In this document: positions 1 to 45,680 of the stretch, piece by piece
Layout of the letters: the number at the start of each line of letters is the position of its first letter
Position numbering within the stretch: position 1 is the first letter of the stretch
NCBI GenBank assembly: GCA_020719165.1
Contig: DYQT01000001.1
Location: forward strand, 1 to 45,680
Reading direction: 5' to 3'
DNA from: Draconibacterium orientale
GTDB taxonomy: Bacteria > Bacteroidota > Bacteroidia > Bacteroidales > FEN-979
Length of the DNA stretch: 45,680 bases
Translations under genes and position numbers: made by a program
Notes under the pieces: model-generated
What the model was told of the DNA's origin: nothing
What the model saw: the letters and a program-made list of their open reading frames with translations, nothing else
Database searches by the model: none

Positions 1-331
1 AGGGTCAGGGGATGAGGCATTCCAGGTTCAGGGAATGAGGCAATCCCGAACAAACATTCTCCCTTCTCCCTGGGGAGAAGGGTCAGGGGATGAGGCAATC
101 AGGGCTAAGCACTGGAACCGCCTCACAAAAAATACGTTCAGAAAATCGAGGAATGAGCGTAAAACTGCGGACTGTTTGAGAAGCGCCGCAACGAGTTTCC
201 GCAGTTTAGCGAATGACTCCCTTCTCCCCGGGTAGAAGGGTCAGGGGATGAGGCATTCCAGGTTCAGGGAATGAGGCAATCCCGAACAAACATTCTCCCT
301 TCTCCCTGGGGAGAAGGGTCAGGGGATGAGG
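1..331. repeat. REP/MITE-like intergenic repeat cluster. A perfect 95-bp direct repeat (1..95 = 237..331) carries GC-rich palindromes. It is truncated by the window start.
   Basis: Aligned by eye, 1..95 and 237..331 are identical. Each copy contains the 22-bp palindrome cccttctccctggggagaaggg (61..82 and 297..318) followed by tcaggggatgagg. A degenerate third copy lies at 219..240. The unique 141-bp segment between the copies has a 10-bp inverted repeat (162..171 and 198..207). Confidence 0.85.
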
Positions 332-372
332 AACATGAGTTAGATAAATACAATTACCACTAAAATAATTTC

Positions 373-380
373 TATTTTTG
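373..380 (+). promoter_or_regulatory. Candidate Bacteroidota -7 promoter box (TAnnTTTG)
   Basis: tatttttg sits 20 nt upstream of the ATG at 401. The motif is short and is also expected by chance in AT-rich DNA. Confidence 0.4.
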
Positions 381-400
381 TAAGTAAAGTACTACCAGCT

Positions 401-1087
401 ATGCAAAAATCAATACCCGACTCCAAGTTACTGATCAAATCGATACTGGAGAAGAATACCCTGAAACAAGGGATATACCATAACACCGTTAACTTGTTTA
501 CCCAGTTTAAAAAAGAGTGTGAAGAATTTGTTAATTCGAACAAATTGAAAATGAAAAAAACTCCTTTTCCGGTTTTGTTCGAGTACAACGATAAAAGTGT
601 TTTTGAATTTCAGCTCAAATTCGGATCCGACATCCTGATTTTCTTCATGCATTCCAATGTGTTCGAAATTCCCCGAGACCATTTGGTAATGAAAAGCAGC
701 TACATCAAGGAAGACAAAACACGCTCCTATTGTGGAGTCATACACATTTTCAACTTTCTGGCCGATTCGTTCAAATACAACAGAATCAATGATCTCGGAT
801 ATTGTATAGGAAGAATATTTGTGAATCACGAAAACCACTATTTTACAGAAGGGAAACGCGAAATCGGATTGCTTCAAAACAATTTCGCAGGAAATGTTCT
901 CGATCAAAAAGCGATACAGGCCATCATGCTCACCGCGATTCAATACACGCTTAATTTCGACTTGCTTATACCTCCATATGATAAAATAAAAGAGGTTACC
1001 GTCTCAGAAATGCAAACAACCCTTGACGCGATGTCAATCAGCACCGGAAAGCGCCTTGGATTCCGGTTCCAGGCAGATGTGGGATAG
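401..1087 (+). CDS. Hypothetical protein with no motif I recognise
   Basis: A 228-aa ORF with an ATG start preceded by a -7 box. Composition is not low complexity. The antisense ORF at 428..943 is judged spurious. Confidence 0.7.
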   Translation: MQKSIPDSKLLIKSILEKNTLKQGIYHNTVNLFTQFKKECEEFVNSNKLKMKKTPFPVLFEYNDKSVFEFQLKFGSDILIFFMHSNVFEIPRDHLVMKSSYIKEDKTRSYCGVIHIFNFLADSFKYNRINDLGYCIGRIFVNHENHYFTEGKREIGLLQNNFAGNVLDQKAIQAIMLTAIQYTLNFDLLIPPYDKIKEVTVSEMQTTLDAMSISTGKRLGFRFQADVG

Positions 1088-1098
1088 TTTTATTGCTT

Positions 1099-1758
1099 CT
1101 ATTTCAACATAACATCCGTCAGAAGTTCTTTGATGGAGGCATAGGTATGTGCAACGATACACTGCATGGCCTCTGGCGGAACCCATTTGACAAGAAAAAT
1201 GCCTTCACGGGTTTCAGGCGTAAGCTGCTGTTGTGAATCAGCCTCCATTTCAAACCAACGTGTTTGCTTTAAAATCCACTTTTCTTTAACGGTATAAATA
1301 TGCCATGTTGACGACATTTCTTTTACTATTTCCACTTTTTTTAACCCCGTTTCTTCCATCACTTCACGGATGGCTGCAGCACGGGAAGCCTCTAAATACA
1401 GGTTTTTCCCATCCTTATCCGCCTTGTCCTTTTTATCAACTTTTCCTTTTGGCAAATCCCAGAAACCCAGGCGATGGATAAATAAAAACGCTCCATTTTC
1501 ATTTTTAACCAACCCCCCGGCGGCAGGTACAAACTTGAAAATTGAATAAAAGGCTTCAAATGCTCTGCCCGATTCTATGTCAGTTATGCCTGTATCAACA
1601 ATGAGAAAACGTTGGTATTTTTCAATTCTCTTGAACTCATTCCATGCTTCAACCAATGTATTCAATGATTCAAATTCAATCACAAAATCGGTTTCCACCA
1701 TAACTGCAGGCATCACAGAGATAAATTCAATTGTCCGGTTGTTCAGAAAAATTTTCAT
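1099..1758 (-). CDS. NUDIX hydrolase family protein with an N-terminal extension
   Basis: The Nudix box is recognisable: GKVDKK...EASRAAAIREVMEETGL, matching GX5EX7REUXEEXGU with an inserted K/D-rich loop. ATG at 1758. Confidence 0.8.
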   Translation of the reverse strand: MKIFLNNRTIEFISVMPAVMVETDFVIEFESLNTLVEAWNEFKRIEKYQRFLIVDTGITDIESGRAFEAFYSIFKFVPAAGGLVKNENGAFLFIHRLGFWDLPKGKVDKKDKADKDGKNLYLEASRAAAIREVMEETGLKKVEIVKEMSSTWHIYTVKEKWILKQTRWFEMEADSQQQLTPETREGIFLVKWVPPEAMQCIVAHTYASIKELLTDVMLK

Positions 1759-1827
1759 GGTGTAAAATTTACAGGTTAAAATTACGTTTTTTTAGCAACA
1801 TGGTGAACGCTCCATCATAACATTTTT

Positions 1828-1835
1828 TATCTTTG
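1828..1835 (+). promoter_or_regulatory. Candidate -7 promoter box (TAnnTTTG) for pyrE
   Basis: tatctttg sits 25 nt upstream of the pyrE ATG at 1861. Confidence 0.4.
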
Positions 1836-1860
1836 CATCAGCATAATTAGAAAATTCCGT

Positions 1861-2490
1861 ATGATATACAACAAAGAGATTGCATTTAAAGCAGCTGAAC
1901 TCCTCCTGAAAATCAAGGCGGTGAAGTTAAGCCCCAAAGAGTTGTTCACGTGGGCATCAGGAATAAAATCTCCTATTTATTGTGACAATCGAATCACCCT
2001 CTCGTATCCTGAAATCCGGACTTTCATCCGTCAGAATTTTGTCAGGGCCATTGAGGAGGGAAGTTTTGAACCAGAAGCAATTTCCGGCGTTGCAACAGGA
2101 GGTATTGCACAAGGAGTGTTGGTTGCCCAGGAACTCGGACTGCCCTTTTCTTATGTGCGCACCGGAAAAAAGGAACACGGGCTCACAAACCAAATTGAAG
2201 GAGAAGTTCGACAAGGTCAGCGTATAGTTGTCGTTGAAGATCTTATTTCTACCGGAGGCTCGAGCCTTGGCGCAGTTCAGGCGTTGCGTGATGCAGGATG
2301 CAATATAAAAGGGATGCTGGCCATCTTCACCTATAACCTCCCCAAAGCCGAAAAAGCATTTAAAGAGGCTGACTGTGCGTTGATCACACTCACTGATTAT
2401 GATCACCTGATTCAAAAAGCCCTTGAAATTGGCTACATCACTTCCGACGATGTAAAAGTTCTTCAGGACTTCAAAAAATCCCTGAATTAA
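1861..2490 (+). CDS. pyrE: Orotate phosphoribosyltransferase
   Basis: A 209-aa ORF with the PRPP-binding loop VVVEDLISTGGS. Length and overall pattern are typical of PyrE. Confidence 0.9.
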   Translation: MIYNKEIAFKAAELLLKIKAVKLSPKELFTWASGIKSPIYCDNRITLSYPEIRTFIRQNFVRAIEEGSFEPEAISGVATGGIAQGVLVAQELGLPFSYVRTGKKEHGLTNQIEGEVRQGQRIVVVEDLISTGGSSLGAVQALRDAGCNIKGMLAIFTYNLPKAEKAFKEADCALITLTDYDHLIQKALEIGYITSDDVKVLQDFKKSLN

Positions 2491-2517
2491 TACAAGGTCT
2501 ACCACATTGTTTCATGT

Positions 2518-2556
2518 AAAAAAGCGGGCTTCCTTATTAGAGAAGCCCGCTTTTTT
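2518..2556. terminator. Bidirectional intrinsic terminator between pyrE and the convergent BNR gene
   Basis: A 9-bp GC-rich stem, gcgggcttc (2524..2532) pairing with gaagcccgc (2542..2550), is flanked by an A-run upstream and a T-run downstream. Confidence 0.8.
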
Positions 2557-2584
2557 ATGAATAAAGTAAAATGCCGCTTTCCGG

Positions 2585-5452
2585 CTATAGCTTCACGATT
2601 TTTCCGTAGCCTGTTCCAACCTTTACAAGGTAGGTGCCGTGTGAAAGACCACTTAAGTTGATCGAGGTGTTGAAAGTTCCCTTCTCCTGACTTCCCAATG
2701 GTTTATTAATCAGAAGGCGCCCCGACAGGTCATAAACTGATATGTTCAGGTTTCCCATTGTTTCATTTGAATAACTTATATAAAGTATATCCTGCACGGG
2801 GTTTGGATTTAGACGCAGCATTCCGCTTGCTGGCATTGCTCCGGGACCCGGATCGATGCCAACCGGTGAATAATAGGTGGTATCCATCCATATGCCGCGT
2901 CCATAGGTAGAGATATAGATAACTCCGTAGTTCTGAATATGATAATCATGCATTATCTGCTGACGAACATCCGTGACAGGAACATTTCCAATATTTTCCA
3001 TATCTGCAGCCCAGGCAGGAGCACCCGACTCAAGACCCGAGCCGGAAAACAGGCCCATATCGGTTCCCAGTATCACACTGTTTCCATGCATCTCGATCAA
3101 GCCGCTAAACACAGGGGTCAACGGAAGATTACCCTGAATCGAATTAAAAACAGGAGAGGTACTGTTCCCATTTGCAGCATAATAAACGTAATTCTGATTA
3201 CCATAGTTACCCAAAGTGACCAACACTTTATTTGACTGACCAGGATCGATGGAAATCGAGGTTACATGTCGTCCGGTAAAAGGTGTAGTTGAAAAAACAG
3301 TATCCTGAAGAACACACTGCGAACTGGCAATATTGGCAGTTGCAGAGTCGTAGGCATTGACGAGGCCCGTGATACGAATCAGCCTGCCAAGGGATGTTCC
3401 TGCCCACAAGGTGTTCAGGTCAGCAGACACTGCAATGGCCGTCACGGGATCGTTTGTGACAACATCCTTGAATATGGTATAATAATCAATAGCTCTGTCA
3501 AATCTGAGCAGGTTCAACGTCATAAAAATGCACCTGTTTGTACCAGATTTACCATAAATAAAGTAGCGGCTGGCAAGCGGGTCGGCAATAGTGAGACTAT
3601 CTCCCTTTGGAATAGGCGCTGTAGTATGATAGGCAAATGGGACTTTATTGGAATTACTTGGAACTAAAATTGTCGTATCTGCCGGAACTGCTTTCTGCTC
3701 TGCATGATATTTAACACTATCGCGTGTCACGCCAAACACCTCGCCCTGTTTGAAAGTTTCCCAAAGGCACATGGGAACATGCGCGGAGGATACAGTATCA
3801 ACAACCCCGCCAAGGAAGTAATTATATTTATTTATATCGGTAAAATCCTGCCGGCGAATCGCTTTAAACGGAATATTTGCAGTTGAATCGCCCTTATACT
3901 TTGTATAAACAGCAACGCGTGAATCGATATTTGACCAAACACAGGTACCGCCTGTGCCGCAATAATTGGATGGTTGTGGTTGATATGCCGAAGACAACGC
4001 TGATGCATCCTGCCTGAAGACCTGATAACCATTACTTGGAAAACTGACTTGAGATGGAGCAAAATATCCGAGGACCAGGGTTCCAATCCGGTCTCCACCG
4101 CCCATGGCATACGCTCTTAGAGCCGAAAAAGCAACCGAATTAAACTGGCTTGTTTGCAAATTTTTATTGCTCGTCTGGAAGGTAACATCTACAGCGCCAA
4201 TCGTGGCAATGCTCACACCTCCGTCAGTTGCCATGGCAAATTGATTTGGATTGTTTGGACGAAACACATAACCATGGTGATACAATGGGGCAAAAGTAGG
4301 ACTTAAGCTGCCCTCATTCCCGAAACTCACCTGTTCCCAGTTGAAAAACCCTGTTGAAAGAACACGTTGGCCATACCACATGTTAACACCACCGAGATAC
4401 ACTTTATAAGGATCGTTGGGTAACACAACAAGCGTGTTGGCATAGCATCCATATCCTGAAAATGGTTCAAATGAGGGATTATTTGGAAATACGATTGACC
4501 ATGTAAGGCCCTTATCAAAGGAGGTATAGATATTAAGTAATTTCCCGGCTGCATCTGCAAGACTTGCATAAATTACATTCGCATCAGAAGGGGCGATTGC
4601 AAAAACAATCCATCCAAATCCTGCGTTTGGCAATGAATTTGCTTTGCCGGTAGTCAGGGTCACTTTGGCATTCAGGTCGCCGGAGGGCGCAATATAAGCA
4701 GAATCTCCTACCGACATGATGACAGTACCGTCTGGTCCCACAACAACATCCATTGCATATCCCGAAATTGCTTTTTCCCAGCTGTCACCGTTATCGCTGT
4801 AATACAAACCACCTACAGTTGCTGCAAAGATTCTTCCTGATTGCGCATTGACGGCAAGCTTGGTAACTCCGTAAAAGTCAGGGTTCCCCATAGTGGATGT
4901 AATGGGGGAAAATTCTCCATTTGGTGTGCCCCTGTAGATCCCATTGCCTGTAAATTTTATTGTCTTGCACGTACTTACACCTGTTGCGGCATAAATGGTG
5001 CCACTGGAGGTCTGTACCAGAGAAGAGACACTTGGAACCAGATTTAAGGCAACAGGCATCTTGCTCCAGGTGAGGCCTAAGTCGGCAGATTTCCATATTC
5101 CACCTTTTGCTGATCCGGCAATTATTGTTGAACCAGAAGGATCAGTGTTGTCAAAAATTGTGCTCCAAAACATGCCGGGAAAATTGTCGGGACCAAGGCT
5201 CAACCAATTAAGCCCCATCGATGAGGTAGATTTAACCCTAAGTGCATCAGCTTGTTGACGAGCATTAAAAACATCATGAGGATTTACAACCCCCGTATGC
5301 TGGTTGGCGCGGATGCTTTCCCATCCTGAGCCGGCAAATTTCCGGGAATCCGGATCTCCGGTTTGGCCCGCTACAGAAAACACAAAAAAGAAAACAATGC
5401 TAAGGCCCAGGAAAGTTGTGATCAGGCTGAAAGGTAAAAATCTATTTTTCAT
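2585..5452 (-). CDS. Secreted BNR/Asp-box repeat (sortilin or Ycf48-like beta-propeller) protein with a T9SS C-terminal sorting domain
   Basis: There is an N-terminal signal-like hydrophobic segment. Asp-box motifs are SADLGLTW, SDNGDSW and SFDKGLTW. The C-terminal ~75 aa (LNPNPVQDILYISY...ISVYDLSGRLL...GTYLVKVGTGYGKIVKL) matches the Por secretion tail pattern. Confidence 0.8.
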   Translation of the reverse strand: MKNRFLPFSLITTFLGLSIVFFFVFSVAGQTGDPDSRKFAGSGWESIRANQHTGVVNPHDVFNARQQADALRVKSTSSMGLNWLSLGPDNFPGMFWSTIFDNTDPSGSTIIAGSAKGGIWKSADLGLTWSKMPVALNLVPSVSSLVQTSSGTIYAATGVSTCKTIKFTGNGIYRGTPNGEFSPITSTMGNPDFYGVTKLAVNAQSGRIFAATVGGLYYSDNGDSWEKAISGYAMDVVVGPDGTVIMSVGDSAYIAPSGDLNAKVTLTTGKANSLPNAGFGWIVFAIAPSDANVIYASLADAAGKLLNIYTSFDKGLTWSIVFPNNPSFEPFSGYGCYANTLVVLPNDPYKVYLGGVNMWYGQRVLSTGFFNWEQVSFGNEGSLSPTFAPLYHHGYVFRPNNPNQFAMATDGGVSIATIGAVDVTFQTSNKNLQTSQFNSVAFSALRAYAMGGGDRIGTLVLGYFAPSQVSFPSNGYQVFRQDASALSSAYQPQPSNYCGTGGTCVWSNIDSRVAVYTKYKGDSTANIPFKAIRRQDFTDINKYNYFLGGVVDTVSSAHVPMCLWETFKQGEVFGVTRDSVKYHAEQKAVPADTTILVPSNSNKVPFAYHTTAPIPKGDSLTIADPLASRYFIYGKSGTNRCIFMTLNLLRFDRAIDYYTIFKDVVTNDPVTAIAVSADLNTLWAGTSLGRLIRITGLVNAYDSATANIASSQCVLQDTVFSTTPFTGRHVTSISIDPGQSNKVLVTLGNYGNQNYVYYAANGNSTSPVFNSIQGNLPLTPVFSGLIEMHGNSVILGTDMGLFSGSGLESGAPAWAADMENIGNVPVTDVRQQIMHDYHIQNYGVIYISTYGRGIWMDTTYYSPVGIDPGPGAMPASGMLRLNPNPVQDILYISYSNETMGNLNISVYDLSGRLLINKPLGSQEKGTFNTSINLSGLSHGTYLVKVGTGYGKIVKL

Positions 5453-5565
5453 ATCACTCTTTTTAGTTTAAACGTATATATTTCTGGATTTAATGTTTTC
5501 TAAGACTGTGTTAATTAGGACATCTGTGAATGCAACATGGCATTGATTTTAAACGAACAAATATA

Positions 5566-5610
5566 AAGCAAAAAAAGTATCCTGCAAAATTATTTTGCCT
5601 GCAGGATACT
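5566..5610 (-). terminator. Intrinsic terminator at the end of the bat operon
   Basis: An 11-bp stem (5576..5586 pairing with 5600..5610) is followed on the minus strand by a U-tract, seen as the plus-strand A-run at 5569..5575. It lies 47 nt after the batE stop. Confidence 0.75.
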
Positions 5611-5656
5611 TTCTTCGGTGAATGCACAAGATTGACCGCTGAAACTGACGCCGGAA

Positions 5657-6412
5657 TCAGATCTTTTCGAGTACTTCCTTTGGCAGCCAGCCAACACTGC
5701 CGTTGGCAATACGGATTTCATACCATCCGCTGATGTTGTCAAGTAACTTCACTTTGGCCCCTTCATGTAAAACAAAAAGATCAGTACTTTTTTCGTTCGG
5801 CGAACTTTTCACGGTTATTGTAGGTGTGAAAACAATTGCTTCATGCGTAGATTCGGTTAAACGATAGCCATTCCAGGCGAATGCAAATGTGAAAAACGAA
5901 AGAAAAAACAGCCCCAGTGCCAGCCAAAATCCAACTTTCCGCAAAACTAAAATCCGCGAGGCAAGATATAGGATAAACCCGCCCAATCCTGCAATAAACA
6001 GACAAACACCCATTATCGCCCATGCATCAACTGAAAACAACAGCAACAATCCATTGAACCATCGTTTATAAAACATTTCAGGTAAAGGCTCAATTTTGTC
6101 TGAAATTTTCGTATTGGCAACGTTCAAATTGAAATTTACATCTTCATTTCCCGGATCAAGTCGCTTCGATCGTTCATACCAGAGAATGGCCCTGGCGAAA
6201 TCATTCATTTTAAAATATGCATTCCCAAGGTTGTAATAAAGCTCCGGAGAAACAAAACCTGCGGCAATTACCTCCTGGTAGAGTTCGGCAGCATTGGTAT
6301 ATGACCCTGCAGAATACGCCTTGTTTGCCTTAGCAATGGTAACCTGTTCAACCGAAGAAAATGCAGTAGTGGCAGTAAACAGGAGAATAAATATTATGCC
6401 TGAATGTCTCAT
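5657..6412 (-). CDS. batE: BatE-like protein (TPR repeats, transmembrane segments, C-terminal SH3b)
   Basis: It has a signal peptide, a TPR region (AAELYQEVI...YNLGNAYFKMNDFARAILWYERSKRLDP) and an SH3-like C-terminus (GWYEIRIANGSVGWLPKEVL). It is the last gene of the bat operon. Its ATGA overlaps the batD stop. Confidence 0.8.
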   Translation of the reverse strand: MRHSGIIFILLFTATTAFSSVEQVTIAKANKAYSAGSYTNAAELYQEVIAAGFVSPELYYNLGNAYFKMNDFARAILWYERSKRLDPGNEDVNFNLNVANTKISDKIEPLPEMFYKRWFNGLLLLFSVDAWAIMGVCLFIAGLGGFILYLASRILVLRKVGFWLALGLFFLSFFTFAFAWNGYRLTESTHEAIVFTPTITVKSSPNEKSTDLFVLHEGAKVKLLDNISGWYEIRIANGSVGWLPKEVLEKI

Positions 6413-8286
6413 CTTAATTCTCTCTCCATTTTTGCGATTATTTCAAGTGCCTCCGTATAAATTCTCCCCATATTAACAGTTTTTTCTCCAGGGGCGAAGC
6501 GTGAAAATTCAGTATTGTTTAATGTTTCAATAAACTGTGTTATGTTAACTTCACTCACGTTTTTCTTTTTTAGTGCCTCATGCACGGAGTCGATGCTGAG
6601 ATCGGCCATTGGGATGCTGAATTTATCACTCAGATAACCCCAAAGTGCTTGGGAAATTGCGACATAAAAATTTTCCTGTTGTCCCGACTTTTGAAACGCT
6701 TCAGCCTTTCGTAACCTTTTCCGTGCAATTTTCGTTGCTTTAAGATTTTTCATGAGCACCGTGTCGCTCCGGCGGGCCGCCATTTTGCGCCACAATATCA
6801 AAAATAAGAGAAAAAGAGATAATGGTACAGCGACCAGCAGCCAGAAAGAGAGAGAAAGAAAAAATCGTGAACCGATCCGCGTCAGATTGATCGAACCATC
6901 CCTGATATGCCGGATATCACTGCCAATGTATTTAATTTCCTCTTTATTTGCTCCCGAATAAGAGACAGCAGACCCAGATTCACCACTTCCCTTTTCTACA
7001 TCAAGTGAAAATTCCGGACTGCTCAGCGAAACATACCGTTTCTTGTCGAGGTCAAAATAACTGAATGTGATTGGCTTTATGCTGAATTTACCGGGTTTAC
7101 GGGGAATCAAAAGATATTCAAACACCTGATTCCCTGAGATCTCCGCTGCAGTAGTTTGAATATTGCTCGTTATTTTTGGATCATAACTCTCAAAATCAGG
7201 AGGGAAATTCACATTCATTTTATCAATTAGCTGAATGTTGCCCTTCCCCGACACAGTGCATTTTAAAGTGACTGCCTCGTTTGTTTTCAACCGGTTTTTG
7301 TCAATCTCCGAATGAAAAGTAAATCTCCCTACCGCCCCGCTGAAGTCAACAGGTTTGCCCTCTTCCGGGAGTGGTTGAACATTAATTGCTACCGGATTCG
7401 ATTTTAGGGTCTTTTCAACATTTGCCACCCCGGAATTAAAAAATGAGTCGTTGAAAAAATCATCAAAAAACGGGTCTCCCGTCTTTGTTTTTGTTTGCTT
7501 TTTTACTTGGACCAAACAGGTAAGTTCGAGTGGATCAATGACCAGCCGACCGCTTTTTAGCGGAAATAATGCAATCTTCCGGATGTCGGCAACGGTATAT
7601 TGCACACCATCTATCATTTGTGTGGTCTGTTGCAATTTGTCATTTTCCTTGGTTAAATTGGGAGACCAAAATCCTGAAAAGGATGGTAGTTTGCTGATGT
7701 AAGGCTGGGAAATGTTTACCTTGAAATAAATTTTATATGTAATCACAATCCCTTCTCCCTGAAGGGGATTTGAATTGGATGCGAATGCTTTAATATAAAC
7801 ATCGTTGGAATTGCCTCCCCCTGTAACATCGGGTGAGTTGCCCCGGCTTTGACTCCCTGCACCCGCTGCCTGATTACCCTGCGAATTGGTGTTCTTAACC
7901 ACCTTGACATTGATCTGCTCAGAGGAAATTTGCTTTCCGTTCACAACCACAGTTGCAGCCGGAATGTCAAAACTGCCCTCCTTATTGGCCTGCATGAGGT
8001 AGGTATAGGTATAGGTAATAGACATGGTTGTACTACCATTCACAAACCGGACACTGGAACTGGTACTGGTGTTGGGCCCGCTAATCAGGTTAAATCCCTG
8101 GATATTAGGCCCGCGAAAATTACTTCCCTGTGCGTTGAGTGTATATACCAGCGTGAAGGTCTCTCCAACCACAACCACAGGTTTGGTTTGCCCGATCAAC
8201 CGAACATCCTGGGAGTAACCCTGGGTTATTAATAAAACCAAAGCTGCAACCAAAGAAAAAATAAATCTTTTTAACATAATGCTCAT
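6409..8286 (-). CDS. batD: BatD-like oxygen-tolerance protein
   Basis: A large secreted protein with a C-terminal transmembrane segment, with size and operon position matching BatD. The ORF-track start at 8313 is a TTG overlapping batC by 23 nt. I prefer the ATG at 8286 or 8277, which leads into a signal peptide (MLKRFIFSLVAALVLL). Confidence 0.75.
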   Translation of the reverse strand: MSIMLKRFIFSLVAALVLLITQGYSQDVRLIGQTKPVVVVGETFTLVYTLNAQGSNFRGPNIQGFNLISGPNTSTSSSVRFVNGSTTMSITYTYTYLMQANKEGSFDIPAATVVVNGKQISSEQINVKVVKNTNSQGNQAAGAGSQSRGNSPDVTGGGNSNDVYIKAFASNSNPLQGEGIVITYKIYFKVNISQPYISKLPSFSGFWSPNLTKENDKLQQTTQMIDGVQYTVADIRKIALFPLKSGRLVIDPLELTCLVQVKKQTKTKTGDPFFDDFFNDSFFNSGVANVEKTLKSNPVAINVQPLPEEGKPVDFSGAVGRFTFHSEIDKNRLKTNEAVTLKCTVSGKGNIQLIDKMNVNFPPDFESYDPKITSNIQTTAAEISGNQVFEYLLIPRKPGKFSIKPITFSYFDLDKKRYVSLSSPEFSLDVEKGSGESGSAVSYSGANKEEIKYIGSDIRHIRDGSINLTRIGSRFFLSLSFWLLVAVPLSLFLLFLILWRKMAARRSDTVLMKNLKATKIARKRLRKAEAFQKSGQQENFYVAISQALWGYLSDKFSIPMADLSIDSVHEALKKKNVSEVNITQFIETLNNTEFSRFAPGEKTVNMGRIYTEALEIIAKMERELR

Positions 8287-8290
8287 CTCT

Positions 8291-8977
8291 TTACCAATCC
8301 TTTTCAATCCCAATCACCTGAACTTTAGCTTTTTGCTTTTTAACTTTTTGAAGGGTTTTCTTTTCATCATTCTTCAACGCCTCCAACATCCGCTCTGCAT
8401 CATCCTTACTGATCTTTTTCTGATCTTGCGGCTGCTTTTGCTGGTCATTCTTCTGATTTTGATCCTGGTTCTTCTGCTGCTTATCCTTCTCGTCCTTTTT
8501 ATCCTCTTTTTTATCCTGATTTTCCTTATTTTGCTGCTGTTGTTGCTGTTGCTTTTTCAGCATCATTTTTGCATACTCCAGGTTATATTTGGAGTCGGCA
8601 TTTTTCGGATTGTTCATCAACGCATTTTTATAGGCAGCTATGCTTTTTTCATACTCTTTTGATTGCAGATAAGAGTTCCCCAGGTTATGGTAAATTTTCG
8701 ATTTCACCTCCCTGTCATTGTTTTTTTCCGCAAGATTCCCATAGATTTTTGTGGCTTCCTCATAATTATTGTTTTGATATACAGCCGTTCCAAGGTTGAA
8801 TTGACCCGGTACCGATTCCTTGTTCAATTCAAGTGCCTTACGATAGTCCTTTTCGGCCTCTTTATATTCCCCTTTCTCAAATTTCCGGTTTCCCTGACGC
8901 AAAAAGGCATTCTCCTTTTGCGAAAAAGAATCGAAACCCATCAGGAGAATAAATATTCCAAAAATAATGTATCTCAT
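8291..8977 (-). CDS. batC: BatC-like TPR protein with a Q/K/D-rich low-complexity tail
   Basis: It has a signal peptide, TPR repeats (EYKEAEKDYRKALELN, YEEATKIYGNL, YEKSIAAYKNALMNNP) and the tail KKQQQQQQQNKENQDKKEDKKDEKDKQQKNQDQNQ. Its ATGA overlaps the batB stop. Confidence 0.8.
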   Translation of the reverse strand: MRYIIFGIFILLMGFDSFSQKENAFLRQGNRKFEKGEYKEAEKDYRKALELNKESVPGQFNLGTAVYQNNNYEEATKIYGNLAEKNNDREVKSKIYHNLGNSYLQSKEYEKSIAAYKNALMNNPKNADSKYNLEYAKMMLKKQQQQQQQNKENQDKKEDKKDEKDKQQKNQDQNQKNDQQKQPQDQKKISKDDAERMLEALKNDEKKTLQKVKKQKAKVQVIGIEKDW

Positions 8978-10011
8978 TTTGAATTAAAATCAAATGGTTT
9001 AAATCTCTTCATCCACTGTGTTTTTCGTTCAAAAATGAACAGATCAAGGATCAGAAAAAACAGACCAAAGGCAACAAAGTATTGAAATCGATCTTCGTAA
9101 TCGCTGAATTGCTTTTCTTCAATTTCCGACTTCTCGATTTTGCTGATATCATCAAATATTTTGCTGAGACCTGTTTCGGTAGTAGTGGCTCTTACATACA
9201 TACCTTTGCCAACACTTGCAATTTGTTGCAAAAGTGTTTCATCCAGCTTGCTCATAATGGTTTGACCATCCTGATCTTTTCGGTAGCCGGTTTGAATGTC
9301 GCCGGTATAAACAGGTATAGGCGTGCCTTCAGGCAATCCCATACCGATGGTATAAATGGCAATACCCTTTTTAACCGCAGCATCAGCCTGCTCCAGCACA
9401 TTGCCTTCGTGATCCTCGCCATCAGTGATGATCACAATGGCCTTATTGTGTTTTGATTCACCAAAACCATTTACAGCAACTTCAATTGCTTCGCCGATAG
9501 CAGTTCCTTGTGTGGGAACGATGCCCGGATTGATGGTAGAAATAAACATTTTGGCAGCAGCATAATCGGTTGTTATGGGTAGTTGAGTATATGCTTTACC
9601 CGCAAAAACAATTATCCCCAGGCGGTCACCTTCCAGATTTTCTATCAAACGAATGATGGATTGCTTTGCCCTTTCCAAACGATTGGGTTTGATATCCTGA
9701 GCCAGCATGGAGTTGGAAACATCAAGGCATATCATCAAATCAATCCCTTTTCTTTTAACCTTCTCCAGGCGGGAGCCCGATTGCGGACCGGCCATCGCAA
9801 CGATCAGGCTGGCAAGGACTACCATGATAATAAAAAACTTCAGCACAGATTTCCCCAATGAATAATCCGGCATAAGTTGTTTGATTATATTCCAATCGCC
9901 GTATTTTGCAAGGGTCTTCTTTTTCCAAAGCAAGAATATAACGAGCAACGCTGCAAGCACGGGAATGACTGCAAGCAGGTAGAAATAGTCTATGTGGGCG
10001 AACCTGAACAA
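8974..10011 (-). CDS. batB: BatB-like von Willebrand factor A domain membrane protein
   Basis: The VWA MIDAS motif is LDVSNSM and there are N- and C-terminal transmembrane segments. The conserved N-terminus FRFAHIDYFYLL forces a TTG start codon at 10011..10009. The next in-frame Met is 46 codons downstream. Confidence 0.85.
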   Translation of the reverse strand: MFRFAHIDYFYLLAVIPVLAALLVIFLLWKKKTLAKYGDWNIIKQLMPDYSLGKSVLKFFIIMVVLASLIVAMAGPQSGSRLEKVKRKGIDLMICLDVSNSMLAQDIKPNRLERAKQSIIRLIENLEGDRLGIIVFAGKAYTQLPITTDYAAAKMFISTINPGIVPTQGTAIGEAIEVAVNGFGESKHNKAIVIITDGEDHEGNVLEQADAAVKKGIAIYTIGMGLPEGTPIPVYTGDIQTGYRKDQDGQTIMSKLDETLLQQIASVGKGMYVRATTTETGLSKIFDDISKIEKSEIEEKQFSDYEDRFQYFVAFGLFFLILDLFIFERKTQWMKRFKPFDFNSK

Positions 10012-10013
10012 TT

Positions 10014-10062
10014 GTTAAGTGTTAAGTGTTAAGTGTTAAGTGTTAAGTGTTAAGTGTTAAGG
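10014..10062. repeat. Heptanucleotide microsatellite (GTTAAGT) with 6 perfect units plus 1 imperfect unit
   Basis: Counted directly: perfect units start at 10014, 10021, 10028, 10035, 10042 and 10049, and the last unit (10056..10062) reads gttaagg. The array fills the whole batA-batB spacer and contains the batA stop codon. Confidence 0.95.
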
Positions 10063-11052
10063 TATGTTTTTTAAATACAGATATCTTAATAGCATTTCAA
10101 ATCCGATTAAAATAAAAGTCAGCAGTACCCATGGAAGAAATTCCTCCTTTTTTTTACGGAATTCAGTGACATCAATCTTCGATTTTTCCATTTTATCAAT
10201 TTCCTGATATATGGCGCGAAGTTTGGCGTTGTTTGTTGCACGGAAGTACTTTCCGTCGGTACCTCTGGCAATTTCCTGCAGGAGTGGTTCATCAATTTTC
10301 ACCTCCATCATCTGGGTCTGAATGCCAAAGGGTGTTTGCACCGGATATGGAGCCTGCCCCATGCTGCCGATACCAATGGTGTATATGCGAATTCCGTAAA
10401 GCTTTGCGATTTCGGCCGCTGACCGCGGATCAACAGAGCCCATGTTATTTACGCCATCGGTGAGGAGGATAATTACTTTACTAATGGCTTTGCTTCCTCT
10501 CAGGCGATTCACCGCAGTTGCCAATCCGTCGCCAAGGGCAGTCCCATCTTCAATCATACCACTGTGTATATCGCGAAACAGGTTTTTTAGCACCGCGTGA
10601 TCGGTAGTGAGCGGGCATTGAGTAAATGTTTCCCCGCTGAAAATAACCAATCCAATACGGTCGTTAGGGCGGCCATCAATGAACTCTATGGCAAGATCCT
10701 TTGCCGCTTCGAGCCGATCGGGTCGGAAATCCTGGGCAAGCATCGACCCGCTAACATCCAATGCAACAACTAAATCAATTCCTTCCACGCTCACATCCTG
10801 ACGGCTCAAACTTGTTTGTGGTCGTGCAAGGGCAATGATCAACAAGGCAATTGCGATGAGACGAAAAACATAAAGAGCATGATAGATATAATATTTCAGG
10901 TTCTTCCCCACCTGCGCAAAACCCTCGGCAGTGCTTATTTGCAAATCCGCGGTCTGCCTTCTCCTCCGGTAGAAGTACCACAATACCAGCAACGGAATTA
11001 TCAGGAGCAGATAAAGGTAACCAGGATTGCCGAAAGTGAATGGTTTAATCAT
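10057..11052 (-). CDS. batA: BatA-like von Willebrand factor A domain membrane protein
   Basis: The VWA MIDAS motif is LDVSGSM and there are N- and C-terminal transmembrane segments. Its ATGA overlaps the stop of the upstream gene. Confidence 0.85.
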   Translation of the reverse strand: MIKPFTFGNPGYLYLLLIIPLLVLWYFYRRRRQTADLQISTAEGFAQVGKNLKYYIYHALYVFRLIAIALLIIALARPQTSLSRQDVSVEGIDLVVALDVSGSMLAQDFRPDRLEAAKDLAIEFIDGRPNDRIGLVIFSGETFTQCPLTTDHAVLKNLFRDIHSGMIEDGTALGDGLATAVNRLRGSKAISKVIILLTDGVNNMGSVDPRSAAEIAKLYGIRIYTIGIGSMGQAPYPVQTPFGIQTQMMEVKIDEPLLQEIARGTDGKYFRATNNAKLRAIYQEIDKMEKSKIDVTEFRKKKEEFLPWVLLTFILIGFEMLLRYLYLKNIP

Positions 11053-11987
11053 TGTTGAACAGGTGTTGTTTCATGAACGAATTCTATTCCGTCAAGAAGG
11101 CTTTTTTCATTTTCGGTGGCCAATGGCGCTGCCTTGGCAAATTTCACCATGTCGGCTAAACTCAGAAGACTGTCCAACTTATTCAACGACGGCTGCGGAC
11201 ATTCCTTATGGTTTTTAAGCGCATTTGTAATTTCCCAACTTGTTTGCTCAAGGGCAGGTACTTGAAACCTGTCCTCAATGTACCTTCGTAAAATCTCAGT
11301 GAGCGTTGAGTGATACTCCTTTGTTTTTCCCGCCTGCCATAATTTTTTCACCCTCAGTTTTTCTATTTCCTGAAGTGCCAGCTCATGCGGTTTAATCACA
11401 ATCCTGGGTTTTAAAACAAAAACCGGCTCACGTTTCTTTCTTTTGTTCAAATACCAGATAATCGCCCCAATAATCAGCAATGCAGCAAGACCAGCCAATA
11501 TCCATGGCAACATTTCGCGAAATGAAATCGGAACTTTCAACGGACCAATTATAGGCTTGATCGCCTGTGTGGTATCCACCTTAACAGTGTGTACTGCCAA
11601 CAGCATCATGGTAGTACCGGTAATGGTTCCGGCAGTATCAGGCAATACCCTGTATTTGAAAGGGATAGAAGGAATCGTATAAAATCCCGAATCGTAGCAA
11701 GTGAGATTAAGTTGCTGAGAATAGGTAACCGATTGCTTGTCGGCACCATACAAAGTATCGATTTTACCCCGGCCAATTACGGTTATCGACCCGAGAATGG
11801 TATCTGGTATAAAAGGCCAGATCACCTGCGATTTGGCCGGACCCGTGTATTTCAGCGTGAGTCCTACATGATCGCCAATAAGCATGGCATTGGTGTCAAG
11901 TTTTGCCAATACAGATATGTCCTGTGCAAAGCTACCGGGCGTAGCCGACAATAAAAATAACAATATATATGTTTGTAAAAATCTCAT
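11049..11987 (-). CDS. Bat-operon membrane protein, probably DUF4381-like
   Basis: It has a signal peptide, one central transmembrane segment (WILAGLAALLIIGAIIWYL) followed by KRKKRE, and sits between the DUF58 gene and batA as in Bacteroides bat loci. The family name is from memory, not from a search. Confidence 0.6.
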   Translation of the reverse strand: MRFLQTYILLFLLSATPGSFAQDISVLAKLDTNAMLIGDHVGLTLKYTGPAKSQVIWPFIPDTILGSITVIGRGKIDTLYGADKQSVTYSQQLNLTCYDSGFYTIPSIPFKYRVLPDTAGTITGTTMMLLAVHTVKVDTTQAIKPIIGPLKVPISFREMLPWILAGLAALLIIGAIIWYLNKRKKREPVFVLKPRIVIKPHELALQEIEKLRVKKLWQAGKTKEYHSTLTEILRRYIEDRFQVPALEQTSWEITNALKNHKECPQPSLNKLDSLLSLADMVKFAKAAPLATENEKSLLDGIEFVHETTPVQQ

Positions 11988-11997
11988 TATTTTTCAA

Positions 11998-12873
11998 TTA
12001 TCTTCGTGCACCTCTTTTTCTGAACAAGGCCAATAGCGGTTTGATATAGTCCTGGTCTGTTGCAATTGTAGCCACATCCACCCCGCTGCGCAAAAATGTC
12101 TCGGATAAGTAAGCATTATGTGATTTGAACCAGTTATTATATTGCCGGCGCACCTTGCTGTCGGATGAGTCAACCCATATTTGCTTGCTGGTCTCTGCAT
12201 CCCGGGCACGGATGAGTCCGATATCAGGCAGTTCAATTTCACGCTCATCAAAAATTCTTACCCCAATCAGATCGTGTTTCTTATTTGCAATTTTGATTGC
12301 ATCTTCAAAGCCTCTGTTTAAAAAATCACTAAGCAAAAAGGCGGTGCACCGCTTTTTAATCGCATTGGTCAGGAAACGCAATGGCTCAGTTAGATTAGTT
12401 TCCTGCTGCCGGGGCCTGAACTCAATTAACTCGCGAATAATCCTGAGAATATGCGAACTCCCTTTTTTGGGCGGAATAAACTTCTCTACAGTTTTACTGA
12501 AAAAGATCACCCCTACTTTGTCGTTATTCTGAATTGCACTGAAAGCCAGAACTGCTGCAATTTCAGTGATTATATCCTGCTTGAAAGCTTTCCTGGTGCC
12601 AAACTGGTTAGAGGCGCTCACATCGATCAGCAGCATAACGGTTAGTTCTCGTTCCTCATCAAATACCTTGATGAATGGATGGTTGAACCGCGCCGTAACA
12701 TTCCAGTCAATATTGCGGATATCATCACCGGGCTGATATTCACGCACTTCTGAAAAAGCCATTCCGCGCCCTTTGAACACAGAATGATATTGACCCGAAA
12801 ATATCTGATTGCTCAAACCCCGGGTCTTTATTTCAATTTTTCGAACCTTTTTGAAAAGCTCAGCCGACTCCAT
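11998..12873 (-). CDS. DUF58 family protein (VWA-like partner of the MoxR ATPase)
   Basis: A 291-aa ORF immediately downstream of the MoxR ATPase. The pattern EYQPGDDIRNIDWNVTAR...LLIDVSAS is typical of DUF58. Confidence 0.8.
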   Translation of the reverse strand: MESAELFKKVRKIEIKTRGLSNQIFSGQYHSVFKGRGMAFSEVREYQPGDDIRNIDWNVTARFNHPFIKVFDEERELTVMLLIDVSASNQFGTRKAFKQDIITEIAAVLAFSAIQNNDKVGVIFFSKTVEKFIPPKKGSSHILRIIRELIEFRPRQQETNLTEPLRFLTNAIKKRCTAFLLSDFLNRGFEDAIKIANKKHDLIGVRIFDEREIELPDIGLIRARDAETSKQIWVDSSDSKVRRQYNNWFKSHNAYLSETFLRSGVDVATIATDQDYIKPLLALFRKRGARR

Positions 12874-12922
12874 ATTAACTTAAATAGCGAAATGGTGAAA
12901 TTGCAGAATAGCAAAAAACTGA

Positions 12923-13915
12923 TTAAGGAACCTCTACTGTATTCAGAATCTCACTGATAATGTCTTCGGAGGTGATGTTTTCGGCCTCAGCTTCATAAGT
13001 AAGCCCGATGCGGTGGCGGAGCACATCATAAGCAACTGCACGGATATCCTCAGGGATCACATAACCACGCCGTTTGATGAAAGCATAGGCTTTGGCTGCA
13101 AGGGCCAGATATATGCTTGCACGGGGTGAACCACCATAGTTGATCAGGCCTTCAAATTTCTTCAACTTATATTCGGCCGGAAAACGGCTGGCAAAAACGA
13201 TATCGGTAATGTAGTTTTCAATTTTCTCGTCCAGATAAACTTCACGGGTAACAGCACGTGCGCGCATAATGTCAGAAGTTGTGATGATCGGACTGGTGTG
13301 AAAGGTTTCATTGCCGATGTTCTGTCGGATGATCATCTTCTCTTCCTTTTTATCCGGGTAACCAATAACTACTTTGAGCATAAAACGGTCAACCTGGGCT
13401 TCGGGCAAAGGATATGTACCCTCCTGTTCAATGGGATTTTCAGTTGCAAGCACCAGAAATGGCTCGGGAAGAAAAAATGTTTCATCCCCGATTGTTACCT
13501 GACGCTCCTGCATGGCCTCAAGCAATGCACTTTGAACCTTGGCAGGGCTTCGGTTTATCTCATCCGCCAAAATAAAATTGGCAAAAATAGGCCCCTTCCT
13601 AACCTTGAATTCCTCATTCTTTTGACTATATATCAGCGTGCCAAGTAAGTCGGCAGGAAGCAAATCAGGCGTAAACTGAATGCGGCTGAATTTGGCTTCA
13701 ATACAGTTTGCCAATGATTTAATCGCCAAAGTTTTAGCCAGTCCGGGAACTCCTTCCAGCAGGATGTGACCATTTGCAAGCAGCCCGATCATCAAGCGCT
13801 CAATCATTTGCTTCTGGCCAATTATTACTTTGTGCATCTCCATTGTCACCATGTCCACAAACGCGCTCTCCTTTTGGATCCGTTCGTTCAGTTCTTTGAT
13901 GTCGGTTTCAACCAT
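12923..13915 (-). CDS. MoxR-family AAA+ ATPase
   Basis: Walker A is GVPGLAKT and Walker B is ILADEINR. The ORF-track start at 13939 is a TTG lying inside the candidate -7 box, so I prefer the ATG at 13915 (MVETDIKELNERI). Confidence 0.9.
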   Translation of the reverse strand: MVETDIKELNERIQKESAFVDMVTMEMHKVIIGQKQMIERLMIGLLANGHILLEGVPGLAKTLAIKSLANCIEAKFSRIQFTPDLLPADLLGTLIYSQKNEEFKVRKGPIFANFILADEINRSPAKVQSALLEAMQERQVTIGDETFFLPEPFLVLATENPIEQEGTYPLPEAQVDRFMLKVVIGYPDKKEEKMIIRQNIGNETFHTSPIITTSDIMRARAVTREVYLDEKIENYITDIVFASRFPAEYKLKKFEGLINYGGSPRASIYLALAAKAYAFIKRRGYVIPEDIRAVAYDVLRHRIGLTYEAEAENITSEDIISEILNTVEVP

Positions 13916-13936
13916 GTCATGAAATTTTTGAGACTG

Positions 13937-13944
13937 CAAATTTA
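13937..13944 (-). promoter_or_regulatory. Candidate -7 promoter box (TAnnTTTG) for the bat operon
   Basis: The minus strand reads taaatttg, 22 nt upstream of the ATG at 13915. Confidence 0.4.
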
Positions 13945-14033
13945 TGAAATGAAAAAATTACAATACTACCAATGATGTTAATATTTGTTAACCATTTCGT
14001 TAAAAAAATGTTAAAGGATTTCGCACTGATCTT

Positions 14034-14507
14034 TCACTCATGATGATAAGATTCGCCGCGCATGATGGTAAGACCACGATAAAGTTGTTCAACAAAAAAA
14101 AGTCTGACCATCTGATGAGAGAACGTCATTTTCGACAGGGATAGTATGAAGGATGCCTGCTTTTTCAGTGAAAGGTCAAATCCGAATGGGCCACCCACCA
14201 CAAAAACCAGATTTTTATTTCCAGTCAGAAATTGTTTGTTCAGAAACGAAGCAAACTCCGGCGACCTCATCTCTTTCCCAAACTCATCAAGCAAAACAAC
14301 AATATCACCAGTTAAAAACTGCCTCTGCAACATCACCGATTCACGCGCAATTTGCTCCTGAAGAGGCAAATTGGCTGCATTTTTCAATGCCGGGATTTCA
14401 ATGATTTCAAAAGGAATATACCTCTTTATCCGCATTTCATACTCTCTCATGCCTGTTTTCAGATATTCTTCCTCCGTTTTACCGACAGTGAGTAGCTTGA
14501 CTTTCAT
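14034..14507 (-). CDS. rlmH: 23S rRNA (pseudouridine1915-N3)-methyltransferase
   Basis: A SPOUT-type pattern of ~157 aa starting MKVKLLTVGKT and ending ESYHH. The start is trimmed to the ATG at 14507. Confidence 0.85.
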   Translation of the reverse strand: MKVKLLTVGKTEEEYLKTGMREYEMRIKRYIPFEIIEIPALKNAANLPLQEQIARESVMLQRQFLTGDIVVLLDEFGKEMRSPEFASFLNKQFLTGNKNLVFVVGGPFGFDLSLKKQASFILSLSKMTFSHQMVRLFFVEQLYRGLTIMRGESYHHE

Positions 14508-14546
14508 AATTCTCTTGTAAAAATGCAAATATCAATGGATTTTTTG

Positions 14547-14554
14547 TATGTTTG
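14547..14554 (+). promoter_or_regulatory. Candidate -7 promoter box (TAnnTTTG)
   Basis: tatgtttg overlaps the ORF-track start at 14548 and lies 33 nt upstream of the ATG at 14587. Confidence 0.35.
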
Positions 14555-14586
14555 TCATACTCTTTTCACTAACATCGTTACAGGAT

Positions 14587-14994
14587 ATGAAAAAAATATA
14601 TTTCAAACTCATTGCACTCATTTTACCAGCACTGTGCCTTATGGGATTCACTTCCTATTCTGGCCCTGAGGAAACTGCGGCTCAAATAAATACGGCCATG
14701 CAGGCGGGTAATGCCACAGAAGTGGCGAAATATTTCAATGCAATGGTTGACCTCACACTGCCTTCATACGATGATACGTACAGTAAAACGCAGGCCGGTC
14801 AGATCCTGAAAGATTTTTTTTCCCAAAATCCAGTGAAGAGTTTCAAAGTCACCCGACAGGGCTCCTCCCCCGACGGCTCCCAATTTACCATCGGAAGCCT
14901 GGAAACAGGAAAAAAAGTTTACCGGGTCTATTTCATTCTTAAATCTGTAAACGGTCAATATCTTATTCAGCAATTACAAGTGCAGGAAAATTGA
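14587..14994 (+). CDS. Small secreted protein, probably DUF4783 family
   Basis: The signal peptide MKKIYFKLIALILPALCL begins at the ATG at 14587. The position between rlmH and nadC is a common Bacteroidota arrangement. The family name is recalled, not searched. Confidence 0.6.
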   Translation: MKKIYFKLIALILPALCLMGFTSYSGPEETAAQINTAMQAGNATEVAKYFNAMVDLTLPSYDDTYSKTQAGQILKDFFSQNPVKSFKVTRQGSSPDGSQFTIGSLETGKKVYRVYFILKSVNGQYLIQQLQVQEN

Positions 14995-14997
14995 TTT

Positions 14998-15852
14998 ATG
15001 ACAATTGACGACATCATTTCCAATGCCATTACCGAAGATATTGGGGATGGAGATCACACAACTCTGGCAACACTTCCGTCGGGAGCCAGCGGTAAAGCAA
15101 AGCTTTTAGTTAAAGAAAAGGGAATTTTGTGTGGCGTTGATCTTGCACGAAAAATTTTCAAAACTGTTGATCCGGATTTGCAGATAAACATCCTGATAAC
15201 TGATGGCACCGCCATTAACATCGGAGATATTGCCTTTGAAGTGACCGGAAACAGGGCATCGATCCTTAAATCAGAAAGGCTGGTTTTAAATTTCATGCAG
15301 CGGCTAAGTGGTATCGCAACTGCCACGAACCGTGCTGTTAAAAAACTTGAGGGTCTTAACACAAAAATTTTAGACACCCGAAAAACCACTCCCCTCCTCA
15401 GAGAACTGGAAAAATATGCCGTAAGAACCGGTGGCGGCGAGAACCATCGGATGGGACTCTATGACATGGTTATGATTAAAGACAATCATGTGGATTACGC
15501 GGGCGGAATTGAGAATGCAATCAATGCCGTGCAAAATTATTTTACAAAAACCGGAAAAAAACTGAAAACAGAGATTGAGGTTCGCAATTTTAAAGAATTG
15601 CAACAGGTTTTAAATTGCGGAAAAGTTGACAGGATCATGCTTGATAACTTTTCAGTAAAGGATCTGGATAAAGCTGTTCATCTTATTAACGGTCGCTTCG
15701 AAACTGAGGCCAGTGGTGGAATTACAGAAGAAACACTTCGCAAGTTCGCTGAAACAGGAGTGGACTATATTTCGATGGGGGCGCTTACCCACCAAATTAA
15801 AAGCCTCGACCTGAGCCTGAAAGCCATAAATACATCACACATTGAAATGTAA
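14998..15852 (+). CDS. nadC: Nicotinate-nucleotide pyrophosphorylase (carboxylating), also called quinolinate phosphoribosyltransferase
   Basis: A 284-aa ORF with NadC-type patterns: ITEDIGDGDHTT, LDTRKTTP, GGGENHRMGLYDMVMIKDNH and EASGGI. Confidence 0.9.
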   Translation: MTIDDIISNAITEDIGDGDHTTLATLPSGASGKAKLLVKEKGILCGVDLARKIFKTVDPDLQINILITDGTAINIGDIAFEVTGNRASILKSERLVLNFMQRLSGIATATNRAVKKLEGLNTKILDTRKTTPLLRELEKYAVRTGGGENHRMGLYDMVMIKDNHVDYAGGIENAINAVQNYFTKTGKKLKTEIEVRNFKELQQVLNCGKVDRIMLDNFSVKDLDKAVHLINGRFETEASGGITEETLRKFAETGVDYISMGALTHQIKSLDLSLKAINTSHIEM

Positions 15853-15854
15853 TA

Positions 15855-16781
15855 ATGCCTCCTTATAAACAACTTTCAAACTGGTTTTTATCACTCATTC
15901 CTGTTGTTTGGATCCTCAACACCTCCAAACGAATCGTTTTGCCTGGTTTTAATGGCGTTCCAATTTACGATGTGGCCGTTTTTTTTATCCGTGGTCTCAC
16001 CGAAGGATACATCACCTCACGGGCAGCGGCAATCTCTTACTCTGTTTTTCTGGCCATCTTCCCGTTTTTAATATTTCTGTTTAGCATTATTCCATTCATC
16101 CCAATCGATAATTTCCAGCAGCAGCTTCTACGAATTATTCAGGACTTCATGCCCAAAATGGCCTATGAATCTGTGAAGGAAACAATCGTTGACATTATTA
16201 CACGGCCCAGAAGCAGCTTATTGATCCTGAATCTGATACTAACATTATATTTCTCAACCAATGGCGTTAACAGCCTGATCGAAGCCTTCAACAACACCTA
16301 CCATGACCACGAAAGCCGTAAAAGCTATATACAATACCTCGTTTCGGTTTCTATTGTGCTTTTAAACAGTATCCTGCTGATTATCGCCATTGGATTAATG
16401 ACCTTTGGCTCTGCACTGCTTACCTGGATTCTTCCCGACATTATTGAAGACAGCGCTATCATTTTAATTCTTCTGGAGACGCTGAGATGGATGATAATAC
16501 TTGGTCTTCTGCTGATGGCAATTTCGCTCATCTATTACCTTGCGCCTGCCAGGCATAAAAATTTTCACTTCTTTTCTGCCGGATCTCTACTGGCCACCTT
16601 CCTGATCGTAATCACCACACTCGGGTTTAATTTTTGGGTCGACAATTTCTCCAGTTACAATGCCCTTTACGGATCGCTGGGAACATTAATGATCGTGCTG
16701 GTGTGGATATATATCAATGCGATCAGCCTGATTGTTGGATTTGAACTCAATGCCAGCATCAGGATTGCTAAAAAGCTTTAA
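15855..16781 (+). CDS. YihY/BrkB (ribonuclease BN-like) family membrane protein
   Basis: A 308-aa polytopic membrane protein. The RAAAISYSVFLAIFPFLIF motif is typical of YihY. Confidence 0.8.
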   Translation: MPPYKQLSNWFLSLIPVVWILNTSKRIVLPGFNGVPIYDVAVFFIRGLTEGYITSRAAAISYSVFLAIFPFLIFLFSIIPFIPIDNFQQQLLRIIQDFMPKMAYESVKETIVDIITRPRSSLLILNLILTLYFSTNGVNSLIEAFNNTYHDHESRKSYIQYLVSVSIVLLNSILLIIAIGLMTFGSALLTWILPDIIEDSAIILILLETLRWMIILGLLLMAISLIYYLAPARHKNFHFFSAGSLLATFLIVITTLGFNFWVDNFSSYNALYGSLGTLMIVLVWIYINAISLIVGFELNASIRIAKKL

Positions 16782-16826
16782 CAGCCATCTATATCATCAT
16801 ATCAACAACCGATCAGTTCCACCAAA

Positions 16827-18155
16827 ATGAAAACCAAGTTCGAATACATTATTAACCTTTTTAATAACACCTATACCTTTGGGGCTGTCTCTCCCGACAT
16901 AACTTACGGCGAGGCCCCCCACGGTCGAATTCATATTAATCAAGGATCAACCCGGTGTTTTGAATACAATCAACCTGTTGACATTGAAACACTAAACGTA
17001 ATCTGGAAGCCCTGGTTGGGTGAAAACATCCCATTTTTCTTCGATTCCGACAACACCGAATTGTTCACCGAAGAAGAGGGAAACTGGACCATCCGTTTTG
17101 ATATTGTCGCCTCTTCCTTTTTTCTGCTGAGTGGCTGGCAGGAATATTTTTCTGACAACCGCGACAAATATGGACGTTTTCAGTATTCAGAAAGCGTTCA
17201 GCATCGCTTCGATTTCACCAGACTTCCGCTGGTAAACTACTATTTCGACATTCTCCGCACCGTTGTTGAAAAAGCATATGCCTGCAATATCACACCAATT
17301 TTACAAACCACCCAAAATGCGTTTAATGTTTGTTTGACCCACGACATCGACACCTGCGAAACAGCATGGCTGGAAGGAAGTTATTCAGCGATTAAAAAAA
17401 TGAATTTTCTTACCCCGGTGAATCTTGTGGCAAAAAAACTTTTTAAAACGGATGCCTGGTTCAATTTTTCAGAAATTTTATCTCTTGAAAAGTCATTTGG
17501 AGCCACCTCCACATTTTTTTTCATTCCAACCAACCAACCATCAGGAGGGATAAAAAACGCCGATTATAACCTGAAAGACCCAAAATTTAATGCGGTTTTC
17601 AAAATGATCACGGATCATGGTTGTGAGAGTGGATTACATGGCAGCGCAGGAAGCTCAACAATGGCCGACAGACTGAAAAGTGAATCCAAATCCTTTCCTG
17701 AACCCGTTACAAGCAACCGGTTCCACTTTTTATTATATGATCCGAAAATCACACCAAAAATATTGGAACATGCAGGATTCAATATTGATAGCTCATTAGG
17801 CTTTGCTGAGCACTTCGGGTTTCGCAATTCATTCTGCCTGCCTTTTCAACCTTTTAACATTCCCGAAAATCGTTCAGTCTCTTTTTACGAGATACCTTTA
17901 TCAATAATGGACGGCACATTTTCCCAGTATTTACATCTTTCACCCGACCAATCTTTCGACGAAATACTAAGCCTTATCCTGGAAGTAAAAAAATTCGGAG
18001 GGGTACTAACCGTTTTATGGCATAACACCCACTTTTCACCGCATAAGTATCCCGGATGGAAAGAGCTCTACATCAAACTCCTCAGCTATTGCCATCAGGA
18101 GCATGCTTCGATGCAAAGTTGTTCTCAGATTTTAAACAGACTTCAACATGGATGA
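16827..18155 (+). CDS. Polysaccharide deacetylase-like (NodB/CE4 superfamily) protein with an N-terminal extra domain
   Basis: It has a CLTHDIDT acidic motif, GLHGS, and RFHFL...GFNIDSSLGF, resembling deacetylase-fold proteins. The call is by eye only. Confidence 0.5.
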   Translation: MKTKFEYIINLFNNTYTFGAVSPDITYGEAPHGRIHINQGSTRCFEYNQPVDIETLNVIWKPWLGENIPFFFDSDNTELFTEEEGNWTIRFDIVASSFFLLSGWQEYFSDNRDKYGRFQYSESVQHRFDFTRLPLVNYYFDILRTVVEKAYACNITPILQTTQNAFNVCLTHDIDTCETAWLEGSYSAIKKMNFLTPVNLVAKKLFKTDAWFNFSEILSLEKSFGATSTFFFIPTNQPSGGIKNADYNLKDPKFNAVFKMITDHGCESGLHGSAGSSTMADRLKSESKSFPEPVTSNRFHFLLYDPKITPKILEHAGFNIDSSLGFAEHFGFRNSFCLPFQPFNIPENRSVSFYEIPLSIMDGTFSQYLHLSPDQSFDEILSLILEVKKFGGVLTVLWHNTHFSPHKYPGWKELYIKLLSYCHQEHASMQSCSQILNRLQHG

Positions 18156-19233
18156 GATCATTTTCCGGTTAATTGAGGAGGATGATATCCCCAGGGTGAA
18201 TACCTTCTACAACCAGTATCACCAGAGTGGCCGAACACTGGACCAATTCCGATGGGAATTCCGGGAATGCCCCCATGGCAAAGGTATTTATTGCCTGGCA
18301 GTAGTAGCAAAAACCGGCCAGATTATTGGCATCCAGGCAGGGATTCCAATCGTTTGCGTTGTTTCTGAAAACAAAACCTTATTAACTGTAAAATCAGAAG
18401 ATACCCTGATCGATGTTGACCTCTGTGCCTCTTTGAAAAAAAAACACCTCTTTCATGAATTATACGCCTTTTTCTTAGCGCAATGCCGCGAGCGGGGAGC
18501 TGTATCTGTTTGGGGATTCACCTGGGCAAAAAACAGTCTGAAAAGGATTGGATTTCAAATCCCCTTTGATGCCGCACAAGGCCTTATGGTTATTCACCCC
18601 GCAAAAAGTTACCACCACCTGTCGGCCTTAAATCCAAAAAACAACACACTGGCCAACATGAAAATAGGCGGGCTGGTAATCGCTTCATGGATATTGGGAT
18701 GGAGAAGCAGAATTAATAACAACTTCAGAGGCCTAACAGTTGCGGGCGACGTTATTTCCAACGAGTCCCTGTTTTCCAGAATTGCTCAATCGGATCAGTC
18801 GTTGGCATTCATAAAACAAGATGCAGATTTCTTAAATTGGCGGATTAAAAAGAATCCCTATCCGCTTCATTATGAAATACTGAATTTTTCATATTTGGAT
18901 CAGCCGGTTGCTCAGATCATTACCAGCCTCCATCCCAACGGACAAGGCTTCCTGGAACAACTACTGCTGGTTCCGGGCTTTTCCGCCGCCCTGTATAAAA
19001 AAATAGTGACAACTGCCATAAAAAGCCTATCATTGCAAGGTGCCATACATATCCGGGTATTGACTTTTTCCGGTAATCAAAACAATATTCATCAGGAAAG
19101 CATATTAAAATCTGCAGGTTTTACCATGATTAAAAAGGGGATGGGATTTATTTTTCTTTCACTTAACGATCCTCCCGTGCTCAATGCAGATCAATTTTTA
19201 CTTTCGCGGCTTTATACACAAGGTCACAATTGA
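18148..19233 (+). CDS. GNAT-like acyltransferase with a C-terminal domain of unknown function
   Basis: The N-terminal ~150 aa resemble a GNAT fold (IIFRLIEEDDIPRV...LAQCRERGAVSVWGF). It overlaps the upstream gene by 8 nt (ATGGATGA). Confidence 0.5.
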   Translation: MDEIIFRLIEEDDIPRVNTFYNQYHQSGRTLDQFRWEFRECPHGKGIYCLAVVAKTGQIIGIQAGIPIVCVVSENKTLLTVKSEDTLIDVDLCASLKKKHLFHELYAFFLAQCRERGAVSVWGFTWAKNSLKRIGFQIPFDAAQGLMVIHPAKSYHHLSALNPKNNTLANMKIGGLVIASWILGWRSRINNNFRGLTVAGDVISNESLFSRIAQSDQSLAFIKQDADFLNWRIKKNPYPLHYEILNFSYLDQPVAQIITSLHPNGQGFLEQLLLVPGFSAALYKKIVTTAIKSLSLQGAIHIRVLTFSGNQNNIHQESILKSAGFTMIKKGMGFIFLSLNDPPVLNADQFLLSRLYTQGHN

Positions 19234-19271
19234 AATATTTGTTAATTTTAACACCTCATTAAATATTTGCC

Positions 19272-20258
19272 ATGAAAATCGCTTGTTATCTTCCGGAAGC
19301 CGTCTTTACCAATGCTGATTTTGAAAAGGAATTCCCCGACTGGAATGCTTCAAAAATTGAAGAAAAAGTGGGAATACGGCAGCGGCATGTCGCTGGGAAA
19401 GATGAAACTGCCTTAGATTTGGCGTACAAAGCAGCAGAATTGGTACTAACCGGCGAAGATAGAAACCTGGTTGATTTTGTTCTTTTATGTACCCAAAGTC
19501 CTGATTATTTCTTACCAACAAGCGCTTGTATCCTACAAGAAAAGCTGCAATTGAAAACCGGAACCGGGGCACTGGACTATAACCTGGGCTGCTCCGGATT
19601 TATTTATGGATTGGCTTTATCAAAAGGGCTGTTATCTGCCGGCATTGCCACCCGCATCCTGCTGATCATGTCCGAAACATACTCCAAGCACATGCACCCG
19701 GATGACCGGGCCAACCGCAGTATTTTTGGCGATGGCGCGGCTGCAATGCTCATCGGGTTAAATGATTTGCCCAACATCGGCCATTTTGAATTGGGTACAG
19801 ATGGATCGGGAAAAAACAACCTGATCGTTGAAACCGGAGCCATGCGTGAAAGCCGCGTTCCCGATGCTCAATTACCACCCAATGCAGACGGAACTTTTCA
19901 TTCACCCAATCATTTGTATATGAATGGACCGGAAATATTCAATTTTACCATCGACAGCGTTCCGGGGGTGGTTGATTCCGTATTGAAAAAAAACAACATG
20001 ACCCTTGATGATATCGATTATGTAATTTTCCATCAGGCAAATAAATACATGTTGGAATACCTGCGAAAAAAAATTAAAATCCCGGCTGAAAAGTTTCATA
20101 ATAATATGTTGATGACCGGAAATACTGTTTCTGCCACCATTCCCATCGCCTTAAATGATTGCCTTCTCCGCGATAGCATTAAACCCGGATCGAAATTACT
20201 GCTGGTTGGTTTTGGAGTTGGGTATTCATGGGGAGCAGTAGTACTTATCTGGCAATAG
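19272..20258 (+). CDS. 3-oxoacyl-ACP synthase III (KAS III, FabH-like), accessory copy
   Basis: The Cys-His-Asn triad context is present: NLGCSGFIYGL, FHQANKYM and GNTVSATIP. Confidence 0.85.
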   Translation: MKIACYLPEAVFTNADFEKEFPDWNASKIEEKVGIRQRHVAGKDETALDLAYKAAELVLTGEDRNLVDFVLLCTQSPDYFLPTSACILQEKLQLKTGTGALDYNLGCSGFIYGLALSKGLLSAGIATRILLIMSETYSKHMHPDDRANRSIFGDGAAAMLIGLNDLPNIGHFELGTDGSGKNNLIVETGAMRESRVPDAQLPPNADGTFHSPNHLYMNGPEIFNFTIDSVPGVVDSVLKKNNMTLDDIDYVIFHQANKYMLEYLRKKIKIPAEKFHNNMLMTGNTVSATIPIALNDCLLRDSIKPGSKLLLVGFGVGYSWGAVVLIWQ

Positions 20259-20282
20259 TATTGAATTAAATTTATAAAAAAG

Positions 20283-20519
20283 ATGAAAAAAGAAGAATTT
20301 CTCCGCCTCCTCACCGAAGCTTTAGAGTTTCAAGACATTGATCTGCAAACGTCTACTGATCTCACTAAGATCGAATCCTATGATTCAATGGCCGTGATGG
20401 CCATCATTGCGTTTGCGGATGAAAACTTTTCCAAAAGATTAACTGCCAAACAGTTGACAACAATAACACGGGTTGGAGATTTGATGGAGCTTATCGGCAT
20501 GGAAAACTTTACCGATTAA
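20283..20519 (+). CDS. Acyl carrier protein (dedicated)
   Basis: A 78-aa ORF with a phosphopantetheine attachment context (SYDSMAVMAII). It sits between the KAS III and SDR genes. Confidence 0.8.
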   Translation: MKKEEFLRLLTEALEFQDIDLQTSTDLTKIESYDSMAVMAIIAFADENFSKRLTAKQLTTITRVGDLMELIGMENFTD

Positions 20520-20527
20520 CAAACAAG

Positions 20528-21289
20528 ATGGTTGGATCATTTTCGTTACTGAACAAAAACCTTGTAATCACCGGCGCTTCTTCGGGCATTGGAAGGTGTA
20601 TTGCCATTGAATGCAGTAAAGCCGGTGCCAATTTGTTGCTGGTTGCCCGAAACCGGGAACGGTTGCAGGAAACTTTCGACCAGCTTACTCCGGGGAATCA
20701 TCAGATGATTGTAGCAGATCTGAAAGAATTTGCACAAATCGAAAGTACAATAGCGCCTCTGCTCGCTGGTCATTTACCTGTACATGGTTTGGTTCATGCA
20801 GCAGGCGTTGAATTCACCGCCCCCTTCTCTATGACCCGCCCCAAACATTTTGAAGCGTTATTTGCGGTAAATGTCATAGCCGGATTCGAATTGGCCAGAA
20901 TCGTTTCCCAGAAAAAGTATTCAGATTTGCAAGCGGGGGGGGCAATTGTCTTCATCAGCAGCATCCGCGCCCTTTATGGGCAGGAAGGTGCAGTTGCTTA
21001 CGCCTCCTCAAAGGGGGCCATTCTTTCTGGAATTCGATCACTCTCTTTGGAATTATCCCCAAGAAAAATCAGGGTGAATGCTATTTCTCCCTCAATAGTC
21101 AGAACACCCATGACCGACAATCTTTTTGAAACAATTCCCGAATCAGCGGTTGAATTACTCAAAAAACAACACCCGCTGGGTTTTGGAGATCCGATTGATG
21201 TTGCACTGGCCTGCATTTACCTATTATCCGATGCCGGAAGATGGATGACCGGACAAAACATGATTCTCGACGGAGGTTATTCAGTCTGA
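20528..21289 (+). CDS. SDR family oxidoreductase (FabG-like ketoreductase)
   Basis: It has the TGASSGIGR cofactor motif and the YASSK catalytic motif. Confidence 0.85.
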   Translation: MVGSFSLLNKNLVITGASSGIGRCIAIECSKAGANLLLVARNRERLQETFDQLTPGNHQMIVADLKEFAQIESTIAPLLAGHLPVHGLVHAAGVEFTAPFSMTRPKHFEALFAVNVIAGFELARIVSQKKYSDLQAGGAIVFISSIRALYGQEGAVAYASSKGAILSGIRSLSLELSPRKIRVNAISPSIVRTPMTDNLFETIPESAVELLKKQHPLGFGDPIDVALACIYLLSDAGRWMTGQNMILDGGYSV

Positions 21290-22747
21290 AATCCCTCTGC
21301 GCCGCGAAAAACGACCAAGGACAAGCGGAAGTTCCCTCCGATAGGTGGTAAATACTAAAATTATGGCTACCACAAGTTGCCCCAGTCTTCCAATTATACG
21401 GAATTCTGTCGGCAGCAGTAACTCACAGCACAAAACAGTACCGATATATATTACCGGCGACCAAATCAGTTTCCATACATTAATTTTGAAAGAAAAGATT
21501 TTCCGGCTCTCCAGCCAGATGAAAAACACCTGTATCGGTTTTATCAGAAAAGATGCAAAGGCAGCGCCGGCAAGGCCAAAAAAATATATCAGGCCGGTGC
21601 TGCCAACAATTTGAAATAGTGCACTAAAAAGAAAAACCTTTGGCAAAACCTGCGTTTTTTTAAAAAAGAGCAATGGGGCCAGGTACATGTAGTACCACAC
21701 CCGCGTTGCATAACCGGCTCCCAGAATAGCAAGGTAGTCAAAGGATTCAAAATAAATCTTTTTATGAATAACAAGAGGTATCAGCAGTGGCGCCAGCAGA
21801 ACAAATACCGGTATGATAAGTAAATTTACAGCGGCAAAACTACTGTAATACCTGTTTACATCCGGTGTGCTTCCATGCAAATTTTGCTCCTTCCATATTG
21901 AAAATATCCTTGGATTGATATTGCTGATCAAACCGATCTGTACAAGATCAATCGCCAAAATCAATTTAATGGCAAAGTCATAGATTCCTACCAGCGAGGT
22001 ATCTCCCATTACCCTTAACACTAAAAACCGGTCAATGTAATTGACTACCCAACCCAACAAAATGAAAATCACGATAGGAGCACTATAGCGGATCAGCTTT
22101 TCTGCATACTTCTGGTTCCAGGAGATACCATATTCGCTCGTAAGGAGGATGATTGCCAGGGTAGCCGATATACAGGCTGGTATCATTCTGCCGAGAATAG
22201 GACCGTATAATGTAAATGGGAATGAGTATATGAGCGAAAGGCTGAACCCGATCGTCATGGCGAAATTGAGAAGGTTGATCCAGAAAAAACGCTCCGGCCT
22301 TTGTTGGTATATTAAAAGATTGGAATAAACCTTGAATATTCCGTTAAGAATACCTGAAATAACAGTGAATATACCGAAAGGAATCAAATTAAAAGTTTTC
22401 CCTCCACCGAAAACCAGATCAAAAAGCCAAATACCTCCCGAAAGAAATACAAGGAGCGTTACAAAACCTGTTAGCATCATGACTATCAGCACTGTACCGA
22501 GAAAATCCCTCAATTTCTGCCGGGTCTCCTTGTAATCAAAGTACAGAATTCCAACCGACACATCAAACCCCCAACTCGCCAGAATTTGAATAAAATACAT
22601 CAAGGTGATATATAGTGCATTAACCCCAAACTGAGCCGGTGTCAACAACCCGATAAACCAAGGTATCAGTAAGAATCCCGATGCATAAGGCAAGGCGCCA
22701 ACAACGCTGTATATGAGAGAGCTTTTGAAAAACTGACGGGAGATCAT
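21281..22747 (-). CDS. Wzx-like oligosaccharide flippase (MOP superfamily polysaccharide biosynthesis protein)
   Basis: About 488 aa with many hydrophobic spans and an N-terminus (MISRQFFKSSLIYSVVGALPYASGF) typical of this family. The start is trimmed to the ATG at 22747. The 3' end overlaps the convergent SDR gene by 9 nt. Confidence 0.7.
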   Translation of the reverse strand: MISRQFFKSSLIYSVVGALPYASGFLLIPWFIGLLTPAQFGVNALYITLMYFIQILASWGFDVSVGILYFDYKETRQKLRDFLGTVLIVMMLTGFVTLLVFLSGGIWLFDLVFGGGKTFNLIPFGIFTVISGILNGIFKVYSNLLIYQQRPERFFWINLLNFAMTIGFSLSLIYSFPFTLYGPILGRMIPACISATLAIILLTSEYGISWNQKYAEKLIRYSAPIVIFILLGWVVNYIDRFLVLRVMGDTSLVGIYDFAIKLILAIDLVQIGLISNINPRIFSIWKEQNLHGSTPDVNRYYSSFAAVNLLIIPVFVLLAPLLIPLVIHKKIYFESFDYLAILGAGYATRVWYYMYLAPLLFFKKTQVLPKVFLFSALFQIVGSTGLIYFFGLAGAAFASFLIKPIQVFFIWLESRKIFSFKINVWKLIWSPVIYIGTVLCCELLLPTEFRIIGRLGQLVVAIILVFTTYRRELPLVLGRFSRRRGISD

Positions 22748-22913
22748 GCGTGAGGATACCTTCTGTAAATAAGGCCGGAAAGGTATAAAAAAATCGCAAC
22801 TCTGGAAAATTACTATTTTTAGAAAATTCAAGCCACCTTGAAATGTCAACAATTTTCATCGTCAAAAAACGTTTCAATAAGAAAATCAACTTTCTAACCC
22901 ATAATTGTACTTC

Positions 22914-23810
22914 ATGGTCAAAATAATACGCAGTATATTGCCTTTTTGGTTGCGAAATTTCATTTTCATCAAAATCCAGCAATTTGTTTTTTATTCCTAT
23001 AAAAAAAAGATCTTGCGCTACTATCAAAAAAATCTAGCCATGGTCAAGGATGATAGCATGAAGGAGGCCATTTCCTTTCTTAAATCGAATCCATTTGTAT
23101 CCCCTCCATACCCTTTCTCAAAAAATTATTCTGAAAAGTCGGTTGAAATCACCCTTGATCCTGATAAAGCAATGCATTACTGCATGCTTGACGGAAAGCG
23201 TCTCTATTTTAAACGAGGAATGGAAGTTCAAAAAATCAGACGACAATTTAAAAACCTGTTAATGGAACAGGATCCGCATTCGGCCCACAGGTACATCACA
23301 CCTGGTTTTAGCGTTCAGCAGGGAGATGTCGTAATCGATGCAGGAGCTGCAGAAGGTAATTTTTCATTAAGCATTGTTGAAAAAGCAAGCAAACTAATTT
23401 TGATCGAAACAAATCCCGATTGGCTGGATGCCCTTGAAGCAACATTTGAACCCTGGAAAGAAAAGCTTACAATTATAAATAAATTCGTTAGCAATCATAA
23501 TAGCACCACCACGATAACAATTGATCGGATCATAGAGCAGGAGGGAGCTGTCAATTTCATTAAAATTGATGTTGATGGCGAGGAAGGCCCATTGCTGGCC
23601 GGCAGTGCCAATACGTTGGACAGTCCATCCGCTCCAAAAATAGCGCTATGCACCTATCACCTCGAAGGTGATCCGGAAAAATTCTCTACCCTGCTTACGA
23701 AGAAAGGTTTTGTCACAGAGTTTTCAGAAGGGTACATGATTTTTATTTCTCAGCAGGGGCTAGAGTTTCCATTTTTGCGAAAAGGCATTCTGCGTGGCTG
23801 GAAAACTTAA
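22914..23810 (+). CDS. FkbM family methyltransferase
   Basis: It has a SAM-binding motif (VVIDAGAAEGNFS) and NFIKIDVDGEEGPLL. The ORF-track start at 22905 is a TTG. The ATG at 22914 is preferred, and the ATG at 23040 is an alternative. Confidence 0.75.
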   Translation: MVKIIRSILPFWLRNFIFIKIQQFVFYSYKKKILRYYQKNLAMVKDDSMKEAISFLKSNPFVSPPYPFSKNYSEKSVEITLDPDKAMHYCMLDGKRLYFKRGMEVQKIRRQFKNLLMEQDPHSAHRYITPGFSVQQGDVVIDAGAAEGNFSLSIVEKASKLILIETNPDWLDALEATFEPWKEKLTIINKFVSNHNSTTTITIDRIIEQEGAVNFIKIDVDGEEGPLLAGSANTLDSPSAPKIALCTYHLEGDPEKFSTLLTKKGFVTEFSEGYMIFISQQGLEFPFLRKGILRGWKT

Positions 23811-23819
23811 AAATCCCAT

Positions 23820-24752
23820 TCAACCAAACACAGTGAATCTTTCTTTAACATAATTGGCCCCGGCGAAAGTGGTCAGATAATAGATAACGCTTTTGAAATT
23901 CCATCCCGATCTGAGAAAATGATATCTGGCTCTTTTCATACGACCCGTCAGGTAAAAATACCTTGCCTGGCTCCCGTGCAATTGTTTTTTACATAACCTA
24001 ACCTGTTTTGGATATTTTTCCTGATAGTTATCCAACGTCATCAACGAATAATAAAAGTCGATGGTCCTGTATCCGGCATTCAATGATAAATTTGAATCTT
24101 CCACAAATCTAACGTACAGCGATTTACATATTTCAACGGAACAATTTCCCTCAAAAAGTCTCAGTCCCCAGTCAAAATCCATCTTCCCGAAATGCTCCTC
24201 AAAGCGATGTTGCTTCAGTGACCGGTGAAACATAAAACTTCCGATATACCGCGACTGCCCCTGTGTTGACCTGCTCAATATTTGCAAAAATGTTGCGTTT
24301 TTCTCATAAAGAATTAAACCCGTATCATCAAGTGGATGATTTGTTCTCTCAATGGTTTTATTTTTAAGTTGAAAGAATATTGTATATCCCGATGTGATGA
24401 TCGGAGCAAGATGGCTGACAGAAAGTTGCATCTTTAATCTGGATGGCAGCCACTGGTCATCATGATCCATGATGCAAATAAATTCACCGGTCGCTTTGCT
24501 TAACCCAATATTTCTGCCCTTGTTTGGCCCTCCTGAATTTTCGTTCGTGGTAAGGTAGTCAATCCTGTTGTGCCTTAATATTTCGGTCGTTCCATCGGTG
24601 GAACAGTCATCAATTACGATTATTTCAACTTCAAAATCCTGATTTATACCCTCTTGAGAAAAAATAGAATCTAACGCCCGCTGGAGTGTTTTTTCCGAAT
24701 TATAGGTAGAGAGAATGACAGAAATCCGAACTGGTTTTTTACTTGACATCAT
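23820..24752 (-). CDS. Family 2 glycosyltransferase
   Basis: ISVILSTYNSEKTLQRALDSIFSQ followed by IIVIDDCSTDGT is a classic GT2 N-terminus. Confidence 0.85.
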   Translation of the reverse strand: MMSSKKPVRISVILSTYNSEKTLQRALDSIFSQEGINQDFEVEIIVIDDCSTDGTTEILRHNRIDYLTTNENSGGPNKGRNIGLSKATGEFICIMDHDDQWLPSRLKMQLSVSHLAPIITSGYTIFFQLKNKTIERTNHPLDDTGLILYEKNATFLQILSRSTQGQSRYIGSFMFHRSLKQHRFEEHFGKMDFDWGLRLFEGNCSVEICKSLYVRFVEDSNLSLNAGYRTIDFYYSLMTLDNYQEKYPKQVRLCKKQLHGSQARYFYLTGRMKRARYHFLRSGWNFKSVIYYLTTFAGANYVKERFTVFG

Positions 24753-24948
24753 GGGTTTATCCTAAGATAAAAAATATCGGTAAAATTTCAACTTCGGCAA
24801 AGTTAAATATAAAAGTAAATCAGACGTAATCACAAAAGCAATCCCCTTCACTACCTTTGAAAACAATTTAAATTCATATATAGTCGCCAATATAATCTCC
24901 CTTTCGAACCACAATGAAAAACCATTTGGATTTGAAAGAGAAACCACA

Positions 24949-24956
24949 TAATTTTG
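24949..24956 (+). promoter_or_regulatory. Candidate -7 promoter box (TAnnTTTG) for the sensor kinase gene
   Basis: taattttg sits 17 nt upstream of the ATG at 24973. Confidence 0.4.
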
Positions 24957-24972
24957 TTAAATAATAACACGT

Positions 24973-27315
24973 ATGAGAATTTCAGTACTATTGGTTCTTT
25001 TAACGCTTTTCTCATCTTTTGCTTATACAACAGAGGTCACTGAAGTCCAGGGAAGGATGCATCATATCATGACAGTTGACTCCCTGAATGAACTCGGTGT
25101 AATTTCTATTGACAATAATCCCGAGAGTGCCAGATATTCAGCTAACCGGGCCTATGCGATGTCTGTTGAGATTAAATATACCAAGGGGCAGATTGATGCC
25201 TTATCGACATTATCAAAGTATTATCTTATCAAAGAAGATTATGCTAAAGCACTCGAATACTATTTTAAAACTACTGATCTGTGTGACCCTGATCGCGATT
25301 TTGAAACCCTGGTGCGCATTTATCAGCAGGTGGTGCGGTTTTTCATTGTAATTAAGGATTACGGCCTGGCAAAAAAGTATCTTGATATCATGTCTCGTTT
25401 AGCGCAAAAATCATCTGACCCAGCCACTCATTCACTCGTTTTCCTTTTTCATGCAAAATATTATTATGCAAAGGGCGACTATGATCTCACAATTCGAAAT
25501 CTTTACCTGTGCCTCCCCTTCTCTCAAAAATCAAAGGATCTGAATGAAATTGGCTATATTCATAAATATCTCGGGGATGTATTTGTACAAAAAAAGATGT
25601 TTGCTCAAGCTATTTTTGAATATCGGGGAGCCTTATCCTTTTTTTCGGCGATGCAAAACAATGCGGAAATTGCGATAGTGTACACCCGTCTGGCTCATAT
25701 TTATCAGGTACAGGATAACAGGAAATTAAACCTGCATTACAATTTAGCTGCCTTGAGAATTCGGGAGAAAAGCGGATCAACCTATTTTATTGCATCCTCT
25801 TGTCTAAATATAGGCGAAGCATACTGGTTTCTTGAAAAAAAGGACTCTGCCCGTTTTTACATTCAAAAATCACTTCAACTTGCAGAACAAATCAACAGAA
25901 CTGATCTTCTTGAAGTTATCTACGCGCAACTTTCCAATTTTGCAAAAGCGGAAAAAAGATACGCTGATGCATACAACTATTTCAAAAAAGCTGTTGGATA
26001 CAGAACCAAAGTGAACCATGACAGGAACCTGTCAGAAATTTTAATTCTTGAAGCGAATCGAACTATCAGGGAAAGTGAAGCACAAAATGATTTGCTAAAT
26101 CAGGAAATGCTCATTCAGGAGTTGGAAATCAAAAACCGACACATTCAGATGTTCTTATTTGAAGTGGCATTTATGATCATCCTGTCTGTCATTCTTTTTA
26201 TTGATGCCCTTGCCCGTAAAAATCGAAAAAAGAAAAACGAGTTTAAAGAGATGAACCTCAGGCTCAGCAATGAAATTGCCACCCGCATTGAGGCAAAGGG
26301 AAGACTTAACAGGAGCGAAGAATTACATCGGGTTCTGGCAGAAAATATTGTGGATGTTATTTCATTGCTCGACTCAGGGATGCACCGGATCTACATCAGC
26401 CCTTCCTGTGAAAAATTTTATGGATATACGGTGAAGGAGATACTTCAGATGAAGAGCCCGCTCGACCTGGTCGAACCCTCCTTTAAAATTTCAGTAAACC
26501 AGCGTCTTCTTGAAATGTTTCGCTCTAAAAATCCCACACGGTATATTTATAAGGTTATCAGAAAAGATAAAGCTGCCTTTTGGGCAGAAGCAAATATAAA
26601 TCCAATTCTGGATCCTGTATCACATGAGATCACCAGACTGATAACGGTTGTGCGCGATATTTCTGAACGGATGAAACATGAAGAGGAGTTGTCGGAAAAT
26701 GCAAGACAAAAAGAGTCCCTCTTTCGTGAAATCCACAATCGGGTGAAAAATAATTTTGCCATTCTGATCAGTCTCATGAACATGCAACGCGATCAGTCAG
26801 CAAACCATGAACTGAACCGATCATTAAGTGATTTGCAATTAAGGGTTCGAACCATGTCGCTGGTTCATGAACAACTTTACCAGTCACAGGAAATAAGCAC
26901 CATTCCATTTGATAACTACCTTAACAATCTCGCCTCGATCATTTCAAGTTCCTATAAAAACGACCGAATTCGTTTGCAAACCGAAATTTATCCCTGCAAT
27001 GTGGCTATTTCGATGGCTCTTCCCCTCGGATTAATCATCAATGAACTGATAACCAATGCCTACAAATATGCATTCCCTGACCAAAATACCGGGAATATCT
27101 GGATCAAACTTCTGCCGGAAGAAAAAGAGAGATTCTCCATATCTATTTGTGACGATGGCATCGGACTTCCGGATGGTTTTTCCATGAAATCAACAAAAAC
27201 CATGGGGTCACAAATTGTTGAGTTATTGGTCGCACAAATAGAGGCAAGTCTTGAAGTCTCCACAAAAGGAGGTACCTGCTTTCGGATCCTGTTTTCAACA
27301 GCACTATATATTTAA
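24973..27315 (+). CDS. Sensor histidine kinase: signal peptide, TPR region, transmembrane segment, PAS, HisKA_2 and HATPase_c
   Basis: The H-box is EIHNRVKNNFAILISLM (HisKA_2 type), the N-box is ELITNAYKYAF and the G-box is DDGIGLP. About 370 aa of TPR-like repeats precede the single transmembrane segment (MFLFEVAFMIILSVILFI). Confidence 0.85.
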   Translation: MRISVLLVLLTLFSSFAYTTEVTEVQGRMHHIMTVDSLNELGVISIDNNPESARYSANRAYAMSVEIKYTKGQIDALSTLSKYYLIKEDYAKALEYYFKTTDLCDPDRDFETLVRIYQQVVRFFIVIKDYGLAKKYLDIMSRLAQKSSDPATHSLVFLFHAKYYYAKGDYDLTIRNLYLCLPFSQKSKDLNEIGYIHKYLGDVFVQKKMFAQAIFEYRGALSFFSAMQNNAEIAIVYTRLAHIYQVQDNRKLNLHYNLAALRIREKSGSTYFIASSCLNIGEAYWFLEKKDSARFYIQKSLQLAEQINRTDLLEVIYAQLSNFAKAEKRYADAYNYFKKAVGYRTKVNHDRNLSEILILEANRTIRESEAQNDLLNQEMLIQELEIKNRHIQMFLFEVAFMIILSVILFIDALARKNRKKKNEFKEMNLRLSNEIATRIEAKGRLNRSEELHRVLAENIVDVISLLDSGMHRIYISPSCEKFYGYTVKEILQMKSPLDLVEPSFKISVNQRLLEMFRSKNPTRYIYKVIRKDKAAFWAEANINPILDPVSHEITRLITVVRDISERMKHEEELSENARQKESLFREIHNRVKNNFAILISLMNMQRDQSANHELNRSLSDLQLRVRTMSLVHEQLYQSQEISTIPFDNYLNNLASIISSSYKNDRIRLQTEIYPCNVAISMALPLGLIINELITNAYKYAFPDQNTGNIWIKLLPEEKERFSISICDDGIGLPDGFSMKSTKTMGSQIVELLVAQIEASLEVSTKGGTCFRILFSTALYI

Positions 27316-27318
27316 ACT

Positions 27319-28311
27319 ATGAACAAGCTACAACATGAGATAACATTTATTGGCGCAGGTACCATCGCAACCGCGTTGGGGAACATTCTTGCCGAGGCGG
27401 GCTTGAAAAATATTTTGCTTCATTCCATTGAAAACAAGGTTGTCGAAGACATAAACAGGATCCATGTGAATTCAAAATATTTCCCGGCACTGAATCTGAA
27501 CCCAAACCTGCACGCAACCACCGAAGACAGATTGCTTGAAAATTCTAAAATCATCTTTTTGGCAATCCCTTCGGTTGTCATGATAGACTACCTGAAAAAA
27601 ATCCGGAAACATCTCCCTCCAGATGCCATTCTGATCAATCTTGCAAAAGGCTTCGGTTATGAAAATGTGACAATACTTGAATGCCTCCAGGCTGAATTCC
27701 AAAACCCCGTTTGCACAATGAAAGGACCTAGTTTCGCCAGGGAGATCATCAATCGCCTCCCAACCGGTTTTACAATTGGTTCACAATCCCCGTTGCACCT
27801 CACCAGAATCAGGGAAATATTCACCCGCACAAATATTCATTTTGATTATTCCAACGATATTCGCGGCGTTGAAATCCTGAGCATTCTGAAGAATATTTAT
27901 GCCGTTGTTCTTGGCATTGTTGATGCTCAGTTCAACTCCCCAAATCTTCGGTTTCTGATCCTGACCAAAGCATTTAAAGAGATGAGAAAAGTCCTGATTT
28001 CTTCTGGAGGGCAGGTCGATACGCTATTCAATTATTGTGGATATGGTGACTTTACCCTTACAGCACTCAATGATCTCAGCCGAAACCGTACGCTTGGACT
28101 TCTTATTGGAAAAGGGTTTTTTACCGAACACATTTCTCATGAACTCGTTTTAGAAGGAAAAACCGCTGTAAACGAATTTTATGAAGAACTATCAAAAACC
28201 ATGTGTGTTGAAGATCATTTTCCAATCATTGCAGAACTTTACCATATATTTCACACCAAGTATGATATCTCGCTTTTCGTGAATTCAATTTTAAACCACC
28301 CGGAAGAATAG
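27319..28311 (+). CDS. gpsA: NAD(P)H-dependent glycerol-3-phosphate dehydrogenase
   Basis: It has a Rossmann motif (ITFIGAGTIATALG), NLAKG and KGPSFAREI. The 330-aa length fits GpsA. Confidence 0.75.
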   Translation: MNKLQHEITFIGAGTIATALGNILAEAGLKNILLHSIENKVVEDINRIHVNSKYFPALNLNPNLHATTEDRLLENSKIIFLAIPSVVMIDYLKKIRKHLPPDAILINLAKGFGYENVTILECLQAEFQNPVCTMKGPSFAREIINRLPTGFTIGSQSPLHLTRIREIFTRTNIHFDYSNDIRGVEILSILKNIYAVVLGIVDAQFNSPNLRFLILTKAFKEMRKVLISSGGQVDTLFNYCGYGDFTLTALNDLSRNRTLGLLIGKGFFTEHISHELVLEGKTAVNEFYEELSKTMCVEDHFPIIAELYHIFHTKYDISLFVNSILNHPEE

Positions 28312-28393
28312 CAGTGTTTACCATTTCATGCAGGGAATAATAACCTGCCAGAAAAATCGTAAATCAAAAACCGAAAATCGTAAATCCTTTTTG

Positions 28394-28401
28394 TACCTTT
28401 G
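28394..28401 (+). promoter_or_regulatory. Candidate -7 promoter box (TAnnTTTG) for ssrA
   Basis: tacctttg sits 19 nt upstream of the predicted mature tmRNA 5' end. Confidence 0.4.
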
Positions 28402-28419
28402 TACCGCTGAAATTCATAC

Positions 28420-28792
28420 GGGGCTGACTGGTTTTGACAGCAGGGAAGTGGAATTGTAAGCATGCCGAGTGTTCGTGAGCAGGCCTCGTAAAAAGTCAGC
28501 TTACACAGCCATTAACTGGCGACAATTATTCTTACAGACTTGCTGCTTAATTTTAGAAATTAAGCGCGTCTTGTCTCCCGGAAAACCTCTCTCAACGGTG
28601 TTCCGAATGAGGCATCGCAAATGTTGAGATAACATGGTTATTGTTTCGCTAACTGTGTGAAATAACAGGAACTAAGGATCTGGTAGGTTTGCCACTGACC
28701 GGCCGGCTCCCGACAATTAACCAGCGGCTAAGCATGTAGAAAGCATTTTTGCTACTTGTTTGGACGAGGGTTCGAATCCCTCCAGCTCCACC
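28420..28792 (+). ncRNA. ssrA: tmRNA (transfer-messenger RNA)
   Basis: The 5' ggggctg pairs with the 3' cagctcc, followed by acc. The T-arm is gagggttcgaatccctc. An internal tag frame at 28518..28550 (ggc gac aat tat tct tac aga ctt gct gct taa) encodes GDNYSYRLAA. The stop codon lies in the hairpin gcttaattt/aaattaagc. Confidence 0.9.
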
Positions 28793-28804
28793 GGCAGAAT
28801 CAAT

Positions 28805-28850
28805 CTGAAACAAGAGGGAGTGCACAGAAGTGCCTTCCCTCTTGTTTCAG
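28805..28850 (+). terminator. Strong hairpin downstream of ssrA, likely a terminator or processing structure
   Basis: A perfect 15-bp stem pairs ctgaaacaagaggga (28805..28819) with tccctcttgtttcag (28836..28850), with inner gcac/gtgc pairing. No clear U-tract follows. Confidence 0.55.
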
Positions 28851-28871
28851 AAATTTCTCTCCGAATTCAAA

Positions 28872-28879
28872 TAATTTTG
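28872..28879 (+). promoter_or_regulatory. Candidate -7 promoter box (TAnnTTTG) for the GT2/TMTC-like operon
   Basis: taattttg ends only 5 nt before the ATG at 28885, which would imply a leaderless or very short leader mRNA. This is weak evidence. Confidence 0.3.
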
Positions 28880-28884
28880 ACTTT

Positions 28885-29631
28885 ATGCTGTTAGGAAAAA
28901 AAATAATAGTTGTTCTTCCAGCCTACAATGCTGAAAAAACCATTGCACAAACCATTGCAGAAATCCCCCTCGACCTCGTTGATGAATATGTGGTTGTAGA
29001 TGATGCCAGTACCGATAACACCCTAAAGGTTGCCAACAACCTAAAGGTAAAAAATCTGATAAAACACGACAAAAACAGGGGCTACGGCGGTAACCAAAAA
29101 ACCTGTTATGATACAGCTCTGCAATTAGATGGCGATATCGTTATCATGTTGCATCCCGACTATCAATACACCCCAAAGCTCATCCCATCAATGGCGCATA
29201 TGATTGCCAGCGGCCTCTACCCGGTTGTCATTGCCTCTCGAATACTTGGTAAAGGTGCCTTGAAAGGAGGCATGCCAAAGTATAAATATATCTCAAACCG
29301 CCTGCTCACATGGGGACAAAATCTGCTGATAAACCAGAAATTATCTGAATATCACTCAGGTTACCGGGCCTTCTCCCGCGAAGTTCTTGAAACAGTTAAT
29401 TATCATGCAAACTCGGACGACTTTGTGTTCGATAACCAAATGCTGGCCCAAATTTTTATGGCTGGCTTCGAAATTGCAGAAATCACCTGCCCGACAAAAT
29501 ACTTCAAAGAGGCCTCCTCCATCAACCTGAGGCGAAGCATCAAATACGGACTAGGCGTACTGAAAACATCTTTTGGCTATTTCCTTCATAAACAAAGAAT
29601 TATTTCGCTTTCTTTGTACGAATCAAAATAG
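28885..29631 (+). CDS. Family 2 glycosyltransferase, Dpm1/ArnC/GtrB-like candidate polyprenyl-phosphate sugar synthase
   Basis: KIIVVLPAYNAEKTIAQTI, VVVDDASTDNT, NRGYGGNQKT and MLHPDYQY are present. It is ~248 aa with no obvious transmembrane segment. The ORF-track start at 28756 lies inside the tmRNA gene and is rejected in favour of the ATG at 28885. Confidence 0.75.
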   Translation: MLLGKKIIVVLPAYNAEKTIAQTIAEIPLDLVDEYVVVDDASTDNTLKVANNLKVKNLIKHDKNRGYGGNQKTCYDTALQLDGDIVIMLHPDYQYTPKLIPSMAHMIASGLYPVVIASRILGKGALKGGMPKYKYISNRLLTWGQNLLINQKLSEYHSGYRAFSREVLETVNYHANSDDFVFDNQMLAQIFMAGFEIAEITCPTKYFKEASSINLRRSIKYGLGVLKTSFGYFLHKQRIISLSLYESK

Positions 29632-29638
29632 ACTGCTT

Positions 29639-31705
29639 ATGTCCCAAAGGCAACATGGAGGATTGGGAAAAAAGCAAAATCCTCCTGCACCAAATTTTCA
29701 ACCAACGAAAAAAAATGATTCCGGCCATTCTGGTATATGGTCTGTTGTGTTAAAAAATCATCATGTTTCAGGATCACTCTTCATTATTTTACTAAGCCTG
29801 GGACTATATTTTAACACCATCTGGCATGATTACGCATTAGACGACAGAGCTGTTATCCAGGATAACCGATTCACCCAGCAGGGTTTCGCAGGAATTCCGC
29901 TACTGCTTCGAACTTTTTACTGGCAGGGTTTTTGGGACGACAACGCCGGATTATATCGTCCATTATCCATGATCACTTTTGCCATCGAATGGCAAATTTC
30001 TCCTGGGAACCCGCATCTAAGCCATGCGACAAATGTTATTTTATATGCAATTTCCGGATATTTATTATTTGTAGTGTTATCGCTGCTTTTATCAAAGTAC
30101 AACAAATTCCTTCCTTTTTTAATCTCGGTGCTGTACACAGCACATCCAATTCATACTGAAGTTGTTGCAAATATTAAAAGCCGGGATGAAATCCTCTGCT
30201 TTCTTTTGTTTCTGCTTACCCTCTTTTTCATTCTGCGTTACATCCGAAAAAAATCAATCCCCAGTCTGATTTTTTCTGTCATTTCCTATTTTCTGTGTCT
30301 CTTATCCAAGGAAAGTGCTGTGACATTTCTATTTATTTTTCCTGCTGTTCTGTATTTCTTTACGGAAGTTCCTTTTAAAAGCTATTTGCGGATCCTACTT
30401 CCGTTTGTGATCACTTTGATCGCCTACTTAATTCTGCGCTTGCTTATCCTTGATGCCATAACCACAACGAAAATATATACTTACCTCGATAATTCCCTGG
30501 TAAGCGCTCCAAATATTGGAATTCGTCTCGCCACCTCCATCTATATTCTTGGAAAATATCTTTGGCTTTTAATCATTCCGTTCCCCTTATCTTATGACTA
30601 CTCCTTTCTGGAAATACCTTTCCGGCAATGGACCGATTATCAAACCTTAATACCATTGGTTATTTATACTGGTGCCGGAATTTTTGCATGCTATAATATC
30701 CTCACCGGGAAAAAAGATTTGTTCTCCTTCGGCATTTTCTTTTTCTTTGTAACCATCGCCATCGTATCAAACGTTTTTTTTCTTATCGGCGCTACCATGG
30801 CAGAACGATTTCTCTACATCCCCTCGCTGGGTTTTTGTATGATTGCCGGAACACTGATTCTAAAGGTGTTCAAGGTGCCGTTATTTGTCCAAACCAATAC
30901 AAGTATTGCATCCCAGGTTCCTAAAAACAGACTATTGTGGTCACTCCTATTTGTCATATTGACCATCTTTTCTTATCTGGTAATCAACAGAAATAAAGAC
31001 TGGGAAAATTCTCTTATACTTTTTGAGAAGGATGTTGCTGCAACACCAGGCAGTTCGAGAACACATTATAATTTTGGGACGGTGGCGCTGGCCAGATACA
31101 ACCGGAATAATCCGGATACCGCAGCAAACAACAAGGCTCTTGCAACCGCGTTGGCAGAATTAACCCAATCACTGGCAATTGACCCTTATAGCCCTTTGGC
31201 CCTGATGAACATTGCCAACACCTACTACCTGCAGGGTAATTATCCACTTGCTATTGAAAAAGCAACGCAAAGTCTTGTTTACAATCCGGGAGATGCCAAA
31301 GCATTCAGCGTTTTAGGAAACGCCTTTTACCGCGTTCGGGCATATCCCCAGGCTGTTGAGACTTTACAAAAATCTATCCAGTTAAAATACTACACCTCTG
31401 AAACTTACAATTTTCTCGGAGGAGCATACGTGGGGCTTTCCAACCTGCCTGACGCCATATTGGCCTATCAAAAAGCAATAGAACTCGACAAAACTAACGT
31501 TGAATTGGTTTCTAATCTCGCCAGTGTTTACGGCATGTCAAAAAACTATCCGCAAGCCATTTATTATTTTAAAAAAGCAACTATTCTGAAACCGGATAAC
31601 CCGCAGTTTTATTTAATGATCAGCACTACTTTTATGAATATGGGCAAACAGGATAGCGCTTTATATTATGCTGATTTAGCTTCAAAAATTCAGACCAGGA
31701 GATAA
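29639..31705 (+). CDS. TMTC-like GT-C membrane glycosyltransferase candidate with C-terminal TPR repeats (paralogue 1)
   Basis: The first loop carries an acidic pair (YALDDRAVIQDN). The DUF1736-type motif is HPIHTEVVANIKSRDEIL. There are many hydrophobic spans and a ~220-aa TPR tail. The ATG at 29639 is 7 nt after the GT2 stop. The TTG start at 29573 is rejected. Confidence 0.7.
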   Translation: MSQRQHGGLGKKQNPPAPNFQPTKKNDSGHSGIWSVVLKNHHVSGSLFIILLSLGLYFNTIWHDYALDDRAVIQDNRFTQQGFAGIPLLLRTFYWQGFWDDNAGLYRPLSMITFAIEWQISPGNPHLSHATNVILYAISGYLLFVVLSLLLSKYNKFLPFLISVLYTAHPIHTEVVANIKSRDEILCFLLFLLTLFFILRYIRKKSIPSLIFSVISYFLCLLSKESAVTFLFIFPAVLYFFTEVPFKSYLRILLPFVITLIAYLILRLLILDAITTTKIYTYLDNSLVSAPNIGIRLATSIYILGKYLWLLIIPFPLSYDYSFLEIPFRQWTDYQTLIPLVIYTGAGIFACYNILTGKKDLFSFGIFFFFVTIAIVSNVFFLIGATMAERFLYIPSLGFCMIAGTLILKVFKVPLFVQTNTSIASQVPKNRLLWSLLFVILTIFSYLVINRNKDWENSLILFEKDVAATPGSSRTHYNFGTVALARYNRNNPDTAANNKALATALAELTQSLAIDPYSPLALMNIANTYYLQGNYPLAIEKATQSLVYNPGDAKAFSVLGNAFYRVRAYPQAVETLQKSIQLKYYTSETYNFLGGAYVGLSNLPDAILAYQKAIELDKTNVELVSNLASVYGMSKNYPQAIYYFKKATILKPDNPQFYLMISTTFMNMGKQDSALYYADLASKIQTRR

Positions 31706-31742
31706 TCAGAGAGCAAAATTGTTCATTAACAATACACACAAG

Positions 31743-33689
31743 ATGACAAGTGTCAAATCATTCCATGGATATCTTCCACATGCTATTTTAATTGCCTTTA
31801 CCTTCGTTTTATATGCCAACACCCTTTTTTACGATTATACCCTCGATGATCTGATCGTAATCAAAGACAATGCCTTTACAAAAAAAGGGATAGACGGGCT
31901 TAAGGAGATTTTTCAATATGATTCCTTTACCGGTTTCTTTGGAACTCAAAAAACATTGGTTGCCGGCGGCAGATACCGACCACTCTCCATTGCAACATTT
32001 GCAGTTGAATATACTATGTTCAATGGGTTCAACCCACTTTTCAGCCGCGTGGTCAACATCTTCCTTTATGGGATAACCGGAATGCTGATCCTGCTGATTT
32101 TTTCAAGATTCAACCTGCAGAAACCTGGCAGTAAATGGTATTATACGATCCCGTTTATCACGGCTATTCTTTTTATTGCTCACCCTGTCCATACAGAAGT
32201 TGTTGCAAATATCAAGGGAAGAGACGAAATTCTGGCCCTGCTTTTTTCGTTGATTTCTTTATGGTTTTTCCTGCTTTATCTTGACAAAAAGAAACAATAT
32301 CACATTGTCCTGTCGGCATTGAGTTTCTTCCTGGGCTTGCTCTCAAAAGAAAATGCCATCATGTTTCTTTTCATGATCCCGCTATCAGTATATTTTTTCA
32401 CAAAACACTCTGTTAAAAGAACGCTTCTCAGTACCGGCCCATTACTCATGGCTGCGATCCTCTTCATTTTTATCAGATTTTTGGTGCTGGGGTATCTGAA
32501 TTCACCAGAGTTACCGAAGGAGCTCCTTAACAACCCATTCCTGTTTGCAACGAACGGCCAGAAAATCGGTACAATTTTATACACATTGGGATTGTATGTT
32601 AAACTGTTGTTTTTCCCTTATCCGCTAACTCATGACTATTATCCTTATCATATTCCTTTGGTAGATTTCTCGGATGTCAGATCCCTGATACCATTAATAA
32701 TCTATCTCGCATTGATACTATATGCCATCGTGCAGTTTAAAAGAAAAGATCCGGTGTCGTTTGGCATTCTATTTTACATCAGCACCTTGTTTATTGTGTC
32801 AAACATCTTGTTCTCCGTCGGAACGTTCATGAATGAGCGTTTTATCTACATGCCATCCCTCGGATTTGTTTTCATTATTTCCTACCTCCTGGTAACTCTT
32901 TTATCAAAACGGATTAACACAAAAAGCTCCCTGAATGCAGCAATTCTGGTTGTTTTACTTATATTATTAATCCCACTTACAGTTAAAACCATTTCGCGGA
33001 ACCGTGCATGGAAAGATGATTTCACCCTTTTTACTACAGATGTTCAGGTCTCTGAAAACAGCTTGAAATGCAATACCTCGGCAGGTGGAAAGTATTTGGA
33101 AAAAGCCCAGGCAGACCAGTCGCCGGAAGAGAAAGAGCATGACTTTCAGTTGGCAATAAAGCACCTCGAGAAGGCCCTAAGCATTTATCCATATAACAAC
33201 AATAGCTTAATATTATTAGGCAATGCCCTTGTTTTTTATCATCAGGATTACAAAAAAGCCATAGAACAATACTTGAAAGTACTATCCTTCGATCGTTACG
33301 ACCGAAATGCATACAGCAATTTATTTAAAGTGCTAACCATGGTCGATGATGCAAAGGAGACCGGTTATAAATTGCATCTATTATTGGATCTGAATAAAAT
33401 AAACCCCGAAGTACCTGAAGTAAATTCTTTGCTGGGTAAATTATATGGCCAATACATGGGAAATCTTGATTCGGCAGCATTCTTTCTATTGAAAGCGACA
33501 AATTTGGCCCCCGACAATCCCGCTTCGTTCAAAGACCTTGGAATCGTGTATGGCTTACAAAAAGATTACCCCCGTGCATTACAGGCATTTCAGAGAGCAT
33601 TGAATCTTGAACCAAATGATCCTCAAACCAAACAAAATATTGAAATTACGTATGGTCTGATAGAACAAAATGCGAAAAAATCGAATTGA
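31743..33689 (+). CDS. TMTC-like GT-C membrane glycosyltransferase candidate with C-terminal TPR repeats (paralogue 2)
   Basis: It has YTLDDLIVIKDN, HPVHTEVVANIKGRDEIL, a polytopic N-terminal domain and a TPR tail. The ATG at 31743 is preferred over the TTG at 31719. Confidence 0.7.
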   Translation: MTSVKSFHGYLPHAILIAFTFVLYANTLFYDYTLDDLIVIKDNAFTKKGIDGLKEIFQYDSFTGFFGTQKTLVAGGRYRPLSIATFAVEYTMFNGFNPLFSRVVNIFLYGITGMLILLIFSRFNLQKPGSKWYYTIPFITAILFIAHPVHTEVVANIKGRDEILALLFSLISLWFFLLYLDKKKQYHIVLSALSFFLGLLSKENAIMFLFMIPLSVYFFTKHSVKRTLLSTGPLLMAAILFIFIRFLVLGYLNSPELPKELLNNPFLFATNGQKIGTILYTLGLYVKLLFFPYPLTHDYYPYHIPLVDFSDVRSLIPLIIYLALILYAIVQFKRKDPVSFGILFYISTLFIVSNILFSVGTFMNERFIYMPSLGFVFIISYLLVTLLSKRINTKSSLNAAILVVLLILLIPLTVKTISRNRAWKDDFTLFTTDVQVSENSLKCNTSAGGKYLEKAQADQSPEEKEHDFQLAIKHLEKALSIYPYNNNSLILLGNALVFYHQDYKKAIEQYLKVLSFDRYDRNAYSNLFKVLTMVDDAKETGYKLHLLLDLNKINPEVPEVNSLLGKLYGQYMGNLDSAAFFLLKATNLAPDNPASFKDLGIVYGLQKDYPRALQAFQRALNLEPNDPQTKQNIEITYGLIEQNAKKSN

Positions 33690-33747
33690 TTCAATGATTC
33701 GCAAAAATGATGATTGATACTTCAGATTAACAGCAAGTAAATATCCT

Positions 33748-35574
33748 ATGGCAGCAAAAAAGAAAGTGCAAAAAAAACAGGACCAATTCTGGAATTATAA
33801 AATTCTTCTTGTTCTTATATTCACAGGCATCTCCTATTATCCATCAATAAAAAACGGTTTTCTCAACTGGGACGACATAATTTATGTGATGAATAACGAC
33901 ATGATCAAAACGCTTTCGCTTGAAAATTTGACGAAAATGTTTTCGACCTACTACATGGGAAATTATCATCCTTTTATTATCCTGAGCTTCGCATTTGATT
34001 ATTCATTTTTTCAGCTCTTCCCAACCGGTTATCATGTTCACAATCTACTCCTTCACCTGATAAATACTTTTTTCGTATATGCCTTTATCTATGTTTTATT
34101 TAATAAAAACATTAACCTTGCTTTGATTGTTGCCGTTCTGTTCGCAATTCATCCGATGCATGTTGAATCAGTTGCATGGATTTCAGAACGAAAAGATCTT
34201 TTATATACGCTGTATTTCATCACAGCATTGATCTCCTATTTATACTATATCAATAAAAAGGAGGCAAAGTATCTCATTTTATCGGTACTCCTTTTTGTTT
34301 TTTCATTGCTGTCGAAAGCTCAGGCGGTTACCTTGCCATTGGTGCTGATTTTAATTGACTATTTAATCTCCCGGAAAATCAGCATGAAAACAATCATGGA
34401 GAAAATTCCGTTTTTCATTTTATCACTGGTTTTCGGGATTGTTGCAATTTATGCTCAAAAAGCGGACAACTCAATCAATCCAAACAGCATCTCTGTATTG
34501 CACAGCTTATTCTATGCGCAATACAGCATCTGGGTGTATCTATTTAAATTAGTCCTGCCGATCAATCAAACCTGTCTTTATGAATATCCTGTTGATTTAA
34601 ATGGACAACCTCCCTTTTACATTTTTTTCTCCCCTTTGATCATCCTTTTAATTGGGTTTTTCATTTTCAAAACCTGGAAAAAGTGGAACATCGGAACTTT
34701 TGGCATTTTATTTTTTCTGGCAACCATTTTCCCGGTTCTTCAGTTTCTCCCGGTCGGACAGGCTGTTGTCGCCGAACGTTATACATACATCCCCTATATC
34801 GGACTTTTCATACTGCTTGGTTCACTGTTTTTAAGTATCCGGAACAGAGCCGGTAAACCTGCCACCAGGATGCTCTATACTTACGGTGGCTTCGTAATTC
34901 TGGCCCTGTTTGCCTTGACTACCTTTAACCGATCGAAAGTTTGGTACGACAGTGTTAGTTTATGGTCTGATGTGATCGAAAAAAACCCAAAATCGATTAC
35001 TGCCCATGTGAACAGGGGATATATGTATAATCAATATAAGGAATATGACAAGGCGATCAGAGATTGTAACGAAGGGATTAAACTTGACTCTAATTATTTT
35101 AAGTTTTATGTAAACAGGGCTGTTTCATATCGGAATATGGGGCAATATGACGTTGCCCTTGCCGACTTCTCGAAGGCTTTGTTGAAAAATCCGAAAGATT
35201 ATAGCACATACCTCGACAGAGGCATCCTCTATACCGACCGGTTTATGAAATATGACCAGGGAATTGCTGATTTTAAAATTTATCTCACACACCGGGCCGA
35301 TGATGTAAATGGCTATCATAACATGGCTGTTGCCTACTTTAAAAAGCAAAGTTATGACAGCGCTGTAATTTATTGTGATCTTGCTCTTGAAAAATCTCCT
35401 GAGTTGGCCGGGCCATACTATATTAAAGCATTGGTCAGTGATGCGGCAGGAGATTTTTCTAGTGCATTTTCCTTTGGCTCAAAAGCAAGACAACTTGGAT
35501 ACACCATCGATGAAACTCTCTTGCAAAACTGGCAGCAAAAAGCTGGAATTCCCAAAGTGACATTAACCCCTTAA
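33748..35574 (+). CDS. TMTC-like GT-C membrane glycosyltransferase candidate with C-terminal TPR repeats (paralogue 3, most divergent)
   Basis: It has LNWDDIIYVMNN, HPMHVESVAWISERKDLL, a polytopic N-terminal domain and a TPR tail (NRGYMYNQYKEYDKAIRDCNEGIKLD...). Confidence 0.7.
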   Translation: MAAKKKVQKKQDQFWNYKILLVLIFTGISYYPSIKNGFLNWDDIIYVMNNDMIKTLSLENLTKMFSTYYMGNYHPFIILSFAFDYSFFQLFPTGYHVHNLLLHLINTFFVYAFIYVLFNKNINLALIVAVLFAIHPMHVESVAWISERKDLLYTLYFITALISYLYYINKKEAKYLILSVLLFVFSLLSKAQAVTLPLVLILIDYLISRKISMKTIMEKIPFFILSLVFGIVAIYAQKADNSINPNSISVLHSLFYAQYSIWVYLFKLVLPINQTCLYEYPVDLNGQPPFYIFFSPLIILLIGFFIFKTWKKWNIGTFGILFFLATIFPVLQFLPVGQAVVAERYTYIPYIGLFILLGSLFLSIRNRAGKPATRMLYTYGGFVILALFALTTFNRSKVWYDSVSLWSDVIEKNPKSITAHVNRGYMYNQYKEYDKAIRDCNEGIKLDSNYFKFYVNRAVSYRNMGQYDVALADFSKALLKNPKDYSTYLDRGILYTDRFMKYDQGIADFKIYLTHRADDVNGYHNMAVAYFKKQSYDSAVIYCDLALEKSPELAGPYYIKALVSDAAGDFSSAFSFGSKARQLGYTIDETLLQNWQQKAGIPKVTLTP

Positions 35575-37511
35575 TGCTTATCCGGGCGACTACCCGTGAG
35601 GCTTTTAACACGCTCCTTATCCCCAAGATTGGAAAGCGTGACAATCAGATTGTTTACAATGTTTGGATCATTTGGGTCTATTTTATATCCTTTTTCAAGG
35701 TATAATGCTGATTTTTTGTAATCTCCCTTCATGGCATAAACAATACCAAGGGCACTTAAACATTCCACCCTGTTGCTATCAAAAACATAGGCCCGGTTTA
35801 AATTCACAAGGGCAGAGTCAATGTTGTTCAATTGCTTTCCGAAAACGAATGCTTTCTTATAATAGGGATCATACCTTTCGCCGGCAATGCTCAGCAATTC
35901 GTTATAATACTGAATTTTCATTTGCGGAGGAACAAGTTGCTCAACTGCAATAAGATAATTGGCATATGCTTTTACATAGCCTTGGTTCATCTTCAATGTT
36001 TCAGCGTACATGCTGATCGCCCTTTCGAATTGCCGATCATTAAAATAAGCATTTCCCAGAAGAAAGGTTTCTGTTGTCGACCTGTTTAATTTTGCCGCCT
36101 GCTCGAGATATTCGATTGCAAGTTTAACATATTTCTTAACCTTTTGGGTATCCTTTTCCGTTTCAAGCCGGGTAAGTAATTCCTGCCCTGCAAACCGCGT
36201 TATGATTGCGCTGTTTTTCGAAATCTGAACATCGGTTGTGTATAAAGTGAAATTATCTTTCCAGTCGAAATTGCGCGAAATCGTTTTGATGCCAAGCAGC
36301 AAAAGCAGTGGCACGAAGAAATAAACCGCGGCATTTTGAAGTTTAAATTTTGCCATAGCCGCTAAAATGAGCCAGACAATGGCTAAAATGAATCCGACCG
36401 AGGGTATAAAAGCAAACCTTTCTCCCAAAAACGGCCCGATTGAAAAAAGCAAATTCGACACCGGCAGCAAGGCAACCAGATAAAAAAGAAACCCATACCC
36501 AGCGATGTTCTTACGATAGGTAAAAAAAACAGCTCCAACGGTCAGCCCAAGGTACAAGACAATTGGGAGAATGGCCTTCCAGCTTGACAATCCGTTATAT
36601 GCAATATAAAACGGATAATAATCAATGGTTAAATTGATGGGCAGCAACAGCAATTTCAGATACAATCCCAAGGTGTAAAATGTTGTACCGTAGCGTTCCG
36701 AAAATCCATTGGCATACATATATGCATTGCTGAGAATGTTATCAGGCATCGAAGGTTTCGTACTCCATCCAAGTACACTCTGGCGAAGCAGCATGAATAA
36801 TATAAATCCTCCAGCCAAACCGATGGAGGTTGCGAAAATTACTTTGCGGGAATTTTTCCTGGTCTTAAAGCAAAAAATCGAAAGTGGAATGAGCACCAAA
36901 AGCGGGGCTGAACTTTCTTTCGACAGGAGTGACAGAAAGAAAAACAGTCCGGCGAAAACAACGTCTCTGATTTTTGATCTTTCGGCATATTTCAACGAGA
37001 AATTCCACGAAAGGAGCCCGAACAAAAGAGCCATCAACTCATCTCTGCCTTTAATATTCGCAACCACCTCGGTATGTATGGGGTGAACTGCAAAAATCAA
37101 TGTTGACATCAATGACAAACTCAAAAAATAATCCTGAAATCTGGAAAAGACCAGTTTATCGTGAAACAATGTGGTGAATACTTTCAATAATAGCATACAT
37201 ATCAAACCAAACAGAATGACATTAATAAGATGGCTGACATGGGGATTGCCTCCTGAGTATTCATGCTCAATGCTAAAAGTAATTAAGGACAATGGCCGAT
37301 AGCGCCCACCCCTGAAAAGATTTTTCTGTCCTGTAAATCCAAAGAAACTATCATTCAGAAGGTGCCCCGGGATCCCTTGCAACCCTTGTTTGGTAAACTT
37401 GTTATCCTGAATAACGCTGTAATCGTCGTAGGCATATTTATTGGGTATTGTGTTAATATAAACCAGAGCCCCAAAAAGGAAAACGACAATGTAAATGGAT
37501 TTAATCTTCAT
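35571..37511 (-). CDS. TMTC-like GT-C membrane glycosyltransferase candidate with C-terminal TPR repeats (paralogue 4, convergent)
   Basis: It has YAYDDYSVIQDN, HPIHTEVVANIKGRDELM, a polytopic N-terminal domain and a TPR tail. Its stop codon overlaps the stop of paralogue 3 within the tetranucleotide ttaa (35571..35574). Confidence 0.7.
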   Translation of the reverse strand: MKIKSIYIVVFLFGALVYINTIPNKYAYDDYSVIQDNKFTKQGLQGIPGHLLNDSFFGFTGQKNLFRGGRYRPLSLITFSIEHEYSGGNPHVSHLINVILFGLICMLLLKVFTTLFHDKLVFSRFQDYFLSLSLMSTLIFAVHPIHTEVVANIKGRDELMALLFGLLSWNFSLKYAERSKIRDVVFAGLFFFLSLLSKESSAPLLVLIPLSIFCFKTRKNSRKVIFATSIGLAGGFILFMLLRQSVLGWSTKPSMPDNILSNAYMYANGFSERYGTTFYTLGLYLKLLLLPINLTIDYYPFYIAYNGLSSWKAILPIVLYLGLTVGAVFFTYRKNIAGYGFLFYLVALLPVSNLLFSIGPFLGERFAFIPSVGFILAIVWLILAAMAKFKLQNAAVYFFVPLLLLLGIKTISRNFDWKDNFTLYTTDVQISKNSAIITRFAGQELLTRLETEKDTQKVKKYVKLAIEYLEQAAKLNRSTTETFLLGNAYFNDRQFERAISMYAETLKMNQGYVKAYANYLIAVEQLVPPQMKIQYYNELLSIAGERYDPYYKKAFVFGKQLNNIDSALVNLNRAYVFDSNRVECLSALGIVYAMKGDYKKSALYLEKGYKIDPNDPNIVNNLIVTLSNLGDKERVKSLTGSRPDKH

Positions 37512-37991
37512 GCGAAATGTTTGTAATTGTATTTCAAAACTTCAATGGAACATTAAGCCGGCCCGTTGCAGCAAATATCCTAAAAAGATAAAACTTCTGC
37601 AAATCAATTTTATCTGGCCGACAGATTGCACGCCGCAAATTAAAGTTAACATCCTGATCTATTATAAATTGAAAAATGTCTATCATGCTTTTTCATTCGG
37701 TTTTCCAGATACTTGATTTCCCGTAATCCGCAATTGCGCCGGGCAGTTCTTTTTCCGACCTTTGCCAAGATAGAATAGATGCAAAACCATTTTTTAATCA
37801 TTAAATGTAACCCTAACCAAAAACATTTTTGTAATGGTTATAAATAACACTCCTGCTACAAATTTCAAATTTTCTGCTAAACCGCTTCGGAAAAGGCTTT
37901 GGGCGAATATCAATGCAGTATTTCAAAATCTTTTTTGGTATTAAAATAGATCGTCTCTCTGTTTTACTCTTAAAGCTGTAATAATTATCTT

Positions 37992-37999
37992 TACCTTTG
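37992..37999 (+). promoter_or_regulatory. Candidate -7 promoter box (TAnnTTTG) for the FN3-FISUMP gene, implying a long leader
   Basis: tacctttg lies 187 nt upstream of the ATG at 38186 and overlaps one TTTGCAAA octamer. Confidence 0.3.
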
Positions 38000-38121
38000 C
38001 AAAAGACATCATACTGAATGCCTATAACTTACAAAATAGAAAAAAATATTGACCACAATTATGTTTTTCTCTTCATTCTATATAATTATTTTTCAGCAAG
38101 TTGAAAGGGGGCTGTTTCCCT

Positions 38122-38140
38122 TTTGCAAATGATTTGCAAA
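38122..38140. promoter_or_regulatory. Pair of palindromic TTTGCAAA octamers spaced 11 bp apart, a candidate regulator binding site
   Basis: tttgcaaa occurs at 38122..38129 and 38133..38140, 46-64 nt upstream of the ATG at 38186. A third copy lies at 37996..38003. Confidence 0.3.
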
Positions 38141-38185
38141 AATCAGACAATTTGTGTTAGTTTTTTCACAATTAATTCAGATGCC

Positions 38186-41100
38186 ATGAAATATATCGCT
38201 ACCTTTTTATTCGTTCTCTTTATATCTTCACTGGGAGGTTTTGCCCAGGTGGGTATTAATTCCGACAACAGCCTGCCATTGCCTTCAGCAGGACTGGATG
38301 TTAAATTCACTGACAAAGGCCTTCTCCCGCCTCGAATGACCAAACTACAAATGAATAACATTAACCAACCAGCCGACGGGCTGATTGTATATTGTACCGA
38401 TTGTGGATCAAACGGGTTGGGGGCGTTATCACTGTATATGGTTGGCGCATGGTACAATTTAAGCATCAACTGCGTGAATCCGTTATCTCCCGTAACCGAC
38501 ACACATGTTGCAACAGCCAACCAAATTATCTGGAATTGGAAGCCAGTATCGGGCGCAACAGGATATAGATGGAATACCTCTACAGAATATGCTACGGCAA
38601 CCGACATGGGTATAGCTACCACCAAAACAGAAACGCTGCTTACCTGCAATACCCTCTACACCCGCTACATATGGGCTTACAATTCATGCGGAATTTCATC
38701 ACCGGTAACCCTGACAAAAGCGACTTCATTAAATCCCCCTGCTTCCCCTTCGCCTGGTACAAATGTTGCGGGCCAAACTCAAATTACATGGAATTGGAAC
38801 ACTGTTTCCGGCGCTTCCGGATATAAATGGAATACCATCAATAGTTTCGCTACAGCAATTGATATGGGTACAGCTACAACCAAAATAGAAAACGCACTGG
38901 CCTGCAGCACTTCCTATACGCGGTATGTATGGGCATATAGTAATTGTGGTTCATCAACTACTCCATTAGCAATGACCCAAATAACTTTAGCCAGTCCGCC
39001 TGCTGCGCCCTCTGCAGGAACGCATGTTCCATCGGTAAACCAGATCCAATGGAAATGGAATATTGTTTCCGGCGCCACCGGATATAAATGGAATACCACG
39101 AATAGTTACACTACAGCCATCGACATGGGCACGGCTACCAGCCGAACAGAAACAGGTCTTACTTGCATCACTTCATACACACGATATGTATGGGCATACG
39201 GCGCATGCGGAGTTTCAACGATTACTTCGTTAACCCAGGCCACTTTGTCGGATCCTCCAGTTCCACCCACTGCAGGTACTAATGCTCCATCCCCAACTCA
39301 GATCGTGTGGAACTGGAATATCGTTGCCGGGGCCACCGGCTATAAATGGAGTACAGCAAATAACTATGCCTCGGCAGTCAACATGGGCACATTAACCACA
39401 AAAACTGAAACCGCACTTACCTGTAGCACAGCTTACACACGTTATGCCTGGGCCTACAACAATTGTGGAAATTCTACTGTGCTCACCCTTTCTCAATCAA
39501 CAACCAACCTTGTACCTTTAACCCCTACAGCCGGCACGCACATACCATCCGCAAACCAGATCGTGTGGAACTGGAATGCCGTTGCAGGAGCTGCAGGCTA
39601 TAAATGGAACACATCCAACAATTACCCTTCTGCTTTGGAAATGGGCACCAGCATAACTAAAACAGAAACCAACCTCACCTGCAACACCCCTTATACCCGT
39701 TATGTATGGGCCTATACGCCTTGCGGTTATTCTATTCCTGTTGAATTGACCCAATCCACGAGTCTTAGCCCTCCATCTGCCCCCGTTGCCGGAACTCATC
39801 TTCCATCAGCCAAGCAAATCGTATGGAACTGGGAAGCCGTTTCCGGCGCCACCAGTTACAAATGGAATACCGAGAATGTTTACGCAACCGCTACTGAATT
39901 GGGCAATACCTTAACCTATACTGAAACAGACCTGACTTGCAGCAGTTCATATACTCGTTATCTGTGGGCCTATAATAACTGCGGGGTTTCGACGGTAACA
40001 ACGCTAACTCAAACTACTTTATCAGATCCTCCTAACGCTCCAACAGCAGGCACCAATGTTGCTACCGCCACCGAAATCGTTTGGAACTGGAATACCGTTC
40101 CCGAAGCCGCAGGCTACAAATGGAATACAACCGGCGAATTCGCTTCAGCCGCCGATTTGGGGAGTGCAACCACCTACACCGAATCATCCCTGGCCTGCAA
40201 TACCGCCTTCACACGTTACGTATGGGCCTATAATTCCTGTGGGCGATCCGATTCACTGAGAATGTCCCATTCAACAGGCTTATTAGCTCCACCAGCTCCA
40301 GTGGCAGGTAATCATGAACCTTCCCCCACCCAAATCATATGGCGCTGGGTAGCCATTCCAGATGTTTCAGGATATAAATGGAATACATCCGACGATTACG
40401 CCTCAGCAGTTAGCCTGGGAGAAACCACCGTCAGCAAAACTGAAACAAACCTGATTTGCAACACATCCTATACACGTTACATATGGTCTTACGATGCCTG
40501 CGGAGTGTCAACGGCTACTGAATTGACGGAATCTACCACACTGGATTCTCCGGGAGCACCAACAACAGGAAACCATGTACCTGCCCTAACAGAGATCGTA
40601 TGGAATTGGAATATCGTAAGTGAAGCTGCCGGATACAAATGGAACACCTCAAACGATTATGCTTCGGCGATTGATATGGGTACCATAACAACGAAAACCG
40701 AAACGGACTTAATCTGCGGCACACCCTATGCCCGCTTTGTTTGGTCGTACAGCAATTGTGGCGGCTATTCCTCTGCTTCTGTTGTATTGAACCAAACCAC
40801 AAGCCCCTGCCCTGCATGTGGCATTACGTTAACAATTAACCACGTTGCTTCAGGCGGGGTGGCTCCGGTAAATAAAACCGCGACCTATGAAACTGTTTTA
40901 AATATTCCCGGCTTGCCAAGCATGTGCTGGATAACAAGCAACCTTGGCTCCAGTCATCAGGCAACTGCTAAGGACGACTCAACGGAAGCCTCTGCAGGCT
41001 GGTACTGGCAGTTTAACAGAAAACAAGGTTACCGCGCCGGACTAACCTTAACTCCCGCATGGACAATTAGCAGCATAAGTGAAAATTCCGACTGGGTTGT

Positions 41101-41422
41101 AACCAACGACCCCTGTGCTTTGGAGTTGGGTATTGGTTGGCGGCTTCCAACAAGAATAGAATGGATGAATGTAGATGCGGGAGGAAATTGGACGAATTGG
41201 AACGGGCCATGGGGCTCCATGCTTAAGCTTCATGCTGCAGGAGAACTCATCTCATACAACAACGGATCACTTGGAAATCGCGGTGTTGAAGGATACTATT
41301 GGAGCAGCACACAGGAATTATCCGGCAACGGAAGGTTTATGTATTTTACCGCTACGGGTAGTAATGTAATCTATTATGCAAAAGCTTATGGCTTTCCAGT
41401 TCGCTGCATTAAACTATTTTAA
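38186..41422 (+). CDS. Secreted repeat protein: signal peptide, N-terminal conserved module, 9 FN3-like repeats and a C-terminal FISUMP (Fibrobacter succinogenes major paralogous) domain
   Basis: The signal peptide is MKYIATFLFVLFISSLGGFAQ. Nine repeats follow the pattern QIxWNWNxVxGAxGYKWNT...LTCxTxYTRYVWAYxxCG. The C-terminus has GWRLPTRIEW, HAAGE, GYYWSST and GFPVRCIK. The start is trimmed from the TTG at 38123 to the ATG at 38186. Confidence 0.8.
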   Translation: MKYIATFLFVLFISSLGGFAQVGINSDNSLPLPSAGLDVKFTDKGLLPPRMTKLQMNNINQPADGLIVYCTDCGSNGLGALSLYMVGAWYNLSINCVNPLSPVTDTHVATANQIIWNWKPVSGATGYRWNTSTEYATATDMGIATTKTETLLTCNTLYTRYIWAYNSCGISSPVTLTKATSLNPPASPSPGTNVAGQTQITWNWNTVSGASGYKWNTINSFATAIDMGTATTKIENALACSTSYTRYVWAYSNCGSSTTPLAMTQITLASPPAAPSAGTHVPSVNQIQWKWNIVSGATGYKWNTTNSYTTAIDMGTATSRTETGLTCITSYTRYVWAYGACGVSTITSLTQATLSDPPVPPTAGTNAPSPTQIVWNWNIVAGATGYKWSTANNYASAVNMGTLTTKTETALTCSTAYTRYAWAYNNCGNSTVLTLSQSTTNLVPLTPTAGTHIPSANQIVWNWNAVAGAAGYKWNTSNNYPSALEMGTSITKTETNLTCNTPYTRYVWAYTPCGYSIPVELTQSTSLSPPSAPVAGTHLPSAKQIVWNWEAVSGATSYKWNTENVYATATELGNTLTYTETDLTCSSSYTRYLWAYNNCGVSTVTTLTQTTLSDPPNAPTAGTNVATATEIVWNWNTVPEAAGYKWNTTGEFASAADLGSATTYTESSLACNTAFTRYVWAYNSCGRSDSLRMSHSTGLLAPPAPVAGNHEPSPTQIIWRWVAIPDVSGYKWNTSDDYASAVSLGETTVSKTETNLICNTSYTRYIWSYDACGVSTATELTESTTLDSPGAPTTGNHVPALTEIVWNWNIVSEAAGYKWNTSNDYASAIDMGTITTKTETDLICGTPYARFVWSYSNCGGYSSASVVLNQTTSPCPACGITLTINHVASGGVAPVNKTATYETVLNIPGLPSMCWITSNLGSSHQATAKDDSTEASAGWYWQFNRKQGYRAGLTLTPAWTISSISENSDWVVTNDPCALELGIGWRLPTRIEWMNVDAGGNWTNWNGPWGSMLKLHAAGELISYNNGSLGNRGVEGYYWSSTQELSGNGRFMYFTATGSNVIYYAKAYGFPVRCIKLF
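38480..40810 (+). repeat. In-frame tandem array of nine 258-261 bp (86-87 aa) FN3-like coding repeats
   Basis: The first Trp codon of the WNW motif falls at 38531, 38789, 39050, 39308, 39566, 39824, 40082, 40340 and 40601. The spacings are 258 or 261 bp. The array boundaries are approximate. Confidence 0.85.
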
Positions 41423-41426
41423 GCAA

Positions 41427-42086
41427 TTACTGAATCAGCAGGCCCTGTTCCACTGATATTTTTATCAATTGAGCAGTATTCCGTAATCCCATCTTTTTAA
41501 GGATGTTGGTTTTATGTCGTTCAACTGTTTTTTCACTGATAAAATGCTTTTCAGCTATTTCCCTGGTAACCAATCCATTCGCCAATGCTCTGATAATTTC
41601 AATTTCCCGCGCAGTAAGCAAATGCATGTTGCTGTTCAGGTCTGATTCAATTTGGGTATAGTTATGCAATATTACATCAGAACAGTGCTTGTCTAAAAAC
41701 GTCTTCCCCATATAAACCGCCCGAATCGCTTCAAAAAGCTCCTCCGGCAAACAATTTTTTGACAGGAAACCTTTTGCCCCATGACGCAGCATGGCTTTGA
41801 TGTATTGTGGATGACTGTACATCGACAATGCAATAACCCGGATCCAGGGCATTTTGCCATCGATGATCTTGCTTACCTCAATGCCACTCATTTTTGGCAT
41901 GTTGATGTCAATAATAATTACATCGGGTTTTTTGTCTTCAAGAAGCTGCAGTAGCAACAATCCATTCGGAGCAGTTCCGATTACTTCAAAGCCAGGTTCC
42001 GCGTTAATCAGGGTAACTAAAGAATGTAAAATTAGCCCCTGATCATCGGCAACCATAATCGTTATTTTCCCAGTTTCGCTCATCAT
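41427..42086 (-). CDS. NarL/FixJ (LuxR-type HTH) response regulator
   Basis: The REC domain has an acidic pocket (VADDQ) and a phospho-acceptor context (DVIIIDINMP). The C-terminal LuxR HTH is LTAREIEIIRALANGLVTREIAEKHFISEKTVERHKTNILKK. Confidence 0.85.
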   Translation of the reverse strand: MMSETGKITIMVADDQGLILHSLVTLINAEPGFEVIGTAPNGLLLLQLLEDKKPDVIIIDINMPKMSGIEVSKIIDGKMPWIRVIALSMYSHPQYIKAMLRHGAKGFLSKNCLPEELFEAIRAVYMGKTFLDKHCSDVILHNYTQIESDLNSNMHLLTAREIEIIRALANGLVTREIAEKHFISEKTVERHKTNILKKMGLRNTAQLIKISVEQGLLIQ

Positions 42087-42109
42087 CCTTCATCTAAAAT
42101 TTTCAATTA

Positions 42110-42117
42110 CAAATATA
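42110..42117 (-). promoter_or_regulatory. Candidate -7 promoter box (TAnnTTTG) for the response regulator gene
   Basis: The minus strand reads tatatttg, 24 nt upstream of the ATG at 42086. Confidence 0.35.
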
Positions 42118-42520
42118 CAGGAATCTGGTCAACATTTGACAATAATCTCAAATTTATCTTATTTTCGCTAATATATATTTGGTACGAGGCTCAGAATAGA
42201 GTATTTTCGTTAAATATTTGTCAAACTCAAAATCATCTGCTTTTACTTACCAGTCATGGATTACAGAACAGTTAGGGTGCTACTCTAACACGACGTGCCA
42301 GAACGGTTTATTAATTAAGCACTTGGATTTTGTGTTATTTTGTAACCAATTATTAAAAACTTGAATACACCAAAAATCCAATGAACAAAACAACGAACAT
42401 GAGAATTTACATCAAACTGGAACCGCCTCCCTAGATTTTCCGCACAAGAATTTATACATGAATGTTATATTAACCGTTCTTTATAAAGTTAGCTAATCAG
42501 TTTTAATTAAGTATTAATCT

Positions 42521-45500
42521 ATGAAAACATTTTACAACAAAAATCCATTTATGAGGAATTTAAAGCTTCCGGCTTTAATATTCTTCCTGTTGGCATTGTC
42601 ATACAGTGTCAAAGCGCAGTACGCTGACCCCCGCTATGTATGCTACGGCGACCCCATCTACCTTTTTTGTGGTGGTGCTCCCGGTTGCGAAGCGGTGGGT
42701 GCTTCTTACAGTTGGAGTAGCAGTACCGGGTCGTGGACCTCTGATCAAAAGAACCCTGTAATTTTGGAAGGTTCAGTCGGATACATGACAGGTAAATTCT
42801 TTTTATCCATCATGTATCCTCCGGGATTGATGTACTCCGGCGTAGCTTCTGTTACTGTCAGAGGTGCCATCGTCATTACCGGAACACCTACCCCGCTCTC
42901 TTGCGATGGCGGTAACAATGGTGCCATCACCATTACAGTTACAGGAGGCAATCAGCCTTATTCCTCTTATATTTGGAATAATGGCGCAACAACCCCGAAT
43001 ATCAGCGGGCTCTCTGCAGGAACCTATACTGTAGTTGTTACTGATGCTACCCCTCTGACACCATGTACAGCAACCCAAACCTTTGAGGTTACACAACCAA
43101 TAGCCATGGTGATCACATCCACCAGTAGCGGGAATGTTCTTTGCAATGGTGGCAACCAAGGGTATGTTAACATCAGCGTGTCTGGTGGCACAGCCCCCTT
43201 CAGCTATGCATGGAGCAACGGAACAACTGCCCAGAATGCCAGCAACCTCACAGCAGGAACCTACACGGTAACAGTTACTGATGCAGTTCCCTGTACGAAA
43301 ACCAATACATTCTTAATTACAGAACCTACCGGAATGGCCTTTATTTCGTCAACGGTACCTGTATCCTGTAATGGCGGAAACGACGGATCTATCAGCATAA
43401 CAGTATCCGGCGGAGCGCCAGGGTATACCTATGCCTGGAGCAATGGTGGAAGTTCAACCTCTACCCTTGCAACACTTACATCCGGAACCTATACTGTAAC
43501 GGTTACCGACGGTACCGGCATTTGTACCAAAACCGACAGTTGGTTTGTAACTCAGCCAACCGCTATGGTCTTAACACCTGCTGTTACCAATATCTCCTGC
43601 GGAGGATTAACCGATGGCTCTATTGCAATTACCTTGAGCGGAGGAAGTCCTTCATACAATTATAAATGGTCAAACAACCATACTGCATCGGGTACTACAG
43701 ACATGATCGCAAACTTATCAGCCGGAACTTACACTGTAACCGTAACTGATGCACATTCGTGCCCACTGGTGCAAAGTTGGAACATTACCTCACCCACTGC
43801 TTTATCCCTTTCTCTTGTTGACAAAAGCAATACATTATGCAGCACAAGCAGCAATGGATGGATCGAAGTAGTAGCTGCAGGTGGAACAGGCAGCTATGGC
43901 TATAAATGGAACAACAGCCAACTTACTGCCAGAGCAACTGGACTTATTGCAGGAACATATACTGTAACAGTTACAGATGGCGGTGGTTGCACAAAAACCG
44001 ACACCTATTCGATAACCTCACCTTCAGCTTTGTCATTATTGGCTTCAATGAAAACCAATGTGAAATGTTATGATGATGCCAATGGCGCCATCGACATCAC
44101 GGTAGGCGGCGGCACAGGTGCTTATACCTATTCGTGGTATCCTTTAGCTGACCCTTCCACACAAGGTGGCGGAACAGCTCATGTCCATGACCTTACTGAA
44201 GGAACCTACACAGTTACCGTTACTGACATCAACAATTGTCCGTTGATCGAAAGCTGGATTATCACCCAGCCTGAAAAACTCTCCGGCAACGGTGTTGTAA
44301 CTGATGTTACCTGCTTTGGTGGAAGCAATGGTACTGCAACCATCACCGGTATCGGCGGAACCCCACCATATAAATATTTGTGGAGAACCGGATCAACCGA
44401 ACAGTTAATTACCGGCCTTAGCGTTGGTTATTACAATGTAACGATCACCGATGCAAACAGCTGCCCGAATTATACCGGTCAGTATGTTGCCGAACCTTCT
44501 AAGATCACGATCCTTGGTGGTTCAACTAAAGTAACCTGTTATGGCGGCGGAGACGGAACGATCACCACAACGGTTTCCGGCGGAACACCCGGTGTTTCCC
44601 CAGCTCCTTTGTATACTTACCTGTGGAACAATATGATGACCACTGCAGGAATCAATAGTCTGACAGCCGGCACCTACACGGTTACTGTGATGGATGCCCA
44701 CAACTGTCCGATGATCGAAACCTTCACCGTGAACCAGAACCCTGACATAACCATCAGTCTTGTTGGCAGCAGCAATGCACTTTGCAATACAAGCAAAGAT
44801 GGCTGGATCGAAGTAATTGCTTCCGGAGGTATTACAGGTTATTCCTATAGCTGGAACAACGGCCAATTGGCTGCCAAAGCTACCGGCCTCGCTGCAGGAA
44901 CCTATACTGTTACTGTTACTGATGGCGGTGTTTGTACCAAAACCGGCACCTTCTCCATCACCTCTCCTCCCGCGTTATCATTCCTTGCTACTGCTTCAAG
45001 TAATGTGAAATGTTACGATGATGCCAATGGCTCCATCGACATCACTGTTGGTGGCGGCACAGGTGCTTATACCTATTCATGGTATCCTTTACCTGACCCA
45101 GCCTCACAAGGTGGCGGCACTGCCCATGTACATGACTTGGGAGAAGGAACCTATTCAGTTACCGTTACTGACATCAACAATTGTCCGTTGATCGAAAGCT
45201 GGAATATCACCCAGCCGGAAAAACTCTCCGGCAACGGTGTTGTAACCGATGTTACCTGCTTTGGCGGTAGCAATGGAACAGCAACTATCACTGGTATCGG
45301 CGGAACCCCACCTTATCAATATTTGTGGAGAACCGGATCAACTGAACAGTTAATTACCGGCCTTAGCGTTGGTTATTACAATGTAACAATTACTGATGCT
45401 AACAGCTGTCCGAATTATACCGGCCAGTATGTTGCAGAACCTTCCAAGATCACGATCCTTGGTGGTTCAACTAAAGTAACCTGTTATGGCGGCGGAGACG

Positions 45501-45680
45501 GAACGATCACCACAACGGTTTCCGGCGGAACACCCGGTGTTTCCCCAGCTCCTTTGTATACTTACCTGTGGAACAATATGATGACCACTGCAGGAATCAA
45601 TAGTCTGACAGCCGGCACCTACACGGTTACTGTGATGGATGCCCACAACTGTCCGATGATCGAAACCTTCACCGTGAACG
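42521..45680 (+). CDS. Giant SprB-repeat surface protein (gliding-adhesin-like), 5' partial and open at the window end
   Basis: I translated it by hand from the ATG at 42521. The signal peptide is MKTFYNKNPFMRNLKLPALIFFLLALSYSVKAQ. At least 12 repeats of ~75-82 aa follow the pattern CxGGxxGxIxxxVxGGxxPYxYxW....GLxAGTYTVTVTDxxxC. No stop occurs before 45680, which is why it is absent from the ORF track. Confidence 0.85.
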   Translation, partial: MKTFYNKNPFMRNLKLPALIFFLLALSYSVKAQYADPRYVCYGDPIYLFCGGAPGCEAVGASYSWSSSTGSWTSDQKNPVILEGSVGYMTGKFFLSIMYPPGLMYSGVASVTVRGAIVITGTPTPLSCDGGNNGAITITVTGGNQPYSSYIWNNGATTPNISGLSAGTYTVVVTDATPLTPCTATQTFEVTQPIAMVITSTSSGNVLCNGGNQGYVNISVSGGTAPFSYAWSNGTTAQNASNLTAGTYTVTVTDAVPCTKTNTFLITEPTGMAFISSTVPVSCNGGNDGSISITVSGGAPGYTYAWSNGGSSTSTLATLTSGTYTVTVTDGTGICTKTDSWFVTQPTAMVLTPAVTNISCGGLTDGSIAITLSGGSPSYNYKWSNNHTASGTTDMIANLSAGTYTVTVTDAHSCPLVQSWNITSPTALSLSLVDKSNTLCSTSSNGWIEVVAAGGTGSYGYKWNNSQLTARATGLIAGTYTVTVTDGGGCTKTDTYSITSPSALSLLASMKTNVKCYDDANGAIDITVGGGTGAYTYSWYPLADPSTQGGGTAHVHDLTEGTYTVTVTDINNCPLIESWIITQPEKLSGNGVVTDVTCFGGSNGTATITGIGGTPPYKYLWRTGSTEQLITGLSVGYYNVTITDANSCPNYTGQYVAEPSKITILGGSTKVTCYGGGDGTITTTVSGGTPGVSPAPLYTYLWNNMMTTAGINSLTAGTYTVTVMDAHNCPMIETFTVNQNPDITISLVGSSNALCNTSKDGWIEVIASGGITGYSYSWNNGQLAAKATGLAAGTYTVTVTDGGVCTKTGTFSITSPPALSFLATASSNVKCYDDANGSIDITVGGGTGAYTYSWYPLPDPASQGGGTAHVHDLGEGTYSVTVTDINNCPLIESWNITQPEKLSGNGVVTDVTCFGGSNGTATITGIGGTPPYQYLWRTGSTEQLITGLSVGYYNVTITDANSCPNYTGQYVAEPSKITILGGSTKVTCYGGGDGTITTTVSGGTPGVSPAPLYTYLWNNMMTTAGINSLTAGTYTVTVMDAHNCPMIETFTVN
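43790..45680 (+). repeat. Tandem 945-bp (315 aa, four SprB repeats) super-repeat inside the SprB-like gene, with two copies in the window
   Basis: The offset is exactly 945 bp at several anchors: tgc at 43838 and 44783, tgaaatgtta at 44061 and 45006, and ttcaactaaa at 44521 and 45466. 44501..44734 is identical to 45446..45679. The repeat phase is arbitrary. Confidence 0.9.

What the first reader, a model, noticed from the sequence alone, without database searches (positions are those of the whole stretch)
28872..37511. A Dpm1/ArnC-like GT2 followed by four paralogous TMTC-like TPR GT-C proteins: a candidate undescribed periplasmic glycosylation system
Seen in the sequence:
- A ~248-aa soluble-looking GT2 (28885..29631) ends 7 nt before the first of three co-directional ORFs. 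A fourth ORF is convergent. The four ORFs are 608-688 aa and share one architecture: ~400 aa of multi-span membrane domain plus a ~200-250-aa C-terminal TPR block.
- All four keep an acidic pair just after the first hydrophobic span: YALDDRAVIQDN, YTLDDLIVIKDN, LNWDDIIYVMNN and YAYDDYSVIQDN.
- All four keep the same motif: HPIHTEVVANIKSRDEIL, HPVHTEVVANIKGRDEIL, HPMHVESVAWISERKDLL and HPIHTEVVANIKGRDELM.

Established knowledge:
- This HP-x-H-T-E-x-V motif is characteristic of the DUF1736 region of metazoan TMTC1-4. Those are ER GT-C O-mannosyltransferases that use Dol-P-Man and act on cadherin-type beta-sandwich domains through luminal TPRs.
- A first-loop acidic pair is the catalytic signature of GT-C enzymes such as PMT and ArnT.
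- A GT2 polyprenyl-phosphate-sugar synthase encoded next to a GT-C transferase is the known ArnC/ArnT and Ppm1/Pmt logic.

Inference:
- This is a lipid-carrier-dependent periplasmic glycosylation module with four acceptor-specialised, probably all active, transferases.
- It would be distinct from the general Bacteroidota O-glycosylation pathway.
- To my knowledge no bacterial TMTC-like protein has an assigned sugar or acceptor.
Basis: partly seen in the sequence, partly recalled or inferred. Interest (0 to 1): 0.8.

Follow-up and report, generated by a model that had tools for sequence, protein, structure and literature searches.

The report
Bacterial TMTC-like glycosyltransferase gene array
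An uncultured Bacteroidota bacterium carries a small sugar-carrier-charging enzyme gene followed by four related membrane glycosyltransferase genes that resemble the animal enzymes which put mannose on cadherins; this looks like an uncharacterised periplasmic glycosylation module, built on a known principle, whose sugar and targets are still unknown.

Summary
The five genes, their lengths, the 7-nt gap and the quoted motifs are all at the stated coordinates.

- **GT2.** It is homologous to polyprenyl-phosphate sugar synthases (Pyrococcus Dol-P-Man synthase E 6e-11; E. coli ArnC, hhalign 96.8%). Across Bacteroidota it sits next to polytopic membrane proteins about five times more often than expected. 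Thirteen of 80 loci carry a clear ArnT homologue there.
- **Four paralogues.** All have a multi-span N-terminal domain plus C-terminal TPRs. A and B pass Pfam's TMTC_DUF1736 threshold. All keep the TMTC DD, YRP/YHP and ERxxY motifs. The AlphaFold model of A (pLDDT 92.9) has 11 membrane helices, which places the DD loop and the TPRs in the periplasm.
- **Linkage.** GT2 followed by 3-6 paralogues recurs in every relative checked with GT2 at 76% identity or more. Most distant TMTC-like genes are solitary.

Corrections:
- HPxHTE lies after TM3, not in the DUF1736 loop.
- Paralogue C belongs to a separate conserved subfamily that lacks the metal-binding Glu.
- No flippase gene is present.

Sugar and acceptor remain unknown. 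SprB/PKD-repeat T9SS adhesins are a weak acceptor lead. I rate this a new variant of a known kind, interest about 0.6.

The parts
28885..29631 (+). GT2 family glycosyltransferase, 248 aa, with no transmembrane segment. Predicted polyprenyl-phosphate monosaccharide synthase of the Dpm1/ArnC/GtrB type.
   Evidence: - Pfam Glycos_transf_2 at 1e-20.
- Best NCBIfam hits are all polyprenyl-P sugar synthases, sub-threshold.
- Profile against PDB: P. furiosus DPMS 5mlz, E 6e-11 over residues 4-173.
- hhalign against E. coli ArnC: 96.8%.
- AF2 pLDDT 86. Foldseek hits are GpgS, ArnC, DPMS and GtrB, all at TM 0.65-0.73.
- No hydrophobic span; the C-terminal helix is amphipathic.
29639..31705 (+). Paralogue A, 688 aa. 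TMTC-like GT-C with 11 predicted membrane helices and a C-terminal TPR domain.
   Evidence: - Pfam TMTC_DUF1736 at 30.7 bits (cutoff 27), residues 280-345, plus many TPR families.
- AF2 pLDDT 92.9, pTM 0.89.
- Motifs DD68-69, YRP, HPIHTE, SKES, DY and ERFLY are present.
- Homologues are 688 aa.
31743..33689 (+). Paralogue B, 648 aa (656 aa from the TTG at 31719). TMTC-like GT-C plus TPR.
   Evidence: - Pfam TMTC_DUF1736 at 29.5 bits and PMT_2 at 28.0 bits, both above their cutoffs, plus TPRs.
- Motifs are conserved.
33748..35574 (+). Paralogue C, 608 aa. A divergent TPR GT-C of a separate conserved subfamily.
   Evidence: - Only TPR families hit in Pfam. Its 78%-identical orthologue P0381 carries PMT_2 among its precomputed Pfam hits.
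- Subfamily motifs WDD, YHP, HPMHVESVAW, SKAQAVT, YEY and ERYTYIPY are conserved in orthologues from L083 and L134.
- 24-28% identical to A, B and D in the membrane domain.
35571..37511 (-). Paralogue D, 646 aa. TMTC-like GT-C plus TPR, convergent with C.
   Evidence: - PMT_2 sub-threshold (21.6 bits) and TPRs.
- All TMTC motifs are kept, including AVHPIHTEVVAN and SKES.
- 43% identical to B in the membrane domain.
- The convergent orientation is the same in relatives.
28420..28793 (+). tmRNA (ssrA) gene. It marks the upstream boundary of the module and is not part of its function.
   Evidence: ARAGORN. Rfam RF00023 at 159 bits.
24973..27315 (+). TPR-PAS histidine kinase. A conserved upstream neighbour and possible regulator; this role is an inference only.
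   Evidence: Pfam HisKA_2, PAS and HATPase_c. Found at the same position in L001, L002, L167 and L168.
41427..42086 (-). LuxR-type response regulator. A conserved downstream neighbour of the array.
   Evidence: Pfam Response_reg plus GerE. Orthologues directly follow the array in L001, L002, L134, L167 and L168.
42518..45679 (+). SprB-repeat giant surface protein that runs off the end of the window. A conserved neighbour and speculative acceptor candidate.
   Evidence: Pfam SprB repeat, 12 copies, E 5e-112. Orthologues follow the response regulator in L001 (cut at the locus end), L002, L134 and L168.

Best explanation
This is a lipid-carrier-dependent periplasmic glycosylation module.
1. The soluble or peripheral GT2 transfers one sugar from a nucleotide sugar to undecaprenyl phosphate at the cytoplasmic face of the inner membrane.
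2. The lipid-linked sugar is flipped by a flippase that is not encoded here.
3. The four TPR-bearing GT-C enzymes each use it in the periplasm. Catalysis uses the first-loop Asp-Asp. The carrier phosphate is bound by the conserved Lys (SK[E/A]) and Arg (ERxxY).
4. The C-terminal TPR domains most likely select protein acceptors. Their greater divergence suggests each paralogue has different targets.

Shown here: the homologies, the motifs, the predicted topology and the conserved gene linkage. Inferred: the lipid carrier, the flipping step, transfer of a single sugar, protein acceptors and paralogue specialisation. The sugar cannot be read from the sequence.
For: **GT2**
- Pfam GT2.
- All best NCBIfam hits are polyprenyl-P sugar synthases.
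- DPMS at E 6e-11. ArnC by hhalign at 96.8%.

**Coupling of GT2 to GT-C enzymes**
- In 80 genomes of other Bacteroidota species, polytopic 430-800-aa ORFs fill 24 of 141 slots directly flanking this GT2 (17%), against 2-5% in most more distant bins (9% in the 3-4 kb bin).
- Thirteen of these are ArnT homologues (hhalign 98.9%, E 1.4e-17 against E. coli ArnT).
- One relative has a PF02366 PMT gene directly upstream of the GT2.

**Array linkage**
- A 73%-identical relative has the identical GT2-A-B-C-D order.
- GT2 plus 3-6 paralogues occurs in L001, L002, L083, L134, L167, L168 and L169.
- Twenty-five contig lengths are shared between the GT2 and C-type hit lists, ten of them 7.7 kb or shorter.

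**GT-C character**
- DUF1736 and PMT_2 hits above threshold.
- TMTC motifs are present (PMC7801869).
- hhalign to the ArnT-like profile aligns DD with WDE and SKES with TKGP, though weakly (E 4e-4, 35%).

**Topology**
- The model has 11 helices.
- K/R residues concentrate at the N-terminus and in the predicted cytoplasmic loops.

**Specialisation**
- TPR domains are 15-27% identical, against 24-43% for the membrane domains.
Against: - No flippase gene (GtrA or ArnE/F type) is in the window.
- The GT2 has no membrane anchor. Its DxD motif reads H-P-D, invariant across homologues.
- Its top structural matches are soluble glucosyl-3-phosphoglycerate synthases, marginally ahead of ArnC, DPMS and GtrB.
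- The fold search of A returned only TPR proteins, so GT-C fold similarity was not shown structurally. The HMM search of PDB sequences found nothing for the membrane domain.
- Most TMTC-like genes elsewhere are not next to this GT2.
- Nothing here shows that the acceptor is a protein. The GT2's partners in other lineages (ArnT-like plus PAP2) point to lipid A.
Confidence: 0.55

Rival explanations
1. The donor logic is the same, but the four GT-C enzymes decorate non-protein envelope glycans. These could be lipid A or core, O-antigen, or capsular or exopolysaccharide, as with ArnT, GtrII-type or YfhO-type enzymes. The TPRs would dock onto envelope assembly machinery rather than select protein substrates.
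For: - In other Bacteroidota the same GT2 is adjacent to an ArnT homologue, often with a PAP2 phosphatase. This is a lipid-A-modification-like set.
- A Wzx-type flippase and further glycosyltransferases lie 5-8 kb upstream in the window.
Against: - The characterised GT-C enzymes with TPR or TPR-like luminal domains (TMTC1-4, TMEM260) are protein-specific O-mannosyltransferases (PMC7801869, PMC10214176).
- The ArnT-like partners elsewhere lack TPRs.
- Arrays of 3-6 paralogues with fast-diverging TPRs fit many protein targets better than one glycan.
Confidence: 0.25
2. The GT2 is not the donor synthase for these enzymes. It would be a conserved housekeeping GT-A enzyme acting on a soluble or other acceptor, for example a GpgS-like enzyme. 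Its position next to the array would be clade-specific synteny, and the TMTC-like enzymes would draw their lipid-linked sugar from elsewhere.
For: - The top Foldseek hits are glucosyl-3-phosphoglycerate synthases (TM 0.72).
- There is no TM helix, and the DxD motif is altered to HPD.
- The GT2 is 64-92% conserved phylum-wide, whereas its neighbours vary.
- Most TMTC-like genes are unlinked to it.
Against: - Sequence similarity to DPMS and ArnC extends through residue ~173-192. GpgS matches cover only the first 48-88 residues.
- There is about five-fold enrichment of polytopic GT-C-type neighbours, including ArnT and PMT family members.
- Soluble polyprenyl-P sugar synthases are known, for example human DPM1 and mycobacterial PpgS (my own knowledge).
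Confidence: 0.12
3. The four proteins are not active glycosyltransferases. They would be TPR membrane scaffolds or relics of a GT-C ancestor.
For: No activity data exist for any bacterial member. C lacks the M4 glutamate.
Against: - The catalytic DD, the phosphate-binding Lys and Arg, and HPxH are invariant or nearly so across 71-88 diverse homologues.
- C's variant motifs are themselves conserved among its orthologues. ArnT-type enzymes also lack that Glu (TKGP).
Confidence: 0.05

Closest known systems
Metazoan TMTC1-4 (CAZy GT105; Pfam TMTC_DUF1736). These are ER protein O-mannosyltransferases that act on cadherin EC domains.
   Same: - N-terminal multi-span GT-C domain followed by C-terminal TPRs on the non-cytoplasmic side.
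- DD in the first loop, YRP, HPxHTE after TM3, KE(S/T)xxT and ERxxY.
- A DUF1736 loop between TM7 and TM8.
- Eleven predicted TM helices.
- Four paralogues per genome, as in vertebrates.
(PMC7801869)
   Different: - Bacterial, acting in the periplasm, and presumably using undecaprenyl-P rather than dolichyl-P.
- The M5 motif DW reads DY.
- DUF1736 scores are marginal (about 30 bits, against E<1e-30 for the human proteins).
- C and D do not reach DUF1736.
- Sugar and acceptor are unknown.
- The genes are clustered with a GT2 synthase.
ArnC/ArnT (with the ArnE/F flippase) and the related LgmA/B and FlmF/FlmK lipid A glycosylation systems.
   Same: - A GT2 Und-P-sugar synthase is encoded next to a GT-C transferase.
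- The window's GT2 is homologous to ArnC.
- Orthologues of this GT2 sit next to genuine ArnT homologues in other Bacteroidota.
   Different: - The GT-C enzymes here carry TPR domains. They are only remotely similar to ArnT (hhalign 35% against the ArnT-like profile; no hit to E. coli ArnT alone).
- There are four transferases for one synthase.
- The cluster has no sugar-modifying enzymes and no flippase.
Streptococcal GtrB/PgtC2 and PgfS/PgfM1/PgfM2 protein O-glycosylation of Ser/Thr-rich regions (PMC12041528), and actinobacterial Ppm1/Pmt.
   Same: - A bacterial GT2 makes Und-P-hexose or Und-P-HexNAc.
- GT-C enzymes then transfer it to Ser/Thr of extracytoplasmic proteins.
- PgfS is among the GT2's NCBIfam hits.
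   Different: - Those GT-C enzymes lack TPR domains and belong to other GT-C families.
- They are from Gram-positive organisms.
- They have no paralogue arrays.
GtrA/GtrB/Gtr(type) three-component O-antigen glucosylation, and the pentofuranose three-component systems (PMC11127046).
   Same: Same synthase, flippase and GT-C logic. GtrB is a structural neighbour of the GT2.
   Different: - No GtrA-like flippase gene is present here.
- The acceptor in those systems is a polysaccharide.
- The GT-C lacks TPRs.

Membership tests
TMTC / GT105 (Pfam PF08409 TMTC_DUF1736) | Significant match to the DUF1736 loop model (TM7-TM8 loop) | tested here: inconclusive
   A scores 30.7 bits and B 29.5 bits, both just above the 27-bit gathering score. 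C and D give no hit at E<=0.01. Close homologues mostly carry PF08409 among their precomputed Pfam hits.
TMTC / GT105 (Pfam PF08409 TMTC_DUF1736) | Conserved motifs M1 (DD), M2 (..YRP), M3 (RxD/E after HPxHTE), M4 (KE[T/Q/S]xxT), M5 (DW) and M7 (ERxxY), as defined in PMC7801869 | tested here: met
   - A, B and D keep M1, M2, M3, M4 and M7, and have DY for M5.
- C keeps M1, M3 and M7, has YHP for M2, SKAQ for M4 (no Glu) and YEY for M5.
- The comparison is with motif strings printed in the paper, not with full human sequences.
TMTC / GT105 (Pfam PF08409 TMTC_DUF1736) | Eleven TM helices, N-terminus cytoplasmic, DD loop and C-terminal TPR domain on the non-cytoplasmic side | tested here: met
   - The AF2 model of A (pLDDT 92.9) has 11 long hydrophobic helices before the TPRs.
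- There are 6 K/R in the 42-residue N-terminus, and further K/R clusters at the predicted cytoplasmic loops.
- This is a heuristic. No dedicated topology predictor was available, and only A was modelled.
TMTC / GT105 (Pfam PF08409 TMTC_DUF1736) | C-terminal tetratricopeptide repeats | tested here: met
   All four have TPR_1 and TPR_2 hits, at E 2e-21 (A) to 5e-11 (D), in the last ~200 residues. The Foldseek top hits are TPR superhelices.
TMTC / GT105 (Pfam PF08409 TMTC_DUF1736) | GT-C fold of the membrane domain, similar to ArnT, PMT or TMEM260 structures | tested here: inconclusive
   - The Foldseek list of the full model showed only TPR proteins in the top 50.
- The HMM search against PDB sequences found nothing.
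- hhalign to the ArnT-like profile was weak (35%, E 4e-4) but aligned the catalytic residues.
- PMT_2 is above threshold only for B.
TMTC / GT105 (Pfam PF08409 TMTC_DUF1736) | Uses Dol-P-Man to O-mannosylate beta-sandwich (cadherin EC) domains | not testable with these tools
   Needs biochemistry or glycoproteomics. The only hint is weak enrichment of SprB/PKD-repeat T9SS proteins near TMTC-like genes.
Polyprenyl-phosphate glycosyltransferases (DPMS/Dpm1, GtrB, ArnC type GT2) | GT-A catalytic domain homologous to DPMS and ArnC, through the acceptor-side region | tested here: met
   - PF00535 at 1e-20.
- 5mlz DPMS at E 6e-11 over residues 4-173.
- E. coli ArnC by hhalign at 96.8% over residues 4-192.
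- All NCBIfam hits are far below the equivalog cutoffs, so it is not an orthologue of any named enzyme.
Polyprenyl-phosphate glycosyltransferases (DPMS/Dpm1, GtrB, ArnC type GT2) | DxD (DAD) metal-binding motif followed by Q | tested here: inconclusive
   The aligned motif is H90-P-D92-Y-Q94. The second Asp and the Gln are kept. The first Asp is His, invariant in 31 homologues.
Polyprenyl-phosphate glycosyltransferases (DPMS/Dpm1, GtrB, ArnC type GT2) | Membrane association through TM helices or amphipathic interface helices | tested here: inconclusive
   There is no TM segment (maximum 19-residue hydropathy 1.53, inside the core). The C-terminal helix 215-236 is strongly amphipathic and basic. 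Structural neighbours include soluble GpgS as well as ArnC, DPMS and GtrB.
Polyprenyl-phosphate glycosyltransferases (DPMS/Dpm1, GtrB, ArnC type GT2) | Genomic coupling to a GT-C consumer enzyme | tested here: met
   - Polytopic ORFs fill 24 of 141 flanking slots, against 2-5% in most more distant bins.
- ArnT homologues in 13 of 80 loci.
- TMTC-like genes in 6 of 80 loci.
- A PMT family gene in L169.
Three-component periplasmic glycosylation systems (synthase + flippase + GT-C) | A dedicated small flippase (GtrA, ArnE/F) encoded with the synthase and transferase | tested here: not met
   No such ORF lies between 28.8 and 37.5 kb. No GtrA or EamA/SMR-type family appears among the window's ORFs scanned with Pfam. 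The flippase, if any, is encoded elsewhere.

The most novel reading that the evidence does not exclude
Bacteroidota possess a TMTC-type, domain-specific protein O-glycosylation pathway. A phylum-wide GT2 would charge undecaprenyl phosphate with a monosaccharide. Expanding arrays of TPR GT-C paralogues would then modify the beta-sandwich repeats (SprB, PKD) of giant T9SS-secreted adhesins in the periplasm. This would be a prokaryotic counterpart, and possibly the evolutionary source, of the metazoan TMTC-cadherin O-mannosylation system.
Probability: 0.15. Interest if true: 0.85.

Novelty: new variant of a known kind. Interest (0 to 1): 0.6.

Why it matters
**An uncharacterised family.** TMTC-like TPR GT-C proteins form a very large bacterial family. 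A search of 1.84 billion cluster representatives found 13,713 at E<=1e-10. The held literature has no experimentally characterised bacterial member.

**What this locus and its relatives offer.**
- A candidate donor synthase, encoded directly upstream of the transferases.
- Natural variation in paralogue number, from 3 to 6.
- A recurring neighbour, the SprB-repeat adhesin, as a concrete acceptor hypothesis.

**A link to an open question.** Periplasmic glycosylation of T9SS cargo is reported in Cytophaga hutchinsonii, but the glycosylation system there is described as largely unknown (PMC11858162, PMC11611037).

**If the hypothesis holds.** It would reveal a second protein glycosylation route in Bacteroidota alongside the general O-glycosylation system. 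It would also give a tractable bacterial model for the TMTC enzymes that underlie human neurodevelopmental and hearing disorders.

Tried and rejected
- **Fold search of A.** Foldseek of the full-length model against the PDB returned only TPR proteins in the 50 rows shown. The model could not be truncated, so no GT-C ranking was obtained.
- **Sequence searches of PDB chains.** phmmer and a 71-sequence profile of the membrane domain found nothing relevant.
- **Profile against E. coli ArnT alone.** hhalign of the TMTC-like profile found no signal.
- **Unannotated polytopic GT2 neighbours.** L054, L072 and L080 were tested against the ArnT-like profile by hhalign with no significant link. Their GT-C status is unproven.
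- **Promoter and terminator scan.** The sigma-70 and terminator scan of 28.2-38.3 kb found no more than the shuffled expectation, and Bacteroidota promoters are not covered by it.
- **The 1099-aa downstream protein.** I guessed that it ends in a Fibrobacter-type paralogous domain. NCBIfam and Pfam did not confirm this. Tandem Repeats Finder sees no DNA-level repeat there.
- **Genomic island idea.** I considered that the cluster might be an island inserted at the tmRNA gene. I rejected this because the histidine kinase, gpsA, GT2, array and response regulator keep the same order in several relatives.
- **CHU_3842.** I checked whether this C. hutchinsonii glycosyltransferase was a TMTC-like enzyme. 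It is a PglA homologue.
- **SprB association.** It is significant only when close relatives are included: 8 of 86 against 0 of 74, p=0.008. Without them it is 5 of 80 against 0 of 74, p=0.059. With a broader giant-adhesin cluster it is 15 of 86 against 5 of 74, p=0.055. I treat it as a lead only.

Full report
**1. What is in the sequence**

| Gene | Coordinates | Strand | Length |
|---|---|---|---|
| GT2 | 28885-29631 | + | 248 aa |
| A | 29639-31705 | + | 688 aa |
| B | 31743-33689 (or TTG 31719) | + | 648 (656) aa |
| C | 33748-35574 | + | 608 aa |
| D | 35571-37511 | - | 646 aa |

- Seven nucleotides separate the GT2 stop from the ATG of A.
- A tmRNA gene lies at 28420-28793 (ARAGORN; Rfam 159 bits). 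It explains the spurious longer TTG ORF at 28756 and fixes the GT2 start at 28885. Homologues are also 248 aa.
- The four large proteins align over their whole length at 34%, 24% and 31% identity to A. The quoted DD-loop and HPxH(T/V)E motifs fall in register.
- All four have strong C-terminal TPR hits.

**2. The GT2**

Evidence for a polyprenyl-phosphate sugar synthase:
- Pfam gives Glycos_transf_2 at 1e-20.
- Its best NCBIfam matches are AglJ, haloarchaeal Dol-P-hexose transferase, PpgS, PgfS and ArnC. All are polyprenyl-phosphate sugar synthases, and all are far below the equivalog cutoffs.
- A profile of 31 homologues finds Pyrococcus Dol-P-Man synthase (5mlz) at E 6e-11 over residues 4-173.
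- hhalign against E. coli ArnC gives 96.8% probability, E 3e-10.

Points that remain ambiguous:
- The AF2 model (pLDDT 86) matches glucosyl-3-phosphoglycerate synthases, ArnC, DPMS and GtrB about equally well (TM 0.65-0.73). Fold alone does not separate a lipid-phosphate acceptor from a soluble one.
- The protein has no TM helix. Its C-terminal helix is basic and amphipathic.
- The DxD motif reads H-P-D-Y-Q, invariant in homologues.

**3. Comparative genomics of the GT2**

The enzyme is unusually conserved. It is 64-92% identical in hundreds of Bacteroidota and Chlorobiota species: at least 589 genome stretches matched, and only the best 80 were kept.

What lies next to it in those 80 loci:
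- Its neighbours vary, but polytopic 430-800-aa ORFs occupy 24 of 141 immediately flanking slots (17%). In most more distant bins the figure is 2-5% (9% in the 3-4 kb bin).
- Thirteen loci carry a ~555-aa PMT_2 protein. It is a clear ArnT homologue (hhalign 98.9%, E 1.4e-17 against E. coli ArnT). It is often accompanied by a PAP2 phosphatase.
- Six loci carry TMTC-like genes.
- About six carry unannotated polytopic proteins. I could not establish their GT-C status.
- One relative has a PF02366 PMT gene directly upstream.

This pattern is what one expects of a lipid-linked-sugar synthase that serves different periplasmic GT-C consumers in different lineages. It is the main argument against the GpgS-like rival.

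**4. The four TPR membrane proteins**

Family assignment:
- A and B pass the Pfam TMTC_DUF1736 gathering score (30.7 and 29.5 bits against 27).
- B also passes PMT_2. D is sub-threshold for PMT_2. C hits only TPRs.
- The DUF1736 match lies at residues 280-345 of A, not at HPIHTE (residues 169-176). In human TMTC3 the string AVHPIHT is at residues 128-134 and DUF1736 at 258-331 (PMC7801869).

Motifs, measured against the seven TMTC motifs of that paper:
- A, B and D keep DD, YRP, R-D-E, SKE(S/N), ERxxY, and DY in place of DW.
- C has WDD, YHP, HPMHVESVAW, SKAQ, YEY and ERYTYIPY.
- C-type orthologues in other loci share exactly these variants. C therefore represents a separate conserved subfamily and is not a decaying copy.
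- Sources name C-type proteins 'protein O-mannosyl-transferase' or 'glycosyltransferase family 39 protein'.

Structure and topology of A:
- The AF2 model is confident (pLDDT 92.9, pTM 0.89). It shows 11 long hydrophobic helices followed by a TPR solenoid.
- K/R residues concentrate in the N-terminus and the alternate short loops.
- Together these give an N-in, C-out topology with the DD loop and the TPRs in the periplasm.
- Structural confirmation of a GT-C fold failed for technical reasons, because TPR hits swamped the list. Sequence and profile links to solved GT-C structures are absent or weak.

**5. Is the linkage conserved?**

Within a clade it is:
- A relative with A at 73% identity has the same GT2-688-652-608-(646 convergent) order.
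- L001 and L002 have the GT2 plus three paralogues.
- L083 has six paralogues around the GT2, and L134 has the GT2 plus five.
- L167 has five, L168 four and L169 three.
- Twenty-five exact contig lengths are shared between the GT2 and C-type hit lists, ten of them 7.7 kb or shorter. This implies many further linked cases.
- The wider synteny recurs in L001, L002, L167 and L168: histidine kinase, gpsA, (tmRNA), GT2, array, LuxR-type response regulator, SprB-repeat giant protein.

Outside this clade it is not:
- Among 80 metagenomic TMTC-like loci, mostly 30-45% identical to A, only five carry the GT2 and eight have tandem paralogues.
- Single look-ups show solitary genes.
- Because nearly all Bacteroidota sampled carry the GT2 somewhere, unlinked transferases could still use its product. 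I could not test genome-level co-occurrence.

**6. Acceptor**

Nothing here identifies the acceptor. Three observations favour proteins:
- The only characterised GT-C enzymes with TPR-type luminal domains (TMTC1-4, TMEM260) are protein-specific (PMC7801869, PMC10214176).
- The TPR domains diverge faster than the catalytic domains, at 15-27% against 24-43% identity.
- Giant SprB/PKD-repeat proteins with T9SS C-terminal domains lie near TMTC-like genes.

The third point is statistically weak:

| Comparison | TMTC-containing loci | GT2-only loci | Fisher p |
|---|---|---|---|
| Strict SprB-like hits | 8/86 | 0/74 | 0.008 |
| Same, without close relatives | 5/80 | 0/74 | 0.059 |
| Broader giant-adhesin cluster | 15/86 | 5/74 | 0.055 |

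T9SS cargo are common in this phylum, so I treat this as a hypothesis. The rival of a glycan or lipid A acceptor is kept at about 0.25, because the same GT2 pairs with ArnT-like and PAP2 genes elsewhere.

**7. Comparison with what is known, and novelty**

- The logic matches ArnC/ArnT, GtrB/Gtr, Ppm1/Pmt and the streptococcal GtrB/PgtC2 and Pgf systems (PMC12041528, PMC11127046): a GT2 synthase, a flipping step, then a GT-C transferase.
- The transferases resemble TMTC in architecture and motifs. Membership is only marginal by the Pfam model, and is not met for C and D.
- Databases already label the family, so it is not unseen.
- The family is large: 39,804 representatives at E<=1e-3 and 13,713 at E<=1e-10.
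- 'DUF1736' occurs in a single paper of the library, which is about the human enzymes. No bacterial member with an assigned sugar or acceptor turned up.

I therefore file it as a new variant of a known kind. It is a bacterial, operon-encoded, multi-paralogue TPR GT-C module with its putative donor synthase.

**8. Verdict**

The mechanism is plausible and backed by several independent lines.
- Linkage is restricted to one clade.
- No flippase is encoded, and the sugar and acceptor are open.
- Interest 0.6.

Noticed in passing
window 28420-28793 (+): A complete tmRNA (ssrA) gene with tag peptide GDNYSYRLAA lies between gpsA and the GT2. The TTG ORF starting at 28756 is an artefact that reads through it.
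   Followed up: yes
window 38123-41422 (+): A 1099-aa protein with a signal-peptide-like N-terminus and nine tandem 86-87-aa repeats (WNWN.V.GA.GYKWNT...). It is 24% Ser+Thr and has no significant Pfam or NCBIfam family. It sits between paralogue D and the response regulator, but is absent from that position in relatives L168 and L002. It looks like an insertion into the conserved synteny.
   Followed up: partly
window 42518-45679 (+), runs off the window end: A giant protein with at least 12 SprB repeats (PF13573, E 5e-112). Orthologues occupy the same position after the array and response regulator in L001 (cut at the locus end), L002, L134 and L168.
   Followed up: partly
window 5657-13939 (-): A complete Bacteroides-aerotolerance-type (bat) operon: MoxR AAA ATPase, DUF58, DUF4381, BatA and BatB (VWA), TPR protein, BatD, and a TPR-SH3 protein.
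   Followed up: no
window 16827-24752: A small glycan or lipid biosynthesis cluster: a DUF7033 protein, KAS III-like enzyme, SDR, Wzx-type flippase (21281-22852, -), FkbM methyltransferase and a second GT2 (23820-24752, -). Parts of it are syntenic in L167 and L168. It could supply a flippase or a glycan acceptor, but this was not examined.
   Followed up: no
window 28885-29631, residues 88-95 of the GT2: The canonical DxD of DPMS, ArnC and GtrB is replaced by M-L-H-P-D-Y-Q-Y. This is invariant in 31 homologues spanning 72-92% identity. It is an unusual variant for a polyprenyl-phosphate sugar synthase.
   Followed up: partly
loci L005, L013, L016, L018, L019, L029, L031, L039, L045, L046, L058 (others in the same cluster): In Chitinophagaceae, Saprospiraceae, Bacteroidales and other lineages, the orthologous GT2 is directly adjacent to an ArnT homologue (~555 aa). 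A PAP2 phosphatase is often present too. This resembles a lipid A modification set that, to my knowledge, has not been described for Bacteroidota.
   Followed up: partly
L169:7664-9907 (+): A 747-aa PF02366 (PMT family) protein lies immediately upstream of the GT2 and three TMTC-like genes. A single locus thus combines two different GT-C families with one synthase.
   Followed up: no
L165 (P0046), L081 (P0053), L164 (P0026), L166 (P0092): Solitary TMTC-like genes in distant Bacteroidota lie next to T9SS or gliding genes. Neighbours include PorP/SprF and SprA, GldB and GldC with a CHU_C protein, and Por_Secre_tail proteins. This is anecdotal, and the background frequency of such genes is high.
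   Followed up: partly
window 2585-5452 (-): A 955-aa protein with a T9SS type A C-terminal sorting domain (Por_Secre_tail, E 7e-13). It confirms that the organism uses a type IX secretion system.
   Followed up: no
window 36709-37086 (+): A 125-aa TTG ORF lies antisense inside paralogue D. It is most likely not a gene.
   Followed up: no
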